A stretch of 64,000 bases of DNA from Acidobacteriota bacterium (GCA_965237715.1 CBDEGM010000002.1:67234-131233); one strand, 5' to 3'; positions 1 through 64,000 are shown, counted from the first letter of the stretch. Notes: generated by a model from the letters alone, not told the origin. A program made the numbers and translations.

Positions 1-256
1 TTTCAATACTCGGATTGACGAAATCTCCGATTTTCTCCTTTTCCTGAGTCTCTGGTGGATAGTTGCAATAATTGGTTACACCTACTACCTGGTCTCCCAC
101 ATCGAGCTCGAATAGGAGTTCTGTGAGATTCGGAGCCAAAGAGACGATTCGAGGCATGGCGACGGTGGGAGATGGGTCACCTCTTCGCGTGAGGCCCTGC
201 TGCAGCAGCAGTATTACGGCGAGAGTTGCCAGAACCAAGGTGACTAACCGTTTCAT
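1..256 (-). CDS. ABC transporter periplasmic substrate-binding protein, cobalamin/iron-siderophore type (BtuF/FecB-like), N-terminal part; the gene runs off the window start
   Basis: Reverse-strand translation from the ATG at 254-256 gives MKRLVTLVLATLAVILLLQQ...PRIVSLAPNLTELLFELDVGDQVVGVTNYCNYP. This is a signal peptide followed by a class III periplasmic binding protein motif. It is absent from the ORF track because it is open at the window edge. Confidence 0.6.
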   Translation of the reverse strand, partial: MKRLVTLVLATLAVILLLQQGLTRRGDPSPTVAMPRIVSLAPNLTELLFELDVGDQVVGVTNYCNYPPETQEKEKIGDFVNPSIE

Positions 257-288
257 TCTTTCTCCCGACGGTTGATTTTCATGCTCCA

Positions 289-557
289 GTGTCCTGTCCC
301 AGGAATAACATCTTATTTGTTACGGGCGAAACGGATTCTGATTCGAGGCGCGACGACGAGTCGATGCCTGGGCATCGGCGAGGAGGAGCAACAAAGAAGC
401 AGGGCCGTTGGGCCCGCAACCCGAAGGGCGGAGGGAACTTTGGCCGATCTCTTTGTCGCTCGTCGTGGACGATGCCTTGGCATCGCCTTCTCCTCGCTTC
501 GCGATCTCGGCTCAAAGTTCCCTCCGCAAATGACATGTTATTCCTGGGACAGGACAC
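289..557. repeat. MITE-like element, family 1 copy A (269 bp) with perfect 23-bp terminal inverted repeats gtgtcctgtcccaggaataacat
   Basis: 289-311 is the exact reverse complement of 535-557. The internal core is a long imperfect palindrome (gcgacgacgagtcgatgcc...ggcatcg...cgtcgtcg) and is about 85% identical to the core of the element at 53575-53849 in the opposite orientation. It sits between the TonB receptor stop codon and the btuF-like start. Confidence 0.7.
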
Positions 558-2695
558 TAGAATCGGAAACGAAGACCGGAACGGAAGTGAAATTTCAGGG
601 CCGGGAATCCGATTTTCTCAAAATATTCCTGATTCAGAAGATTCTCAAAAGTGGCAACGAGCTCCAGGTTGTGATTGAGTCGGTAGCTGCCAGAAAGATC
701 CCATCTGGTGTAGCCATCCACCTCCGTCAGTTCGGTGCGAAAGTCACTGTCAGCGCGATTGCCAACGAAGGTTGCCCGGGTACTTACCGTCCATTTGTCG
801 GAGAGGAAGGTGAGACCTGCAAAACCGGAGTGGGTGGGACGGAGAGGGAGGCGGCCGCCTTCCCGAAACACCGGATCAAAGGGACTACTATTCACTATGG
901 TTGAGTGCAGGTAGGTGTATCCTGCGAAAAAACGCAAGTCTTCCCGGGGAAGGATGTGAAACACGTTCTCAACACCCCATGCCTGGCTCTCGATGATGTT
1001 GAAAAACGATCCTTCGAAGGTATTCAAGTCGACAATCTCAAACGCGATCAGGTCGTCAAAGCGATTGTGGAAGAAATTCACTTCAGCGCGTACCCGATCG
1101 CTGGCCAATGTCTGTTCGACTCCTGCCTCTATGCTTCTGGTTCGCTCCGGTTTCAGGTCGGGGTTCCCTCTGAAAAAAAAGTTTGGGCTAAAGGACTCAA
1201 TAAAGTTTGGCTCCTTGATTCCCAGACCGAAGTGGAACTTGGGCCGGGTCATTCCCCAGAACTCACCCTCCTGACCCCTTTTGGCAAGAAACGACAGGGA
1301 GACTCTCGGAGTGGCCGCAAACCCAAAGCTGCCGTTATCTTCCAATCGAAGTCCGCCGGTGATTGCCAATCGGTGAGTCAGGAGAAATTGATCCTGGACG
1401 TAATATCCGAGGTTCGTGCGGCGCTTGCGCACGTCCCCGACCACGCCCTGCTGCTCTTCGTACTCGAATCCTGTAGAAAGCTGGTGGCTGTGGATCAGAA
1501 AATCACTCTGGTAGTTTGTGTTGTGCCTCCGGGTAGCACTTAAAAAAGAGAACGGAAAATCGAATGGGTGGCTGAACTCGGGATCCTCCGAGAGTTGGTT
1601 GATGTAGGAATGGCTGTAAGAAACCTTCTGCTGCCAGCTATCGGAGATGCGGTGGTTCCAGGCCAAACCCAGGACGAGGTCTCGTTTGCGGTAGAATTCT
1701 TCCAGGTCGGGCGGACCCAATGCTGTTGGGCCGGGCGCTCCAGACCTGCCGCGTTCGGCTCGTCCTACAAAGTTTAGAGAAGAGTTGGCGGAGATTGTGA
1801 TGCCGATATTGGAACTGTAGCTATTGTTTCGGAAAAAATCGTTGGGGCCGCTATTGTCCGTGCGGAAGTGCTGAAACGCAGCACTGTAGGACACTCGATC
1901 ATGCTGACCGGCAATGGTTGCTCCTCCACGGAAGGTGTCAAAGGTACCCCCTTCCAGGAACACACTTCCGGCAGGGATGGATGTTTCTGCGGCTCCTTTC
2001 TTCGTAAAGATCTGGATCACGCTGGTGATGGCATCGGAGCCATAGAGGGCGCTTTGCGGCCCCCGGACGATCTCGATTCTCTCTACATTGGCCGTGGAGA
2101 GACTGGAAAGATCTACTGAACCTCCCGGTTGATTCAACGGGACCCCGTCGAGCAATACCTTGTTGTAATCAGACTCTCCTCCTCGGACGAAAATGCTGGT
2201 GAGAGAACCCGCAGCTCCATACTGGAGGATGTTTACACTCGGTGAGTTTCGCAGAAGTTCGGCTACATTGGTCGCATTCTGCGCTTCAATCTCATCGGCA
2301 CTGATCACGGTGACACTGCTGCCGAGAGAGCTTGTGTGTGCCTCGGTTCGGGTGGCCGTCACCAAGACCTCTTCTCTCAGCAATTCCATTTTGAGAGCAA
2401 AATCGTGTTCAAGATCCTGGCCTGATTCCAGGCGAAATTCCTGGCCATACTGCCGAAGGCCGAGTTCCCGAATCAGAATCAGGTAAGTGCCGGGTGCCAC
2501 GTCCTTGAAAGAATAATGGCCGCTCTCATCGGTTAGTGTCGTAGCACGCGTCCCGTTGCCCTCGATCAAGAGAAGGCGGACCCCAGAAACGAAGTTCCCA
2601 TCTGGATCTATAAGTTTTCCCGAGATCGACTCGCAAAAAACGGGAAAACAGCACAGAGTAAGAGCTGCGATGAGAGTGGTCACCATGAGCAGCAT
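557..2695 (-). CDS. TonB-dependent outer-membrane receptor with an N-terminal carboxypeptidase-regulatory-like domain (BtuB-like by context)
   Basis: 712 aa with a signal peptide and a CarboxypepD_reg-like segment (YSFKDVAPGTYLILIRELG). Plug-domain motifs are present (VTATRTE..., RGGESDYNKVLLDGVPLN) and the protein ends in an aromatic residue (FRF). A cobalamin riboswitch lies upstream. Confidence 0.85.
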   Translation of the reverse strand: MLLMVTTLIAALTLCCFPVFCESISGKLIDPDGNFVSGVRLLLIEGNGTRATTLTDESGHYSFKDVAPGTYLILIRELGLRQYGQEFRLESGQDLEHDFALKMELLREEVLVTATRTEAHTSSLGSSVTVISADEIEAQNATNVAELLRNSPSVNILQYGAAGSLTSIFVRGGESDYNKVLLDGVPLNQPGGSVDLSSLSTANVERIEIVRGPQSALYGSDAITSVIQIFTKKGAAETSIPAGSVFLEGGTFDTFRGGATIAGQHDRVSYSAAFQHFRTDNSGPNDFFRNNSYSSNIGITISANSSLNFVGRAERGRSGAPGPTALGPPDLEEFYRKRDLVLGLAWNHRISDSWQQKVSYSHSYINQLSEDPEFSHPFDFPFSFLSATRRHNTNYQSDFLIHSHQLSTGFEYEEQQGVVGDVRKRRTNLGYYVQDQFLLTHRLAITGGLRLEDNGSFGFAATPRVSLSFLAKRGQEGEFWGMTRPKFHFGLGIKEPNFIESFSPNFFFRGNPDLKPERTRSIEAGVEQTLASDRVRAEVNFFHNRFDDLIAFEIVDLNTFEGSFFNIIESQAWGVENVFHILPREDLRFFAGYTYLHSTIVNSSPFDPVFREGGRLPLRPTHSGFAGLTFLSDKWTVSTRATFVGNRADSDFRTELTEVDGYTRWDLSGSYRLNHNLELVATFENLLNQEYFEKIGFPALKFHFRSGLRFRF

Positions 2696-2799
2696 AGGCC
2701 CTCCTGGGTACAGAGCAGCCCAAAACGGCGCCAGTCGGGTTGAAAGGAAAAAACCAAGACCCTGAACCCCTTTTTGACGCGAAGAGTTACGGGTAGACT

Positions 2800-2975
2800 G
2801 CCAAGGCAGGTTTCCTGACTAACGGCTCAAACTCGGCCTTCCCAGCCTTCCCCCCGAGATTCCGGGAGTGACTAGCGGTTCGAGACCACCTTGGAAGGTC
2901 GCTTGCCGATCACAGTGACGCGATCGTGTGGGATTCTCACCCACTTCCCTTTTGTGTTCGCACCCTGGCTAACAG
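2800..2975 (-). ncRNA. Cobalamin (B12) riboswitch in the 5' leader of the TonB receptor gene
   Basis: On the minus strand the sequence reads ...AAGGGAAGUGGGUGAGAAUCCCAC...GUCACUGUGAUCGG...GGGAAGGCC...GUUAGUCAGGAAACCUGCC. This matches the conserved GGGAA/GGUG..AA.UCC, GCCACUGUGA-like and B12-box (AGUCAGGAAnCCUGCC) blocks of RF00174-type elements. A U-rich stretch follows before the ATG at 2695. Confidence 0.65.
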
Positions 2976-2989
2976 ACTGAGGATACTTT

Positions 2990-3100
2990 AGTCAGTGGTC
3001 AATGGTCAATGGTTGCAACTGACAAACTGTAACAAAGTAGATGATTCAGTGGTGAGCTGGTCAACCGGTGGTTACTGGTCACCGGTCAGCTCGTCATCGG
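2990..3100. repeat. Heptanucleotide tandem array (TCAGTGG/TCAATGG/TGACAAA... units) upstream of the riboswitch
   Basis: gtcagtggtcaatggtcaatggttgcaactgacaaactgtaac...ggttactggtcaccggtcagctcgtcatcggtagtgg shows 7-bp periodicity of TCAnTGG/CTGACnn units. The same unit occurs at 18306-18370, 21211-21270 and 45262-45350. Confidence 0.5.
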
Positions 3101-3555
3101 TAGTGGAAGTTGCGGTGGCGGAGAGTACTACCAGAAGAGGAGAACTACTTCCCTCCCAGGCTTTGTGTTTCCCCTTCTGGTAGTCTCTTTTTTTACCCGT
3201 CATCTTCGAACTGCAAATGAGCGGGTGAGTTCCCGGGGAGTTGGTTGACTAACCCATGGGACTCACCAGTTCTTTAGCAATTTCGATGCCTCTCCAGGTC
3301 AACTCTACGCAACTGAAATCCGATCAATCAGTTATAGGAATCTGTTTGGGTTGGCATTGGGTTCCAAATTCAAAAAAATGATGGGTCGTAGATGAGACGC
3401 TCCATCTTTCTGGTTTTTCTTGGAGATGAGGTTCAAGAAGATGAATTGTTGAGAGCCGGAGTGATGAAGGTATGGACACCTGTCTCGCGGCCGTTGAAGG
3501 TTGCCGTTGAGCTTTGATTTTCTTGGTTCTGTCGATCGTTTAGCCCTGGCCAGAT

Positions 3556-4134
3556 CTACTCTGGTTGGAATCCTTTCTGCGGGTGGACCATGACTCTGCG
3601 GTAGGGAGACCTTCCTCGGCTTTCCGAATGTAGCCCGTGACTCTGGATTAGCTCGTGTTGCAGGCGCCGAAGGTATGCATTCTGAGGGGACAACTCCACG
3701 GGTTCAGCGGTTCGCTGCACTCTGATGATCCCATCTTCGGCCTCCTGGAGAGCGAAATCAGGTCGGCCGCTGGTAGGAGGTTCGGGGAAAGAGACGTCTC
3801 GGAAGTATTCCTGCAGGAAGCGTTTCACCTGAACCAGGGTGTTGCTCTTGATGGTGTGGAATTGCACACCCTTGTCGAGCGCCTGCTGTAACTTTTTCGG
3901 CTGGCGTTTCCGCTGCGCCTTCAAGCTCAGGATCAGATCAGCGTGCTCTGGCTCCTCTACCAGACGCACCGGAACACGCAGCTCCTCGATCGACCGTTCC
4001 AGACGGCTGCGGCTGACGCCAATCGGATAAATGTGCTTCAGGCGTCGTCGGCCAGGGTGGGAAGCAGTCCGCTTTCGGGTCTGGCGTTGACCTGGGTAGG
4101 AGCGAGGCTGTCTATTGTCCCAGATCCCCGACAT
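3556..4134 (-). CDS. R3H-domain nucleic-acid-binding protein, possibly the C-terminal portion of a Ycf45-like ATPase-R3H protein
   Basis: 192 aa. It overlaps the upstream AAA ATPase ORF by 97 nt in another frame. The KHIYPIGVSR...IRVQR pattern is consistent with the R3H/Jag-like C-terminal region of Ycf45/SpoIIIAA-like proteins. Confidence 0.45.
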   Translation of the reverse strand: MSGIWDNRQPRSYPGQRQTRKRTASHPGRRRLKHIYPIGVSRSRLERSIEELRVPVRLVEEPEHADLILSLKAQRKRQPKKLQQALDKGVQFHTIKSNTLVQVKRFLQEYFRDVSFPEPPTSGRPDFALQEAEDGIIRVQRTAEPVELSPQNAYLRRLQHELIQSHGLHSESRGRSPYRRVMVHPQKGFQPE

Positions 4135-5225
4135 CTGCTGAGCGAATCGATGAAACTCGGGCCCAGGCTCTTCCTCTGTTCGGGTGGCTCGATCTTTACC
4201 CTCCCTCGTTCATCTCGGACCCTCAACTCAGGTCGAACCGGAGCACCAGATAGGAGTCGATCCACGACCTGCGCAATATCAGGGTATACCGCCAGGCGTT
4301 CGCGGCTTTGGATCTCCACCAGGATGTCAAACGTGGGAGGTGCCTTGCGCTCCAGGATTGTCTTCTGTGTGCCTCTGCGCCGGGCCTCCTCATCCGACAA
4401 GGTGACCGCCTGAATGCCACCCAGAAGGTCCGATAGGGTGGGATTGATGAGCAGGTTCTGAAGTGTGATTCCATGTGCCGTGGCCACAAGTTGGACTCCG
4501 CGCTCGGCAATCGTGCGAGCCGCAAGGGATTCGGCAAGAGTTCCGATTTCGTCGATGACGATCACTTCGGGCATGTGGTTTTCCACAGCCTCAATCATCA
4601 CCTGATGTTGAAGCTCCGGAGAGGGAACTTGCATGCGCCTTGCGCAACCGATTCCGGAATGGGAAATGTCGCCATCACCAGCGATTTCGTTTGACGTATC
4701 TACTACCACCACCCGTTTTTCCAGTTCCTCAGCCAGAACCCGAGCTGCCTCACGAAGGAGGGTGGTCTTACCGACACCGGGAGGGCCAAGAAGCAACAGG
4801 CTACTCCCCTTCTCAACTACATCACGGATGATCTCGACAGTTCCGGTCACCGCGCGTCCCACTCGACAGGTCAGACCGATAATTTTCCTGCGCCGGTTTC
4901 GAATCGCGCTAATACGGTGGAGTGTTCGCTCCATTCCGGCGCGGTTATCAGCTGTGAAATCGCCGACGCGTGCAATCACGTAATCCAGGTCTTCGCGGAG
5001 GATCTCGGAATGGTTCAGGTAGAGTGCCCGGTCGAAAAACCTCGCCTCCGGCTGGCGTCCCAGGTCCATAATCACCTCGATCAAGTTGTCCAGCTGGGCT
5101 TCGTTTTCGAGGACGACGCGAAGCTTCGGTGGAAGTACCTGCAGAAGCAGGGATAAATCGTCGGTAACTTCCTGGCGACCCAAAGCTCGCTTCTGGCGGG
5201 ATCTGCGCTCCACTTGCAGCACCAT
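4038..5225 (-). CDS. AAA-family ATPase, Ycf45/SpoIIIAA-like
   Basis: 395 aa. Walker A is GPPGVGKTT and Walker B is VIVIDEIG. Overall it resembles the ATPase core of Ycf45-type R3H ATPases. Confidence 0.6.
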   Translation of the reverse strand: MVLQVERRSRQKRALGRQEVTDDLSLLLQVLPPKLRVVLENEAQLDNLIEVIMDLGRQPEARFFDRALYLNHSEILREDLDYVIARVGDFTADNRAGMERTLHRISAIRNRRRKIIGLTCRVGRAVTGTVEIIRDVVEKGSSLLLLGPPGVGKTTLLREAARVLAEELEKRVVVVDTSNEIAGDGDISHSGIGCARRMQVPSPELQHQVMIEAVENHMPEVIVIDEIGTLAESLAARTIAERGVQLVATAHGITLQNLLINPTLSDLLGGIQAVTLSDEEARRRGTQKTILERKAPPTFDILVEIQSRERLAVYPDIAQVVDRLLSGAPVRPELRVRDERGRVKIEPPEQRKSLGPSFIDSLSRCRGSGTIDSLAPTQVNARPESGLLPTLADDA

Positions 5226-5254
5226 GTATTCAAATAATACTATGACCTTCGAAA

Positions 5255-6157
5255 GTGAGTTATTTTATGAAAAGGATCGTCGTATTTTTCTGGGTTTCAA
5301 CTTGGCTGTTTTCAGAATCCACGGACGTGGAGACACATGTTTTAGGAAGCATCGAAAGGATCTTGGAGCAGGAAGGCCGGGTACGTTTTTCTGACCTGTA
5401 CAACAGTGATCGATTTACCCCACAGGGAAAAGCCTATCTAGGGCGGCTCTATGAGGCCTTTTTTCAGATTCCTGGCTTTCTGAATCGGGAGCACCGGAGC
5501 ACAGGTCGTGTCCCTACAATCCGGGAGATCGCCGCCAAAGTCGGCATCAATATGGAAGCGGTGAACTTGCTTTTGACGGTGATGGCGTCAGACCCACGAA
5601 TCCCTCCCCTGTTCACCAGAAATCCTCACAGTCAGAAAATTGAATCGTTGAATCTGGAGAACATCAGTGCTTTTCTCGCTGCCTATGGAAATCAGGTTCA
5701 AGTCACCCAATGGGCGGGGAAGCCCTTGCCGTCTTTTCAGCTGGTTCGATTTAATGGGCAGACGATTTCTTCGCGTGACCTGACTGGCAAGAATGCGCTG
5801 ATCTATTTCTGGTTCACCGGTTGTCCTCCTTGTGTCAGGATTGCACCGATTTTGGCAGATCTGAACCGGAAATATGGGTCGTCGAATTTCCGTGTGATTG
5901 GATTCAACGCCGATCAGGTCCTGGGACTCACGACCTCGGATGAGGAAAGGAAAAACCACCTCGAGAAGCTCGGCGGCGGTTTTGCCAATGCTCACCTGGA
6001 CAGGGCGACGCGGCGCGCCTTTGGAAATGTCAACGTCTTTCCGACTCTATTTCTAGTCAAAAAGGACGGAATCATTTTTCGACATATGATCAACTATCAA
6101 AACCGCGAAATCCTTGAAGAAGTAATCAACAATCTCATTCCAGGTCCGGAAGAATGA
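5255..6157 (+). CDS. Thioredoxin-fold thiol:disulfide oxidoreductase (TlpA/ResA family) with an N-terminal extra domain and signal peptide
   Basis: 300 aa with the catalytic motif WFTGCPPC in a thioredoxin-like C-terminal domain and a hydrophobic N-terminus. Confidence 0.7.
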   Translation: MSYFMKRIVVFFWVSTWLFSESTDVETHVLGSIERILEQEGRVRFSDLYNSDRFTPQGKAYLGRLYEAFFQIPGFLNREHRSTGRVPTIREIAAKVGINMEAVNLLLTVMASDPRIPPLFTRNPHSQKIESLNLENISAFLAAYGNQVQVTQWAGKPLPSFQLVRFNGQTISSRDLTGKNALIYFWFTGCPPCVRIAPILADLNRKYGSSNFRVIGFNADQVLGLTTSDEERKNHLEKLGGGFANAHLDRATRRAFGNVNVFPTLFLVKKDGIIFRHMINYQNREILEEVINNLIPGPEE

Positions 6158-6185
6158 TCCCCGGGAAATAGTCCCGGCCCAGAAA

Positions 6186-6204
6186 GCCGGCTCTGCGAGC
6201 CGGC
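6186..6204 (+). terminator. GC-rich perfect hairpin (gccggctc tgc gagccggc) between the trx-like gene and the permease gene; no U tract
   Basis: 8-bp perfect stem seen directly in the sequence. It is weak as an intrinsic terminator because no T-run follows. Confidence 0.25.
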
Positions 6205-6219
6205 GCAGTCACCCCACAC

Positions 6220-7551
6220 ATGAAGCTTTTCCGCGAGATCGGTCTGACATCTTCCTTTTTTCTAGTCATCGGGAATACGGTCGGAATTGGTATTTTTACC
6301 ACCTCCGGGTTGATTGCAGAGGAGCTGGGAAATTCCGTATGGCTGATTGCGGTGTGGGTTTTGGGTGGGGTGCTCGCCTTCATCGGCGCCGTTTGCTATT
6401 CCGTACTGGGAGTCCGCATCCCAAAAGCGGGAGGCGAGTATGCATTTCTCTATCCTTCCTACGGCCGCCTCCCTGCCTTCCTGTCCGGTTGGACTTCACT
6501 TCTGATCGGCTTTTCAGCACCCATCGCAGCCGCGGCTCTGGGTCTGGTCCACTACCTGCGTCCCTTCATTCCTGTGGAGGTCTCCGGGCCAGCGTGGACT
6601 CTGAAGGCAGTGGCCATGCTGGTCTTGCTGAGTGTGACCATTTTGCTCTCTCTGGGCCTCAAGTCTGGAGCTCGAGCCCATTCCCTGATTACGGTCGTGA
6701 ACTTCGCTGTGATGATCGTATTCGCGCTGCTAGTCCTTAGGCGCTCGGCAGGGGAACAAAACCTCGGCTTGACCTTGCAGCACGGTCTTTTTGATGTGCA
6801 CCCGTCTTCGTTGGGATCGGCGGTTGTCTTGGTGATGTTCGCCTACAGCGGATGGAATGCGGCTGCCTATATCGCCGAAGAAATCCGGGCTCCCGAACGG
6901 ACGATTCCACGGGCCCTGATCCTCGGGACGTTGGCGGTCATTGCAGCCTATCTTTCCATCAACTTTGCATATTTTTCAGCAGTACCAGTGGATCAGCTGA
7001 AAGGTAAGATCGCCGTGGCGGAAATCGCCGCCTCGGCAACCTTGGGAAATATGGGGCCAAGTCTGATCAGCGTGCTCATTGCGATCTCCATACTGAGCTC
7101 ACTGACTGCCATGTCCATTGCCGGTCCAAGAGTCTATTTTGCGATGTCGCGTGATCGGTTGTTTCCCAGGTGGATGGGTGAGATCCACCGAAAGAAGAAG
7201 GTACCTCTGAAATCCATCTGGTTTCAAAGCGGTGTGGCCGCAGGACTGATCGCGCTGGGAAACTTCTATCAGATTTTGCTTTATTCGGGCTTTATTCTAC
7301 TGCTTTTTGCAACCCTGACCGTCTCGACTCTGTTGACGGTAAGAAGAAAAGAGGGAGAATTATTCTGGTTCTGGACTCTGTACCGTCTCCTACCCGGCAT
7401 TTTTGTCGTTGCCAACAGCGGAGTTCTTATCAGCACAGTCTTCTCACATCCGGCGGAGACTCTTACCGGCCTGGCAACGGTGGCACTGGGCCTGCCAGTG
7501 TACCTGTATTACAGGAGGACCTCCACTTCCACCTCCACTGGTGGAAGTTGA
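6220..7551 (+). CDS. APC-superfamily amino acid permease
   Basis: 443 aa with 12 predicted hydrophobic segments. The N-terminal motif FLVIGNTVGIGIFTTSG is typical of APC transporters. Confidence 0.8.
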   Translation: MKLFREIGLTSSFFLVIGNTVGIGIFTTSGLIAEELGNSVWLIAVWVLGGVLAFIGAVCYSVLGVRIPKAGGEYAFLYPSYGRLPAFLSGWTSLLIGFSAPIAAAALGLVHYLRPFIPVEVSGPAWTLKAVAMLVLLSVTILLSLGLKSGARAHSLITVVNFAVMIVFALLVLRRSAGEQNLGLTLQHGLFDVHPSSLGSAVVLVMFAYSGWNAAAYIAEEIRAPERTIPRALILGTLAVIAAYLSINFAYFSAVPVDQLKGKIAVAEIAASATLGNMGPSLISVLIAISILSSLTAMSIAGPRVYFAMSRDRLFPRWMGEIHRKKKVPLKSIWFQSGVAAGLIALGNFYQILLYSGFILLLFATLTVSTLLTVRRKEGELFWFWTLYRLLPGIFVVANSGVLISTVFSHPAETLTGLATVALGLPVYLYYRRTSTSTSTGGS

Positions 7552-7612
7552 CGGATCATTTCTTCACTTCGCTCAGGTGAAGGCGACGCCGTTGTAGTAG
7601 AGGTGGTGTGAG
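7534..7612. repeat. Partial copy (left half, inverted) of MITE family 2
   Basis: gatcatttcttcacttcgctcaggtgaaggcgacgccg...gagaaatgcgg is the reverse complement of the conserved core ...cggcgtcgccttcacctgagcgaagtgaagaaatcatcc found at 25798-26030 and 41083-41290. Confidence 0.5.
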
Positions 7613-7629
7613 AAATGCGGGTTAATAAC

Positions 7630-8364
7630 CTACTTCCGTCGCTGTGCTTCTCCGGTCATGGGTACGAAACGCACTCCTGTGATCCGCTCTCTTCTGAGCT
7701 TTCCATCCTTTTTGGTCACCAGCGTCAAGACCTGCGCGCCCCGTGTGCTCCCTACGGGCATGACCAGCTTCCCTCCCTCCGCGAGCTGTTCCAGGAGTGG
7801 ATCCGGTATCCTTTTGGCGGCAGCAGTCACCAGGATGATGTCGAAGGGCGCCTTTTCCGGCCAGCCGCGGTAACCGTCTCCCTGAAGAGGGTGAATGTTA
7901 TCGTAGCCCAGTTCCGAGAGGAGTTTTTTGGAGCGTTCAGCGAGTGCGGGAATAATCTCGATAGTGTAAACGTCCTGCACAAGTTCACTCAGCACAGCGG
8001 CCTGGTATCCGGAACCAGTCCCGATTTCGAGTGCTCGGTCATCAGGTTGTAGGTCGGCGGTCTGACTCATCAGGGCCACAATGTACGGCTGGGAGATGGT
8101 TTGTCTCTCGCCGATGGGCAAGGGGCTGTCCGCATACGAGTAGTGCCGGTTTTTCTCAGGAACAAATTTGTGCCTGGGAACCCTCCTCATGACCTCTAGG
8201 ACCTGAGGGTTGCGAATGTCTCGAGTCTCGAGCTGGTGCTGAACCATCTTGTGGCGCTGTCTCTTGAAGTCTTCTTCAGAGCTGGATGAGTGATTCTGGG
8301 CAAGAGGAAGACAGGAGGAGATAAGCAGGAATACAAATGGCACATTGAGGCACGATGTTTTCAT
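7630..8364 (-). CDS. pcm: Protein-L-isoaspartate O-methyltransferase with an N-terminal signal peptide
   Basis: 244 aa. PIMT motifs are present: LEIGTGSGYQAAVLS, ISQPYIVALM and DIILVTAAA. Confidence 0.85.
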   Translation of the reverse strand: MKTSCLNVPFVFLLISSCLPLAQNHSSSSEEDFKRQRHKMVQHQLETRDIRNPQVLEVMRRVPRHKFVPEKNRHYSYADSPLPIGERQTISQPYIVALMSQTADLQPDDRALEIGTGSGYQAAVLSELVQDVYTIEIIPALAERSKKLLSELGYDNIHPLQGDGYRGWPEKAPFDIILVTAAAKRIPDPLLEQLAEGGKLVMPVGSTRGAQVLTLVTKKDGKLRRERITGVRFVPMTGEAQRRK

Positions 8365-8657
8365 AAAGCTAATATAAACCAGATTGAATTTATCCTTTTC
8401 AGGGCGGGAACGTCCAGCTGAAAGCCTTGATGCAGGTTAGAATAGTAATTCGACATTCCTCATATCAACTTGGAAGGACCTTTTCCAGTCTCCCCAGTGA
8501 ATGACCACAACTTATCAGACCGCCAACCTTGCCTCAAGTGGTCTTTGGTCCTCTGTCCATCAAAAGCGCCTCTGATCCCTTGGTTTTCTAGGTGGCTTTT
8601 GGTCAAAAACCTGATCAATAGAGACACCTCCAGCGGTTCAATCAGAAACCCTCGGCG

Positions 8658-8860
8658 CTAGGCTGTCATCCATCTCAATCGATCAATCCGAGACAACAGC
8701 CCGGCCCATATATCCTTGCTTATCGCTACCTCCGCCATCTGAAACGTGACGATCCGGCTATGGCGGATCACCTTCGCTCCGATCTTGATCAGTTTGGTCA
8801 ACAGGTTGCGAAGGGACCAATGTTTGATTTTTCTGGGAAGGACTAGACGCCGTAGAAAAT
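8658..8860 (-). pseudogene. C-terminal fragment of the IS1380-family transposase, cut by the IS256 insertion
   Basis: Its translation ...RRLVLPRKIKHWSLRNLLTKLIKIGAKVIRHSRIVTFQMAEVAISKDIWAGLLSRIDRLRWMTA equals the C-terminus of the 443-aa transposase at 50752-52083. Confidence 0.7.
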
Positions 8861-10295
8861 GAGACTGTCTCGGGTTTAGTTGAAAGTTGAGAGGCGGTTC
8901 GTCCGACCGACTCGTTAGAATCGGGTTGGTCAACAACCTTTTAAGGAGGAACCGCCATGAAGAAATCATATCGAATTGTCACCCGGAAGAACAGTCAGGG
9001 GCTGGCTGATTATCTGGCCCAGAACGGGCAACTGTTGCTCCCGATGGTGGAGCTGATCGAAGCCTCCCGGATGGCCATTGACGAGTTGATCGACATCCTG
9101 GGGCGAGCGAGCATGGAAGCGGTCTTGCAGCTTTCTGCCCGAAGTGTCGCCGGCGAAAAGCAACAAGGGCGCCCAGGCAAGCAGGTCGTTTGGTACGGCA
9201 CTCAGCCAGGGCGAGTCAGACTTTCGGAGCGGCAAGTGCGGGTTCGAAAGCCACGGCTGCGCAAGAAAGGCCAAGGTCGAGGCGGGGAGGTGGAGATCCC
9301 CGCCTATGAGGCGATCAACCGTAACGGGGAGCTGGGCAGCCGCATGCTGGAGATCTTGATGTGCAACGTTTCCACGCGCCACTACAGCCGCGTGATCCCC
9401 CAGATGGCCGACACGGTGGGAGTCAGCAAATCGTCCGTGAGCCGTCAGTTCATTGAGCAGAGCGGCCAGCAGCTGGAGCAGCTGGCCGAGCGACACTTTG
9501 ATGACGTTGAGTTTCTGATCATCTACATCGACGGCCTGGTCTTTGGCGAGCACCACGTGATCTGTGCCGCCGGCGTGGACTCGGAGGGCCAAAAGCACGT
9601 GCTGGGGCTGCGGGAAGGGGCCAGTGAAAACGCCGCCACCGCTACCTCCTTGCTGGAAGACCTGGTGGAGCGAGGCCTGGATTCCGGGCGACGCTATCTG
9701 TTTGTGATTGACGGCTCCAGGGCCCTGCGATGTGCCATTGACAAGGTCTTTGGCAAGGGCAGTCCGGTGCAGAGATGTCGTCGTCATAAGATTCGCAACG
9801 TGTGCGATCGATTGCCGGACGATCTGGCCGAGCAAGTCAAGTCAGTGATGCAGGCTGCTTATCGGCTGCCCTGGGAAGAAGGGAGGGTTCGGCTCAGAAA
9901 GCAGGCGGAGTGGCTCGAAGGGCTGCATCCCGATGCGGCAGCTAGCCTGCGAGAAGGTCTGGAAGAGACCTTCACCATCAATCGACTCGAGTTGTCTTCC
10001 TCCCTGCGCTTGTGTCTGGCCAGCACCAACCTGATTGAAAGCCCTCACTCTGGCGTGAGGATGCGGACCCGCCGAGTGAGCCGCTGGAAAGATAGCCAGA
10101 TGGTGCTGCGCTGGGCCGCCTCAGCCTTCCTGGAGACGGAGAAGAACTTCCGGCGCATCCAGGGCTACCAGGACCTCTGGATGCTGAAAGCCAAACTCAG
10201 AGACGAGGTTTCTATGGACGCCAAACGAAAGGTGGCTTAAGATCGTGCTCAACCTGAACCGCCCTTCACTTTCAACTGAGTTTGGGGCAGCCTCC
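8861..10295 (+). mobile_element. IS256-family insertion sequence, copy 1 (1435 bp), with an 8-bp target duplication tagaaaat
   Basis: Imperfect terminal inverted repeats: gagactgtctcgggtttagttgaaagttgagagg at one end and ggaggctgccccaaactcagttgaaagtgaaggg (reverse complement) at the other. Direct repeats tagaaaat at 8853-8860 and 10296-10303. It sits inside IS1380 copy A. Confidence 0.85.
8957..10240 (+). CDS. IS256-family (Mutator-type) DDE transposase
   Basis: 427 aa with the IS256 transposase architecture. It is more than 99% identical to the ORFs at 21334-22617 and 27012-28295. Confidence 0.85.
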   Translation: MKKSYRIVTRKNSQGLADYLAQNGQLLLPMVELIEASRMAIDELIDILGRASMEAVLQLSARSVAGEKQQGRPGKQVVWYGTQPGRVRLSERQVRVRKPRLRKKGQGRGGEVEIPAYEAINRNGELGSRMLEILMCNVSTRHYSRVIPQMADTVGVSKSSVSRQFIEQSGQQLEQLAERHFDDVEFLIIYIDGLVFGEHHVICAAGVDSEGQKHVLGLREGASENAATATSLLEDLVERGLDSGRRYLFVIDGSRALRCAIDKVFGKGSPVQRCRRHKIRNVCDRLPDDLAEQVKSVMQAAYRLPWEEGRVRLRKQAEWLEGLHPDAAASLREGLEETFTINRLELSSSLRLCLASTNLIESPHSGVRMRTRRVSRWKDSQMVLRWAASAFLETEKNFRRIQGYQDLWMLKAKLRDEVSMDAKRKVA

Positions 10296-10546
10296 TAGAA
10301 AATTGCCCAGGTTGTAGGCCAAGACAAACAGAGCCAACCTCACCTGATTCGGGACAAAGCGCTGGCAGGACAGGCGAGTCCAGTGCAACGCATACTTGCC
10401 TTCCTTGATCCACTGCTCGGCTGTGCCACGACCGTTATAGAAGTGAACCACCCCGGGTGTTAATGCTCACTGAGAACCGTAGTTTTTTGGACACCCGCCG
10501 GTAGTTAACTCAACATCATCCGCACCGCAGGTGCGCGTTTCATCAT

Positions 10547-10577
10547 CCGCGCTTGAAAAGCGCGGGGCCATTTTTTC
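10547..10577 (+). terminator. Intrinsic-terminator-like hairpin plus T-run inside the IS21 left arm
   Basis: ccgcgc ttgaaaa gcgcgg forms a 6-bp stem, followed by ggcca tttttt. Confidence 0.45.
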
Positions 10578-10747
10578 CTGAACAGTTGGTGTAGTGTCTG
10601 GGGGCCAAAGGTGGAAAGGACCTCGACCCTTTGACCGAGAATCGAGGTCCGGTTGTGGCAACCCCGTTACAAGTGGAGAACCACCGCAGACTTCACTGTA
10701 GCCTGTCATGATCCTGGGCTGTTGTCCAGTTCCGCCGGGACTGGACT

Positions 10748-11191
10748 ATGGCCGATCCGCTGGTTGTTTTCCGCCTCCGCTCGTGCCGCGCTGCAGGCTG
10801 CGGTGCACTGTTTTGGATCTGTCGCCGTTGCGGCCGAGGCCATCGCTATTGCAGTGTGCGCTGTCGGCAACAAGCGCGCCGCCAGCAGTGCCGGGAAGCC
10901 AATCGGCGGCATCAACAGTCCCCCGGGGGGCGACTGGATCATCGAGACCGTCAGCGCGCGTATCGGCGGCGGCCGGAGCGCGTGACGGATCAAGGTAGAC
11001 GCGAGGATCGCATCTTCGTCAGCATGGCTGCCGTAGCCTCCCTCCAGTTCTCCCTGCCGGGAAAGGAGGGGGAGCCTCGAAAGGAGCGCCATGTCCCATC
11101 CCATGGGGAGCGTCCCCGCCGTTTTCGGGTTCGCTGTGTCGTGTGTGGTCGGTCCGGCCACTGGATCCATCTGTTTCGGGAAGGAGGGTGA
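10748..11191 (+). CDS. Hypothetical Cys-rich small protein (zinc-ribbon-like C-x4-C...C-x2-C...C-x3-C) upstream of istA; possibly an IS21 passenger, or spurious
   Basis: 147 aa containing SCRAAGCGALFWICRRCGRGHRYCSVRCRQQ. Coding potential is uncertain in this high-GC region, and it overlaps a 400-aa antisense ORF that I judge spurious. Confidence 0.25.
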   Translation: MADPLVVFRLRSCRAAGCGALFWICRRCGRGHRYCSVRCRQQARRQQCREANRRHQQSPGGRLDHRDRQRAYRRRPERVTDQGRREDRIFVSMAAVASLQFSLPGKEGEPRKERHVPSHGERPRRFRVRCVVCGRSGHWIHLFREGG

Positions 11192-11194
11192 AGC

Positions 11195-12679
11195 ATGATC
11201 GATCGAGAACTGCTCGCCCGAATCCGCCATCTTTTCCATGCCGAACATTGGAAGATCGGGACCATTGCTGATCACTTGGGGCTTCACTGGGAGACCGTGC
11301 GCCAGGCTCTCCAGACCGATCGCTTCAATCGCCAGAAGATGGAACGGCCCCGTCTGACCGATCCCTACCTTCCCTTTATCCGAGAGACCCTGGAGCGCTA
11401 CCCTCGGCTTCGTGTCACGCGTCTGTTCGAGATGCTGCGCGCCCGGGGCTACACGGGCTCGGTCGTGCAGTTGCGGCGCGTGGTGGCCACGCTGCGCCCC
11501 ACCCCTCGGGAGGCCTTCCTGCGTCTGCGGACCTTCCCGGGGGAGGCGGGTCAAGCCGACTGGGCGCACTTCGGTAAAGTCCGGGTGGGCCGTGCCGAGC
11601 GCATCCTGTCCTGCTTTGTGTTCACCCCCTCCTATTCGCGGGCGCTGTTTCTGGAGTTTTGTTTTGACCAGCAAATGGAAAACTTCCTGCGCGCTCACAT
11701 CCACGCCTTCGAAGACATCGGTTGTCCACGCACCATCCTGTACGACAACACCAAAAGCGTCGTGTTGGAACGTCGGGGCGAGGCTGTTCACTTTCATCCG
11801 CGCCTGTTGGAGCTGGCCGCCCATTATCACTTTGCGCCACGCCCCTGCCACCCCTACCGGGCTTCCGAGAAAGGGCGCGTCGAAAGAGCCATCTCCTATG
11901 TGCGCCATTCCTTCTTCGCCGCCCGTCCCTTTAGCACGCTCTCAGACTTCAACCGTCAAGCGCTCCTCTGGCGCGACCAGGTAGCGCATCGTCGGCCCTG
12001 GCCCGGCGGCGATGGGCGCACCGTCGAGGAAGTGTGGGAGGAAGAAAAAGCCTTCCTTCTTCCCTTGCCGGCTCATCGCCTGGAAACCGATCTGGTTCTG
12101 CCGGTCCGCTCCCGCAAAACCATCTACATCCGTTTTGATTTAAACGACTATTCGATCCCGCCTTCGGCCGTGGGCCGGCCCCTGACACTGGTGGCCTCCG
12201 AGCAGACGGTGCGCATTTTGGACGGAAGCACCGAGATCGCCCGCCATCTCCGCTCCTATGACCGCCACGACGTCCGCACCGATCCGGCTCACCAGGAAGC
12301 GCTGCTGGCGGAAAAACGCCAGGCGCTGGGGGCCACCCCCGGTGGCCGACTGCTGGCCGCCGTTCCGGAAACGGAAACCTTGCTGGACGAGGCCTTTCAG
12401 CGCGGAGAGCCCACCGGCCGCCAGACGGCCAAGCTGGTGGAACTCTTGGATCTCTATGGGGCCGAAGAGCTGCAGGCGGCGGTGCGTGAAGCCCTGCAAC
12501 GGGGCACCCCGCGCGCCGCCTCGGTGGCCTTTCTGCTGGGCCGGCGCCAGCGCGCTCAGGGGCGAAAGGCGCCTCTACCCATTGAGTTGCGCCAGCGTCC
12601 CGAACTGGAGGACCTCTATGTCCAATCCCATAACCCGGAGACCTATGACGAACTGGCTTCCGATGACGACGAATCCTGA
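11195..12679 (+). CDS. istA: IS21-family transposase IstA
   Basis: 494 aa with an N-terminal HTH, a DDE integrase core, and an acidic C-terminus (DDDES). GGAGGG lies 8 nt upstream of the ATG. Confidence 0.85.
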
Positions 12680-13427
12680 TCTGATGCAGCTTTTGCACAA
12701 GACCGGTCTGGTGACGCTCGCCGGTGAGCTGGAGGATTTTCTGGCCCGCGCCACCAAGGGGCGCTGGTCCCCCCGTCAGATCTTGGAGGAACTGGCTCGT
12801 CGGGAGCATGAGGAGCGAGCCCAACGCAGTCTCAAGCGGCGTCTGCGCCTGGCCAAGATCGGCCGCTTCAAGCCGATGGATGACTTTGACTGGAACTGGC
12901 CGACCCGGATCGACCGGGAAGCCATTGAGCGCGCCTTTACCCTGGACTTTATCCAGGAAGGCCGCAACCTCGTCTTACTGGGTACCAACGGCCTGGGAAA
13001 AACCATGATCATCAAGAATCTGGCTTACCAGTCCGTCCTGGCCGGCTACTCTGTGCTCTTTCGAACCGCCTCGGAGATTCTCGACGACCTGCAATCGGAG
13101 GCGCCGGAACTGCAGCGCCGCAAGCTGAAAAAATACGCGCGCCCGCAGGTGCTCTACCTCGATGAAGTCGGCTGTCTCACCTACGACAGTGAGGCCGCCG
13201 ACCTGCTCCATGAAATCGTCAACCGGCGCTATGAGTGCCGGTCGCTCGTGCTGACCTCCAACAAAGCCTTTAAGGAGTGGAATAGCGTCTTTCCCCAATC
13301 CGGCTGCTTGATTGCGCTTCTGGACCGTCTCACCCACCATGCTGACGTCACTGTGATGGAGGGGCAAAGCTACCGCGTGCGGGAAAGCGAGCAGGAAGCG
13401 GCCGCCCGTCGCAAGAAAACAAGATGA
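12663..13427 (+). CDS. istB: IS21-family helper ATPase IstB
   Basis: The start ATG at 12663 (alternatively 12645) overlaps the istA stop. Walker [13 protein letters not shown] and Walker B VLYLDEVG are present. The 389-aa track ORF is an upstream extension in the same frame. Confidence 0.8.
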
Positions 13428-13803
13428 GCACTCCCGTCCAGCGTCGCGCTCATATCCAGACCCTCTTGGCGGATTATCTCGAACTTCCCCATACGCCCAC
13501 TCGAGCACGCCCGCCGGATCGGCGACTCGCCGCTCACTTCTATGACCGCGCTATCCCTCTGGCCACCGTCCAGGATGCCTTCCTGGTGGCGACCAGCCGC
13601 CGTCTTTTCCGAGACCCAGCGCTTCCTCGACTTTCTCCCATTCGCTCCCTTTACTACTTCCTCCCCATTGTCGAAGAGTTGCTTCAGTATCCGCTCCCCC
13701 ACGGTTACGCTCAGTATCTCGAACGCAAACCACGCGCCCATCACAAGCCCAAGGAGGGGCACCCCATGGAAAAACCCGTTGATCGAGGTTCGCCACCCGG
13801 CGT

Positions 13804-14864
13804 GTGTTCAGAAAAGTTCAGATCCTCGTGATCGCTAACAGGCCGGACTTGGGGACACGACTGGAATCTGGTCACATCGACATTCCCAGGATGAAGGAGG
13901 GGGGCCTTGACGCCCAGTTCTTTGCGGCCTGGATCGATTCTCCTTACCGGGGACCTGCGGCTACCAAACGGGCCCTTCAGTTAGTCGATGTCTTCCACAG
14001 GGTGTTGGAACAATATCCTGATGAGATCGTCCTCGCACTCAACAGCTCCGATATTAAGCGGGTGTCGGGCGAAGGGAAGTTGGCTGCGCTGCTGGGAATC
14101 GAAGGAGGACATGCTATTGATGGTGATCTGGGGATGTTGAGGATATTCCACCAACTGGGTGTTCGTTACATGACGCTGACCTGGTCCAATAGCAACGCGT
14201 TTGCCGACTCCTCGGGGGACAAGCCTCGCTGGAACGGGTTGAACGAGCTGGGGAGAGCAGTTGTGGCCGAAATGAACCGCATTGGAATGATGGTTGACAT
14301 TTCCCACGTAGCGATGAAACGTTTTGGGACGTCATAGAGGTGACCAACCAACCCGTCATCGCGTCACATTCTTCCGCACGGGCCCTTCAAGACGTACCGA
14401 GGAATATGAGCGATGATATGCTCAAGGCGGTGGCGCGCAATGGTGGGGTGGTGGGAATCAATTTCTATTCTGCATTTCTCAGCCCCAGCTACACGCGGCA
14501 AACTCGCCAGGCCCGCTCCCCACGACCTAGTGTGGGAGAACTGCTGAGAAGGTTTGACGGAGATGTGGACCGCGTCGCTTCAGAGCGCTACAAAATCGGG
14601 CAGGCTCCTTCCCCCGTTGTGCCTCCTCCCTTGGACGCGCTGATTGATCACATTGACCATGTAGCCAGAGTTGCGGGGATAGAGCACGTCGGTCTGGGCT
14701 CAGACTTCGATGGAGTGGATTCGCTCCCTGACGGCATGCGCGACGTCAGGGATCTTCCCAAGATCACCGAAGCGCTGCTCCAGCGAGGATACACGAGAGG
14801 GGAGATTCGCAAGATCCTTGGGGAGAACTTCCTCCGGGTTCTTCAGGAAGTGACCGGTAGCTGA
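13804..14864 (+). pseudogene. Membrane dipeptidase (peptidase M19, renal dipeptidase family) disrupted by a 1-nt deletion at about 14309-14312
   Basis: ORF 13804-14337 ends ...VDISHVAMKRFGTS*. The neighbouring frame reads SDETFWDVIEVTNQPVIASHSSARAL and continues to 14864. Restoring one A in gtaagc rejoins ISHVSDETFWDV, a conserved M19 motif. Confidence 0.7.
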
Positions 14865-14906
14865 GAGAAGGCGACACGCAAGCTGGATCTGTGGTTGCCG
14901 AGACCC

Positions 14907-15827
14907 TTATCCAATCAGTCCGAATTCGACTTCGGTCACGCTCTTTAAAGCATCGTGCATATACTTCTTGATCTTGGCGACCAATGCCTTCTCGCTCAAT
15001 CGAACCGCTTCCCGTGTGACGCCAAACTGATCGCCGATTTCCTGGAGTGTTTTCGGGTCTTCGGCGATCAGGCGTTCCTTGAGAATGGCCTTTTCCCGCT
15101 TGTTGAGGCTCTGCGAAAATTCCTTAAGCTTTTCATTGAACAACTTCTTAAGCTCTCCTCGAGCCAGTTTTTCATCGATGAGTTCCTCGGCCGCGCTCAA
15201 ATTGTCCAGGTATGTTGTCGATTCCTCATGATTGATGTAACCATCGAGCCTTAAATCCCTCGATTGGATCGCCTGATCTATTTCGCGAACGTCCTCCAAA
15301 GGGACTTTCAGCCGCTTTGCGATCAAAGCCGGATCGGGATCAATTCCTTGTAGCCGAAGTTTTTCTTTCTCCCGACGCAGGTTAAAGAGTAACTTGCGCC
15401 TGGTGTTGGTTGTTCCCGCACGGACGATCCGGAAATTGTCCAGGATGAACTTGATGATATATGCCTTGATCCACCAAGTCGCATAGGTAGGAAGACGGGC
15501 CCCTTTGTACGGGTCAAAGCGTCGTACCGCTTCCATGAGGCCGACGTTCCCTTCCTGGATCAGATCCAGAACGTTGAAATAAACGCGGTTGTAGAGCATG
15601 GCGATTTTCACCACCAGTCTCAGATTGGCGGTGATCAGCCGATGGGCGGCGCGCTGGTCGCCCTTTTCTTGATAGAGCGTTGCCAGCCGTTGTTCTTCTT
15701 CCGGAGTCAGTGGCTCAAACAGCTTGATTTCCAACAGGTATCTCTGCAGCGGCTCGAGCCGCACCAGTTTTCCCTGTTTCTGGAGACCTTTCTTCGCTTC
15801 CTGCTGCAGCGGCTCTTTTTCTGGCAT
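14907..15827 (-). CDS. Sigma-70 family RNA polymerase sigma factor, RpoH-like (sigma-32)
   Basis: Region 2 (DLIQEGNVGLMEAVRRFDP), an RpoH-box-like TRRKLLFNLRREKEKL, and region 4 (TLQEIGDQFGVTREAVRLSEKALVAKIK). The start is placed at the internal MPEKEP (15827); the track ORF extends to 15941. Confidence 0.7.
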   Translation of the reverse strand: MPEKEPLQQEAKKGLQKQGKLVRLEPLQRYLLEIKLFEPLTPEEEQRLATLYQEKGDQRAAHRLITANLRLVVKIAMLYNRVYFNVLDLIQEGNVGLMEAVRRFDPYKGARLPTYATWWIKAYIIKFILDNFRIVRAGTTNTRRKLLFNLRREKEKLRLQGIDPDPALIAKRLKVPLEDVREIDQAIQSRDLRLDGYINHEESTTYLDNLSAAEELIDEKLARGELKKLFNEKLKEFSQSLNKREKAILKERLIAEDPKTLQEIGDQFGVTREAVRLSEKALVAKIKKYMHDALKSVTEVEFGLIG

Positions 15828-16037
15828 GCTGGGACAGGACACTAGCTTACCATTTTTGCTGTTTTTGGTTGTTTTTGGTGACACGCACGGGATTCGCTTC
15901 AGAAGCCGCGTAGATACTGCATCGGTATTGGAGGCTGGCACCTAATTACGGGACAAATCTTTGACAGCTCAACAAGGTGAGGTAGTAAGAAACGCATAAA
16001 GATGTCTACATCCCGACCGACTGAATTTAGGAGCGTG

Positions 16038-17042
16038 TCACCTAACGAATTGTTCGTAAAGCGCGACGTCCTCAGAACTGCCTATCGCCAGCGGGATGGT
16101 CTGATGAAGTGAAGTAGGGCTAATATCCAGAATCCTCTCCCGCCCTGTAGAGGCTCGGCCTCCTGCCTGCTCGACGATGAAAGCGAGGGGATTGGCCTCA
16201 TAGAGAAGCCGTAGTTTGGCCTTAGGTTGTTGAGGGTTCTTGTAACTGGCTGGGTAGAGGAATATTCCACCTTGAAGCAGGTTACGATGAAAGTCGGCGA
16301 CCAGGGAACCGATATATCGCAGCGAGTAGGCTTTGCCCTGATTGGCCTGGGGCGTCTTGAGAAACTGAATGTACTTTCGGGTGCCTTCATTCCACACTTG
16401 TGAGTTCCCTTCATTGATCGAATAGATGGATCCCCGGGAGGGGATGCGTAGATTCGCATGGGAGAGGACAAATTCTCCAATGCCGGGATCCAGCGTGAAC
16501 CCGAAAACTCCCTGCCCTGTGCTGTAGATCAGCATTGTGCTGGAGCCAAAGATCGCATAGCCTGCGGCAACCTGCTCCGAGCCCGGCTGAAGGCAATCCT
16601 CCAGTGTTCCTTCGGGGCCGCGGCTCTTCCTTTGCAGGATTGAAAAGATCGTGCCGACGCCGACATTGACATCGATGTTGGAAGAGCCATCCAGGGGATC
16701 GTATATCAACACGTATTCCCCCTTTTTGAAGTGGTCAGGGATGGGAATGATCTCTGGGTCCTCTTCAGAGGCCATCAGGCAAAGGTGTCCTCCGTGATCC
16801 ATCGCCTGGAGAATGGTTTGGTGAGCAAAAACATCCAGCTTTCTAACCTTTTCCCCGTGAATGTTCTCCTGGCCGGCTAAGCCCAGGATTTCGGTCAGCC
16901 CTGCCCGGTTTACTTCCCTGGAGATGATCTTGAAAGCGACGGTCAAGTCCCAGAGCAAGGCTGTGAATTCTCCCGTTGCCCCGCGGAAATGCTTTTCCTG
17001 ATCGACCAGATGCCGACCGATAGTGAACCTGCCAGTAGCCAT
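16038..17042 (-). CDS. fbp: Fructose-1,6-bisphosphatase class I
   Basis: 334 aa. FBPase motifs are present: LIYDPLDGSSNIDVNVGVGTIFSI and GKLRLLYEANPLAFIVEQAGG. Confidence 0.85.
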   Translation of the reverse strand: MATGRFTIGRHLVDQEKHFRGATGEFTALLWDLTVAFKIISREVNRAGLTEILGLAGQENIHGEKVRKLDVFAHQTILQAMDHGGHLCLMASEEDPEIIPIPDHFKKGEYVLIYDPLDGSSNIDVNVGVGTIFSILQRKSRGPEGTLEDCLQPGSEQVAAGYAIFGSSTMLIYSTGQGVFGFTLDPGIGEFVLSHANLRIPSRGSIYSINEGNSQVWNEGTRKYIQFLKTPQANQGKAYSLRYIGSLVADFHRNLLQGGIFLYPASYKNPQQPKAKLRLLYEANPLAFIVEQAGGRASTGRERILDISPTSLHQTIPLAIGSSEDVALYEQFVR

Positions 17043-17048
17043 GGTCTT

Positions 17049-18305
17049 TCAGTGCACGGTCTTTGTTTTCTTGGACATAAAATCCATTAGGATGTAATTG
17101 GCGAGGTTCATGCTCGTGGTGAAGTAGGCCTTCCCTCGGCAGATTTCCGTGACCTTTTTGATGAAATCTACCAAATAGTAATCGCGGGCCAGCATGAAGG
17201 TATTGACTAAGATGTCGGCCTTGCGGCAGTAGGTGACCTCCTTGTAGGTTTCCTGCAAGATGATAGGGTCCAGGCCAAATGGATTCTTGTAGATTCTCCC
17301 ATTGGGCAGGGTGACTGCGGAAGGTTTTCCGTCGGTGATCATGATGATTTGACGCATGTCCTTCTTTTGCTTCAAGAGAAGACGCCGCGAAAGCCGCAAA
17401 CCCTCACAGGTGTTCGTGTGGTAGGGCCCCACCTTAACGGAGGGAAGCTTCCCCAGTGGGATCTCTTCGGAAGAGTCATGGAAAAGCACGACCTGCAAGG
17501 AATCGCCGGGGAACTGCGTTCGGATAAGGTGGGCCAGTGCAAGTGCCACTTTCTTAGCGGGAGTAAAGCGGTCCTCACCGTAAAGAATCATGCTGTGGCT
17601 GCAGTCGAGCATCAGAACCGTTGCGCACGAACTCTGATACTCGGACTGATAAACCATCAGATCGTTATACTCCAGGCTGATGGGTACGCCCACGCCTTCG
17701 CGTTTCACTGCATTCATCAAGGTGGCGCTGATGTCAAGATTAAGAACGTCGCCGAATTCGTAGGGCCGGCTGTGGGCGTCGGTCTCTACCCCGGTAGAAA
17801 GTTCGCGAGCCTCATGGAGGCCGAAACTACTGCGTCCCAGAGAGCCCATTAGTTCCCGCAGGGTCTTATAGCCCAGGAAATCGATACTCTTGTCGGTTAG
17901 CTCAAAACGAATGTTGTGCAACGGCTCGCGCTCTCTTGCAGAGCCTTGGGTACCAGGTCCTGATTCCTCTTCCTGCGAGGCCCGCAGATAGCCTTCGTCG
18001 ATCAGACGATGGATCAGCTGATCGAAGAAATCCCTGATCTCATCCGGCAATTCTGATTCCGGAAGGTCTTCCAGGTACTCCTCTAAAGCGTCGCGCCATT
18101 CCTGTGTGAGGTGTTCGCTCTCTGCCAGGATTTCTGCGAGAGTCTGATACAGATTCTCCAGATTTTGTTCAGATCGCTGGTATGGAGAAAACTGTGAATA
18201 GAAACCACTTTCTAGAAAAAAGTTTTTGAGCTGGCTCAAGAGAGAGCCCAAGTCTATCTGATTCAACGGGTTGGGTACGTATTTTCTGTAGCGAACCTTG
18301 GCCAT
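17049..18305 (-). CDS. VWA-domain protein (ChlD/CoxE-like C-terminal von Willebrand A domain)
   Basis: The VWA MIDAS region is MLDCSHSM...ITDGKPSA. It lies downstream of a ChlI-like ATPase. The likely ATG start is at 18303-18305 (MAKVRYRKY); the track ORF begins at a GTG at 18353. Confidence 0.6.
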
Positions 18306-18370
18306 GGAATCACCACTGACCACTGACACGACTGATAACCGAGAACTGACCACTGAGAATTGACCATGAA
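18306..18370. repeat. Heptanucleotide (GTGGTCA / CAGTGGT) array directly upstream of the VWA gene start
   Basis: tcatggtcaattctcagtggtcagttctcggttatcagtcgtgtcagtggtcagtggtgattcc precedes the ATG; read on the minus strand. Confidence 0.5.
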
Positions 18371-18572
18371 ATGGCCCTATTGGATAGCTTCGCCAGTCAT
18401 CCTTTGTCAGTTGAAACTCTTCTTCTGCTCGGGGAAGTCTTCGTAGTATTCCCCGTCCCGCTTCTCGGCTACCTTGTAGTAGCCTTTCTTTTCGCTGCGG
18501 TTCAGCTTCTTCTGGGTGTAGAGTCCCTCCAGGATCAGCTCAATGATAGAAATTGTTGTCTCAAGGTTCTTT

Positions 18573-19829
18573 TTAAAGGGAACTCCCAACTGGCGTACCT
18601 CGGGCCGGCGTTTGATCGGTGACCTTGACTTGCCCGCCCAAATTGAACCACTGAACAATCCGGTCAAAATCCCCGTTGGGAAAACGCTTGACAAAGGCAT
18701 TGAGGACGGAGGCTTCGATGAGTTCCCTGGCCACGTTTTCTTCACCCCGAAGCTGACCTTCGTATTCCATTTCCAGCTTTCCGGTGATGGCAGTGATGGA
18801 AGCGTAGATATCCGCAATGCGCAAGACCACTTTCTTCTCTCTAGCCAGCGTGGCTCTACGTTCAGCGTTGCTGATAGTATTTTCCAGGCAAGAAATGGGA
18901 ACACGTTGGCTAATCCCTGAGCGCTTGTCAATGCGGGAGTCCTGGCGTCCGTGGAAGGCGATACCTTCCACAACCTCCCGGATATACTCGGGGATCAATA
19001 GCTCCTTGTTCAGTTTTCGGTTGGTCCAAGACTCCTGAAGGGTGATACGGATGCCTTCATCCAGGCGATGGGGGTAGTGTGTCTTGATCTCCGAACCGAT
19101 TCGGTCTTTCAGGGGGGTGATGATTTTTCCACGTGCCGTGTAATCTTCCGGGTTAGCCGAGAAAACCAATAGGATGTCTAGCGGCAGACGGATGGGAAAC
19201 CCCTTAATCTGGACGTCGCCTTCCTGCATGATGTTGAAAAGGCTGACTTGAATCTTAGGAGCCAGATCAGGGAGCTCGTTCATCGCAAAGATGCCTCGGT
19301 GGGCGCGGGGCAGAAGACCAAAGTGGATGTTCTCATGAGCGGAAAGATCCCTCCCCTTTTTGGCTGCTTTGATGGGGTCTAGATCGCCGATCGTGTCGGC
19401 GATGGTGACATCCGGGGTCGCGAGCTTCTCCACATAGCGCTCCTCGCGGGAAAGATAGGCGATTGGTAAATCGTCTCCAGCTTCCCTGGTCAGCCTCCGG
19501 CAGGTGGCACAGACGGGGAAGAAGGGATCGTCATGAATTTCACACCCTCCAATATAAGGGATCTCCTCATCCAGGAATTGCGTCAAGGCTCGCAGAATGC
19601 GACTCTTAGCCTGCCCGCGAAGGCCTAGAAAGATCATATGGTGTCTGGAGAGCAGAGCGTTGATGATTCTAGGGATGACGGAATCATCGTAGCCCAAGAT
19701 TCCCGGGAACAAGTGCTCCTTTTGCTTCAACTTCAGAAGCAGGTTTTGGCGAATCTCGTCCTTAACGGAATGGAATGAAGCAGGTGCTCCTTTTTCTCTT
19801 TTCAGTTCTCCCAGGGTGGCGGGTTTCAT
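18573..19829 (-). CDS. Mg-chelatase ChlI/BchI-like AAA+ ATPase. Its C-terminus may continue in another frame to about 18410
   Basis: The Walker A variant GLRGQAKS is ChlI-like (GxRGTGKS). Sensor motifs ANPEDYTARGKIITPLKDRIG are present. The in-frame end ...VTDQTPARGTPVGSSL looks degenerate. The +1 frame downstream encodes a clean Lys/Glu-rich tail ...LGVPFKKNLETTISIIELILEGLYTQKKLNRSEKKGYYKVAEKRDGEYYEDFPEQKKSFN. Confidence 0.55.
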   Translation of the reverse strand: MKPATLGELKREKGAPASFHSVKDEIRQNLLLKLKQKEHLFPGILGYDDSVIPRIINALLSRHHMIFLGLRGQAKSRILRALTQFLDEEIPYIGGCEIHDDPFFPVCATCRRLTREAGDDLPIAYLSREERYVEKLATPDVTIADTIGDLDPIKAAKKGRDLSAHENIHFGLLPRAHRGIFAMNELPDLAPKIQVSLFNIMQEGDVQIKGFPIRLPLDILLVFSANPEDYTARGKIITPLKDRIGSEIKTHYPHRLDEGIRITLQESWTNRKLNKELLIPEYIREVVEGIAFHGRQDSRIDKRSGISQRVPISCLENTISNAERRATLAREKKVVLRIADIYASITAITGKLEMEYEGQLRGEENVARELIEASVLNAFVKRFPNGDFDRIVQWFNLGGQVKVTDQTPARGTPVGSSL

Positions 19830-19848
19830 GGTGATTGCCACAAGAATA

Positions 19849-21210
19849 TCACAGTTCCAAAATGCGTAAGATCTCGTCTTTGTCGGGTGGGACGACAATG
19901 GGCCTGTTGGCGTAGGTGGAGTTGAGCTTGCCCGACTTTTCCACCAGCACGTTCTCGTAAACGGCAGTTTGGTATAGGTTATCCAGGTGGTAGTTTACGG
20001 TGTACTCAGGATCCTTCAACTGGTGGCCTGTAAGGATCGCCACTACATCCTCATCCGGATCGATGGTTATCTCAGACCCGGAAGTCCGGCTCAGGGCCAA
20101 GAGTTTCTTCAAACCCGCAATCGTGGTAGCGGAGGCGGGCTCGCACCCGATTCCGTCACGACCCAGGACGGCCTTGGCGTCGGCAATCTCCTGCTCAGTG
20201 ACGACATCGCACCAGCCGTCGGTGAATTGCAGTGCGCGCATCGCCTTCTTCCAGCTAATGGGGCGACCAATCTTGATGGCGCTGGCCAGTGTCTGGGCAT
20301 CCGCAACCGGGACCAAATCCCGGGAACTGGTCACCAGTGTCCGGTAAAAGGGATCGGCGCCGCTTGCCTGGATGACGGTGATGCGAGGGATCTTTTCGAT
20401 CAACCCCAGTTCTTTGAGCTCACTGAAGGCCTTTCCGTAGGAGGAGCTGTTGCCCAGGTTGCCGCCCGGCACCACTATCCGGTCCGGCACCCGCCAATCA
20501 AGCTGATCCAAAAGCTCTATCATCACGGTTTTCTGCCCCTCCAGCCGGAAAGGATTGATGGAGTTCATGAGATAGAGGTCCTTTTCGCTGGAGAGCTCCC
20601 GCACCAATCGCATCGCCACGTCGAAATCGCCCTGGATCTGAAGGGTCAGGGCCCCATAATCAAGTGCCTGAGACAATTTTCCATAGGCAATCTGGCCTTC
20701 CGGAATAAAGACCACGGCACGGATATTGGTTCGTGCACAATAAGCGGCCATTGAGGCAGAAGTATTGCCGGTGGAAGCACAGCCGACCGCCCGAGAGCCG
20801 AGTTTTCCAGCTTGAGCAATGGCCACGGTCATCCCATAGTCCTTGAAGGAGCCGCTGGGATTCCACCCCAGGTGCTTGACCTTGAGCTGCGTCAGACCAG
20901 CATGCTCGGCACTGCGGGGAGCGGAGAGAAGTGGATTGTTCCCCTCTCCCAGGGTGACCACCCAGTCCAGATCCTCTTCGCGAAAGGGCAGAAGCTCGCG
21001 GTAGCGCCAGACACCGCTCAGGTCGAGGTTGTGGTTGGATAAACGCCGCTGGCGGAAGGTCTTTTTGAGTTTTGCTGGGTCGAAGTGGGGAAAGCGATAG
21101 TCGATGTCCAAAAGATCCAGACAGGCCGGACATTGATAGAGTTTGTGGGTGATCTCGAATTCTTTCTGGCAGGACTCACTGATACAGCGGAAGTAGAATC
21201 GATCAGTCAT
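19849..21210 (-). CDS. thrC: Threonine synthase (long form with an N-terminal zinc-ribbon)
   Basis: 453 aa with an N-terminal CQKEF...CPAC zinc-ribbon, a PLP-binding lysine region SFKDYGMTV, and GCASTGNTSAS. Confidence 0.85.
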   Translation of the reverse strand: MTDRFYFRCISESCQKEFEITHKLYQCPACLDLLDIDYRFPHFDPAKLKKTFRQRRLSNHNLDLSGVWRYRELLPFREEDLDWVVTLGEGNNPLLSAPRSAEHAGLTQLKVKHLGWNPSGSFKDYGMTVAIAQAGKLGSRAVGCASTGNTSASMAAYCARTNIRAVVFIPEGQIAYGKLSQALDYGALTLQIQGDFDVAMRLVRELSSEKDLYLMNSINPFRLEGQKTVMIELLDQLDWRVPDRIVVPGGNLGNSSSYGKAFSELKELGLIEKIPRITVIQASGADPFYRTLVTSSRDLVPVADAQTLASAIKIGRPISWKKAMRALQFTDGWCDVVTEQEIADAKAVLGRDGIGCEPASATTIAGLKKLLALSRTSGSEITIDPDEDVVAILTGHQLKDPEYTVNYHLDNLYQTAVYENVLVEKSGKLNSTYANRPIVVPPDKDEILRILEL

Positions 21211-21270
21211 TGGTCATTGGTCACTGGTCACTGGTCATTCGTCATTTGTCAATGGTTACAGGTTCCCGGT
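21211..21270. repeat. Ten tandem heptamers (TCATTGG/TCACTGG... on the plus strand, CCAATGA/CCAGTGA on the coding strand) abutting and including the thrC ATG
   Basis: cat tggtcat tggtcac tggtcac tggtcat tcgtcat ttgtcaa tggttac aggttcc cggttcc cgg. The thrC start codon is the ATG of the last CCAATGA unit. Confidence 0.6.
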
Positions 21271-21279
21271 TCCCGGCTC

Positions 21280-22713
21280 GAGGCTGCCCCAAACTCAGTT
21301 GAAAGTGAAGGGCGGTTCAGGTTGAGCACGATCTTAAGCCACCTTTCGTTTGGCGTCCATAGAAACCTCGTCTCTGAGTTTGGCTTTCAGCATCCAGAGG
21401 TCCTGGTAGCCCTGGATGCGCCGGAAGTTCTTCTCCGTCTCCAGGAAGGCTGAGGCGACCCAGCGCAGCACCATCTGGCTATCTTTCCAGCGGCTCACTC
21501 GGCGGGTCCGCATCCTCACGCCAGAGTGAGGGCTTTCAATCAGGTTGGTGCTGGCCAGACACAAGCGCAGGGAGGAAGACAACTCGAGTCGATTGATGGT
21601 GAAGGTCTCTTCCAGACCTTCTCGCAGGCTAGCTGCCGCATCGGGATGCAGCCCTTCGAGCCACTCCGCCTGCTTTCTGAGCCGAACCCTCCCTTCTTCC
21701 CAGGGCAGCCGATAAGCAGCCTGCATCACTGACTTGACTTGCTCGGCCAGATCGTCCGGCAATCGATCGCACACGTTGCGAATCTTATGACGACGACATC
21801 TCTGCACCGGACTGCCCTTGCCAAAGACCTTGTCAATGGCACATCGCAGGGCCCTGGAGCCGTCAATCACAAACAGATAGCGTCGCCCGGAATCCAGGCC
21901 TCGCTCCACCAGGTCTTCCAGCAAGGAGGTAGCGGTGGCGGCGTTTTCACTGGCCCCTTCCCGCAGCCCCAGCACGTGCTTTTGGCCCTCCGAGTCCACG
22001 CCGGCGGCACAGATCACGTGGTGCTCGCCAAAGACCAGGCCGTCGATGTAGATGATCAGAAACTCAACGTCATCAAAGTGTCGCTCGGCCAGCTGCTCCA
22101 GCTGCTGGCCGCTCTGCTCAATGAACTGACGGCTCACGGACGATTTGCTGACTCCCACCGTGTCGGCCATCTGGGGGATCACGCGGCTGTAGTGGCGCGT
22201 GGAAACGTTGCACGTCAAGATCTCCAGCATGCGGCTGCCCAGCTCCCCGTTACGGTTGATCGCCTCATAGGCGGGGATCTCCACCTCCCCGCCTCGACCT
22301 TGGCCTTTCTTGCGCAGCCGTGGCTTTCGAACCCGCACTTGCCGCTCCGAAAGTCTGACTCGCCCTGGCTGAGTGCCGTACCAAACGACCTGCTTGCCTG
22401 GGCGCCCTTGTTGCTTTTCGCCGGCGACACTTCGGGCAGAAAGCTGCAAGACCGCTTCCATGCTCGCTCGCCCCAGGATGTCGATCAACTCGTCAATGGC
22501 CATCCGGGAGGCTTCGATCAGCTCCACCATCGGGAGCAACAGTTGCCCGTTCTGGGCCAGATAATCAGCCAGCCCCTGACTGTTCTTCCGGGTGACAATT
22601 CGATATGATTTCTTCATGGCGGTTCCTCCTTAAAAGGTTGTTGACCAACCCGATTCTAACGAGTCGGTCGGACGAACCGCCTCTCAACTTTCAACTAAAC
22701 CCGGGACAGTCTC
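21280..22713 (-). mobile_element. IS256-family copy 2 with a perfect 8-bp target duplication cccggctc
   Basis: Same termini as copy 1. Direct repeats at 21272-21279 and 22714-22721. Inserted between thrC and lutA. Confidence 0.85.
21334..22617 (-). CDS. IS256-family transposase (copy 2)
   Basis: 427 aa, differing at 2 residues from copy 1. Confidence 0.85.
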   Translation of the reverse strand: MKKSYRIVTRKNSQGLADYLAQNGQLLLPMVELIEASRMAIDELIDILGRASMEAVLQLSARSVAGEKQQGRPGKQVVWYGTQPGRVRLSERQVRVRKPRLRKKGQGRGGEVEIPAYEAINRNGELGSRMLEILTCNVSTRHYSRVIPQMADTVGVSKSSVSRQFIEQSGQQLEQLAERHFDDVEFLIIYIDGLVFGEHHVICAAGVDSEGQKHVLGLREGASENAATATSLLEDLVERGLDSGRRYLFVIDGSRALRCAIDKVFGKGSPVQRCRRHKIRNVCDRLPDDLAEQVKSVMQAAYRLPWEEGRVRLRKQAEWLEGLHPDAAASLREGLEETFTINRLELSSSLRLCLASTNLIESPHSGVRMRTRRVSRWKDSQMVLRWVASAFLETEKNFRRIQGYQDLWMLKAKLRDEVSMDAKRKVA

Positions 22714-22905
22714 CCCGGCTCTCTCCTGGAGGGTAAGGTGAAGACCCGAAAATCTGTAGTCGGAAGACTGGCCACCTGGTACCGGTGACCCATGACCGTT
22801 TTGGATCAATCCGCCATTCGGGGATACAGACCATTCATTTTACAAAGCGAAAGTGAGAATTTAAACTGACAGTGGATCTTTCCCGGAAAGGGGCAGCCAC
22901 CCGTT

Positions 22906-23625
22906 ATGAAGGTTTCCTTGTTTGTGACTTGCCTGGTGGACCAACTGTTTCCTCAGGTTGGTCTCAGCACGGTCAGGATACTGAAGAAACTGGGGGTGGA
23001 AGTGGATTTCGATCCCCGTCAGACCTGCTGTGGGCAGCCGGCTTTCAACAGCGGCTACGCTGAGGAAGCCTGCCAGGTGGCGCGAAGTTTTATTGAGGTC
23101 TACAAGAACTCGCTTCCCCTTGTCATTCCCTCTGGATCCTGCTGCACCATGATCAAGGTATTTTTGCCAAAGCTTTTCGAGGAAGGGTCTCGTGATCACC
23201 AGCTGGCCAGGCAGATTGCAGATCAATCCTATGAGCTTTCCGATTTTTTGATTTCAGTTCTGGGAGTGAACGAGACGGGGGCGAGCTTTTCTGGTGCCGT
23301 GACCTATCACGATTCCTGTCATCTGCTGCGTGAGCTGGGAATCTTTCGGCAGCCGCGGGAACTGATACAGGCCGTGAAAGGAATTGAGTTTCGGGAGATG
23401 GAAGATTCCACTCGATGCTGTGGCTTTGGTGGAACCTTTTCGGTGAAGTTCGCTGACGTTTCCGCAGCAATCGGCGAGGATAAGGTCCAGCGTATTCTCG
23501 ATTCAGGAGCTGGCTGTGTGATTGCCAACGACGTCAGCTGCCTAATGCATATTGAGGGTCTGCTCCGACGTAGCAATACCCCGGTTCGAACCATGCACAT
23601 CGCCGAACTGCTGGCCAGGTTCTAG
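22906..23625 (+). CDS. lutA: Lactate utilization protein A (Fe-S oxidoreductase, CCG domains)
   Basis: 239 aa with two cysteine-rich CCG-type motifs (CCGQPAF, CCGFGGTF), followed by lutB and lutC. Confidence 0.8.
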   Translation: MKVSLFVTCLVDQLFPQVGLSTVRILKKLGVEVDFDPRQTCCGQPAFNSGYAEEACQVARSFIEVYKNSLPLVIPSGSCCTMIKVFLPKLFEEGSRDHQLARQIADQSYELSDFLISVLGVNETGASFSGAVTYHDSCHLLRELGIFRQPRELIQAVKGIEFREMEDSTRCCGFGGTFSVKFADVSAAIGEDKVQRILDSGAGCVIANDVSCLMHIEGLLRRSNTPVRTMHIAELLARF

Positions 23626-25038
23626 ATGATCAAGATTACCTCCAGTACCCGGAAGGCCTTACAGGACGCTCAGCTGCAGAGAAATCTGAGCCACACACTG
23701 GGCAAGACGATCCATTCGCGCAACCAGGCGGTGGCAAAAGTTTCCAACTGGGAGCAACTTCGTCAGCATGGCCACGATGTGAAGACCCATACCCTCTCTA
23801 GACTGGCAGAGTACCTGGAGCAGCTGGAAGAGCAGGTTCGCGATCGAGGGGGTCAGGTCAAATGGGCGGAAACGGGAGAAGAAGCCGTTCGATTCATTCT
23901 TGACCTGGCGCGCCAAAAGGGCATTAGCAAGGTAGTCAAGAGCAAAACGATGGTAGGCGAAGAGATTCACCTCAATGAAGGTTTAGAGAAAGCCCACATT
24001 CAACCGGTGGAGACAGATCTGGGAGAATATATCATCCAACTTTCTCGGGAAACCCCTTCTCACATCATCGCGCCGGCCCTGCACAAGTCTCGGGGCGAGA
24101 TCGCCGACCTTTTTGCGGAAAAGCTGCAGATGGAGCCTAGCGAAGACGTGCAAAGCATTACCACGACGGCACGAAAGCTGCTTCGGAATCACTTTCTCAC
24201 TGCGCGCATGAGCATCACTGGTGTGAATTTTGCCGTGGCGGAGACGGGAACCATAGTCATTGTGGAAAACGAGGGAAACGCGCGCATCTCGGTTTCGGCT
24301 CCCCAGATCCACGTGGCCTTGATGGGGATCGAAAAAGTGATCCCTCGGAGTTCGGATCTTGCCGTGTTCTTGAAACTGCTCGCTCATAGCGCTACAGGGC
24401 AAAAGGCGACGAGTTATGTGAACTTCATCAGCGGAGCGCGCCGTGCTGGAGAGTTGGATGGACCTGAGGAGTTTTACCTGGTTCTTGTCGACAACGGCCG
24501 GAGTAGGCTGCTCGCTGATCCCTTCCTCAGGCAGACCTTATTCTGCATTCGTTGCGGGGCTTGCCTGAACGTGTGTCCGGTCTATCAGAGAATTGGAGGA
24601 CATGCCTACAATTCAACCTACCCGGGACCGATTGGAGCAATCCTGACGCCACAGTTGCTGTCGGTGAGCGAAGCACCTGAGCATCCGTTCGCTTCATCGC
24701 TTTGTGGCGCCTGCTATGAGACCTGCCCTGTCAAGATCGAGATCCCTCACATTTTGTTGAATCTGCGTGAAAAGGTTCAGCGGAGCAAGAACGAGAGAGC
24801 TACATCCGTACCCCTAGAAAAACTTGCCATGCAGATTTGGGCGTGGGCAATGGGATCCTCGGCCAACTATTCTCGCGCGGGAAGATGGGCCCGGTTCCTT
24901 CTGAAGCCGTTTCAGCGAAATGGACGGCTGGAGATCCCTTTTCCTCCTTTCCGTCGTTGGATGGAAAAGAGGGACTTGCCTGTTCTTGCACCCAGGAGTT
25001 TCCGTGAGCTTTACGAAGGCGAGGAAGAAGCGTCATGA
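23626..25038 (+). CDS. lutB: Lactate utilization protein B (4Fe-4S ferredoxin-type, DUF162/LUD)
   Basis: 470 aa with two CxxCxxC..CP ferredoxin motifs (CIRCGACLNVCP, CGACYETCP). Confidence 0.8.
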   Translation: MIKITSSTRKALQDAQLQRNLSHTLGKTIHSRNQAVAKVSNWEQLRQHGHDVKTHTLSRLAEYLEQLEEQVRDRGGQVKWAETGEEAVRFILDLARQKGISKVVKSKTMVGEEIHLNEGLEKAHIQPVETDLGEYIIQLSRETPSHIIAPALHKSRGEIADLFAEKLQMEPSEDVQSITTTARKLLRNHFLTARMSITGVNFAVAETGTIVIVENEGNARISVSAPQIHVALMGIEKVIPRSSDLAVFLKLLAHSATGQKATSYVNFISGARRAGELDGPEEFYLVLVDNGRSRLLADPFLRQTLFCIRCGACLNVCPVYQRIGGHAYNSTYPGPIGAILTPQLLSVSEAPEHPFASSLCGACYETCPVKIEIPHILLNLREKVQRSKNERATSVPLEKLAMQIWAWAMGSSANYSRAGRWARFLLKPFQRNGRLEIPFPPFRRWMEKRDLPVLAPRSFRELYEGEEEAS

Positions 25039-25739
25039 GTCGTTCTGTGCTGTTGGAGAAAATTCGTCATGCCTCGAGACTGGCTTCAGCATCCCCCTCG
25101 CAGCTTCCCCAGCTTCCCTCCCAGCTTCCTGAGTTTCCCTGCTGGGAAGACCCCATAGCTACATTCTCTGATGAGCTGCAAGAGGTTGGAGGCGTTTTTA
25201 TCGACGCTCGCAGGGAGGACCAGCTGGCCGCCGCACTCTCGGTGATTTTGGAACAGGCCGGATCGACAGAAATCTACTGGGAAGGAGGGAAGATTTTCGA
25301 GAAACATGACCTTCCCTATTCACTTCGTCACCCTGATGCGCTCGCTCAGGGCGATTTACTCTATAGCTTTCATTTCGGCAGCAGCGTCAAATTTCCCTTG
25401 ATTCTGAATTCCAAGCCGTGGGAAAGGAGGGACTTGGCGCGGGTGACCCTTTCCATCAGCAGTGCGCTTTACGGGGTCGCCGAAACAGGGAGTATCGTTC
25501 ATCAGGTCACAACAGGAACGGGACGGCTGCTGTCGGTGCTGCCCTTGGTGCATGCTGTGCTGCTTTCCGAAAAGGACCTGCTTTCAAACCATAGGGAATT
25601 GTTTGAGACTTTACGTTTCCAGGACTGTGGGAGTGCGGTAACGATCATCACAGGGCCCAGTCGCACCGCAGACATCGAAAAGACGCTGATCCTTGGTGTG
25701 CATGGCCCTCAATATTGGTACGTGATCCTGACCCGCTAG
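25035..25739 (+). CDS. lutC: Lactate utilization protein C (LUD domain)
   Basis: 234 aa. Its start overlaps the lutB stop (ATGA). LutC/YkgG-like by operon position. Confidence 0.7.
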   Translation: MSRSVLLEKIRHASRLASASPSQLPQLPSQLPEFPCWEDPIATFSDELQEVGGVFIDARREDQLAAALSVILEQAGSTEIYWEGGKIFEKHDLPYSLRHPDALAQGDLLYSFHFGSSVKFPLILNSKPWERRDLARVTLSISSALYGVAETGSIVHQVTTGTGRLLSVLPLVHAVLLSEKDLLSNHRELFETLRFQDCGSAVTIITGPSRTADIEKTLILGVHGPQYWYVILTR

Positions 25740-25797
25740 TCCCCTCCTCGGAGGGGTGCCGCGAAGCGGCGGGGTGGGTATTCCCCTCCTCTATCCA

Positions 25798-26030
25798 CTG
25801 ACCTGCATTTCTCATCACCCCCCTACTGCATCGGCGTCGCCTTCACCTGAGCGAAGTGAAGAAATCATCCGTCTGGACGGCGTTGCGCTCGTTCGGCCTC
25901 CTAGACTTACTGCGAGAGTACGCCTGCGGGGGCCTCGGTCGCGCCTTGTCCGGCCGGCCCTTCCGCCGCGTGACACGAGTGTCTTGACACGAGTGTCTCG
26001 TGACGAGCAGTGATGAGAAATGCAGGTCAG
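25798..26030. repeat. MITE-like element, family 2, with 21-bp perfect terminal inverted repeats ctgacctgcatttctcatcac
   Basis: 25798-25818 is the reverse complement of 26010-26030. The core ...ctactgcatcggcgtcgccttcacctgagcgaagtgaagaaatcatccgtc... is shared with 41083-41290 and partly with 7534-7612 and 43417-43598. It overlaps the stop codon of the downstream gene. Confidence 0.7.
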
Positions 26031-26818
26031 AATTTTCCCTTGAAGCGTTCTTTGCCGGGCATGATCTCCATGCAGGTGGTCCACCAGCCGGTCTGAATCG
26101 TTGCGATGAACTCCCCGGGCAATGCCTCCTCTTTCATCTCCCGGGCCAACCTAGGGTGATCATAGGTAAGAGGGCGAAACTCACAGTGAAAGGTTCCGTC
26201 GGAGAAATCGAGCAGCGTAAACCACACGTTCCTTGCACCGTCGTTTTCAGGTCGGCCGATCACGCCCACATTGATAAAGTGCCTTCCCGCGGACAAGACC
26301 CGATGCCACTTGATGCCCGTGTGGGTACAGCAGATCACGTCGGCATTGTAATCTGTCGTGAATTTCCATAAGAAGTGATCCGGCGAGGTGCTTTCCCAAA
26401 GAAATTCGTTTGTCTGCCGGGGAGATCCGTGGCAAAGGACGATCTTTAAGGGGCCCAGATAGAATCGCCGGAATCGGGGCAGCGTGCCCAGCCAGGCCTT
26501 GTTCTCGGATGAGGTGTTCTCAAAGGTATAGTCGTAACTGATTTGGGCGAAGTAATTATCCCGGGGGTCGGCGTAGCCACATCCACAGTCTTCCTTTTCT
26601 TCGGCCAGGGAAACGTCGTAATTTCCGGCAATGCTCGAGATCTTGTTCCCGCGCAGTATGGGAAAGCACAGATCCGGGAAAGGGCCGAACCCGCCCATGT
26701 CTCCAAGACAGAAGATCGCGTCCACACCTGCCTTTTCACAATCGAGGAGGACTTGTTTCAGTGCCAGATGGTTATTGTAGACGCCACCGAAGAGAGCAAC
26801 TTTTCCATAACGCTCCAT
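26027..26818 (-). CDS. Metallophosphoesterase (calcineurin-like phosphoesterase)
   Basis: Motifs LGDMGGFGP, GNYD and CHGSP...ICCTHTG. The start is chosen at MERYGKV; the track ORF extends to 26854. Confidence 0.7.
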   Translation of the reverse strand: MERYGKVALFGGVYNNHLALKQVLLDCEKAGVDAIFCLGDMGGFGPFPDLCFPILRGNKISSIAGNYDVSLAEEKEDCGCGYADPRDNYFAQISYDYTFENTSSENKAWLGTLPRFRRFYLGPLKIVLCHGSPRQTNEFLWESTSPDHFLWKFTTDYNADVICCTHTGIKWHRVLSAGRHFINVGVIGRPENDGARNVWFTLLDFSDGTFHCEFRPLTYDHPRLAREMKEEALPGEFIATIQTGWWTTCMEIMPGKERFKGKF

Positions 26819-26910
26819 GATTTCTCTACCGCGACCGACACCCCTTAGCCCCAACGGGGCGGTATGAAATAGCCAGGGGCGTCAGCCCCTGGATTCGGGG
26901 ATCATCCCTT

Positions 26911-26956
26911 AGTACTCCCTTTCATAAATACGGTAACGTATGCGGATGGGGCTTGC
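26911..26956. repeat. Solo terminus of MITE family 1 (the TIR-B type) directly abutting IS256 copy 3
   Basis: agtactccctttcataaatacggtaacgtatgcggatggggcttgc matches the left end of 53575-53849 (41 of 46). The rest of the element is absent. Confidence 0.6.
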
Positions 26957-28391
26957 GGAGGCTGCCCCAAACTCAGTTGAAAGTGAAGGGCGGTTCAGGT
27001 TGAGCACGATCTTAAGCCACCTTTCGTTTGGCGTCCATAGAAACCTCGTCTCTGAGTTTGGCTTTCAGCATCCAGAGGTCCTGGTAGCCCTGGATGCGCC
27101 GGAAGTTCTTCTCCGTCTCCAGGAAGGCTGAGGCGGCCCAGCGCAGCACCATCTGGCTATCTTTCCAGCGGCTCACTCGGCGGGTCCGCATCCTCACGCC
27201 AGAGTGAGGGCTTTCAATCAGGTTGGTGCTGGCCAGACACAAGCGCAGGGAGGAAGACAACTCGAGTCGATTGATGGTGAAGGTCTCTTCCAGACCTTCT
27301 CGCAGGCTAGCTGCCGCATCGGGATGCAGCCCTTCGAGCCACTCCGCCTGCTTTCTGAGCCGAACCCTCCCTTCTTCCCAGGGCAGCCGATAAGCAGCCT
27401 GCATCACTGACTTGACTTGCTCGGCCAGATCGTCCGGCAATCGATCGCACACGTTGCGAATCTTATGACGACGACATCTCTGCACCGGACTGCCCTTGCC
27501 AAAGACCTTGTCAATGGCACATCGCAGGGCCCTGGAGCCGTCAATCACAAACAGATAGCGTCGCCCGGAATCCAGGCCTCGCTCCACCAGGTCTTCCAGC
27601 AAGGAGGTAGCGGTGGCGGCGTTTTCACTGGCCCCTTCCCGCAGCCCCAGCACGTGCTTTTGGCCCTCCGAGTCCACGCCGGCGGCACAGATCACGTGGT
27701 GCTCGCCAAAGACCAGGCCGTCGATGTAGATGATCAGAAACTCAACGTCATCAAAGTGTCGCTCGGCCAGCTGCTCCAGCTGCTGGCCGCTCTGCTCAAT
27801 GAACTGACGGCTCACGGACGATTTGCTGACTCCCGCCGTGTCGGCCATCTGGGGGATCACGCGGCTGTAGTGGCGCGTGGAAACGTTGCACATCAAGATC
27901 TCCAGCATGCGGCTGCCCAGCTCCCCGTTACGGTTGATCGCCTCATAGGCGGGGATCTCCACCTCCCCGCCTCGACCTTGGCCTTTCTTGCGCAGCCGTG
28001 GCTTTCGAATCCGCACTTGCCGCTCCGAAAGTCTGACTCGCCCTGGCTGAGTGCCGTACCAAACAATCTGCTTGCCTGGGCGCCCTTGTTGCTTTTCGCC
28101 GGCGACACTTCGGGCAGAAAGCTGCAAGACCGCTTCCATGCTCGCTCGCCCCAGGATGTCGATCAACTCGTCAATGGCCATCCGGGAGGCTTCGATCAGC
28201 TCCACCATCGGGAGCAACAGTTGCCCGTTCTGGGCCAGATAATCAGCCAGCCCCTGACTGTTCTTCCGGGTGACAATTCGATATGATTTCTTCATGGCGG
28301 TTCCTCCTTAAAAGGTTGTTGACCAACCCGATTCCAACGAGTCGGTCGGACGAACCGCCTCTCAACTTTCAACTAAACCCGGGACAGTCTC
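26957..28391 (-). mobile_element. IS256-family copy 3 (1435 bp) without a target-site duplication
   Basis: Identical termini, but the flanking 8-mers differ (gggcttgc vs tggtaggg). One side is a truncated MITE and the other is a truncated DUF1800 gene. Confidence 0.85.
27012..28295 (-). CDS. IS256-family transposase (copy 3)
   Basis: 427 aa with a few substitutions relative to copies 1 and 2. Confidence 0.85.
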   Translation of the reverse strand: MKKSYRIVTRKNSQGLADYLAQNGQLLLPMVELIEASRMAIDELIDILGRASMEAVLQLSARSVAGEKQQGRPGKQIVWYGTQPGRVRLSERQVRIRKPRLRKKGQGRGGEVEIPAYEAINRNGELGSRMLEILMCNVSTRHYSRVIPQMADTAGVSKSSVSRQFIEQSGQQLEQLAERHFDDVEFLIIYIDGLVFGEHHVICAAGVDSEGQKHVLGLREGASENAATATSLLEDLVERGLDSGRRYLFVIDGSRALRCAIDKVFGKGSPVQRCRRHKIRNVCDRLPDDLAEQVKSVMQAAYRLPWEEGRVRLRKQAEWLEGLHPDAAASLREGLEETFTINRLELSSSLRLCLASTNLIESPHSGVRMRTRRVSRWKDSQMVLRWAASAFLETEKNFRRIQGYQDLWMLKAKLRDEVSMDAKRKVA

Positions 28392-29252
28392 TGGTAGGGT
28401 GCGTCGACGCCCACGGTATGAAGCTCCAGCAGCTCCCTGGCGTAGTTCTCGTTGAGACCTTTGGCTCGGAAAAGTGCCGGTGTGGGACCGAAGATTCCAG
28501 CCATCATCCGATGTCGATCTTCCCGATTCATGGAGCGGCGCCGGCCAGCTCGGTGTCTCGGCGCCTTTTCCTTCATCCGCTGCCGGATGACTGCCTCAGG
28601 CGCCGAGCTTAGCCAATTGTCAAGGTAGTAGAGCATGGCGGGACTCCTGGCGACGGAGACGAGGAGATCCTCGAATCTACCCAGCGCGTTGGGACGAACG
28701 ACCTCTTCTTCAAACTGGGTAGTGAGAAATCGATCCCACTGCTTCGGCATGAAGACATTGAAGTGGTTCATCCAGAAGTCCACCATCATTTCAAACAATT
28801 GATGCTGGCTATGCACGGCCCGGATCAGCTTCGCCTGAGTGAGCTCGAGCTGGATCTGGCGCTGGCGCCGCCGCATGTCCGCCATCTCCATCCGGGCCTC
28901 TTCCCGCACCTTCTCATCCTCCGACCGGCGTTTCTCGCGCAAACGCCGATCGAACCGAGGCGGTGAAAATGTGTCCACCAGTTCCTTCGGAGTCATCTTT
29001 AAAGTTGAGGTTGGCGAGTCGCGCCACGCCAGAGGGGTCCCTACCCGAGGGCTCCAGCTGCTCTTCCAGGAAGGTCCTCCACCCCATCGCTTTGACCCTT
29101 TCCAGGTCTCCGGGGCGCGCACCGAAAGTAATTCGGCTCAGCAGGTGAAGCACCTTCTGATCTTCCGACAAAGCCTCATCACGGCTGGATGCTAAAGACA
29201 GCGAACTGTCCAGGGAGAATAAAGTGAGGAAACAAAGTGCGATGGCTCTCAT
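28392..29252 (-). pseudogene. DUF1800-family protein gene, frameshifted near 28914-29122 and truncated at its 3' end by IS256 copy 3
   Basis: The N-terminal ORF (signal peptide + LSRITFGARPGDLERVKAMGWRTFLEEQL) and the body ORF (DFWMNHFNV, MLYYLDNWLS, LNENYARELLELHTVGV) are in different frames. The coding sequence stops at the IS boundary, whereas family members are typically about 450-500 aa. Confidence 0.55.
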
Positions 29253-29565
29253 CCCGACCTCCGGTTCTAAGAAGCGAGCCCCAGGTGGGGAAAGCGGATG
29301 CCCGTTGGGGCTTACTTTTCCCTCCCTGAAACTATTTGATCATACGCCCCCTTCATAGGTTCAATACGAAGCGTATTTCCATCTGTTTCAGACCGCGGAT
29401 GACGCGGATGGAGAGAGTCAGACGATACCCAGAGACCTGTGAGACACAGATCGGCTCCTTGACCCTTCTTTTTTCTGCACGATAGAATCTGGTACTTATT
29501 GCCAAAGTTCGACTTATGGAGCTGCGCTTTCTCCTTTTCGTCACAAGAACCCATGAATAGAAACG

Positions 29566-30681
29566 ATGACATCTACAGTCTCGACGAGTAATCAGCATCT
29601 TGAAGACAAAGTGCGCTCTGCAAGGGAACAACTGGAAACCCATGTACGGGAGATCATAGAGTGGCACTTCAACCCGCGGACCGGATGCCCTTTCTGGCTC
29701 CAATGGGCCGATAAGGCGGGCTGGGACCCACGTGCTGAGATCAAGGGCTTCCACGATCTGGCAAAGTTCGGCCACTTTGAGGACGAGTGGCTGCGCGGAG
29801 GACCGGTTCGGCGCTGGGTACCCAAGGCATACGCCGATCGTCCCATCTACGTTTTCGAAACGGGGGGAACCACAGGCGTTCCCAAATCACGGGTCAACAT
29901 CGAAGACTTCCGGATTGACTACGAAATCTTCTCCGAAACCCTGCCCGACGAATATTTCCCCAAAGGAGCCAACTGGCTAATGCTGGGCCCTTCGGGGCCG
30001 CGCCGCTTGCGTCTGGCGGTCGAGCACCTGGCCCAGTATCGAGGTGGCATCTGCTTCTGCGTCGACCTGGATCCCCGCTGGGTCATCACGCTCATGAAAA
30101 AAGGATCGATGGATCAGCTCAAAGCCTACCAGCAGCACGTGATCCACCAGGCGGTCACGATCCTGACGGCCGGGCACGACATCCGATGCCTGTTCACCAC
30201 ACCCAAGCTTCTGCAGGCACTGGCCCATCATCTGGAAACCCAGGAATCGAGCATCCGGCAGACGGGCATCACGGGGATCTTCTCCGGCGGCACCGAGTTT
30301 ACGCCCCAATGGCACCGTTTTGCTGTGGAGGAGCTGCTTGACGGCGTCTACATGACACCCACCTACGGCAACACGCTTATGGGCCTGGCGGCCTCCAAGC
30401 CGTTTGACCCCGCGGACCAGTACAAGATCACCTACCATGCTCCTCAGCCTCGGGCTGTGTTGGAAGTGGTGTCCTTCGACGACACGGGAAAAGCAGTGGA
30501 CTATGGCCAGACGGGCCGCGTGATGCTGACGACGCTCACCAAAGAGTTTTTCATGCCACGTTTTCTGGAGCGCGACGAGGGAGAGCGCGAGCCGCCCTGC
30601 GCGGCCTACCCATGGCCCGGAGTCAGCGGCGTTCGCCCCTACCATGAGTTCGCATCGACAACAATCGTAGGAGTATATTGA
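29566..30681 (+). CDS. Adenylate-forming acyl-protein synthetase, LuxE/PaaK-like
   Basis: 371 aa. The phosphate-binding motif is FETGGTTGVPKS, and the length and architecture are LuxE-like. It is paired with a LuxC-like reductase 82 nt downstream. Confidence 0.45.
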   Translation: MTSTVSTSNQHLEDKVRSAREQLETHVREIIEWHFNPRTGCPFWLQWADKAGWDPRAEIKGFHDLAKFGHFEDEWLRGGPVRRWVPKAYADRPIYVFETGGTTGVPKSRVNIEDFRIDYEIFSETLPDEYFPKGANWLMLGPSGPRRLRLAVEHLAQYRGGICFCVDLDPRWVITLMKKGSMDQLKAYQQHVIHQAVTILTAGHDIRCLFTTPKLLQALAHHLETQESSIRQTGITGIFSGGTEFTPQWHRFAVEELLDGVYMTPTYGNTLMGLAASKPFDPADQYKITYHAPQPRAVLEVVSFDDTGKAVDYGQTGRVMLTTLTKEFFMPRFLERDEGEREPPCAAYPWPGVSGVRPYHEFASTTIVGVY

Positions 30682-30762
30682 GACCGTTTTTTCGCGGCCT
30701 GAGGCCGCTCCTACGTTCTCATTCCGTGAGAACCAGAAGGTAGGAGCCGCCTCAGGCGGCGA

Positions 30763-32214
30763 ATGAGGGGTAAAATCATTTATATGATTCATTTTCCTAT
30801 TCTTCGCTGGGGAGAACCTTACAAGAGTCTGGAGGTGGAGCGGGTAGTCCACCTGGTCACGGGAGAACTGTTGGCCGAGGTGAGCCAGGCCAACTCCGGG
30901 TTGATCCAGCGGGACATGCGTCAGGCTCAACGAGCACGGGACATCTTGCGCGAGATCCCCTGCAGTGAGCTGCTCCACATGGTGAAAAAGGCGGCGCAGT
31001 CGTTCACGAAGGACGAACTTCCCGCCGGGGACGGCACCCAAACGCCAGATCAGTTCGTCAGCTACCAGTCGGCCACGACGGGGCTACCTGAGCACATGTG
31101 CCGCAAGAACATGGAGAAACTCCACTACGTACTCACGAACCTGGACAGGATTCTCGCCTCGCTTACCAGAGGGCTCGATCTAGAGATACTGACCGCAGGC
31201 CGCGGTGAAGAAAACGGCGTGATGCGCAGCTTCCAGGCCCACGCACCCGTGCTGGGCATGGTGCTGCCCTCCAATTCCCCGGGGGTACATGGTCTGTGGC
31301 TGCCGGTGATTCCCCTGCAGATCGGACTGGTCCTCAAGCCGGGCCCTCAGGAGCCATGGACCCCCTACCGGATGACCCAGGCGTTTTTCCAGTGTGGGGT
31401 GCCGCCTCAGGCCATGGCTCTGTATCCCGGATCGGGCGAGGTGGGAGCGGCCGTTCTCGAACACTGTCCCCTGAACCTGATTTTTGGCGGCACCCAGACG
31501 GTCGAGCAGTACCGAGGCAACCCCTCTGTTCAGGTGCACGGTCCGGGGTTCAGCAAGATCCTGTTGGGCGATGATCAGGCGGACGATTGGGAACAATATC
31601 TGGATCTGATGGTAGAGAGCGTGCTCATGAACAGCGGCCGAAGCTGCATCAACTGCTCGAGTATCTGGATTTCCCGAAACGCCCGGGAAATCGCCGAGGC
31701 CCTGGCTCAGCGTCTGGGCCCAATCGTTCCCACGCCCCTGGAAGATCCTGAGGCCAAACTGGCGGCCTTCAGCGTCCCGGCGCAAGCTGAAGCCATCCAT
31801 GCCGCTATCGAAGAAGGCCTCCGGGAACCTGGAGTGATCGACATCACAGCCCCGCATCGCGACGGTGCTTCGCTGCTCTCCCAGCAGCGCTGTGCCTATT
31901 TGCACCCCCGCGTCATCCTGTGCGATTCGCCTGAGCGAACGTTGGCCAATGTCGAATACATGTTTCCTTTTGTGAGCGTCGTCGAGTGCCCGCAGCAGAA
32001 GATGCTGAATTCAATTGGCTCCACCCTGGTAGCCACCGGAATCACGCAAGACCCGGACTTTCAGGCTCAGATTCTGGATTGTACTGAGATTGACCGATTG
32101 AATCTGGGACCGATTCCTACCACGCAGCTCAACTGGCTGCAGCCTCATGAAGGCAATCTGGTGGACTTCCTGTTTCGGGCCCGAGCCTTCCAGGCGCGGG
32201 GATCACGCGGATGA
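30763..32214 (+). CDS. Aldehyde-dehydrogenase-superfamily acyl-CoA/acyl-protein reductase, LuxC-like
   Basis: 483 aa with an ALDH-like catalytic Cys context (NSGRSCINCS) and a length matching LuxC (about 480 aa). Confidence 0.45.
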   Translation: MRGKIIYMIHFPILRWGEPYKSLEVERVVHLVTGELLAEVSQANSGLIQRDMRQAQRARDILREIPCSELLHMVKKAAQSFTKDELPAGDGTQTPDQFVSYQSATTGLPEHMCRKNMEKLHYVLTNLDRILASLTRGLDLEILTAGRGEENGVMRSFQAHAPVLGMVLPSNSPGVHGLWLPVIPLQIGLVLKPGPQEPWTPYRMTQAFFQCGVPPQAMALYPGSGEVGAAVLEHCPLNLIFGGTQTVEQYRGNPSVQVHGPGFSKILLGDDQADDWEQYLDLMVESVLMNSGRSCINCSSIWISRNAREIAEALAQRLGPIVPTPLEDPEAKLAAFSVPAQAEAIHAAIEEGLREPGVIDITAPHRDGASLLSQQRCAYLHPRVILCDSPERTLANVEYMFPFVSVVECPQQKMLNSIGSTLVATGITQDPDFQAQILDCTEIDRLNLGPIPTTQLNWLQPHEGNLVDFLFRARAFQARGSRG

Positions 32215-32276
32215 GAACGGATTGACGCGGATCATCATCCGTGAATATCCGCGATGATCCGCGTTATCCGCGGTTT

Positions 32277-33317
32277 TTACTCCCCCACCTGCAAAGCTGA
32301 ATATTGATAGCTCCAGATGGTTACCACTGCGTAGAGCAGCAATAAAAACAGCCCAAAAGAGCGCTTGAAGGTCTGGTGTGAGAAAAAGATCCCCAGGCGG
32401 AAGGTAACCAGCAGGGAAAGCATAGCGGGAAACAGAAGAGTAAAAAAGATAGGCCCCGCCTGCAGTCCTCCCGGAGTGACCGAGGCCGCAGCCCCCGCCA
32501 CGAAGAGGACATTCAGAATGTCGGCACCGATGACGTTGCCTAGCGCCAAATCACCGTGTTGTCGCCGCACAGCCGTGATTGCGGTCACCAGCTCTGGAAG
32601 AGAGGTTCCGAACGCCACCAGCGTGGCGGCGATGACGCTGGCGGGAACGCCGAAACGCTGTGCGGTCTCGGTAGCGGCAGCAATCAGGAAATGGGAAGAA
32701 ACCACCACCAGAATCACGGCTCCGACAAGCTTCGACAGGATCAAGGGGAGTGACACATCGGGCACGCCTTCCAGCTCTTCCACGGCGGAACGATCCTGCT
32801 CTCGCCTGACCCACACAATGGATTGGCGAAGGTAAACCCCAAGGAGGACCAGGAAGACGATCCCCATCAGTTGAGAGAGGCGCCCACCCTCACGGAACAA
32901 TTCACCTGACGCGAACCACGGGAAGCAGGCCAGAACGAGCAGAACTCCGCTTCCCAGCTGGATCCAGCCCTGCCGGCTCAGGATTTTCTGCTGCAGTGGA
33001 AGCCGTCCCAGCAGAGAACTCAATCCCAGAATCAAGCCCGTGTCACAGATCACCGACCCCACTGCATTGCCGAGAGCCAGTCCCGGATTTCCACGTAGGG
33101 CAGCAAGAACCGAAACCGCCGCCTCGGGGGTGGTGGTTCCGAGGCTGACCACGGTGGCTCCTACGATGACTTTGGGAAGGCCGGACTTCCTGGAGAGCAC
33201 AACAGCCGCCCGCACCAGCCAGTCTGCGCTCTTCCCCAGCACAGCGATGCTGGCCACTAAAAGCAGGAAAAGCCATGGCGTGCTCAGCTGGGGTATCAGC
33301 CCGTCCAGTTGTCCCAT
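32277..33317 (-). CDS. Na+/Ca2+ exchanger family membrane protein (CaCA, YrbG-like)
   Basis: 346 aa with two alpha-repeat motifs, GNAVGSVICDTGLILG and GNVIGADILNVLFVAG. Confidence 0.8.
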   Translation of the reverse strand: MGQLDGLIPQLSTPWLFLLLVASIAVLGKSADWLVRAAVVLSRKSGLPKVIVGATVVSLGTTTPEAAVSVLAALRGNPGLALGNAVGSVICDTGLILGLSSLLGRLPLQQKILSRQGWIQLGSGVLLVLACFPWFASGELFREGGRLSQLMGIVFLVLLGVYLRQSIVWVRREQDRSAVEELEGVPDVSLPLILSKLVGAVILVVVSSHFLIAAATETAQRFGVPASVIAATLVAFGTSLPELVTAITAVRRQHGDLALGNVIGADILNVLFVAGAAASVTPGGLQAGPIFFTLLFPAMLSLLVTFRLGIFFSHQTFKRSFGLFLLLLYAVVTIWSYQYSALQVGE

Positions 33318-33434
33318 CGCCGTAAAGCGTATACTCTTACCTATCGAAAGTCAGGCCCGAAAAAAGAGATGGCCTGGACACGCAGATCTTGGTGATGGGT
33401 CTTTCGGGATGGTAAAATTTTCTGGTGAGATCTT

Positions 33435-34010
33435 ATGAGAAGGAGGAACGGGATGATGCGTAAACTTGCTCAACCTGCCGCGATTCTCGGAGTGATCGTA
33501 GGCATTCTGGCAACGGTCATGGTTTTGGGCCAAACCGATCAACCGACCGGCGCAGCAGCAGCAGCGAAAGTAGGAGTCGTAAATTTCGAGGCGATACTTC
33601 AACAGAGTGCGGAAGGAGAGCGTGAGATGACACGGGCTAGCCAGGTCCTGCAGGAGAGACAGAAAGAAGACGAGAAGAGGACGAACGACCTGCAGGGACT
33701 TCGTGAGCGCTACAACATCCAGGCTCGCACCCTCAACCGCGAAAGCCTCGCCGAGATGCAAAATCAGATGACCCAGGCGGAATTGAGTTTGAAGCGATTT
33801 CGGGAAGATACTCAATATCAGGGACAGCAACTTCAGACGGAGATTTTTAATAAGGTCGGGAGCAAGGTGCAGGGCATTGTCAACGAGTATGGTCAAAAGA
33901 ATGGATACGGACTCGTCTTACGGCTGGATCCTGCAACGCAAGTTTACGTCAGTCACGCCCTGGACATCACTCAGGAGATCCTCAAGATCTATAATGAAAA
34001 GTATCCTTAG
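33435..34010 (+). CDS. OmpH/Skp-family periplasmic chaperone
   Basis: 191 aa with a signal/TM N-terminus, VGVVNFEAILQQS, and a long coiled-coil region typical of Skp. Confidence 0.7.
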   Translation: MRRRNGMMRKLAQPAAILGVIVGILATVMVLGQTDQPTGAAAAAKVGVVNFEAILQQSAEGEREMTRASQVLQERQKEDEKRTNDLQGLRERYNIQARTLNRESLAEMQNQMTQAELSLKRFREDTQYQGQQLQTEIFNKVGSKVQGIVNEYGQKNGYGLVLRLDPATQVYVSHALDITQEILKIYNEKYP

Positions 34011-34184
34011 CCCGGATTATTCATAAAGTGTCTGCTGCATCGGCGAACCCACCCCGCCGCTTCGCGGCACCCCTCCGGAGGAGGGGACTACCCTGCGATG
34101 CGTTGCGCTGCCTCGATCCGGATAGGGAACGTTCACGGAAAGGGCGCACAGCCGTGCACCCTTGTACAGGCACGCAGCATCAGG

Positions 34185-35312
34185 ATGACCATTAACAGCA
34201 GCCACAAGGTGTACCGCGCTGCTCTGATCGGCTGCGGGTCGATGGGAAGCTATGTGATGGATGAGGTGGGAGGTGTAACGGGCCGTATGATGCTTCCCAT
34301 CGGTCATGCGGAGATCCTCAAGACTCACCTCCGGACGGAGCTGGTGGCAGGAGCAGATCCGCACCAGGACCGCCTTCAAGACTTTGCCCGCCGCTGGGAG
34401 ATTCCTCGCGCCTATGCGGACCACAGAGAGATGCTGGAACGGGAGCAGCCTGAAATCGTGAGTATTGCCAGCCCTCCCACCCTGCACACGGAACACGTGA
34501 TCGACTGCGCCCAGCGCGGAGTCAAGGGCATCTTCTGTGAAAAACCATTGGCCCCGACGCTGCAGGAGGCGGACAGCATGATTGGCGCCTGCGAGGCTCG
34601 GGGTGCACGACTCTCGGTCAATCACACCCGACGAGGCGACCCTTACGTCCACCAGGTTCGTCGCCTGATGGAGGAGGGGGCGATTGGTAATGTTCTGACC
34701 ATTACCGCCACCTGGGCCGGCCGACTCTTTCTCTCCGGGACCCACTCCTATGACCTGGTCAACTACTTCCTCGGTGACCTCCCCACCGACTGGCTTATCG
34801 GTCATGTAGAGCAATCGAGCTCGCAGATGACGGTCGTTCCCACACAGCGAGGGCTCGACGTAGGCGGGACCGCTTACGCGGTCTATCAGAACGGAGTACG
34901 AGTTTTCTTCAATGGCCGAGATGGCCACGCCTGCTTCAATATTCTTATCAATGGGACAGAGGGCATAATTGACCTCACTGGCAATGAGGCCCAGCTCTGG
35001 AAGAGAAACGAGAACACCGGTCGCGAGCTGCTCAAGCATCCTTTCCCGCAGATGATGCGCTACACAGCGCCTATGGTCTACCTGCTGGACGATTTGATCG
35101 AGGCAATGGAAACGGAACGGGACCCCATGTCCAACGGCCGCACCGCCCGCCATGCCGTGGAGCAGATTCTGGCGACTCACTACTCCTCGCAGCATGACAA
35201 CTGCAAGGTGCATTTTCCGATGAAAAACCTCGACCTGCGCGCCCCATTTGAGTGGTTTGGCGAAGGGGGCCGTGCCATCAACCAGGCCCCCAGTCCACAG
35301 TCCCGCGATTGA
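34185..35312 (+). CDS. Gfo/Idh/MocA-family NAD(P)-dependent oxidoreductase
   Basis: Rossmann motif ALIGCGSMGS and EKP motif GIFCEKPLA. The start is at MTINSS; the track ORF begins upstream at 34098. Confidence 0.75.
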   Translation: MTINSSHKVYRAALIGCGSMGSYVMDEVGGVTGRMMLPIGHAEILKTHLRTELVAGADPHQDRLQDFARRWEIPRAYADHREMLEREQPEIVSIASPPTLHTEHVIDCAQRGVKGIFCEKPLAPTLQEADSMIGACEARGARLSVNHTRRGDPYVHQVRRLMEEGAIGNVLTITATWAGRLFLSGTHSYDLVNYFLGDLPTDWLIGHVEQSSSQMTVVPTQRGLDVGGTAYAVYQNGVRVFFNGRDGHACFNILINGTEGIIDLTGNEAQLWKRNENTGRELLKHPFPQMMRYTAPMVYLLDDLIEAMETERDPMSNGRTARHAVEQILATHYSSQHDNCKVHFPMKNLDLRAPFEWFGEGGRAINQAPSPQSRD

Positions 35313-35322
35313 AACAGAGGAA

Positions 35323-36945
35323 ATGAAAAGGCCTCTTTCCATCGCTCTTTTGACTCTCCTGTCGCTGCTTGCGGCTTCGTGCAGTACACTCCCTTCAGGG
35401 GACAATCCAAGAACCGAAGAAGCTGGGTCCTTCGGAAAGCAGCAGAAGACACTGCGCTTCGTTTGGGGTGGCGACATCACGCCCATTTGGCATCCGGCCG
35501 GGTATCAAACCTTCAGTCAGGCCACCATTTTTTACCTCATCTTCAATAACCTGGTGCAGTTGGATGAGGACGTGAAAACAATCCTTCCCGACCTGGCCGA
35601 GAGCTGGGAAATGTCACCTGACGGGAAGGTGTTTACCTTTACCCTTCGCAAGGATGTCCGGTGGCACGATGGCACGCCTTTTACAGCCAGGGACGTCATC
35701 TTCTCCTTCAGCCGCCAACTGCTTGAGCCCTACCGGTATGTCAAATACATGGGCTTGGTCGAGGGCGCCCAGGACTACCAGGATGGAAAAACAAGCAGGC
35801 CGAAAGGACTCGAGCCGCTCGACGACTACACCGTTCGCGTCACCCTCACCGCCCCAAACGCGATCTTTCTCATGCTGCTGACCGAGCCCAGCTGCATGAT
35901 CGTTCCCGAGCATCTACTGGAGGATATCAAGCCAGACGGAATCGAGTCCTCCCGATTTGCAACGAGCTCACCCATCGGAACGGGGCCGTACAAGTTTGTT
36001 CGCTACCTGACGGATCAGCTCGTGGAGCTGGACGTGAATCCAGACTACTTTAAGGGCAGGCCACAGATCGACAAGGTCTTCATGAAGCGCCTCAGGCCGG
36101 AGGTATCCCTGGCTCAGCTGGAAAGTGGCGAGGTGGATCTGGCCTTGCGCCTGAATCCAATCGCCTTTGAGCGGCTCTCGATGGTGGAGAATCTGAACCT
36201 CTTCTCTCCTCCGGGAATCGGCATCCACACCCTCAACTTCGCAACCGAAAAGCCGCGCGTCCACGACAAGCGCGTGCGCCAGGCCATCTACTATGCGCTT
36301 GACCGCCAGGGGATGGTCAACGCCATACTCCAGGGCCGTGGCCGAGTGCTCAGGGGTGCTCCCCCCGCCATGGATCATTACGAGGATCTCAATCCCTATT
36401 CCTACAACCCGGAAAAGGCAAGACGGCTGCTTCAGGAAGCGGGTTTTGACTTCGATCGACCCTTTCGGATCATGTACGACCAGACCATGCCCGGCTCCGC
36501 ACTGGTTTATCCAGTTATCGGCCAACAACTGCGGCAGATCGGCATCGACGTGCAGCTCGACGCAGTGGATTCGACGGCCTTCATCTCTCGCATCTACCAG
36601 GAGCGTGACAGCTACGATGCAACTGGAGGCTTTGGTGGAGCTCAGGGGCTAGGCCCGTATATGACCGCTACCTACTACAACTGCAAGAGACCGGGATGGC
36701 AAACCGGCTATCTGAACTGCGAATTTGACGCACTCTTCCTGCGAGCCAGTGCCACTGTCGATCTACAGGAACGCGATGAGATCTACCATCAAGCGGCACT
36801 CATTTTCAACGAAGACCTGCCCACACTTCCCCTCTGGACTCCTAACGATCTGCACGCGGCAGTGAAGAGGCTGGGGGGAGGTTTTACCATTTATCGAGAT
36901 GCCCGACGCTCCTTTACGAATATCGAAACCTGGACACTGGATTAG
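35323..36945 (+). CDS. ABC transporter substrate-binding lipoprotein, family 5 (peptide/nickel)
   Basis: Lipoprotein signal MKRPLSIALLTLLSLLAASCS and an SBP_bac_5 architecture. Confidence 0.8.
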   Translation: MKRPLSIALLTLLSLLAASCSTLPSGDNPRTEEAGSFGKQQKTLRFVWGGDITPIWHPAGYQTFSQATIFYLIFNNLVQLDEDVKTILPDLAESWEMSPDGKVFTFTLRKDVRWHDGTPFTARDVIFSFSRQLLEPYRYVKYMGLVEGAQDYQDGKTSRPKGLEPLDDYTVRVTLTAPNAIFLMLLTEPSCMIVPEHLLEDIKPDGIESSRFATSSPIGTGPYKFVRYLTDQLVELDVNPDYFKGRPQIDKVFMKRLRPEVSLAQLESGEVDLALRLNPIAFERLSMVENLNLFSPPGIGIHTLNFATEKPRVHDKRVRQAIYYALDRQGMVNAILQGRGRVLRGAPPAMDHYEDLNPYSYNPEKARRLLQEAGFDFDRPFRIMYDQTMPGSALVYPVIGQQLRQIGIDVQLDAVDSTAFISRIYQERDSYDATGGFGGAQGLGPYMTATYYNCKRPGWQTGYLNCEFDALFLRASATVDLQERDEIYHQAALIFNEDLPTLPLWTPNDLHAAVKRLGGGFTIYRDARRSFTNIETWTLD

Positions 36946-37026
36946 CCGCCGTCCCGGCGCTTCGAATTTACCCCCATTCATCCCCTCAATGAGGTAAGCT
37001 TTCATTTTTTCGGGAGTAGTCATTCC

Positions 37027-38004
37027 GTGAGTCAATTCATCCTGCGCCGCTTGCTCATCTCAGTGCCAGTCCTGTTCGGAATTACCTTCATCGCCTTCAC
37101 AGCGCTCTCCTTTGCCCCCGGTGATCCGCTGCTGGCTCGAATCGATCCCAGCGTCCTGGCCCAGCAGCCACCGGAGTGGATCGAGGAGCGCCGCCACGAA
37201 CTGGGCCTGGATCAGCCTGTCGTCATCCGCTATGTGAAGTGGCTTACAGGGGCGTTGCAGGGAGATTTAGGGTTTTCCATGGTCACACACCGCGCCATTG
37301 CAGATGAGCTGCTCCTTCGGCTGCCCGTAACACTGCAGCTTATGGGGGCCGCTCTTCTGATCGGCATCTGCATCGGGATCCCGTTTGGCGTGATCTCGGC
37401 CGTCAAACAGTACTCCAAGCTTGACTATGCTCTGACCACATTCACCATGGTCATGATCTCGACTCCCACTTTCTTCCTGGGCTTGTTGGCCATCTATGTC
37501 TTTGGCGTTCATCTTCGCATTTTGCCCACCAGTGGCATCGCCACTCTGGGTGCACCACCGTCTTTTCTGGATCGTTTGAGCCACATGATCCTGCCGGCGG
37601 GAATTCTGGGTCTGGCAAATGCGGCCATTCTGATGCGCTATACGCGCGCCAGTATGCTGGAAGTGCTGAAAAAGGAGTACATCACGACCGCCAGAGCGAA
37701 GGGCTTGACGAGGGCAGCTATCTTGATACGGCATGCGCTTCGCAACGCGCTGATCTCGATCATCACCATACTGGGTTTGCTGCTTCCCGAGTTGGTCACC
37801 GGAGCCATTGTGACGGAACAGATTTTTGCCTGGCCGGGAATGGGGTTCATGGCGGTCCGTGCCGCGGCCGACCGGGATCCATCACTGCTCATGGGCGTGG
37901 TGGTGGTGGTGGGGTTCGGTGTCTTGCTCAGCAGCCTGCTGGCAGACATTAGTTATGCCATCGTCGATCCGCGCATTCGATATGACGGAGAAAAGACCGC
38001 ATGA
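37027..38004 (+). CDS. ABC transporter permease (DppB/OppB-like)
   Basis: 325 aa with six TM segments and the EAA-type loop YITTARAKGL. Confidence 0.8.
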   Translation: MSQFILRRLLISVPVLFGITFIAFTALSFAPGDPLLARIDPSVLAQQPPEWIEERRHELGLDQPVVIRYVKWLTGALQGDLGFSMVTHRAIADELLLRLPVTLQLMGAALLIGICIGIPFGVISAVKQYSKLDYALTTFTMVMISTPTFFLGLLAIYVFGVHLRILPTSGIATLGAPPSFLDRLSHMILPAGILGLANAAILMRYTRASMLEVLKKEYITTARAKGLTRAAILIRHALRNALISIITILGLLLPELVTGAIVTEQIFAWPGMGFMAVRAAADRDPSLLMGVVVVVGFGVLLSSLLADISYAIVDPRIRYDGEKTA

Positions 38005-38924
38005 GGTTCACTTCCCAGCCCTCTTCTGCTGGAACAGGAGATTTGGGAGTCGCAGAGCCCCAGCTGAAGCACGAAACGCTGGCCAGCCGCGCCTTTTACC
38101 GCTTCCTTCGACACCGCCTCGCCGTCAGTGGGGCGATCGTCTTTTTCCTGATCGTTCTCTCTGCTCTGCTGGCCCCACTAGTGGTCCAGCATGATCCTCT
38201 CCAGATCGATTTACGAGCGCCGCGTGAAGCACCCACCGCAGCCCACTGGCTGGGTACGGATTTGATCGGCCGAGACGTTTGGAGTCGCGTCGCCTATGGA
38301 GGTCGTACCTCTCTATCCGTGGGGGTTCTGGCGGTAGCACTCTATGTCGCAATCGGATCATTCTTTGGTTCTTTGGCCGGTTATTTCGGTGGCCTGCTGG
38401 ACCAGATCATCATGCGCTTCACCGACACCTTGCTGAGCATACCCAGCCTGCTGATGGTCATCGTCTTCGTTTCCGTTATCGGGCCCAGCCTGGGCTCGGT
38501 GATCATCGTGATCGGGCTCCTGGGGTGGTCCCGTACCTGCCGTCTGGTGCGTGGACAAATCCTGGCGCTTCGTGCCGAGGAGTTCATCACTGCCGCTCGT
38601 GCCATGGGCAACAGTCACGCCCGAATTATTCTTCGCCACATGCTCCCCAACACCTTTGCTCCACTCATTGTTCTCACCACTTTCGGGGTGGCGAATGCAA
38701 TTCTTCTCGAGGCCGCCCTGAGTTTTCTCGGTCTCGGCGTCCGTCCCCCGACACCGAGCTGGGGGGGGATGCTCAACGAGGCACAGTCGCCAGCGGTCCT
38801 TGCCACCATGCCCTGGTTGTGGATATCACCAGGAGTGGCCATTGCGGTTACGGTGCTGGCCGTAAATTTCATCGGTGACGGCCTGCGCGACGCTTTCGAC
38901 CTGCGCTCCGTCATTTCGCGATAA
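38001..38924 (+). CDS. ABC transporter permease (DppC/OppC-like)
   Basis: 307 aa. Its start overlaps the upstream stop. The loop is FITAARAMGN. Confidence 0.8.
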   Translation: MRFTSQPSSAGTGDLGVAEPQLKHETLASRAFYRFLRHRLAVSGAIVFFLIVLSALLAPLVVQHDPLQIDLRAPREAPTAAHWLGTDLIGRDVWSRVAYGGRTSLSVGVLAVALYVAIGSFFGSLAGYFGGLLDQIIMRFTDTLLSIPSLLMVIVFVSVIGPSLGSVIIVIGLLGWSRTCRLVRGQILALRAEEFITAARAMGNSHARIILRHMLPNTFAPLIVLTTFGVANAILLEAALSFLGLGVRPPTPSWGGMLNEAQSPAVLATMPWLWISPGVAIAVTVLAVNFIGDGLRDAFDLRSVISR

Positions 38925-39021
38925 AATGGCCTGAAGCATTCATGAAATTGGACCGCGGATTACACAGATTAGAGTTCGCAAAGATCCGGGTAATCCGTGA
39001 ACTACATGTGAGCCGGATACT

Positions 39022-40323
39022 ATGAGAAGCGCTGGAGACGAAGGTCATTCCCTTCTTCAGGATCGTGTCGCGGAGGCAGTCACGCCCCGCGCCGAAGAAT
39101 ATATCCAGCTGCTGGCGGATCTGGTGCGCTGCCCCACCACGCTGGGAAACGAACGCCCAGCGCAGGAGTTGATCTATCGCCACGCCCGCCGAATGGGCCT
39201 GGCGGCCCAGATGTGGGATCTTGACCTGAGTCAGCTGACCCCACAGCCCACCTTTGCGCCGGTGGAATGGGGCTATGCCGGCCGACCCAACGTCAGCGCC
39301 CTTCTTTCCCCGTCGGGCCAGGGAGGAAGATCACTCGTACTCAACGGGCACATTGATGTGGTCAGTCCGGAGCCGGTCGATTGGTGGAGCTACGATCCTT
39401 GGGGCGCAACCATTGCCGACGGACGGATGTACGGGCGCGGTGCCTTCGATATGAAATCCGGACTTGTGGCCGCCCTGCTGGCCATGCAGGCGGTTATCGA
39501 CGCGGGCACCGAGCTGCGGGGCGCCGTGATCTTCGAAAGTGTGATCGAGGAAGAGTGCACCGGAAACGGAATGCTGGCCAGTAGGCTACGCACCGGGAGA
39601 GTAGACGGAGCCGTGATCACGGAGCCGACAGGTCTGATCGCTAAGACGGCAACGCTCAGTGTCATCTGGTTTGAGGTAACCGTTCACGGAAAGCCCGCCT
39701 ATGTAGGCGAGTCGGGAAAATATGAAAACGCAGTAGAGAAGGCCATGGCCCTCGTGGGTAGGCTCAAACCCCCCATGGTCGATGAGCTCAACGCCGCCTT
39801 CGACCATCCTGGCTACGCGGATCATCCCCAGCCGCTGACGCTGAGCGTTGGGAAAATTTCGGGCGGCGACTGGCCATCGAATGTTCCAATGGAATGTCGA
39901 TTCACCTGCCGTATGTCGTTTCCCATCGGCTGGTCTTTTCAGCAGGTTCAGAGCTTTGTGGAAACTCACCTCGCCCGCGCGGCATCCGAGGATCCCTGGC
40001 TGGCCGAGCGCCCGCCCACGGTTTGCTATCCGGGCTTTCGCGCTTTAGGCTGGTCGATTGACGACAATGTGGGCGAAACCACCTCCACTTTGATCCAGAC
40101 CCTTGCTGCCTGCCATCAGACAACGACAGATGATCCACTTCAGCGGGGTGTCTTCCTGGGAACGGCTGATGGCCGCTATTTCGACCTGGCTCAGGGCGAA
40201 CAGGCGGTCTATTACGGTCCAACGGGAGGAAAGGGCCATGTCCCGGACGAGTACATTGAGTTGAATAGCATCCCGGAGACCGCGAAGGTCCTGGCCCGCA
40301 TGATGATTGCCTGGTGTGGCTGA
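39022..40323 (+). CDS. M20-family metallopeptidase (ArgE/DapE/CPG2-like)
   Basis: 433 aa with LNGHIDVV, GRGAFDMKSG and EEECTGNG metal-binding motifs. Confidence 0.75.
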   Translation: MRSAGDEGHSLLQDRVAEAVTPRAEEYIQLLADLVRCPTTLGNERPAQELIYRHARRMGLAAQMWDLDLSQLTPQPTFAPVEWGYAGRPNVSALLSPSGQGGRSLVLNGHIDVVSPEPVDWWSYDPWGATIADGRMYGRGAFDMKSGLVAALLAMQAVIDAGTELRGAVIFESVIEEECTGNGMLASRLRTGRVDGAVITEPTGLIAKTATLSVIWFEVTVHGKPAYVGESGKYENAVEKAMALVGRLKPPMVDELNAAFDHPGYADHPQPLTLSVGKISGGDWPSNVPMECRFTCRMSFPIGWSFQQVQSFVETHLARAASEDPWLAERPPTVCYPGFRALGWSIDDNVGETTSTLIQTLAACHQTTTDDPLQRGVFLGTADGRYFDLAQGEQAVYYGPTGGKGHVPDEYIELNSIPETAKVLARMMIAWCG

Positions 40324-40324
40324 G

Positions 40325-41083
40325 ATGAATCGATTCGAGCTGGGGGGGCAAACAGCGCTGGTGACCGGTTCCAGCCGGGGAATCGGTGCCGGCATTGCCA
40401 CTGAGCTGGCCAGGGCCGGGGCAGATGTCGCGGTCACCGCCCGGCGCCTGGACAGTGTGAAGGAAACCTGCCGGAAAATCGAAGCTCTCGGCCGGCGGGC
40501 GTTTCCAGTCGAACTGGAAGTGGGGGACCTGGACAGTATTCAGAAGGTTGTCGAGCAGGTGGAGCGCAACTTCGCGCCAATAGACATCCTGGTGAACAAT
40601 GCCGGGATCAACATCCCGCGCCCAGCGATTGAAGTCACCGAAAAGCAATGGGACGAGATGTTCGACACCAATCTGAAAGGCGCCTTTCTCTGTTCCAAAG
40701 AAGTGGGTCAAAGGATGATCGAGCGGCGACAAGGCAGGCTGATCAATGTCGCCTCTGCCGCCGGCTTGATCCCCGGTCACCAGCGCGCAGCCTATTGCTC
40801 CAGCAAGGCGGGGCTCGTCATGTTGACGCGCGTGCTGGCCTTGGAATGGGCTCCCTATCGGATCACGGTGAACGCCGTGGCTCCTACATTCATCGAAACC
40901 GAACTGGCTGCCCAGACACTCGATCGGCCTGGCATGCGCGAGTCGATCATTTCGCGAATTCCTCTTGGACGTCTGGGAACGGTGGAAGATTTGGCTGCTG
41001 CTGTCGTCTACCTTGCCTCGCCGGCAGCCTCCTTCGTGACGGGCGTCGTTCTTTCCGTCGATGGCGGGTTGACGATGCGCTAG
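40325..41083 (+). CDS. SDR-family oxidoreductase (3-oxoacyl-ACP reductase-like)
   Basis: TGSSRGIG cofactor motif, the NNAG motif, and the YxxxK catalytic pair (YCSSK). Confidence 0.8.
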   Translation: MNRFELGGQTALVTGSSRGIGAGIATELARAGADVAVTARRLDSVKETCRKIEALGRRAFPVELEVGDLDSIQKVVEQVERNFAPIDILVNNAGINIPRPAIEVTEKQWDEMFDTNLKGAFLCSKEVGQRMIERRQGRLINVASAAGLIPGHQRAAYCSSKAGLVMLTRVLALEWAPYRITVNAVAPTFIETELAAQTLDRPGMRESIISRIPLGRLGTVEDLAAAVVYLASPAASFVTGVVLSVDGGLTMR

Positions 41084-41290
41084 TACTCCCTGCATTTCTC
41101 ATCACCCCTCTACTGCATCGGCGTCGCCTTCACCTGAGCGAAGTGAAGAAATCATCCGTCCTAACTGCGTTTCGCTCCGTCGGCCTCCTCGACGTACTGC
41201 ACGAGTACGCCTGCGGGGGCCTCGGTCGCGCGCCTTGTCAGGCCGGCTCTTCCGCCGCTTCGTGACGAGCGGTGATGAGAAATGCAGGTT
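41083..41290. repeat. MITE-like element, family 2, second copy (TIR cctgcatttctcatcac)
   Basis: 41083-41099 is the reverse complement of 41271-41287. The core matches the 25798-26030 copy. Confidence 0.65.
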
Positions 41291-41366
41291 AGTGATCCAG
41301 GCACTTTGAAACGCAGAAGCATGGACGGAGATTGAGAAAAGGCGACTGTATCCGGAACCTGGAACC

Positions 41367-42364
41367 TCAATCGACGAGATGGCAGGCGACCCAGTGGCCA
41401 GGAGCGACCTCTCGGAACTCCGGCTCGACGTTGAAGCAAGTTTCTTCCGCCATTGGACAGCGAGTATTGAAAACACAGCCCCTGGGCGGATCGGAAGGAC
41501 TGGGGACATCTCCCTGAAGGATCACACGCTGGCGCCGGCTCTCGATTTTCGGGTCGGCGATCGGGACCGCCAACAACAGCGCCTGTGTGTAGGGATGCAA
41601 GGGATGGGAATAGAGGCTGTCTCGATCCGTCAACTCCACGATCTTGCCTAGGTACATTACCGCTACACGGTCGCTGATGTGACGAACCATACTCAGATCG
41701 TGCGCAATGAACAGATAGGTTAAGGCAAAGCTTTCCTGCAGCTCTTCCAGAAGGTTGACCACCTGGGCCTGAATTGACACATCCAGCGCCGAGATGGGCT
41801 CATCACAAATGATCAGGTCCGGCTGCAGCGCCAGCGCCCGGGCAATCCCGACACGCTGCCGCTGCCCGCCAGAGAACTCGTGAGGGTAGCGGTTCGCGAA
41901 ATGGGGGTTCAACCCGACCAGCCCCAGCAATTCTTCCACCCGCTCCTGTCTCTTTTTGCGCGCCAGAATACCAAAGATCTTCAGAGGCTCGGCAATAATG
42001 TTTCCTACCGTCATGCGAGGGTTCAATGAGGCGTACGGGTCCTGAAAAATCATCTGCATGCGACGTCGCATTTGTCGCAGCCTCTCGCCTTTCAGACTCG
42101 TCAACTCCACTCCATCGAGATAGACGATTCCCGCGGTGGGGCGGGTGAGCTGCAAAATGGTGCGTCCCGTCGTGGACTTGCCGCAGCCACTCTCTCCCAC
42201 CAAGCCTAGAGTTTCACCCCGATAGATCTCAAAACTGACGTCATCGACGGCTCGAATGTCTCCCACATGGTGCTGGAATAGAAACCCCTTGCTTACAGGA
42301 AAGTATTTTTTCAGACCTTCGACCTGCAACAGAGCCGGACTGTCCTTGTTAGTCGACACTCCCT
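41367..42364 (-). CDS. ABC transporter ATP-binding protein (DppF/OppF-like)
   Basis: Walker [10 protein letters not shown], signature LSGGQRQR and Walker B LIICDEP. A probable GTG start at 42364 overlaps the upstream stop; the track ORF is extended upstream to 42617. Confidence 0.75.
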
Positions 42365-43347
42365 GACACCCTTTCCGTTTTGTCTTTTTCCCAGCAGGCC
42401 ACTTTGTGACCGGGATGGACCCCTTCCAGGGGCGGAACCTCCCGCCCACATCGATCCATTGCGTAGCCACAGCGCGGCGCAAAGGGACAACCCTCCGGCA
42501 AGAAAGCCAGGTTGGGAGGCTGACCGGGAATCGAGAAGAGCTTTGCGCCGGGCGCTTCGTCAAACCTGGGCAGCGACTCCAGAAGCCCAATGGTGTAGGG
42601 ATGGCGTGGCGAACCATACAGATCTTCTACCTCCGCTTCCTCGATGATGCATCCCGCATACATCACAATGACGCGCCGGGCCAGGCTGGCGATCACCCCG
42701 AGATCATGGCTGATCCAGACGACGGCCATTCCCAATTTTTCCTGAAGGCGCTTCACCAGGTCGATAATTTGAGCCTGAATGGTAACGTCCAAAGCGGTGG
42801 TCGGCTCATCAGCAATCAGCAGCATCGGTTGGCAGGAGAGGGCCATGGCAATCATCACTCTCTGGCGCATCCCGCCCGAGAACTGGTGGGGATAATCGTC
42901 CAATCGGTGTGTCGAGCCGGGGATCCCGACCATGTTCAACAGCTCGGTGGCCTGCTCTCTGGCCTCAGCTTCACGCATCCCCCGGTGCAGCTTGAGCACC
43001 TCGGTGATTTGAAACCCGACCGTCAGAACCGGATTGAGCGAAGTCAGGGGATCCTGAAAGATCATGGCGATTTCGGCCCAACGAACACGGCGCATCTGCT
43101 CCTCACTCAGCCCCAGCAGGTCTCGACCATTAAAGTGGATCTCCCCATCCACGATCTTCCCCGGCGGGTCCTGGATCAAGCGCAAAACGGAGAGCATGCT
43201 GACGCTCTTGCCACAGCCGCTCTCCCCAACGATCCCCAGGGTTTCTCCCTCATTCAGCTCGAAGGAGATCCCATTCACTGCCTTGACGGTACCTTCCCGC
43301 GCATGAAAGTGGGTGGTCAGATTTCGTATCTCCAGCAGATGTGCCAA
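42349..43347 (-). CDS. ABC transporter ATP-binding protein (DppD/OppD-like)
   Basis: [18 protein letters not shown] and [12 protein letters not shown], with the C-terminal oligopeptide-transport extension. Confidence 0.8.
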
Positions 43348-43416
43348 GGATGAGTTTCCTTCTCACCGATTCCCGTTTCGATACTGCAGGTCGGCAATCG
43401 GCGCAATTCTCGAATC

Positions 43417-43598
43417 AACTAGCCCGGATGATGCATAAGGTGTCGTAGCGAAGCGGCGAAAGTGCCGGCCTGAGAAGGCGTCGCGACCGAGGCCCCCGCA
43501 GGCGTACTCGTGCAGTACGTCGAGGAGGCCGACGGAGCGCAACGCAATCAGGACGGATGATTTCGCCGATGGAGTAGACACCTTATGCATCATCCGGG
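43417..43598. repeat. MITE-like element (182 bp) with 26-bp perfect terminal inverted repeats ctagcccggatgatgcataaggtgtc; its core is related to family 2
   Basis: 43417-43442 is the reverse complement of 43573-43598. The internal segment matches the right half of the 41083-41290 copy, inverted. It overlaps the 3' end of the D-aminoacylase gene. Confidence 0.65.
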
Positions 43599-45190
43599 CT
43601 AGCACAGCGACCTGGCAGACGGCCCGAACGCACGCCACGCTCCAGGACCACCTCGCCATTGACTGCCACCATGTCTACACCTTCCGGATAGGCTTGAGGC
43701 TGAACATCGGTGGACTTGTCCGCCAGCCGGTCCAGGTCCAATACCACGAGATCCGCCGCCATGCCCGGCTGCAGAACCCCCCGACCATCAATCCCTGCAC
43801 ATTCCACCGGCAGTGAAGTCAGCTTGCGAATGGCCTCTTGAAGAGAGAAAAGTGGGCGCTCAAGAACGTATTCCCGAATAAAACGAACCGTATAGCCATA
43901 GCTGGAGCGGTTCATCACAAAATGCTGAAGGGAACCGTAGGGCGCTGCAATGATCCCATCACTCTCCAGACTGCAGATGGGCTGTAAGAGCAATCGCTCT
44001 AGGTCTTCCTGGGTGGCGTAGATATGCCTGAGCATTACATTATAGAAATCCGCCCCGTCCTCCAGAGCCAGACGGAAAATGGCCTCCACCGGGCTCAAAT
44101 CGAGAAGCTGTGCAATCTCTTGAAAGTTCTTCCCCACCAGCTCCGGATAGGATCTGGAGCAGGAGAGGTAGAAACTCTCGAGTCCACCCAAGCGTAAAAG
44201 GTAGTTGGTGGGACTCTCAAAGTGGTCCCGGCATGCGAGCCGTGTCTCGGGGTCCTGAAGCCGATCCAGAACCTCATCGCGGGCACCCTCGTAGACCCAG
44301 GGCGGAAGGAGCGCCACCATGGGTCCGGGGCCCCACGTATCCGGAAAGGTGTCGATTCCGACTTTCAGACCTTCCTTGTCGCGAGCCTCATAGACCATGC
44401 TCAGAACCTTGTCGAACGTACCCTTGGGGGCATAGGGCCGGGGGGCCAAGTGCGACAACTGGCCCGGCAGTCCTGCTTTTCTGCAGACGTTCAAAGCTTC
44501 CTCAACCGCCGACTCGAAATGATCTCCCCGATTCCGAATATGGCTGGCATAAATGCCTCCCTGCTCTGCCGCAACCCGACTCAGCGCAACCAGTTCCTCT
44601 TCTTTGGCATACATCCCGGGAGAGTATTCCAGTCCCGTAGACAAGCCGATCGCACCGGCGGACATCGCCTCGGCCACCAGCCCCTTCATTCGATCTATTT
44701 CCTTCTCTGTTGCGGGCCTAGCGTCATAACCCATAACAGCCAGGCGAACCGTTCCGTGGGGCACGAGAGGAGCCACGTTGATCGCAACACCGGGAGAAAA
44801 AAGCGCATTCAGATATTCGGAAAAGGATTTCCAGCTGAAGTCTACCTCCCAACTCTCGCTGAATCCGGCCGTATTCTGCTGCGCCATCTTCGCGTCAGGC
44901 GCCGGAGCGGGACCATGGCCACAGTTGCCGGTAACCACCGTAGTGATTCCCTGTCGTACAGCGCTCTCCGCCAGTCGATTGGCCAGCAAAGAAAAATCGG
45001 AGTGACTGTGAATGTCCACAAATCCGGGACAAACGTATTTTCCCGTGGCATCCCACTCCCTGGAGGAGTCCAGGTCGGAACAGTCACCAACAGACTCGAT
45101 CTGCCCTCCGCTCAAGGCCAAATCCGCTCGAGCCGGAGGCGCTCCCGTACCGTCCACCACCGTGCCTCCTTTGATGATCCAGTCAGTCAT
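43583..45190 (-). CDS. N-acyl-D-amino-acid deacylase (D-aminoacylase), amidohydrolase superfamily
   Basis: 535 aa with an N-terminal WIIKGGTVVDGTG...GFVDIHSHSD metal-binding motif typical of D-aminoacylases. Confidence 0.75.
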   Translation of the reverse strand: MTDWIIKGGTVVDGTGAPPARADLALSGGQIESVGDCSDLDSSREWDATGKYVCPGFVDIHSHSDFSLLANRLAESAVRQGITTVVTGNCGHGPAPAPDAKMAQQNTAGFSESWEVDFSWKSFSEYLNALFSPGVAINVAPLVPHGTVRLAVMGYDARPATEKEIDRMKGLVAEAMSAGAIGLSTGLEYSPGMYAKEEELVALSRVAAEQGGIYASHIRNRGDHFESAVEEALNVCRKAGLPGQLSHLAPRPYAPKGTFDKVLSMVYEARDKEGLKVGIDTFPDTWGPGPMVALLPPWVYEGARDEVLDRLQDPETRLACRDHFESPTNYLLRLGGLESFYLSCSRSYPELVGKNFQEIAQLLDLSPVEAIFRLALEDGADFYNVMLRHIYATQEDLERLLLQPICSLESDGIIAAPYGSLQHFVMNRSSYGYTVRFIREYVLERPLFSLQEAIRKLTSLPVECAGIDGRGVLQPGMAADLVVLDLDRLADKSTDVQPQAYPEGVDMVAVNGEVVLERGVRSGRLPGRCASPDDA

Positions 45191-45261
45191 TCGTTTGCCT
45201 CCCGTCTCCAGCTCGGATTATGCGGTGAAAGTGCCGCCCTGACAAGGCGTCGTGACCGTAC

Positions 45262-45350
45262 ATAGCTGACCCTCTGACCGGCTGACCAGCTAACGGGCTG
45301 ACCTTATGTGGAAAGTGGTCAGCTGGTCAGGAGGTTAGCAGGTCAGTTTT
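45262..45350. repeat. Inverted array of CTGACC (x4) and GGTCAG (x5) hexamers, forming a long imperfect hairpin
   Basis: gctgaccctctgaccggctgaccagctaacgggctgacc ttatgtggaaagt ggtcagctggtcaggaggttagcaggtcag, located between the D-aminoacylase start and the GNAT gene end. Confidence 0.5.
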
Positions 45351-45407
45351 TCGGTAAGCCGGTCAGCGTTATCACCCGAATATCCTGATACAGCGCCATT
45401 CAGCAAG

Positions 45408-46391
45408 TCAGAAAACGGCGTCTGCTCCCGAGGGCACGTAGCGATCCAGCTGGCCGAAGGGCTCAGAGGAGAGAACAAGCCCGATGCTCTCATCAAAGCG
45501 GAAGCCGTGTTCGAGGAGAAGAGCGACTGCAGCCCGGGCCACGCCGGGGATCCGCAGCCGAGCCGACGAGGAGCCCAAGTCCCGAGCGGCCCCCATGCCC
45601 AGGGTAAGGGCAGCAGGAAGATCCTCGGCACGAAGAACAGCCACAGGCCCCAGGACACCCGACTCGGTCACATAAAGGTATCCGATCACGGACTCAGCCC
45701 GATTGACGAGGAAGCCGTGCAGGCCGGGTATCTCGGCCCAGAGAGCATGGTCCTCGGGACGGCAATATCCCAGCACCGCACCGTCGATCCCGCTGAGCCG
45801 CTGGGAATCCACCCCGCCCGAGGGGAATGGCTCGAGAAACAGCTCCGCTTGATCCGACCCGCCCTCTGCCGACCCTTCCAGGCCGATCAGGGGGGTCTGA
45901 GGAAACATACCGCGCTTCGAATAGAGAGCATTGGAAGCGGGATTGATGGCCTCGGTGACCACGGTGAGGATGCTCTCTTCCGGGCTTGCTGCCCGGCAGC
46001 GCCGAAGCAGCTCGCCCCCGACTCCCTGTGCCTGAAACTGAGGGATCACATGGAGAGCAGCCAGATACCAGACTTGTTCTCTCTGGGTGGCGATTCCGGA
46101 GCCGACCAACTCCCCATCCGACTCGGCAACCCAAAAGCGCTCCGCATCGTAGCGGAGAACATTGCGTCGAAAGGCTAGAGCCCGTGCTCTGGAGGCGATG
46201 CGGCCGCGAGTGGTGCCGCGACGGCGTTTCTGATCCAGATCGCGGGAAGCCTCCACGACGATCTCATAGCTTCGTTCAAAATCTTTCTCACATGCGCGTC
46301 GATAAACCAGGTCTGTCACGTCCTCGCCATCAAGTGATCGGTCGTGAAGAGAGGCCGGCAATGAGGGTATCCACGTGCATGACGAACTCAA
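45408..46391 (-). CDS. GNAT-family N-acetyltransferase (two-lobed)
   Basis: 327 aa with an acetyl-CoA-binding motif context (QFQAQGVGGELLRRC). Confidence 0.5.
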   Translation of the reverse strand: MSSSCTWIPSLPASLHDRSLDGEDVTDLVYRRACEKDFERSYEIVVEASRDLDQKRRRGTTRGRIASRARALAFRRNVLRYDAERFWVAESDGELVGSGIATQREQVWYLAALHVIPQFQAQGVGGELLRRCRAASPEESILTVVTEAINPASNALYSKRGMFPQTPLIGLEGSAEGGSDQAELFLEPFPSGGVDSQRLSGIDGAVLGYCRPEDHALWAEIPGLHGFLVNRAESVIGYLYVTESGVLGPVAVLRAEDLPAALTLGMGAARDLGSSSARLRIPGVARAAVALLLEHGFRFDESIGLVLSSEPFGQLDRYVPSGADAVF

Positions 46392-47373
46392 AGGCGTTAT
46401 GAATCAATTGCCCCTGCTCGATAGGTTTGCCGGTTAGCCAGTAGCCATCCGGATGCTGGCATTTCAGGAACCAGTCGCCCATCCGATAGCTCCAGGCTTC
46501 ATGGGCAGGCTCTCCTGTGACAAGGTAAAGAAGAGAACTGCCCCAGCCGCTCTTACACACGGGACCGTAATCGAACTGCCGCTCGGTAGCGGACATCGAG
46601 AACGCCTGATAGCGGCGCGCCAGCTCGAGGTACTCGGGCTTCGGCTCCGCCAGGTGGAGCCGACAGAGAAAGCCGGCTGCGATGCCTCCAATGGTCCAGC
46701 GCTGAAGACGCGCCACCTGGTTCTCGACCACATACCAGAACTGTTTCTCCTCAGAGTATTCTGTAGTGGGCGCCTGGCGTGAGCGGGACCAATCGTAGTA
46801 GAAACGTTCCGGAAGCTCCGTTTGCGCATCATAGATCCGCTGTAAAAACCGATAGACGGCCCGCGCCCCCTCCCAATGCCCCGTGGCCAGGCAAGCAAAA
46901 CCAGGTCCCGCAGCATAAGGGATGCTCTGATCATCACTCATCGAACCGTCGGGCATGCGGTCATTGGCAAAGCCGCCTGAGACCGGATCCTGCCAGCGGA
47001 GCATCCCTTCCATGAGTCCCCGAGAGAGGTCGTACTGGCCCGCCATGTGTGCTCCCACAATCAGGGCGGAGTCGCGGTAGGCCCAGGCATCATTCAGGAC
47101 CCGGTAGGGGCCCCCGATGGTTCCGTCCGACTGAAGCATGTTGCGGCGAATCCAGCCACAGATCGCGCTGGCTGCCTCAGTCTCTCCCACCAGGGAGAAG
47201 CTCCAGGCCCCCCGGTAGAAGAAGAATCCCTGCCGCGGGTCGCCAATCGATCCATCCGGGTTCATCTGGGCCAGAAGCCACTCGGTGGCGCGGCGGCGCA
47301 TGGCTCGGTAGGCGGCAAGCCGTTCCCGTTTCTTGCTGATGGTGGTGTCCGTCACCGTGTCGACATTCCTCAT
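46330..47373 (-). CDS. Hypothetical protein with prenyltransferase/terpene-cyclase-like alpha/alpha-toroid repeats; its annotated start codon lies inside the IS1380 terminus
   Basis: Repeats NPDGSIG, DGTIGGP, QDPVSGGF and QHPDGYW. The first ATG (47371-47373) is 11 nt inside the IS1380 end, and a GTG lies at 47357-47359 just outside it. Confidence 0.4.
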   Translation of the reverse strand: MRNVDTVTDTTISKKRERLAAYRAMRRRATEWLLAQMNPDGSIGDPRQGFFFYRGAWSFSLVGETEAASAICGWIRRNMLQSDGTIGGPYRVLNDAWAYRDSALIVGAHMAGQYDLSRGLMEGMLRWQDPVSGGFANDRMPDGSMSDDQSIPYAAGPGFACLATGHWEGARAVYRFLQRIYDAQTELPERFYYDWSRSRQAPTTEYSEEKQFWYVVENQVARLQRWTIGGIAAGFLCRLHLAEPKPEYLELARRYQAFSMSATERQFDYGPVCKSGWGSSLLYLVTGEPAHEAWSYRMGDWFLKCQHPDGYWLTGKPIEQGQLIHNAFEFVMHVDTLIAGLSSRPIT

Positions 47374-47468
47374 ATCAACTTCGGAAGGACCTTTTCCGGT
47401 CTCCCCAGTGAATGACCACAACTTATCAGACCGCCAACCTTGCCTCAAGTGGTCTTTGGTCCTCTGTC
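47360..47468. mobile_element. IS1380-family copy B, transposase-distal terminal 109 bp, separated from the rest of the element by the 47469-50643 insertion
   Basis: Identical to 8450-8558 of copy A and continuous with 50644 onward once the insertion and its 9-bp duplication are removed. Confidence 0.65.
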
Positions 47469-47825
47469 CGGCTTTGCCCATAAACCCTGTTCTGCACATT
47501 AACGCCTCTTTCCTGCACAAAAACTCCTTCCGAAACTACTCATCGTCCTCTATCTCGAACTTGAAGTCCGACCGTCATATCCTCATCGTTTTTTCTGACC
47601 TCATGGATGAATTTAAGTAGCTGCCCGATGAGGTTGTTAACCCCCTTGCTTATCTGTAGAATCTTCATTCTCAAGCGAGCGTGACGGGTGCGGAAACACC
47701 AGCCACACTCTGAACCGATCCTCCTGTCGTAGAGGAAGAGCGGTCTAGGACTTATTCTACGCCCATCCGGGCAGACCTCTATCCCTCTACGGCAGGCAGG
47801 ATCGCATTTCCGAAAGGAAGGCACG

Positions 47826-48380
47826 ATGCTGCACGTTGCCACAGCTCTCCTGTTTCTCCAACTGATGCCTGGTGCTCCAGTCCGGGTGGGCGAAACCAAA
47901 ACAGATCCTTTCACTGACGAGTTCAGGCTGGCGATGGTCGGAGTCGGGGCAGAGGGGAAACTTCGACTAGGTTCAAGTTGCTCTGAAAAAGACGAGAGGA
48001 ATTGGTACTCATTGAGTTTCCACATTGAATCGGATGAGGCATTCGCTACGTTTGGCGGGGAAGATGGTAGTTCCATGGAATGGCAGCTCGGCAGCCTGAG
48101 ATTTGATAATGGAGATATCGAGCCATTCCGCTTCAAATTCCTTCTCGGCTCGCTATGGTTGGGATGGCCTGAGCTCAAAGACGGAGAGCGCCTTCGGGAC
48201 GACTCTGCCCATAAGTTGGTTCTCAGGTTCCCACACCATGACCGGCTACGCATCCAGGTGGTTGCTGCTAAAGATATAGTCTTTGAGGATTTCGACATCT
48301 CGGAAGTCACCACTGACACACTGGAAACTCTGTGTACGTGCGCTCACGAACCAAACCCATGCGTTAGCAAGCAGGACTAA
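47826..48380 (+). CDS. Hypothetical protein (cargo of the transposon, about 50% GC)
   Basis: 184-aa ORF with no recognisable motifs. Its codon usage and GC differ from the flanking genes. Confidence 0.35.
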   Translation: MLHVATALLFLQLMPGAPVRVGETKTDPFTDEFRLAMVGVGAEGKLRLGSSCSEKDERNWYSLSFHIESDEAFATFGGEDGSSMEWQLGSLRFDNGDIEPFRFKFLLGSLWLGWPELKDGERLRDDSAHKLVLRFPHHDRLRIQVVAAKDIVFEDFDISEVTTDTLETLCTCAHEPNPCVSKQD

Positions 48381-48656
48381 TCGCCAAAACAAACCTCAGA
48401 GGCGGCGCGTCAGGATCGCCCCTCTTGACACGCGATTTAAAAATCCAACAATCGCTGATCCTTGTCCCTTTCGTTCTTCATTGGGAGTCCCCAGCCAAGT
48501 TTCTTTGCCTTGATAAAACCCTCTCTCGCGCCTTCCAATTCTTTGAACCTGGCTACTGCCGGCTCCAGTTCCTTCATTTGGCTTTCTATGTCGGCAATCA
48601 TTGGGTCCAGATCAGGCCGACGATCCGATTTTTTTGAATTTCCCTACTTGTCTCCT

Positions 48657-48685
48657 TGACATTGTTAATCATTTGTCTTACGATT
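48657..48685 (+). promoter_or_regulatory. Sigma-70-like promoter (TTGACA, 17 nt spacer, TACGAT) ending 3 nt before the ATG at 48689; possibly leaderless
   Basis: ccTTGACAttgttaatcatttgtctTACGATttccattATG. Confidence 0.3.
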
Positions 48686-48688
48686 TCC

Positions 48689-49168
48689 ATTATGAAAAAG
48701 AATAAAAGCACAAGACTTAGAGAATACCTTGAGGAAATTGGAGCGTTGCGGAAGCAACGGGACGAGATCACCCTGGAAATATTCCGATCGATTCGCCTGC
48801 TGAAGTTTACTGCCCGATCGATTCAGGGAGCTGGAGGTAAGTTCAGGGAGGCTATTGATGTACTCGTCAATCGGCTCGACAAGGAGTGTCCCGGTCTGAC
48901 CGATGCGATCAAAATAGTGCTGCGCCGCGCTCCCGGGAAAATCTTCAGCCCCATCATGATCCGAGAAGAGCTTGAGGATAACGGCTTCACATTCACTAAG
49001 TACCGAAGCAACCCATTGGTATCCATCAACTCGGTCCTTAAGAGAATCGACGACGATGAAGCTATCGCCATAGAAGCTGAGGGTCGGACGGGTTATCAAT
49101 GGAAAATAATGGGGAGCGTAGCACTTCTCAGGATGTTGGATGAAGAGGGAGATGAGGAAGAGAAATGA
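48689..49168 (+). CDS. Hypothetical protein with an acidic C-terminus (cargo gene)
   Basis: The start MKKNKSTRLREYL follows a consensus -35/-10. 159 aa, ending EEGDEEEK. No recognisable domain. Confidence 0.35.
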   Translation: MMKKNKSTRLREYLEEIGALRKQRDEITLEIFRSIRLLKFTARSIQGAGGKFREAIDVLVNRLDKECPGLTDAIKIVLRRAPGKIFSPIMIREELEDNGFTFTKYRSNPLVSINSVLKRIDDDEAIAIEAEGRTGYQWKIMGSVALLRMLDEEGDEEEK

Positions 49169-49174
49169 AGGAAG

Positions 49175-49271
49175 CGGCGGGGTCGCATAGCGGCCAATTG
49201 CACCCGACTCCAAATCGGGAGAGCCAGATAGACCCTAGCTCCGTGGGTTCGAATCCCACCCCCGCCGCCCA
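49175..49271 (+). tRNA. tRNA-like gene with a selenocysteine-tRNA/allo-tRNA-type fold (8-bp acceptor, 5-bp T arm, long variable arm) but a CCA (Trp) anticodon, with an encoded 3' CCA
   Basis: Acceptor CGGCGGGG/CCCCGCCG. D arm GCA..TGC with loop TAGCGGCCAAT. Anticodon stem CCCGA/TCGGG with loop CTCCAAA. Variable arm about 23 nt with a GAGC/GCTC stem. T arm GTGGG-TTCGAAT-CCCAC. Discriminator C followed by CCA. Confidence 0.55.
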
Positions 49272-49405
49272 TGATTACAAACCGGTTCTGCCGAGTGCCA
49301 CAAACACCCGGCAGAACCTAAACCCGCAAGGTGCCAATGACACCCATGCAAGCCGTTCCCCGCATTATGGGGTCCATGGCCCTTGCAAAGCAAGAGGAAA
49401 AAACC

Positions 49406-49771
49406 ATGAACCCCAGACAGATCAAAGCAGTTGAAATCGCATCCCGATTTAAAATTCAAGAGAAGGAAGGGAAGTGGGTCGTTCCTTCCCAGAGCAAAAG
49501 CGGCACCTACGCCGTCGGGCTCAACGGGACTCCCCGCTGCACCTGCCCTGACTTCGACACTCGCGGGGTAGTCTGCAAGCACATCATGGCCGTCCAGATA
49601 ACGATTGAAGAACTGCTCAACGGAAACGGCACCAAGACCGTTAAGGAGAGCGTCAGCGTCACCGAGACGGTCAAGCGCACCTACACGCAGGACTGGCCCA
49701 CCTACAACAACTCCCAGGTCCACGAGAAGGACCAGTTCCAGGTCTTGCTCAAGGAACAGTGGCGTTCCTGA
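49406..49771 (+). CDS. Transposase OrfA: SWIM-type zinc-finger domain
   Basis: CTCPDFDTRGVVCKH has the CxC...CxH SWIM signature. RBS gaggaaaa. It overlaps orfB by 167 nt. Confidence 0.55.
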   Translation: MNPRQIKAVEIASRFKIQEKEGKWVVPSQSKSGTYAVGLNGTPRCTCPDFDTRGVVCKHIMAVQITIEELLNGNGTKTVKESVSVTETVKRTYTQDWPTYNNSQVHEKDQFQVLLKEQWRS

Positions 49772-50621
49772 GCCCACCAGGGATAAAACTGGGCGCAAGC
49801 CTATCCCTGTATCGGATGCTCTCTTTGCGGCTGCGTTCAAGGTCTACAGCACGGTTTCCGGACGCCGTTTCATGAGCGATCTGAGGGACGCCCACACCAA
49901 GGGTTTCATCGGGAAGGCTCCCCACTACAACAGCATCTTCAAGAAACCCGAGTTGACTGAAACTCTCCAGGGGCTTATCACCCAATCGGCCCTTCCTCTG
50001 GCGACGGTTGAGCGAACCTTCGCCGTGGACGCCTCTGGCTTCAGCACTTCCCGGTTCGACAGGTGGGTTGAGTACAAGTGGGGGGAAAAAGGCTCCAGGC
50101 GTGAATGGCTCAAGGCGCACCTGATGTGCGGCACGCAGACCAATATCGTCACCGCTGCCCAGGTCACGGACGGCAAGAAGAACGATGCTCCCTTTCTCCC
50201 ACCCCTGCTGAACACGACCGCTCAGTACTTTCCGGTGGAGGAAGTTTCGGCAGACAAGGGATACCTCAGCCGTCAGAATGTCCACGCCATCGCTGAGGCC
50301 GGGGCGACCCCCTACATCGCCTTCAAGTCCAACAGCAAACCCGAGGACAAGATCACGAGTGCGTGGAACCAGATGTTCCGACACTTCAGCTCTCGGCGGG
50401 AGGAATTTCTGGACCGTTACCACCGGCGCTCGAACGTCGAGACTGCCTTCTCGATGATTAAGCGGAAGTTCGGAGACTTCCTCAGAAGCAAAGGCGACAC
50501 GTCGATGGTGAACGAGGCTCTTTGCAAGATCCTCTGCCACAACATCGTCGTGGTGATCCACGAAATGTCCGAACTGGGGGTCCAGCCCGTTTTTGTGCAG
50601 AAACCTAGTGTTGCCCATTAA
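49605..50621 (+). CDS. Transposase OrfB: IS4/IS5-type DDE domain
   Basis: D (FAVDASGF), D (VSADKGYLS) and E within YHRRSNVETAFSMIKRKFG, the IS4/IS5 R-x3-E-x3-K signature. It is in the +1 frame relative to orfA. Confidence 0.6.
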   Translation: MKNCSTETAPRPLRRASASPRRSSAPTRRTGPPTTTPRSTRRTSSRSCSRNSGVPEPTRDKTGRKPIPVSDALFAAAFKVYSTVSGRRFMSDLRDAHTKGFIGKAPHYNSIFKKPELTETLQGLITQSALPLATVERTFAVDASGFSTSRFDRWVEYKWGEKGSRREWLKAHLMCGTQTNIVTAAQVTDGKKNDAPFLPPLLNTTAQYFPVEEVSADKGYLSRQNVHAIAEAGATPYIAFKSNSKPEDKITSAWNQMFRHFSSRREEFLDRYHRRSNVETAFSMIKRKFGDFLRSKGDTSMVNEALCKILCHNIVVVIHEMSELGVQPVFVQKPSVAH

Positions 50622-50643
50622 TTACCTGTTTTTAGGCAAAGCC

Positions 50644-52140
50644 CCTCTGTCCATCAAAAGCGCCTCTGATCCCTCGGTTTCCCAGGTGGCTTTTGGTCAA
50701 AAACCTGATCAATAGAGACACCTCCAGCGGTTCAATCAGAAACCCTCGGCGCTAGGCTGTCATCCATCTCAATCGATCAATCCGAGACAACAGCCCGGCC
50801 CATATATCCTTGCTTACCGCTACCTCCGCCATCTGAAACGTGACGATCCGGCTATGGCGGATCACCTTCGCTCCGATCTTGATCAGTTTGGTCAACAGGC
50901 TGCGAAGGGACCAATGTTTGATTTTTCTGGGAAGGACCAGCCGCCGTAGAAAATTGCCCAGGTTGCAGGCCAAGACAAACAGAGCCAACCTCACCTGATT
51001 CGGGACAAAGCGCTGGCAGGACAGGCGAGTCCAGTGCAACGCATACTTGCCTTCCTTGATCCACTGCTCGGCTGTGCCACGACCGTTATAGAAGTGAACC
51101 ACCCCTGAGGCTTGTGCGCTCATATTGGTGACGATGAAACCCACCCTCGGAAAGAGTTCTCCGCGATGCCACCCGACCTTGGCAATCACCCGGCGAGGCC
51201 GGTCCCAACTGGCGGCTTGATATTGGAAATCGGCGAACCAAACGATAGGCTTTCGGGGCGGACGGCCCACAGGCCGGGTAAGCAGGTGTTCAATCTCCGC
51301 CTGAAGCACCTCGTTGGCAGGAAGCCGGATGGCATACAAAAAGCCCTTCTCCTCCAAGTATTCATAAACGTCCGGCTTGGCAAAGGCAGCATCCCCACGA
51401 AAGTATTTGCGGACTGTTTTCTTCTCGTAGCGAGCCACGATTGGTTCCAGCATCTCCTTCCAACCATCCGCGCTGTGAACATTGCCGGGCCGAAGCATTG
51501 CACCTTCGCAATCTCCGAACTGGTTGAAACAAAACAGGGGATGGTAGCAAGTACATCGGAAATGGCCGTTGTAGGCAGAGGCTTCCTGCTCGCCATGGAC
51601 AGGACTGGCTGAGCTGTCCATATCCAGAATGATGCGTCGATGAGTTGTTTTCTCCAGCGCTCTTTCTACCCATCGGCCATTAACTTCCGAAAGGGCTTTG
51701 AGGTTCCCCTGGACGGACAGCATCTCGGTCTCAAATCGACCCATGGTGTTGGCGCTGGCGGCCTTCTTCTTGTCCATCTTCTTCCCGGTGATCCTCCGCA
51801 TAGTCGGATCCACCGATAGACGATGGGCATCGTTGACATCTTCATAGCCAGCCAGTCGACTGTATACCGATTGGCGCAGCAACGACGCCAGGTCGTGCTG
51901 GATGTTACGCCCTGTCCGCGAATCGCGAAAAACGGAGGGAACACTATCGAATAACACCAACGCTTCGTCCAAATCACGATAGGCGAGAAGCCCAGCATCC
52001 GAGGTGACCTTAGCCCCATGAAATTCAAGCCTCAAACTGCCATCAAAACCGGCCTTCAAACCTTCACCCTTTGGGTCAGCCATTTCTTGCTCCCTTTATG
52101 CTCTATATCTACTTTGATTATAGTAGTTTACATCGATTAA
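50644..52140 (-). mobile_element. IS1380-family copy B, main body (transposase-proximal end not precisely resolved)
   Basis: Carries the intact 443-aa transposase. Its left part is collinear with copy A. Confidence 0.6.
50752..52083 (-). CDS. IS1380-family DDE transposase
   Basis: 443 aa with an N-terminal ...LRLEFHGAKVTSDAGLLAYRDLDEAL... region and a DDE core. Confidence 0.65.
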   Translation of the reverse strand: MADPKGEGLKAGFDGSLRLEFHGAKVTSDAGLLAYRDLDEALVLFDSVPSVFRDSRTGRNIQHDLASLLRQSVYSRLAGYEDVNDAHRLSVDPTMRRITGKKMDKKKAASANTMGRFETEMLSVQGNLKALSEVNGRWVERALEKTTHRRIILDMDSSASPVHGEQEASAYNGHFRCTCYHPLFCFNQFGDCEGAMLRPGNVHSADGWKEMLEPIVARYEKKTVRKYFRGDAAFAKPDVYEYLEEKGFLYAIRLPANEVLQAEIEHLLTRPVGRPPRKPIVWFADFQYQAASWDRPRRVIAKVGWHRGELFPRVGFIVTNMSAQASGVVHFYNGRGTAEQWIKEGKYALHWTRLSCQRFVPNQVRLALFVLACNLGNFLRRLVLPRKIKHWSLRSLLTKLIKIGAKVIRHSRIVTFQMAEVAVSKDIWAGLLSRIDRLRWMTA

Positions 52141-52353
52141 GGCAAGCAATTTTGGTGTCCTATATGGTGAATGGGGGTTAAAAAGTCAAACATTTTCCGC
52201 TTAAACCCTACGGCACCTCACTAAGCAGAGAGTGATCGAGGTTTGTTGAGACCTTCCTTCTCGCTTGTTTTTCTAGCGTAGTATCGTCTCCGGGCCGTTT
52301 TTTTAGAGTGAAGGCCTTTCCAATCAGCAACCTCAGAATGATGCTGTACCTTG

Positions 52354-53034
52354 TCAACTTAGATATTGTGGGTAGAGGTGCTTGAGCTTGACGCGAGCAT
52401 CCTCGATCCTAAACTGCCAATCTACTCCGATTTGCATTCGATTGCGATCTTCCCACCACGCCTGGGTGTGGCGGGTGAGTTGCTGGCGAGTTGGGATGCG
52501 ACGATCTAGGCATTGCCGGCTCAACGCGCTCAACTCGATTTCCGCCACGTTCAACCAACTGCCATGCTTGGGGGTGTAGTGAATCCGGAGCCGCTCCGCC
52601 AAGCGGCGAGCTTTTTGAGGCTCAAAGGCCTCGTAGAGCGAGCCCGCCTTGTGCGTGTTGAGGTTGTCACACACCAGGATGACCCGGGCCGCATCTGGAA
52701 AATCCTCTTCCAGGAGCTGCTGAATCTCCCGTGCCCAATCCACCTTGGTCCGCTGCTCGCGCACGCTCACTTTGCGCCAGGCCGCCAGAGGTTGAACGAA
52801 CAAAAACAGGGCCGCCGTCCCACATCTCTCATATTCGTAATCGTAGCGCTCGACCCGCTCCCCTCCGAGCGGGATCGGCTGGCGAGTTTCTCCAATCAAC
52901 TGCTGCGGCTGCTCGTCCATGCACACCACCGGATATTTCCCATCCAAGGGACGCTTGTAAACTTCCAGAACGTCTTCCATATGGGCCACGAAGTCCGCAT
53001 TCTGCCGGGGCGGGATCACCCAACACTTCCTCAA
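52354..53034 (-). CDS. IS630-family transposase DDE-domain part, OrfB
   Basis: DDE motifs VVCMDEQ, VILVCDNLNTH and SWLNVAEIELSAL. It is in a different frame from OrfA across the TTTAAAAAAAC run. Confidence 0.65.
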   Translation of the reverse strand: MRKCWVIPPRQNADFVAHMEDVLEVYKRPLDGKYPVVCMDEQPQQLIGETRQPIPLGGERVERYDYEYERCGTAALFLFVQPLAAWRKVSVREQRTKVDWAREIQQLLEEDFPDAARVILVCDNLNTHKAGSLYEAFEPQKARRLAERLRIHYTPKHGSWLNVAEIELSALSRQCLDRRIPTRQQLTRHTQAWWEDRNRMQIGVDWQFRIEDARVKLKHLYPQYLS

Positions 53035-53485
53035 GTGCGGTTTGAGGACGTTTTTTTAAAGCCTGGCGCACCGTTTCGTGGCTGATCGTCTCCACGATCT
53101 CCATCTCCACCAGCCGTTGGCTGAGCAGTCGCAGCGTCCAGCGGGCTCGTCCTTCCGGTGGCGGGCCGCAACTGAGTGCGATCATTTGCGCCTCTTGCTC
53201 TCCGTCCAGTGACTTCTCTCGCGAGAGTCGCTGTTGCTTCTTGCGGCCCAAGGCCCGCTCCAGTCCCTCTTCCACCAAACGCCGACGAACCTGCACCACT
53301 GTATTGAAGTGGCACCCAAACGCTTCTGCGATCTTCTCGTCCGTCCATCCAGGGCCGTTGGCATCCGCCTTCAACAGGATATTAGCGTGCTTGACCCGGT
53401 AGGCCTTCACTGTCCCTTTCTTGACCAGACTCTGCAACTCCTTGCGTTCTTCCTCACTAAGTCGGACCACATATCTCTTGCTCAT
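52829..53485 (-). CDS. IS630-family transposase N-terminal part (HTH/CENP-B-like), OrfA
   Basis: HTH-rich N-terminus. The reading frame decays after the A7 run at about 53046-53052. Confidence 0.65.
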   Translation of the reverse strand: MSKRYVVRLSEEERKELQSLVKKGTVKAYRVKHANILLKADANGPGWTDEKIAEAFGCHFNTVVQVRRRLVEEGLERALGRKKQQRLSREKSLDGEQEAQMIALSCGPPPEGRARWTLRLLSQRLVEMEIVETISHETVRQALKKRPQTALEEVLGDPAPAECGLRGPYGRRSGSLQASLGWEISGGVHGRAAAAVDWRNSPADPARRGAGRALRLRI

Positions 53486-53574
53486 CTTGATCCTCCTAGG
53501 TTATCGAACCAAGGCCTCTCAAGACGAGCTTTTACGCTCTGCCTCTGACTAATAAAAACAATGCTGACAGTGTA

Positions 53575-53849
53575 CTAGTACTCCCTGCCATAAATACGAT
53601 GACGTATGCGGATGGGGCTTGCGAGGAGAGGTCGCGAAGAGAGGAGGAGGCGATGCCGAGGCATCGTCGACGACGAACGACAAAGAGATCACCCGCAACC
53701 ACCATCCGCCCAAAGGGTTAGGGCGGGACGGGCCCATCTCTTTGTTGCTCCTCCTCGCCGATGTCTGGCATCGACTCGTCGTCGCGCCTCGATCTGGTCT
53801 CCGTCGCGTTCCCAACATACGTCATCGTATTTATGGCAGGGAGTACTAG
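53575..53849. repeat. MITE-like element, family 1 copy B (275 bp) with perfect 34-bp terminal inverted repeats ctagtactccctgccataaatacgatgacgtatg
   Basis: 53575-53608 is the reverse complement of 53816-53849. The core is about 85% identical to 312-534 in the inverted orientation. Confidence 0.75.
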
Positions 53850-53903
53850 CATGGTATTCTGAGCGGTTTGGACGGCTCTCGAACAAGGAGCAATCGATTA
53901 CCA

Positions 53904-54010
53904 TGAAAAGATGGATGTACGTTCTCGTATTGCTGTTGGCAATCGGGGCAGCTGCAGTCTTGGGTTACTATACGGCCATGGAAAGAGCCTGGATTCACAT
54001 CAACCAATAG
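53904..54010 (+). CDS. Possible small membrane peptide (35 aa) whose stop codon abuts the IS1595-element terminus
   Basis: AAGGAG lies 8 nt upstream of the ATG. The peptide MKRWMYVLVLLLAIGAAAVLGYYTAMERAWIHINQ has one TM segment. It may be a remnant of a disrupted gene. Confidence 0.25.
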
Positions 54011-54062
54011 GGGAATATAAGACCTACTTGACGTACATGGTAACGAGGTGTAGTTTGTTTGG

Positions 54063-54308
54063 GTGCGTTGGCAAAAATGGTCCAGATGGATTGGAGCGAA
54101 GCCAGTATCAAGGATTGCAATTATTGCGCTGGTGCCAGGGATTGTCGGTGCGATTGGCGGAGGAATCTGGGAGTACATCATGACTAGGGGACTATCAGGC
54201 TGGGTTCCGCTCTATGCAGGTCTGATTTCTGGGTTGATTTCGGGAATCGGAACCCTATTGTTTTCGTGGTATCTGGCGACGGCTCACCCTTTGGACCTGA
54301 ACCACTGA
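54063..54308 (+). CDS. Small membrane protein (2 TM), passenger
   Basis: 81 aa with two glycine-rich hydrophobic helices. Confidence 0.35.
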   Translation: MRWQKWSRWIGAKPVSRIAIIALVPGIVGAIGGGIWEYIMTRGLSGWVPLYAGLISGLISGIGTLLFSWYLATAHPLDLNH

Positions 54309-54335
54309 GAATTCTCACCTCGTAAGCCATCTGAG

Positions 54336-54662
54336 TTGGTGGCAGAAATTAACGGCCTTACCGGCATAGCCAGGCAATCCGTCATAGACCGACACGCCAA
54401 CAAATGGTTGCGTGTAGCTGGAACTGTGTACGATGTTTTCGACAAAAACCAGCTAGTAATTGTGTGTTTGGATGGTAGCGATATTGGACCTAACTACTGG
54501 TTAGAATTCGACGCTTCCGACTGGCGAGACTCGCTAAAAACACTTAATGTCGGCGACCAAATCAGGGCGACCGGGAAAATAAAATCGTTCAACTCTCTGT
54601 ATATTGTCCTTGCTCAGTGCGAGAAGGAGCAGGGGTTACACAATCTGAGCGCAATACAATGA
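54336..54662 (+). CDS. Hypothetical protein, passenger, translationally coupled to the methyltransferase (ATGA overlap)
   Basis: 108 aa. Its stop TGA overlaps the ATG of the following gene at 54659-54662. Confidence 0.4.
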   Translation: MVAEINGLTGIARQSVIDRHANKWLRVAGTVYDVFDKNQLVIVCLDGSDIGPNYWLEFDASDWRDSLKTLNVGDQIRATGKIKSFNSLYIVLAQCEKEQGLHNLSAIQ

Positions 54663-56011
54663 GCGCGCCCAACTGGGCCAACCAGACCATCTGGACCGGG
54701 GATAACCTGCCGATCATGCGGGGCACGAACTCGGAGTCGGTAGACCTTATCTACTTAGACCCCCCCTTCAACAGCAATACGAACTACGCTGCTCCCATTG
54801 GCAGCAAGGCTGCTGGAGCCGAGTTCAAGGACACCTGGACCCTCACAGACATCAACGTCGAGTGGGTGAACCTGATCGAGTCCAAGCACCCCGCTCTCCA
54901 CCGTGTCCTGTTGGCGGCGATGACTTCCAGCGACAAGTCCTATCTGATCTACATGGCCGCTCGACTTCTCGAAATCAGGAGGATTCTCAAGCCCAAAGGC
55001 TCGATCTACCTGCACTGTGACCCGACCATGAGCCACTACCTCAAACTGCTCATGGACGCGGTTTTCGGTAAACGTAAATTCAGAAACGAAATCATCTGGA
55101 AGCGCAACTCATCACATAACGACTCGAAGGCATTTGGCCGCGTGGTCGACTCGCTCCTATTCTACGGCCCGCCAATAAGGACCGATTCCGTCCGTGTCCC
55201 GCTAAGCACAGATTACACTGAGAAGTTTTACCGTCACCGGGACCACCGAGGGCTGTATCGACACGACAACATTATTCGATCCGCATCGATGGGCGAACGG
55301 CCTAACCTGACCTATGAGTACAAAGGCTTTACGCCACCCTTTGGGTGGCGAATGACCAAAGACAAGATAACGGCGCTGGACGCGGAAAACCGAATAGCTT
55401 GGTCTGCATCTGGGCGACCCTATCTGAAACGCTATTTGAGTGAGAACAAGGGGCAGGTTCCGTCGGCGATCTGGACCGATATTTCGCCAATTTCAGGCCA
55501 TGCCAAGGAACGAGTCGGCTATCCGACGCAGAAACCTGTCGCGCTACTGGCTCGCATCATCCAAGCAAGCTCCAACACGGGTGATATGGTTCTGGACCCG
55601 TTCTGCGGATGCGCCACGGCCTCCATTACGGCTCAGGGTTTACACAGGCAGTGGGTAGGAATCGATATCTCTCCCAAGGCCGCCGATCTAGTTCAACAGA
55701 GAATGCATGACGAACTGGGCCTATTTTCCAAGGTCATCCACCGCACGGATACTCCCAAACGCACGGACCTAGGAACGCTCCCTAGGTACAACTCCGATGC
55801 CAATCGAAAGGAGATCTGCGGCGATCAGGAAGGTCACTGCAACGGATGTCGGATCCACTTCGAGCTACGCAACTTGGAGGTAGGCCACATCATCTCCAAG
55901 GGCAAAGGCGGGACCGATCACATTGGAAACCTGCAACTTCTTTGTGGGAACTGTAATCGGATCAAAGGAGACCGTGGCATGGAGTACCTGAAAGCGAAGC
56001 TACAGATATGA
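54659..56011 (+). CDS. Beta-class N6/N4 DNA methyltransferase fused to a C-terminal HNH endonuclease domain
   Basis: Motif IV LDPPFNSN is N-terminal and motif I DPFCGCATAS is C-terminal, which is the beta-class order. Then CGDQEGHCNGC...VGHII...HIGNLQLLCGNCNRIKGDR forms an HNH nuclease motif. Its last 4 codons overlap the transposase gene end. Confidence 0.7.
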   Translation: MSAPNWANQTIWTGDNLPIMRGTNSESVDLIYLDPPFNSNTNYAAPIGSKAAGAEFKDTWTLTDINVEWVNLIESKHPALHRVLLAAMTSSDKSYLIYMAARLLEIRRILKPKGSIYLHCDPTMSHYLKLLMDAVFGKRKFRNEIIWKRNSSHNDSKAFGRVVDSLLFYGPPIRTDSVRVPLSTDYTEKFYRHRDHRGLYRHDNIIRSASMGERPNLTYEYKGFTPPFGWRMTKDKITALDAENRIAWSASGRPYLKRYLSENKGQVPSAIWTDISPISGHAKERVGYPTQKPVALLARIIQASSNTGDMVLDPFCGCATASITAQGLHRQWVGIDISPKAADLVQQRMHDELGLFSKVIHRTDTPKRTDLGTLPRYNSDANRKEICGDQEGHCNGCRIHFELRNLEVGHIISKGKGGTDHIGNLQLLCGNCNRIKGDRGMEYLKAKLQI

Positions 56012-57034
56012 GAAAACGACCTGACTATGGAAACGCAACCCCGGAAGACTTGGTGAGAGCTCTTCTGCGCGTGCACCGGAAGACAGCCCGTTATCGGCAA
56101 TCAGTTCCTGGTACATCAGTTGTTTCCCAGCCAAGCCCCGCACAACCCGTCTCATCTGGTGCAGAGTGTCCAGCTGGCGAAGGTTGTGCTTCCCAGCGAA
56201 CTCACGAACATAGCGATCCAGATGTTTAGGACTGATCTTGTGAAAGACTCCCGTATGCGCCCTTTTGAGCATAGACCAGAAGCTCTCGACGCCATTGGTA
56301 TACGCTTTCCCTCGCACATACTCACCAATCGAGTGCTTAACCGTCTCATGATTCGGAAGGGTGTGGTAGGTCAAAGCGTCATCGGTGTAGATTTTGGTTC
56401 CCAGCTTGACGTGCTCCATAATGAAAAGGCTCATGGTCTCAGACTTGGTATTGCGGACAACTTGGGCGGAGACTTGATTAGAGGATCGATCTTTGATCCC
56501 CGCTACAGCCATTTTGCCAGTCGGTCCACGACCACTCATCTGAGCTCTCTTGGTCTTGTTCATGTTCCTGCGCTTTCCTCCTATGTAGGTCTCATCGACT
56601 TCGACCGGGCCGGAGAAAGACGTTCCACCGTTTTTAGTTCTGGTCCAGGCTTCTCGAATTCTGTGGAGCATGAACCATGCAGCGGGTTGACTGACCCCAA
56701 TGTCGCTCGCCAACTTGGTGGAGGCGATGCTCTTCAAACTGGTCAGTTCCAGATAAATGGCCATAGCCCATTTGTGGAGCGAGAGGTTTGTTTTGGCAAT
56801 GGGCGTCCCAGTGCGGACCGAGAAATACCGCTCGCAATCTCGGCACCGATACGGCATGGGCTTTCGGTTGGGCACGGTGTAGGTATTGGTGGACCCGCAA
56901 TGCCCACAACACCTTTCCTCTGGCCACAGTGTCTTTTCAAACCACTCCTCAGCTGCTTTTTCGTTGGGGAACATGTCCATCAAGTGGATAATGTTGAGTT
57001 TCCTGCGTTGCCGGTTTCTTGTTTGTTTTCCCAT
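56000..57034 (-). CDS. IS1595-family (ISXO2-like) DDE transposase with an N-terminal zinc-ribbon
   Basis: 344 aa. N-terminal CCGHCGS...CRDCERYF zinc ribbon and a DDE_Tnp_IS1595-like core (YIGGKRRN..., YTDDALTY..., ESFWSMLKR). Confidence 0.75.
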   Translation of the reverse strand: MGKQTRNRQRRKLNIIHLMDMFPNEKAAEEWFEKTLWPEERCCGHCGSTNTYTVPNRKPMPYRCRDCERYFSVRTGTPIAKTNLSLHKWAMAIYLELTSLKSIASTKLASDIGVSQPAAWFMLHRIREAWTRTKNGGTSFSGPVEVDETYIGGKRRNMNKTKRAQMSGRGPTGKMAVAGIKDRSSNQVSAQVVRNTKSETMSLFIMEHVKLGTKIYTDDALTYHTLPNHETVKHSIGEYVRGKAYTNGVESFWSMLKRAHTGVFHKISPKHLDRYVREFAGKHNLRQLDTLHQMRRVVRGLAGKQLMYQELIADNGLSSGARAEELSPSLPGLRFHSQVVFSYL

Positions 57035-57089
57035 AGGAGTATTGTATGTCAGGAGAAGGGAAAAGTCAAGTAGGTCTTATAATCCCATT

Positions 57090-57180
57090 TTTTACCACAA
57101 AGACACCAAGATGGCACCAAGAGGATTGCTTTGTGAATCTTTGTGTCTTGGTGGTTAACAAGAACTCTTACCACAAAGCC
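57090..57180. repeat. Short dispersed motif TTTTACCACAAAGACACCAAGA, also at 61296-61352 and 62636-62672 (inverted), flanking the ABC/GT cluster
   Basis: accacaaagacaccaaga...tctttgtgtcttggtgg...cttaccacaaagccc. The same units appear in the intergenic gaps of the 57189-62627 gene cluster. Confidence 0.5.
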
Positions 57181-57188
57181 CTGCACCC

Positions 57189-60100
57189 CTACTCGGACCG
57201 AAGCGCAGGCAGCAGCGGAGAGCGCAGGGCTGCAACAGTGGCCAGCAGGGATGAGACCAGGCCCGCGGCCAGCACTGCCAGCAGCAGGCCCAGAGAAAGT
57301 CCTGGGAGCTGGCCGCCTCGAGTGGAGAGGGCCGGGGCGATCGCCAGCAGCGCACATGCTGTGCCGGTGACCAGCCCGCAGAAAAGAAGCAGGGCATTTT
57401 CGGCCGTCACCATGAGAATCAGATCTGAGGATCGGTAGCCCACGGCGCGCAGCAGGGCCAGTTCCCGCCTTCTTTCCAGGACATTGCGCAGCAAAACCGT
57501 TGCCAGCCCGAAAGTTCCCAGTACCAACCCCAGGCCTCCCAGTGTCTGGAAGGTACTCAGGTAGGTATTCTCCACACGGTGAAAGGCGGCGAGACGTTCG
57601 CTGGTGGGGACCACGTCAAAGCCAAAATCCGCAAGGCGCTCTTCCAAGATGGCGGCGGCGGCGGAAGATTTTTCGGTTGGCAGGTCGATCAGGAAGAAGC
57701 GGTAGCCGGCGGCATGCCGGTCCCGGTCCGAAAAAAGGCGCAAAAAGTTCTCCTCCGACATCAGCAGCTCTCCCTGCAACAGGCTGTCAGCCAGGGCCGC
57801 GACCAGTCGCAGCTGCACCGAACGGCCGCTGCTGAGGTAGAGGACAAACTCCTCTCCCAGCTTGAGATGCAAAACATAGGTCATGGACTTGGCGTCCGCG
57901 ATCACCGGTACCGTGCCCTCCGTCATGGGTCTGTTCAGAAGCAGCCAGGGATTGTCTCTTTCCTGGTCGGTTTCGGCCAGCGAATCCTGGAAGGTGAAAC
58001 GGCCGCTGGTCAGGAAGCCCGGGGTGGGTGCCAGAATCCTGGGATTACGGGGTTGGTAGAGATTCAAACAGCTCGTGTCATCCCCTGGACGAAGCCGAAA
58101 TCTCGCAAAAACGACATCTTCAAGAAGCTGGGAGTCGGACTCCCAATCCAGGTTCAAGGCTTCCCGACCCTGCGCCTGATTGGGATCATGAACCAGTGGA
58201 AGACGGGACTCGGCCAGGAGCGGAAAACCTCCACTGCCCGACTTGTTCTCCAAGGAGGCTTCCTGCGCCCCCTGCTTGAAGGCATCTACCGCCACGATGA
58301 TGAATGTGGCAGATGCGATCAGGGCGATACAGAGAAGGCTTCTTCCTGGACGATGTTCCACATTTCGAAAACCCAGACGGGAAACAGCCCTCCAGCCGCT
58401 CTGCTGCAGGGGCCTCGGCTTTGGTCTCCGGAACCAGGAAGCCTGGAAAAAAAGAAGGGAAACCAGCAGTAGCGTGCCGGCACCAAAAAAACCGGCTACC
58501 TCACTGATCCAATTCAAGAATGCCGCCAAAAGAAGGAGAAGGCCCAAAAGGCCAAAGATCGGCCCTCCCAAGCCGGACAGCGGAGCAGAGAGAAAGGAAG
58601 AGCGGCTGCCATGTGGGCGCTGAATACTCGAAATCTCCCCGGTCAAGAGGCTGCGTGGGGAAGCGGCTGCGAGTGAGCGCAGCGTCCAGGCAATACAGGC
58701 CAGGGCGGTCAAAATGCCTACCCCTCCACCAATCGCCAGGACTGTAGAGGTGAGATGCAGCTTCAGCAGCCGGGTTCCCACTGCGTCGACCCACCAGGTG
58801 CGCAGCCCCAGCATGATCAGGGCCCCGTAACCCCACGCTCCGAGCATTCCTAAGGCGCTCCCCACGCTTGCCAGCACAGCCCCTTCGCCTAAGAAGAGGG
58901 TGCGAATCCGGGCGGGAGGGAAACCAACTGCCCGCAGGACTCCGATCTCACGAAGGCGCTGCTCCACTCCGAGTTTGAAAAACAAACCTGCCAGCAACAG
59001 GGCAGAAACCACCAGAAAAAAGCTGAAGTAGAGAAAGTACTCTCCAAAGTCTGTGGCTCCCTGTGAGGCCTCCAGGCCCCGAGCTCTTGCCGGATAAACG
59101 GACAGACCCATCCGGGTGGGGTCGAGTGCCGCTCTCAGCCCCTGCCTGAAAGACTCAAGTGCCGAGGGAAGATCCTGCGCACCGTCCGCCGGCGAAAAGA
59201 TTCGCAGAGAGGTCAATTTTCCAAAGCGGGACCTCCACAGCTCCTGACCCTTCTGGAGGGGGATAAAGGCCTTGGGTGTGGTGCGGTATTGGTCCCAGTA
59301 CTCCTCATCGCGCCGGCCGATGAGTTGGAGGTCGATGGGAAAGGGGGGATCCCACTCCGCTACACTGTCCGAGTCTGTAATTCCCGGGTATTCGGGCGTC
59401 AGATGTGGATCAGCCGCAGGTCCCCGCATGGGGACAATTCCCGCCACCTCAAAATCAGCCGACTCGGTGATCAGGTTTCCCTCCTCCTCCCACAGGTAGT
59501 ATTCAATGGAAATCTCGTCGCCTGGCTGTGCGCCAAGGCCGCGAGCGGCCCACTCGTTGAGCCACATCGGAGCCCGGGAGAGATGTCCTGGTGTCCTGGT
59601 GTCTTTGCGGGTGAAGGTTCCGAAATCTTCCAGTCTTGTGGCCGCGATCAGCGAGTAGGGTATGGAGCGCTCGCCGAAGCGGATCGTGTTGGCGAGATAG
59701 GTGAGCACGGGAAGGGTACGCATACCCAACTGGGTCGCCGTGTTTTGAGCGCGCTTTGCAAGAGTGTCGTCGACTACCGCCCGCCCGCTTTCCAGTAAGA
59801 AACAGTTTTGCCTCTCCAACAAGCGCAGCCTGATCCCCAAATCTTCCAGTTGGACCGTCTCTTTCAAAAAGGTTTCCAGCGCAGCGGAACCCGACTGGGA
59901 ATCTTCTAGAGTGGAAGCCGGGGTCCGTTCGGAAACCAGAATGGTATTGACCTTGCCTGGCTGTTCCAGGCTTTGCTGCAGCTGTTGAAGTGAAACGAAT
60001 AAGGCTCGAACAGCGGCCTGGTCCAGACGGGTGGAAAACTCACCGAGGGCCGAAGCGGACAGCGATTCACGCGCTGTCAAACGCATGGTGCGCCCCATCT

Positions 60101-60620
60101 CTTCTCTTCGACCATGCAGCGACTCCACTTGGATCTGGGAAGGCTTCTCTACACGAACCAGCAGAGAATCGCCTGGCGCGCTTCCTAATTCCTGAGCCAG
60201 GCTCGGGCTCAGAAGGACCTGCCCATGATGGAGGGCTCTGGGTTCACGTCCATGGAAATTCCAGAAGCGATGGTCTATTCCGTAGAGCTGGACATTGGAG
60301 GCTCGGCGGCCACTTTCCTGGTGAATGACAAAGGCCTCCAGTGCGAGAATCGGGCAGGCCGCGCCGAACTGCTCATCGAAGTGATGAGATGATTGCAGTT
60401 GCTCGGCCAGTTCTTCTCGAAAGAAAGCAGCGGCCGAGATCAGATATCCCGTATTTCCCACTCGAAGGAGGAACAGATCACGCAGACTGGCTTGCACGGA
60501 ATGCCCCACTAGCAGCGCACCTGTAAGGACAGCCACAGCCGTGGCCACTCCCAGGACGACGGCCAGATGGGTACGCCAGTAGTAGAGTAAGTTGCGCCTG
60601 ATGAGCCGCAGAGTTCGCAT
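57189..60620 (-). CDS. ABC transporter permease with duplicated FtsX-like domains (YbbP/MacB-type)
   Basis: 1143 aa with two 4-TM FtsX modules separated by large periplasmic loops. Confidence 0.75.
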   Translation of the reverse strand: MRTLRLIRRNLLYYWRTHLAVVLGVATAVAVLTGALLVGHSVQASLRDLFLLRVGNTGYLISAAAFFREELAEQLQSSHHFDEQFGAACPILALEAFVIHQESGRRASNVQLYGIDHRFWNFHGREPRALHHGQVLLSPSLAQELGSAPGDSLLVRVEKPSQIQVESLHGRREEMGRTMRLTARESLSASALGEFSTRLDQAAVRALFVSLQQLQQSLEQPGKVNTILVSERTPASTLEDSQSGSAALETFLKETVQLEDLGIRLRLLERQNCFLLESGRAVVDDTLAKRAQNTATQLGMRTLPVLTYLANTIRFGERSIPYSLIAATRLEDFGTFTRKDTRTPGHLSRAPMWLNEWAARGLGAQPGDEISIEYYLWEEEGNLITESADFEVAGIVPMRGPAADPHLTPEYPGITDSDSVAEWDPPFPIDLQLIGRRDEEYWDQYRTTPKAFIPLQKGQELWRSRFGKLTSLRIFSPADGAQDLPSALESFRQGLRAALDPTRMGLSVYPARARGLEASQGATDFGEYFLYFSFFLVVSALLLAGLFFKLGVEQRLREIGVLRAVGFPPARIRTLFLGEGAVLASVGSALGMLGAWGYGALIMLGLRTWWVDAVGTRLLKLHLTSTVLAIGGGVGILTALACIAWTLRSLAAASPRSLLTGEISSIQRPHGSRSSFLSAPLSGLGGPIFGLLGLLLLLAAFLNWISEVAGFFGAGTLLLVSLLFFQASWFRRPKPRPLQQSGWRAVSRLGFRNVEHRPGRSLLCIALIASATFIIVAVDAFKQGAQEASLENKSGSGGFPLLAESRLPLVHDPNQAQGREALNLDWESDSQLLEDVVFARFRLRPGDDTSCLNLYQPRNPRILAPTPGFLTSGRFTFQDSLAETDQERDNPWLLLNRPMTEGTVPVIADAKSMTYVLHLKLGEEFVLYLSSGRSVQLRLVAALADSLLQGELLMSEENFLRLFSDRDRHAAGYRFFLIDLPTEKSSAAAAILEERLADFGFDVVPTSERLAAFHRVENTYLSTFQTLGGLGLVLGTFGLATVLLRNVLERRRELALLRAVGYRSSDLILMVTAENALLLFCGLVTGTACALLAIAPALSTRGGQLPGLSLGLLLAVLAAGLVSSLLATVAALRSPLLPALRSE

Positions 60621-61285
60621 CAGAGTGGTTGCAGACGCCCGTCGATCAGTTCCCGGCGAGCTGGAAAGCGGGCGGCCAATTCTGCGCTGTGCGTGACCGC
60701 GACCAGAATGGTTTCCTGGCGGCGGTGCAGATCGAACAGAAGCGACGTCACCTTCTCGGCTGAGTGGCGGTCCAGATTGCCCGTAGGCTCATCACAGAGG
60801 AGCAGAAGGGGCTCTCTGATGAGCGCCCGAGCCAGCGCAACGCGCTGTTTCTCTCCACCGGAGAGTTGGGAGGGTCGCTGACTGAGCCTGGGAGTCAGAC
60901 CGACCTGGTCAAGCAGGGAGCGCGCTCGTTCCAGGTAGTTGTTCCTCGAGGTCGAGACCAGGGTCGGGGCCAGAACATTCTCCAGAACCGAGCATTGAGG
61001 GAGCAGGCAATGATCCTGGAAAACAAACCCCACTTTTTCACCTCTGAAAGCCGCCAGCTTGTTTTCTTTCAGTTGGAACGGGTCTTGCCCATCTAACCGG
61101 ACTGTCCCTTTCGAAGGGAGTTCCAGCGCGCCCAGGATATACAATAGGGTACTCTTGCCGCAGCCTGAGGGCCCCATGATCGAGACTGCGTCACCACGGA
61201 CCAAAGAAAGAGAGACCCCTGAGAGTACGGGGAAGGGCCCATGGGGAGTCGGGTATTCCTTGCTGAGGGCTGTAACTTCTAGCAA
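60620..61285 (-). CDS. ABC transporter ATP-binding protein (YbbA/LolD-like)
   Basis: GPSGCGKSTL, LSGGEKQRVALARAL and LLLCDEPTGNLD. Confidence 0.85.
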   Translation of the reverse strand: MLEVTALSKEYPTPHGPFPVLSGVSLSLVRGDAVSIMGPSGCGKSTLLYILGALELPSKGTVRLDGQDPFQLKENKLAAFRGEKVGFVFQDHCLLPQCSVLENVLAPTLVSTSRNNYLERARSLLDQVGLTPRLSQRPSQLSGGEKQRVALARALIREPLLLLCDEPTGNLDRHSAEKVTSLLFDLHRRQETILVAVTHSAELAARFPARRELIDGRLQPL

Positions 61286-61295
61286 CTTCGCTCTG

Positions 61296-61352
61296 GGTTC
61301 CTTTGTGTCTTAGTGGTTTCCGTTTTTTACCACAAAGACACTAAGACACCAA
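61296..61352. repeat. Copy of the ACCACAAAGACAC(C/T)AAGACACCAAG motif between the ABC ATPase and GT genes
   Basis: ctttgtgtcttagtggtttccgttttttaccacaaagacactaagacaccaagcc. Confidence 0.45.
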
Positions 61353-62627
61353 GCCAGAGTAGACTTCAAAGGCGCGGTCGGCCATGTTTGTGACGCCGTA
61401 ATGGCGGCGGACTCCCTGAAAGCCTTTGAGACCCAGTTCTTTTCCCAGGGCGGGACTCTTCCAAATGGAGAGAATACCCTCTGCCAGACTCTGGGGATTA
61501 TTCGGTTCGACAAGCAATCCTCCCGAAGTTCTCCGGATCATTTCCGGGAAGGCTCCACGGCGAGGCTGCACAACCGGCACCCCAACCGCCATTGCCTCGA
61601 GCAGAAACATTCCTTTCGGGTCGTCATAAGTAGCCGGGACAGAGAGAACATCGAGCGTCTGCAGGAATTCGATTTTTTCTTGCCGGTTCAGCTCTCCTCG
61701 ATAATGAAACTCGTCGGCCAGACCCCAACCTTTCATTTGTTCCTGGATGCCTTTCAGGTAGGTGCGGTGCTCGCTCGCCAGGTAGCCTCCTACTTCAAGC
61801 CGGGCCTTCGGAAAGTGATGATCGTGACGTAAGCATCTATAGGTTTCGCATAACAGGTGTAAGCCTTTTTCGGGCGACACCCTTGCGAAGAAACCAATTG
61901 TGAACAGGTCGGATCGAGAACGGGGGCTGTCCGGATAGCCTTCCAGGTTGATGCCGAGGGGCACAAGCCGGATCTTTCGGGCAGGGATTCCGAGATAACC
62001 CGACATAAAGTCAGCGTAATACTCGCTCACCGCTTCGAAAGCATCCACAGATTCGATATGGGCTCGAATCAAGTCCAGCGATTCGTCCCTGTACGGTTCG
62101 GGTAGTCCCTGCAGGAATGAATCTTCTCCCTGGAGGGTGCAGCAGATCGGTCGTTCGAGTGTTTCTTTGATGGGTCTGGCAAGCCCGATGAGGAGAGAGT
62201 TAGGCAGAGTAACCACGTCGGGAGGGGGCTGCTCCTGCAGCCAGTGAAGAAATTTTTGAAACTCCTTATGCAGCAGACCCTCTTTCCCCTGCAGCATGGA
62301 GACGGTCAGTTGGCCCAGCTGCAGCGGATCTGTCTGGATTCCAAGACTGGAAGCAGCCCTTAGCACCGAGGGAGCGTCCCACAGCCCATCGAGCAGCCAT
62401 GGCGTCTTGCGGAAAAGAAGCAGGTGCTGTTGAAGATAGATACTGACCCCGCCGAAGAAGACTCGATGTTCGCTGACGTTGGATTCATCAGTCCTGGTGG
62501 GAGTGTAAAGGGGCAGTAGGGTGACTTCATGACCTCGGGAGATCAATTCCGCTGCCAGCGCATTATCCCTAAAACAGCTCCCGCAGTACATGTCGGCTGC
62601 ACCCGCGGTAATGGAAAGGATCCTCAT
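61341..62627 (-). CDS. Glycosyltransferase family 4 (GT-B, Glycos_transf_1)
   Basis: 428 aa with the C-terminal GT4 signature ...GGLLVEP... and EGFGLPLLEAMAVGVPVV-like LEAMAVGVPVVQ. Confidence 0.75.
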   Translation of the reverse strand: MRILSITAGAADMYCGSCFRDNALAAELISRGHEVTLLPLYTPTRTDESNVSEHRVFFGGVSIYLQQHLLLFRKTPWLLDGLWDAPSVLRAASSLGIQTDPLQLGQLTVSMLQGKEGLLHKEFQKFLHWLQEQPPPDVVTLPNSLLIGLARPIKETLERPICCTLQGEDSFLQGLPEPYRDESLDLIRAHIESVDAFEAVSEYYADFMSGYLGIPARKIRLVPLGINLEGYPDSPRSRSDLFTIGFFARVSPEKGLHLLCETYRCLRHDHHFPKARLEVGGYLASEHRTYLKGIQEQMKGWGLADEFHYRGELNRQEKIEFLQTLDVLSVPATYDDPKGMFLLEAMAVGVPVVQPRRGAFPEMIRRTSGGLLVEPNNPQSLAEGILSIWKSPALGKELGLKGFQGVRRHYGVTNMADRAFEVYSGLVS

Positions 62628-62635
62628 GATTTTGC

Positions 62636-62672
62636 CTTGCTATCTTTGTCTCTTGGTGTCTTTGTGGTAAAA
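62636..62672. repeat. Inverted copy of the ACCACAAAGACACCAAGA motif in the divergent promoter region between the GT gene and the Fe-ADH gene
   Basis: ctatctttgtctcttggtgtctttgtggtaaaaac. Confidence 0.45.
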
Positions 62673-62706
62673 ACTTTAAACTACTCAGGCCCAAGGGGGA
62701 AGGGAT

Positions 62707-63984
62707 ATGGCAAACGAATCGGCATTTGAGATGACGACGTCGAGCATTCGGTTTGGCCCGGGTGTCACGCGGGAGGTGGGGATGGATTTGGCGGAGATGG
62801 GGGTCAAACGAGTGATGGTTTTGACCGAACCACAGCTGAACAAGCTGCCTCCAGTGGCTACGGTGCTCAAGTCATTATCTGGAGAGAACGTCAAATTTTC
62901 ACTCTTTGGCCGAGTGCGAATCGAGCCAACGGACAGTTCCTTTCAGGAAGCGATCGAATTTGCCAAGTCGGATTCATTCGATGCCTTTGTTGCGGTGGGT
63001 GGCGGCTCAACCATGGACACTGCTAAGGCCGCAGATCTCTATTCCACCTACCCCGCGGATTTCCTGCATTATGTCAATCCCCCCATCGGGAAGGGATTTC
63101 CCGTGCCCGGTCCCATCAAACCGTTGATCGCGATTCCGACCACGGCGGGCACAGGCAGCGAAACAACGGGAGTGGCGATTTTCGACCTGGTCAGGATGCA
63201 CTCCAAGACGGGTATCGCTCATCGGAGACTGAAACCTAACTTGGGCGTCATTGATCCGGAGAATACCCGTACTCTCCCTGCTCAAGTGGTCGCCTCAGCC
63301 GGGTTGGACGTGCTCAGTCATGCATTGGAGTCGTACACGGCCATGCCTTACACTCGGCGTCCTTCGCCGGAGCGGCCGGTGCTGCGCCCCGCCTATCAGG
63401 GTTCCAATCCGATCAGCGACATGTGGTCGCTGGAGGCCCTGCGCATCGTATCGCAGTATCTGCCGAGGGCTGCAGCGGATCCATCCGACGACGAGGCTCG
63501 TTCCTCCATGCTGCTTGCTGCCTCCTATGCAGGGGTGGGATTCGGGAACTCCGGCGTTCACCTTCCTCATGGGATGTCGTATCCCGTTTCCGGTAGGGTC
63601 CGGAACTTTCAAATGAAAGGCTATCCAACGGATCGGCCCCTGGTGCCGCATGGAATCTCGGTAATTCTGAATGCCCCGGCGGTCTTTCGCTTTACTGCAT
63701 CCGCCAATGCCGAGCGCCACCTCAGGGCTGCAGAGATCCTGGGGGCTGATGTTGCCACGGTAAAGCTGGCGGACGCGGGTAAGGTCTTGGCCGATCAAAT
63801 CATACGGCTGATGCGGCTCCTGAAGGTTCCCAACGGGCTACGTGCAGTGGGATACGGTGAGGCGGATATTCCTGACCTGGTCAAAGGCACTTTGCCCCAG
63901 CATCGGGTCACCAAGCTGTCTCCTCGTGCCGCGGGGGAGGAAGAATTGGCGCATCTTTTTGAAGACGCTCTGGAGTATTGGTAG
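62707..63984 (+). CDS. Iron-containing alcohol dehydrogenase family protein
   Basis: 425 aa with GGGSTMDTAKA and the His-rich metal site HALESYT...HGMSYPV. Confidence 0.8.
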   Translation: MANESAFEMTTSSIRFGPGVTREVGMDLAEMGVKRVMVLTEPQLNKLPPVATVLKSLSGENVKFSLFGRVRIEPTDSSFQEAIEFAKSDSFDAFVAVGGGSTMDTAKAADLYSTYPADFLHYVNPPIGKGFPVPGPIKPLIAIPTTAGTGSETTGVAIFDLVRMHSKTGIAHRRLKPNLGVIDPENTRTLPAQVVASAGLDVLSHALESYTAMPYTRRPSPERPVLRPAYQGSNPISDMWSLEALRIVSQYLPRAAADPSDDEARSSMLLAASYAGVGFGNSGVHLPHGMSYPVSGRVRNFQMKGYPTDRPLVPHGISVILNAPAVFRFTASANAERHLRAAEILGADVATVKLADAGKVLADQIIRLMRLLKVPNGLRAVGYGEADIPDLVKGTLPQHRVTKLSPRAAGEEELAHLFEDALEYW

Positions 63985-64000
63985 GAAATGGTTCCCATTC

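Follow-up and report, generated by a model that had tools for sequence, protein, structure and literature searches.

Insertion sequences (IS) of the ISNwi1 subgroup in ISfinder possess ends of the form ggnnatTAT, and their cargo-bearing members span 1.75–4.75 kb. This subgroup, with its passenger genes as listed in ISfinder, was reportedly described by Siguier, Gagnevin and Chandler in 2009. IS with passenger genes, including IS1595-family members and those with restriction-modification or methyltransferase genes as cargo, are already described, and the transporter IS concept as well as examples thereof are cited in PMC11891212 and PMC5704250. Furthermore, transposon-like restriction-modification units were reported by Furuta, Abe and Kobayashi (2010; PMC2853133). 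The unit described therein for Neisseria gonorrhoeae has inverted repeats of 26 bp and a duplication of 8 bp and contains a Type IIG restriction-modification homologue together with a COG3677 transposase-like gene; it is present as a single copy, its transposase is seemingly inactive and its mobility is uncertain (PMC2853133).

The locus analyzed here resides on a stretch of 64,000 nucleotides from an Acidobacteriota bacterium (GCA_965237715.1 CBDEGM010000002.1:67234-131233), referred to as the window. It represents a well-documented case of a DNA-modification gene multiplying as IS cargo: at least 11 copies were recorded, their insertion sites mapped and products of recombination recognized. 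Based on sequence interpretation, it is probably an active multi-copy IS1595 transporter IS carrying a nuclease-dead solitary methyltransferase that may be switchable by a C tract or decaying, the small open reading frames (ORFs) upstream of it being non-coding.

Structure and Boundaries of the Element

Comparison with other copies refined the limits of the mobile unit to window positions 54010–57087 (3,078 bp), the outermost base varying among copies at both ends. The unit and its left flank comprise the following features:

53903–54009, plus strand: flank outside the element; the insertion truncated a T4_deiodinase-like gene here after 35 codons, and its reading frame resumes without a shift in the right flank of copy L178/L180
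54010–54032: terminal inverted repeat at the cargo end, GGGGAATATAAGACCTACTTGAC; outermost base G or T depending on the copy, same end at 10 other copies
54063–54308, plus strand: 81-aa ORF, unlikely to be a gene (GC content flat by codon position); two of its segments are hydrophobic and rich in Gly
54336–54662, plus strand: 108-aa ORF of doubtful status; its stop overlaps the methyltransferase ATG (ATGA)
54659–56011, plus strand: passenger gene for a beta-class Mod-like DNA methyltransferase with C-terminal HNH domain, 450 aa (Pfam, NCBIfam and PADLOC matches)
54758–54769, plus strand: motif IV DPPF (aa 34–37), codons GAC CCC CCC TTC
55595–55618, plus strand: AdoMet-binding motif I DPFCGCAT (aa 313–320); D313, P314, F315, C318, A319 and T320 invariant in 117 sequences
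55838–55975, plus strand: HNH (beta-beta-alpha-Me) domain with CxxC...CxxC zinc site (Pfam, homologue alignment)
56000–57034, minus strand: intact IS1595-family DDE transposase, 344 aa (Pfam, NCBIfam, conserved residues); identical protein on 11 contigs
57041–57069, minus strand: candidate sigma-70-like promoter of the transposase (TTGACT, 17 nt, TACAAT); consensus match only, at 10 of 12 positions
57065–57087: terminal inverted repeat at the transposase end, GTCAAGTAGGTCTTATAATCCCA; outermost base C or A depending on the copy

The transposase matched DDE_Tnp_IS1595 (PF12762, 1.7e-36), the IS1595 zinc ribbon (PF12760, 4.5e-06) and the NCBIfam model transpos_IS1595 (NF033547, 4.7e-48). Residues D147, D218 and E250 as well as the N-terminal zinc-ribbon cysteines C43, C46, C64 and C67 are conserved among its relatives. 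These domain matches and the length of the unit support the initial annotation of the locus as an IS1595-family element of about three times the minimal size. The -35 element of the candidate transposase promoter lies within the inverted repeat. The absence of substitutions among the transposase copies was rejected as a sign of selection on account of ascertainment bias, because most copies were retrieved via exact transposase identity.

Within the window, the inverted-repeat arms (54006–54032 and 57065–57091) extend over 27 nt with 89% complementarity. The 23-nt terminal arms match at 21 of 23 positions, indicating that the unit is bounded by short imperfect repeats; the 22-nt arms recorded initially as bracketing the unit match at 21 of 22 positions, and the repeats are present at all other copies. 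The 17-nt repeat core TATAAGACCTACTTGAC occurs exactly twice in the window, for which a chance expectation of approximately 0.05 matches was calculated with three mismatches permitted. A three-mismatch match at position 16109 was dismissed as a chance occurrence. A further 344-aa ORF in the window (14907–15941), considered as a second related IS, encodes a sigma factor without similarity to the transposase. Scanning of positions 53400–57400 against Rfam revealed no known RNA element. Methyltransferase and transposase genes converge. As the initial annotation had stated, the stop of the former overlaps the 3' end of the latter; this overlap amounts to 12 bp.

Further Copies, Target Duplications and Recombination

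Ten further copies of the element were identified in the same metagenome-assembled organism, where 13 retrieved element sequences outside the window represent ten distinct copies. They are 99.7–99.97% identical to the window copy and share its ends; in all ten gene contexts, which differ from one another, similarity breaks off precisely at the repeats. At copies L001, L171, L175 and L181, an 8-bp target duplication flanks the full 3,078 bp, and the AT-rich duplications observed are AAAGAAAA, TAGAGATA, GAAAATAT and TTAGGAAT. Furthermore, genes split by the insertion were recognized: for an inositol-1-phosphate-synthase-type gene (L175) and a DUF1529 gene (L001), adjacent gene calls on both sides of the element belong to the same Pfam family, and a deiodinase-like gene is divided between the left flank of the window copy and the right flank of L178/L180.

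Between copies L174 and L176, a reciprocal exchange of flanks was detected (CTTTTTAT, TTTGTAAG), and the duplication was reconstructed for this pair. A target duplication was also searched for at the window copy, and none was found. The last eight bases of its left flank, AACCAATA, represent one half of a target duplication, and the right flank of L178/L180 begins with the same eight bases; the duplication was reconstructed for this pair as well. Judged by these flanks, the window copy is a recombinant between element copies, and it lacks a target duplication because the counterpart of its left flank is the right flank of L178/L180.

Taken alone, the window copy without its target duplication would be compatible with repeats that arose by chance, or with a minimal IS beside a resident methyltransferase gene, in which case the 3.1-kb unit would not be one element. 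Against this, the unit recurs ten times in unrelated contexts with both of its ends and its whole interior, and target duplications enclose its full length, rendering such an explanation hardly conceivable. The earlier proposal that methyltransferase-HNH and transposase move together was thus borne out by the occurrence of the whole unit, with identical ends and 8-bp duplications, at 10 other sites. Moreover, all full-length copies retrieved contain the methyltransferase-HNH gene within the unit, which places the element among the transporter IS. Its ends GGGGAATAT and GGGATTAT together with the 8-bp duplications are compatible with the ISNwi1 subgroup, of which the element may be a member.

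The Methyltransferase-HNH Fusion

The product of the passenger gene matched N6_N4_Mtase at 3e-39 and HNH at 6e-11. Its motif IV is followed by a central target-recognition domain (TRD) with a variable middle region (aa 151–285) and by motif I, which is the order of beta-class enzymes. Both DPPF and DPFCGCAT are invariant or nearly so across 117 sequences. With these matches and with motifs IV and I present in the window copy, the initial designation as a beta-class N6/N4 methyltransferase with C-terminal HNH domain is upheld. More than 8,000 methyltransferase homologues were found, and among the best 120 listed the same architecture is mostly kept; among PDB structures, type III Mod matches best over a long stretch (6k0w_B, 4zcf_A). 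Two nearly invariant positions, 23 and 387, are substituted (Thr23, Cys387); the window copy has Thr23 in place of the Met of most homologues. The target base is probably N6-adenine, since the motif is DPPF (Asp) and NCBIfam adenine-methyltransferase models were matched. PADLOC analysis of the element returned generic Type II and Type III methyltransferase models only and no named defence system.

In the HNH domain, H410, N424 and N433 as well as the zinc ligands C394, C397, C429 and C432 are present in the window copy and invariant in homologues. The codon at 55883–55885 is GGC (Gly409), and Gly was likewise found in all 13 sequences retrieved outside the window (ten distinct copies), whereas this position is Asp in 115 of 115 homologues and at 20 of 20 other loci. 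In the alignment, Gly409 corresponds to the D in 'ELDHIV' of Cas9, and Cas9 HNH is inactivated by mutating the aligned Asp. The acidic metal ligand preceding the catalytic His ('DH' dipeptide) is therefore absent in this element, and its replacement by Gly in every copy argues that the HNH nuclease is most likely dead. Gly409 might be tolerable, given that the catalytic His, the two Asn residues and the zinc site are preserved. A loss of the catalytic His or Asn, named at the outset as an argument against the fusion, was thus not observed; the HNH is nevertheless not intact, as the Asp before the His is replaced.

Variation of the C Tract in the DPPF Codons

A C7 homopolymer (54760–54766) lies within the DPPF codons of the window copy. 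Its length among ten copies is 7, 7, 7, 7, 8, 8, 8, 8, 10 and 11, and the tract is the sole indel among the copies. The reading frame is kept with C7 and lost with C8 and C11, and one additional Pro results from C10; at least four copies feature the full-length 450-aa ORF, and in about half of the copies the tract is frameshifted or lengthened. The same codons of 98 homologous genes contain no run of seven C. The differences could partly represent homopolymer errors of a long-read assembly with approximately 10–12x coverage. Seven IS256 copies inspected as a control showed zero indels, but their longest run is C5, making them a weak control for this type of error.

Apart from the tract, about six non-synonymous and four synonymous substitutions were counted among copies, and the copies diverge by at most 3 differences per kb. 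The 90% cluster of the protein comprises 19 variants, including forms of 245, 289, 363, 381 and 432 aa. It is possible, albeit less likely than a solitary methyltransferase, that the cargo is decaying altogether, the nuclease being lost, the methyltransferase also functionless and the selfish element proliferating by its working transposase alone. Several truncated forms among the 19 variants, the C8, C10 and C11 tracts, the substitutions at positions 23 and 387 and IS256 insertions in the leader region would agree with decay. On the other side stand the copies with an intact 450-aa frame (at least four), which retain all methyltransferase motifs; moreover, decay and selection are indistinguishable here because the copies are so young. 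The reading preferred here remains a solitary methyltransferase that may be switchable by its C tract.

The 81-aa and 108-aa Open Reading Frames

The leader region had initially been credited with two cargo genes. Neither ORF belongs to a family in Pfam, NCBIfam or PADLOC, and among 5.8 billion proteins neither has a homologue, except that the 108-aa ORF matched a single protein (P0121), a chimeric call from an IS256-disrupted copy. Neither was called as an intact gene in any other copy, and tblastn searches against all fetched loci retrieved them only in copies of the element itself. IS256 insertions interrupt both ORFs in other copies, the 81-aa ORF in L177/L179. For the 108-aa ORF, a weak, sub-threshold OB-fold hint was obtained in the Pfam search, and single-sequence AlphaFold2 prediction was uninformative (pLDDT 36). 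Both ORFs are most likely non-coding leader sequence. The 81-aa membrane protein gene is consequently unsupported as cargo; concerning the translational coupling proposed for the 108-aa gene, the ATGA overlap with the methyltransferase start is real but the status of the ORF as a gene is unsupported.

Related Elements and the Protein Family

The metagenome-assembled genomes retrieved here belong to Acidobacteriota, Proteobacteria and others. A scan of viral contigs yielded only one distant methyltransferase (39%) without HNH domain, and a phage origin was rejected. In the literature searched, no paper on methyltransferase-HNH fusions or their IS1595 link was found.

Most of 80 related loci carry GGGGATTAT-type ends spaced 1.6–4 kb or more apart, and this spacing agrees with unit lengths of multi-copy elements found independently. 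The ends of the relatives (GGGGATTAT and GGGGATTACAAAG) presumably conform to the ISNwi1 pattern as well. Relatives of the transposase all carry cargo, of which the methyltransferase is the commonest recognizable type in the clade: about a quarter possess the same methyltransferase scaffold with HNH, Mrr-type or T5orf172 domains. Between sister elements, the nuclease domain is exchanged, Mrr_cat or T5orf172 taking the place of HNH; the Mrr_cat matches only just reach the Pfam threshold (about 21 bits, E 4e-4). An IS1595 transposase was found in the vicinity of 4 of 6 independent close methyltransferase homologues and of 9 among 80 distant ones from metagenomes, and IS-free homologues sit among defence genes (CBASS, McrBC, BglII/MT-A70).

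As the same scaffold is fused to HNH, Mrr-type PD-(D/E)xK or T5orf172 domains, the family most likely represents a single-chain restriction-modification module that would either methylate or cut. The self-contained module envisaged in the initial annotation is thus plausible for the protein family; for this element such a role is doubtful, because its HNH Asp is replaced by Gly and about half of its C tracts are altered. Consistent with a cargo that has remained active as a single-chain restriction-modification or anti-phage enzyme, in which the HNH cuts despite Gly409, the methyltransferase protects the host and a defence and addiction module spreads, are the retained His410, Asn424, Asn433 and four zinc Cys, the full-length ORF in at least four copies and the presence of the family, with its exchangeable nuclease folds, in defence islands. 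The lost Asp is invariant in all 115 homologues and missing only in this element, it aligns with the Cas9 HNH Asp, and half of the copies are frameshifted at DPPF, so that an active enzyme appears quite unlikely in comparison with a nuclease-dead one.

Dam methylation acts on the ends or the transposase promoter of IS10 and IS50. By analogy, the methyltransferase-nuclease could serve the element's own transposition, methylating its ends or transposase promoter or nicking the target, instead of being cargo. The recurrence of the IS1595-methyltransferase pairing over 32–70% transposase identity and in both gene orientations would suit such a role. This is nevertheless very unlikely: most elements of the clade multiply although their cargo is a different one or consists of unknown small proteins, copies whose methyltransferase is frameshifted keep the same ends, L175 and L181 with clean 8-bp duplications, and for 2 of 6 independent close methyltransferase homologues the 5 kb examined on each side contained no IS1595 transposase.

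Proposed Lifestyle of the Element

For the element as a transporter IS with methyltransferase cargo, the following course of events is proposed, for which we infer methylation target, nuclease activity and transposition from sequence. The DDE transposase would probably be expressed from the promoter starting in the adjacent repeat, would act on the two 23-bp imperfect repeats and would insert the whole 3,078-bp unit with its cargo into AT-rich 8-bp targets, whereupon element copies may serve as substrates for homologous recombination. Within the cargo, the variable central TRD is predicted to set the specificity of the methyltransferase, and the fused HNH is of the Cas9/IscB type. In the family, a module with a fixed 1:1 ratio of restriction to modification could be safe to copy around the genome. 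In this element, with its nuclease presumably dead, the cargo would act as a solitary methyltransferase whose expression may differ from copy to copy via the slippery C tract, the window copy representing the in-frame C7 state.

These results point to a large family of beta-class methyltransferases (more than 8,000 homologues), among whose best-scoring members a C-terminal nuclease domain predominates. It is strongly linked to IS1595 transposons and may constitute a compact, copy-number-safe form of restriction-modification. A bolder and rather unlikely generalization is a cross-phylum class of mobile single-chain restriction-modification systems, composed of IS1595/ISNwi1-type elements and Mod-like fusions with interchangeable nuclease heads and TRDs, which in this organism would have become a multi-copy 'mobile phasevarion'. 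If so, copies of a nuclease-dead methyltransferase would switch on and off by means of the C tract in the catalytic-motif codons and cause heritable methylome variation. Should C-tract switching and nuclease loss be real, a selfish restriction module would have been domesticated into a variable epigenetic switch; otherwise, the element would be an ordinary though prolific transporter IS, useful for genome annotation and for explaining rearrangements.

Comparison with Known Systems

Like the IS1595 transporter IS (ISNwi1 subgroup, MTnSag1, tISCpe8), the element possesses one DDE transposase with N-terminal zinc ribbon, repeats of about 20–25 bp, an 8-bp duplication and passengers located downstream of the transposase inside the repeats. 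Its cargo is a methyltransferase-HNH fusion, whereas theirs is a resistance gene, an oriT or a regulator, and its number of copies, at least 11 in a single organism, is exceptional. With the units of the type described by Furuta and colleagues it shares restriction-modification-type genes and a transposase-like gene within short repeats as well as the 8-bp duplication. In contrast to the Neisseria gonorrhoeae unit, it has an intact transposase, many copies and several documented insertion sites, and its cargo combines a beta-class methyltransferase with a C-terminal HNH domain instead of a gamma-class Type IIG enzyme.

Single-chain Type IIC and IIG enzymes (MmeI, Eco57I, BcgI-type) also unite nuclease and methyltransferase domains in one polypeptide and share one target-recognition module between them, which is likely the logic of the methyltransferase-HNH, -Mrr and -T5orf172 family. 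Characterized enzymes of these types consist of an N-terminal PD-(D/E)xK nuclease and a gamma-class methyltransferase, while a beta-class Mod-like methyltransferase and a C-terminal nuclease, here an HNH domain without the metal-ligand Asp, were found in the present case. The solitary methyltransferases CcrM and YhdJ resemble the cargo in their N6_N4_Mtase fold, in the NCBIfam matches (PRK11524/YhdJ and CcrM) and in the lack of a separate restriction gene nearby. It is not an orthologue of either, because its scores remain far below the equivalog cut-offs (102 vs. 292 for PRK11524/YhdJ, 74 vs. 830 for CcrM); unlike them, it resides on a mobile element and bears a fused HNH domain.

Finally, the cargo shares the beta-class order and the central TRD with type III Mod proteins (EcoP15I Mod, Helicobacter pylori Mod), to which its best PDB matches belong, but a Res partner is absent and an HNH domain is fused instead. 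Phase-variable mod genes ('phasevarions') contain a coding simple-sequence tract whose length shifts the frame, to which the C tract may be comparable; in the element described here, the tract varies between paralogous copies and lies in the codons of a catalytic motif.

Structure and gene content of the element

A repeat search of the window detected inverted arms at 54006-54032 and 57065-57091 (27 nt, 89% complementary), and their 17-nt core, TATAAGACCTACTTGAC, is found at exactly two sites of the 64-kb window, with a chance expectation of approx. 0.05 matches at three allowed mismatches as deduced from shuffles. The element extends from 54010 to 57087 (3,078 bp), the outermost base differing between copies at both ends. 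Repeat search and ORF call reproduced the inverted repeats and ORF coordinates of the initial annotation, and domain matches as well as motif order agree with its assignment of a beta-class methyltransferase with HNH domain next to an IS1595-family transposase.

Genes of the element
54659-56011, plus strand: methyltransferase-HNH (N6_N4_Mtase, 3e-39; HNH, 6e-11)
56000-57034, minus strand: transposase (DDE_Tnp_IS1595, IS1595 zinc ribbon, NCBIfam transpos_IS1595 5e-48)

Both genes are convergent and overlap by 12 bp. Within the methyltransferase, the motifs DPPF (aa 34-37) and DPFCGCAT (aa 313-320) follow the beta-class order. The transposase has kept D147, D218 and E250 as well as the Cys4 zinc ribbon found in its relatives, and a consensus match to a sigma-70-like promoter (TTGACT, 17 nt, TACAAT) of this gene begins within the adjacent repeat.

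Two small ORFs of 81 aa (54063-54308, plus strand) and 108 aa (54336-54662, plus strand) had also been proposed as cargo genes, the latter translationally coupled to the methyltransferase. Neither has a family match in Pfam, NCBIfam or PADLOC. The sole database match of the 108-aa ORF is a chimeric call in a copy disrupted by an IS256-family element, and the 81-aa ORF has none. Moreover, the gene calls of the other copies include neither of them in intact form, sister elements lack both, and each is split by IS256 in one copy. Based on the missing family matches and intact gene calls and on the IS256 interruptions, the two ORFs are probably not genes, and 54033-54658 is treated here as putative leader DNA. 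The ATGA overlap between the 108-aa ORF and the methyltransferase start does exist, but is not evidence of coupling.

Copies of the element and their insertion sites

Records of identical methyltransferase and transposase proteins come from several contigs, all within one assembly (ENA ERZ26167216). In total, ten further copies were retrieved, namely at loci L001 (same site as L172), L086, L171, L173 (partial), L174, L175, L176, L177 (same as L179), L178 (same as L180) and L181, showing 99.7-99.97% identity to the window copy. Similarity is bounded by the inverted repeats on both sides, and the neighbourhoods are unrelated. Clean AT-rich 8-bp duplications flank the copies at L001 (AAAGAAAA), L171 (TAGAGATA), L175 (GAAAATAT) and L181 (TTAGGAAT). 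Furthermore, DUF1529 calls on both sides of the element at L001 suggest a split gene, and inositol-1-phosphate-synthase-type calls (same Pfam family) flanking L175 suggest a second one. With ten further copies sharing the same ends, together with the 8-bp duplications, the proposal that transposase and cargo move as one unit is strongly supported.

Recombination between copies was also indicated. L174 and L176 are inverted copies located approx. 110 kb apart on one contig with their flanks swapped (CTTTTTAT, TTTGTAAG), a configuration characteristic of inversion through recombination between two copies. No target duplication flanks the window copy, and its left flank, AACCAATA, recurs as the right flank of L178/L180. 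A 35-codon ORF (53903-54009) ending at the left repeat of the window copy runs on in frame into this right flank, where it forms a T4_deiodinase-like gene. Accordingly, the window copy arose by recombination of two insertions with each other or, possibly, by joining of contigs through the repeat during assembly.

The gene interrupted by the window insertion (53903-54009 plus L180:6222-6777) codes for a T4_deiodinase-like protein that is anchored in the membrane, and contains an in-frame TGA within the motif FGSYT*P. This codon probably specifies selenocysteine, the product then being a bacterial deiodinase-like selenoprotein.

Transposase clade and its passenger DNA

When a single genome per species was scanned, more than 580 related transposase loci were detected. 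The best 80 of these show 55-70% identity and originate mostly from Acidobacteriota, Alpha- and Gammaproteobacteria and other metagenome-assembled genomes, some of which are named as sponge-derived. Most of these 80 loci feature GGGGATTAT- or GGGGATTACAAAG-type ends located 1.6 to 4 kb or more apart. Unit lengths derived independently from multi-copy pairs (1,681, 2,231, 2,236, 2,860, 3,150, 3,207 and 3,735 bp) match these end spacings, which indicates that nearly every member carries passenger DNA of 0.6 kb or more on the downstream side of the transposase. In approx. 20 of the 80 loci, a methyltransferase of the family described here is encoded directly downstream in either orientation, representing the largest recognisable cargo cluster; the remaining cargo consists of nested insertion sequences or is without Pfam match.

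The family of methyltransferase-nuclease fusions

A protein search with the methyltransferase-HNH sequence returned more than 8,000 matches, and most of the best 120 retain both N6_N4_Mtase and HNH at 58-73% identity. The best long structure match is type III Mod (6k0w_B, 4zcf_A). Alignment of the family (A1) revealed a mosaic, with 80-95% conservation per column in the N-terminal (aa 16-150) and C-terminal (aa 286-450) parts and 38-60% in the central part (aa 151-285), which is the target-recognition region and the variable part of the family. Homologues such as protein P0006 combine a window-like central region with different flanking parts, a pattern that suggests domain shuffling.

The family is linked to IS1595. 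Among six independent close homologues, four (L083, L085, L168, L169) have an IS1595 transposase or a fragment thereof within 4 kb, and none was found at the other two (L084, L167) in the 5 kb inspected on each side. Such a transposase is also located near 9 of 80 distant metagenome homologues. Homologues without an insertion sequence adjoin CBASS, McrBC or a BglII/MT-A70 pair.

On the 3.3-Mb contig of L084, paralogous methyltransferase-HNH genes (5001-6389 and 9931-11139) lie 3.5 kb apart beside a CBASS-like pair (patatin, SMODS), which is a defence-island context for the family. L168:5001-7615 (ERZ26167216, ctg494416), on a contig also carrying an element copy, encodes a second methyltransferase-HNH (68% identical), which differs in its central region, retains Asp-His and is located beside a truncated IS1595 transposase. 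This assembly contains two coexisting versions of the module.

In the sister elements L067 (8148-8660) and L078 (8040-8534), the methyltransferase scaffold is joined to Mrr_cat (PD-(D/E)xK; E 4e-4, at the Pfam cut-off), and in sister element L054 (7811-9121) T5orf172/MUG113 takes the place of HNH. Judged from these domain matches, the nuclease domain is swapped at one position among IS1595 elements of the clade. T5orf172 and MUG113 presumably are members of the GIY-YIG clan, so that three unrelated nuclease folds would occur at one position, which argues that cutting matters for the family. The family may accordingly be described as a putative single-chain methylate-or-cut module; a literature search found no papers assaying any of its members.

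Predicted nuclease defect and C-tract variation in the element

In an alignment of 117 sequences, H410, N424, N433 and four Cys residues of the HNH domain show no variation. At position 409, the 115 homologues all have Asp, whereas Gly is confined to the window protein and its sister copy. Likewise, a pattern scan detected Gly409 in all 13 element sequences retrieved outside the window, corresponding to ten distinct copies, and Asp in 20 of 20 other loci. In the Cas9 HNH domain, the Asp of 'ELDHIV' coordinates metal, and the domain is inactive when this residue is mutated. Gly409 aligns with exactly this Asp (8d2k), and the element's HNH nuclease is therefore predicted to be disabled.

A second peculiarity concerns the DPPF codons, GAC CCC CCC TTC, which create a C7 run at 54760-54766. 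In the same codons, 94 of 98 homologous genes have a longest C run of 2-3 and the other four one of 5-6; a run of 7 occurs in none. The tract is the only homopolymer of six or more in the element and the only indel between copies: C7 in the window, L001, L171 and L176, C8 in L174, L175, L177 and L181, C10 in L086 (giving DPPPF) and C11 in L178. N-terminally truncated 381-aa calls without DPPF, frequent among the protein records, result from the C8 copies. This variation resembles the simple-sequence switching of phase-variable mod genes, and could equally reflect decay of the gene. Homopolymer error in a long-read assembly of approx. 10-12x coverage could account for part of it. Seven IS256 copies are free of indels, but contain no run longer than C5. 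In addition to its in-frame C7, the window copy has Thr23, unique among the copies (Met in 105 of 117 sequences), and Cys387, common to six of nine other aligned full-length copies (Tyr in 111 of 117).

A self-contained restriction-modification module, as suggested initially, thus agrees with the protein family as a whole; for the element itself it is improbable in view of Gly409 and the C tract. From its sequence, the cargo looks like a nuclease-dead methyltransferase, either switchable or decaying.

Other insertion sequences and repeats

Insertion sequences are very abundant in the window, which comprises IS256-type copies, a probable IS21-type stretch and other transposase-like ORFs. Three copies (99.6-100% identical) of a 1,434-bp IS256-family (Transposase_mut) element are located at 8861-10294 (plus strand), 21280-22713 and 26958-28391 (both minus strand). 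Two copies of the IS1595-family element (L086, L177) hold independent insertions of this sequence, an 8-bp duplication being visible in L086. Positions 10456-13840 are at least 99.3% identical to a part of L001 carrying IstB_IS21 and Mu-transposase C-terminal domain genes, and probably represent an IS21-type element common to both contigs. At 52354-53485, two overlapping minus-strand ORFs resemble, on reading of the sequence, an IS630-type transposase with a frameshift. After these come two perfect inverted repeats of 34 nt (53575-53608 and 53816-53849) separated by 207 nt, which may represent a solo end or else a small non-autonomous element. Furthermore, a repeat of approx. 110-200 nt (copies 83-95% identical; 41089-41260, 25802-26000, 43451-43564, 7550-7625), also present near element copies on other contigs (L171, L175, L176, L177), may be a small non-autonomous repeat element.

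Comparison with known systems

Three points merit specialist attention, namely the recurrent association of IS1595 elements with methyltransferase-nuclease fusions, the exchange of nuclease domains among the latter, and the C tract. The element and its clade resemble the ISNwi1 subgroup of IS1595 and may belong to it; in ISfinder, this subgroup has ggnnatTAT ends, duplications of 8 bp and a size of 1.75-4.75 kb in members with cargo. The 'transporter IS' concept is established: PMC11891212, which cites Siguier 2009 for it, lists methyltransferases among the known passenger genes, and MTnSag1 and tISCpe8 are examples from the IS1595 family (PMC5704250). A comparable unit in Neisseria (Furuta et al. 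2010, PMC2853133) is bounded by repeats of 26 bp, shows a duplication of 8 bp and combines a Type IIG RM homologue with a transposase-like gene. Since transporter IS of the IS1595 family carrying restriction-modification-type cargo are a known kind, the element described here is a further member rather than a new class.
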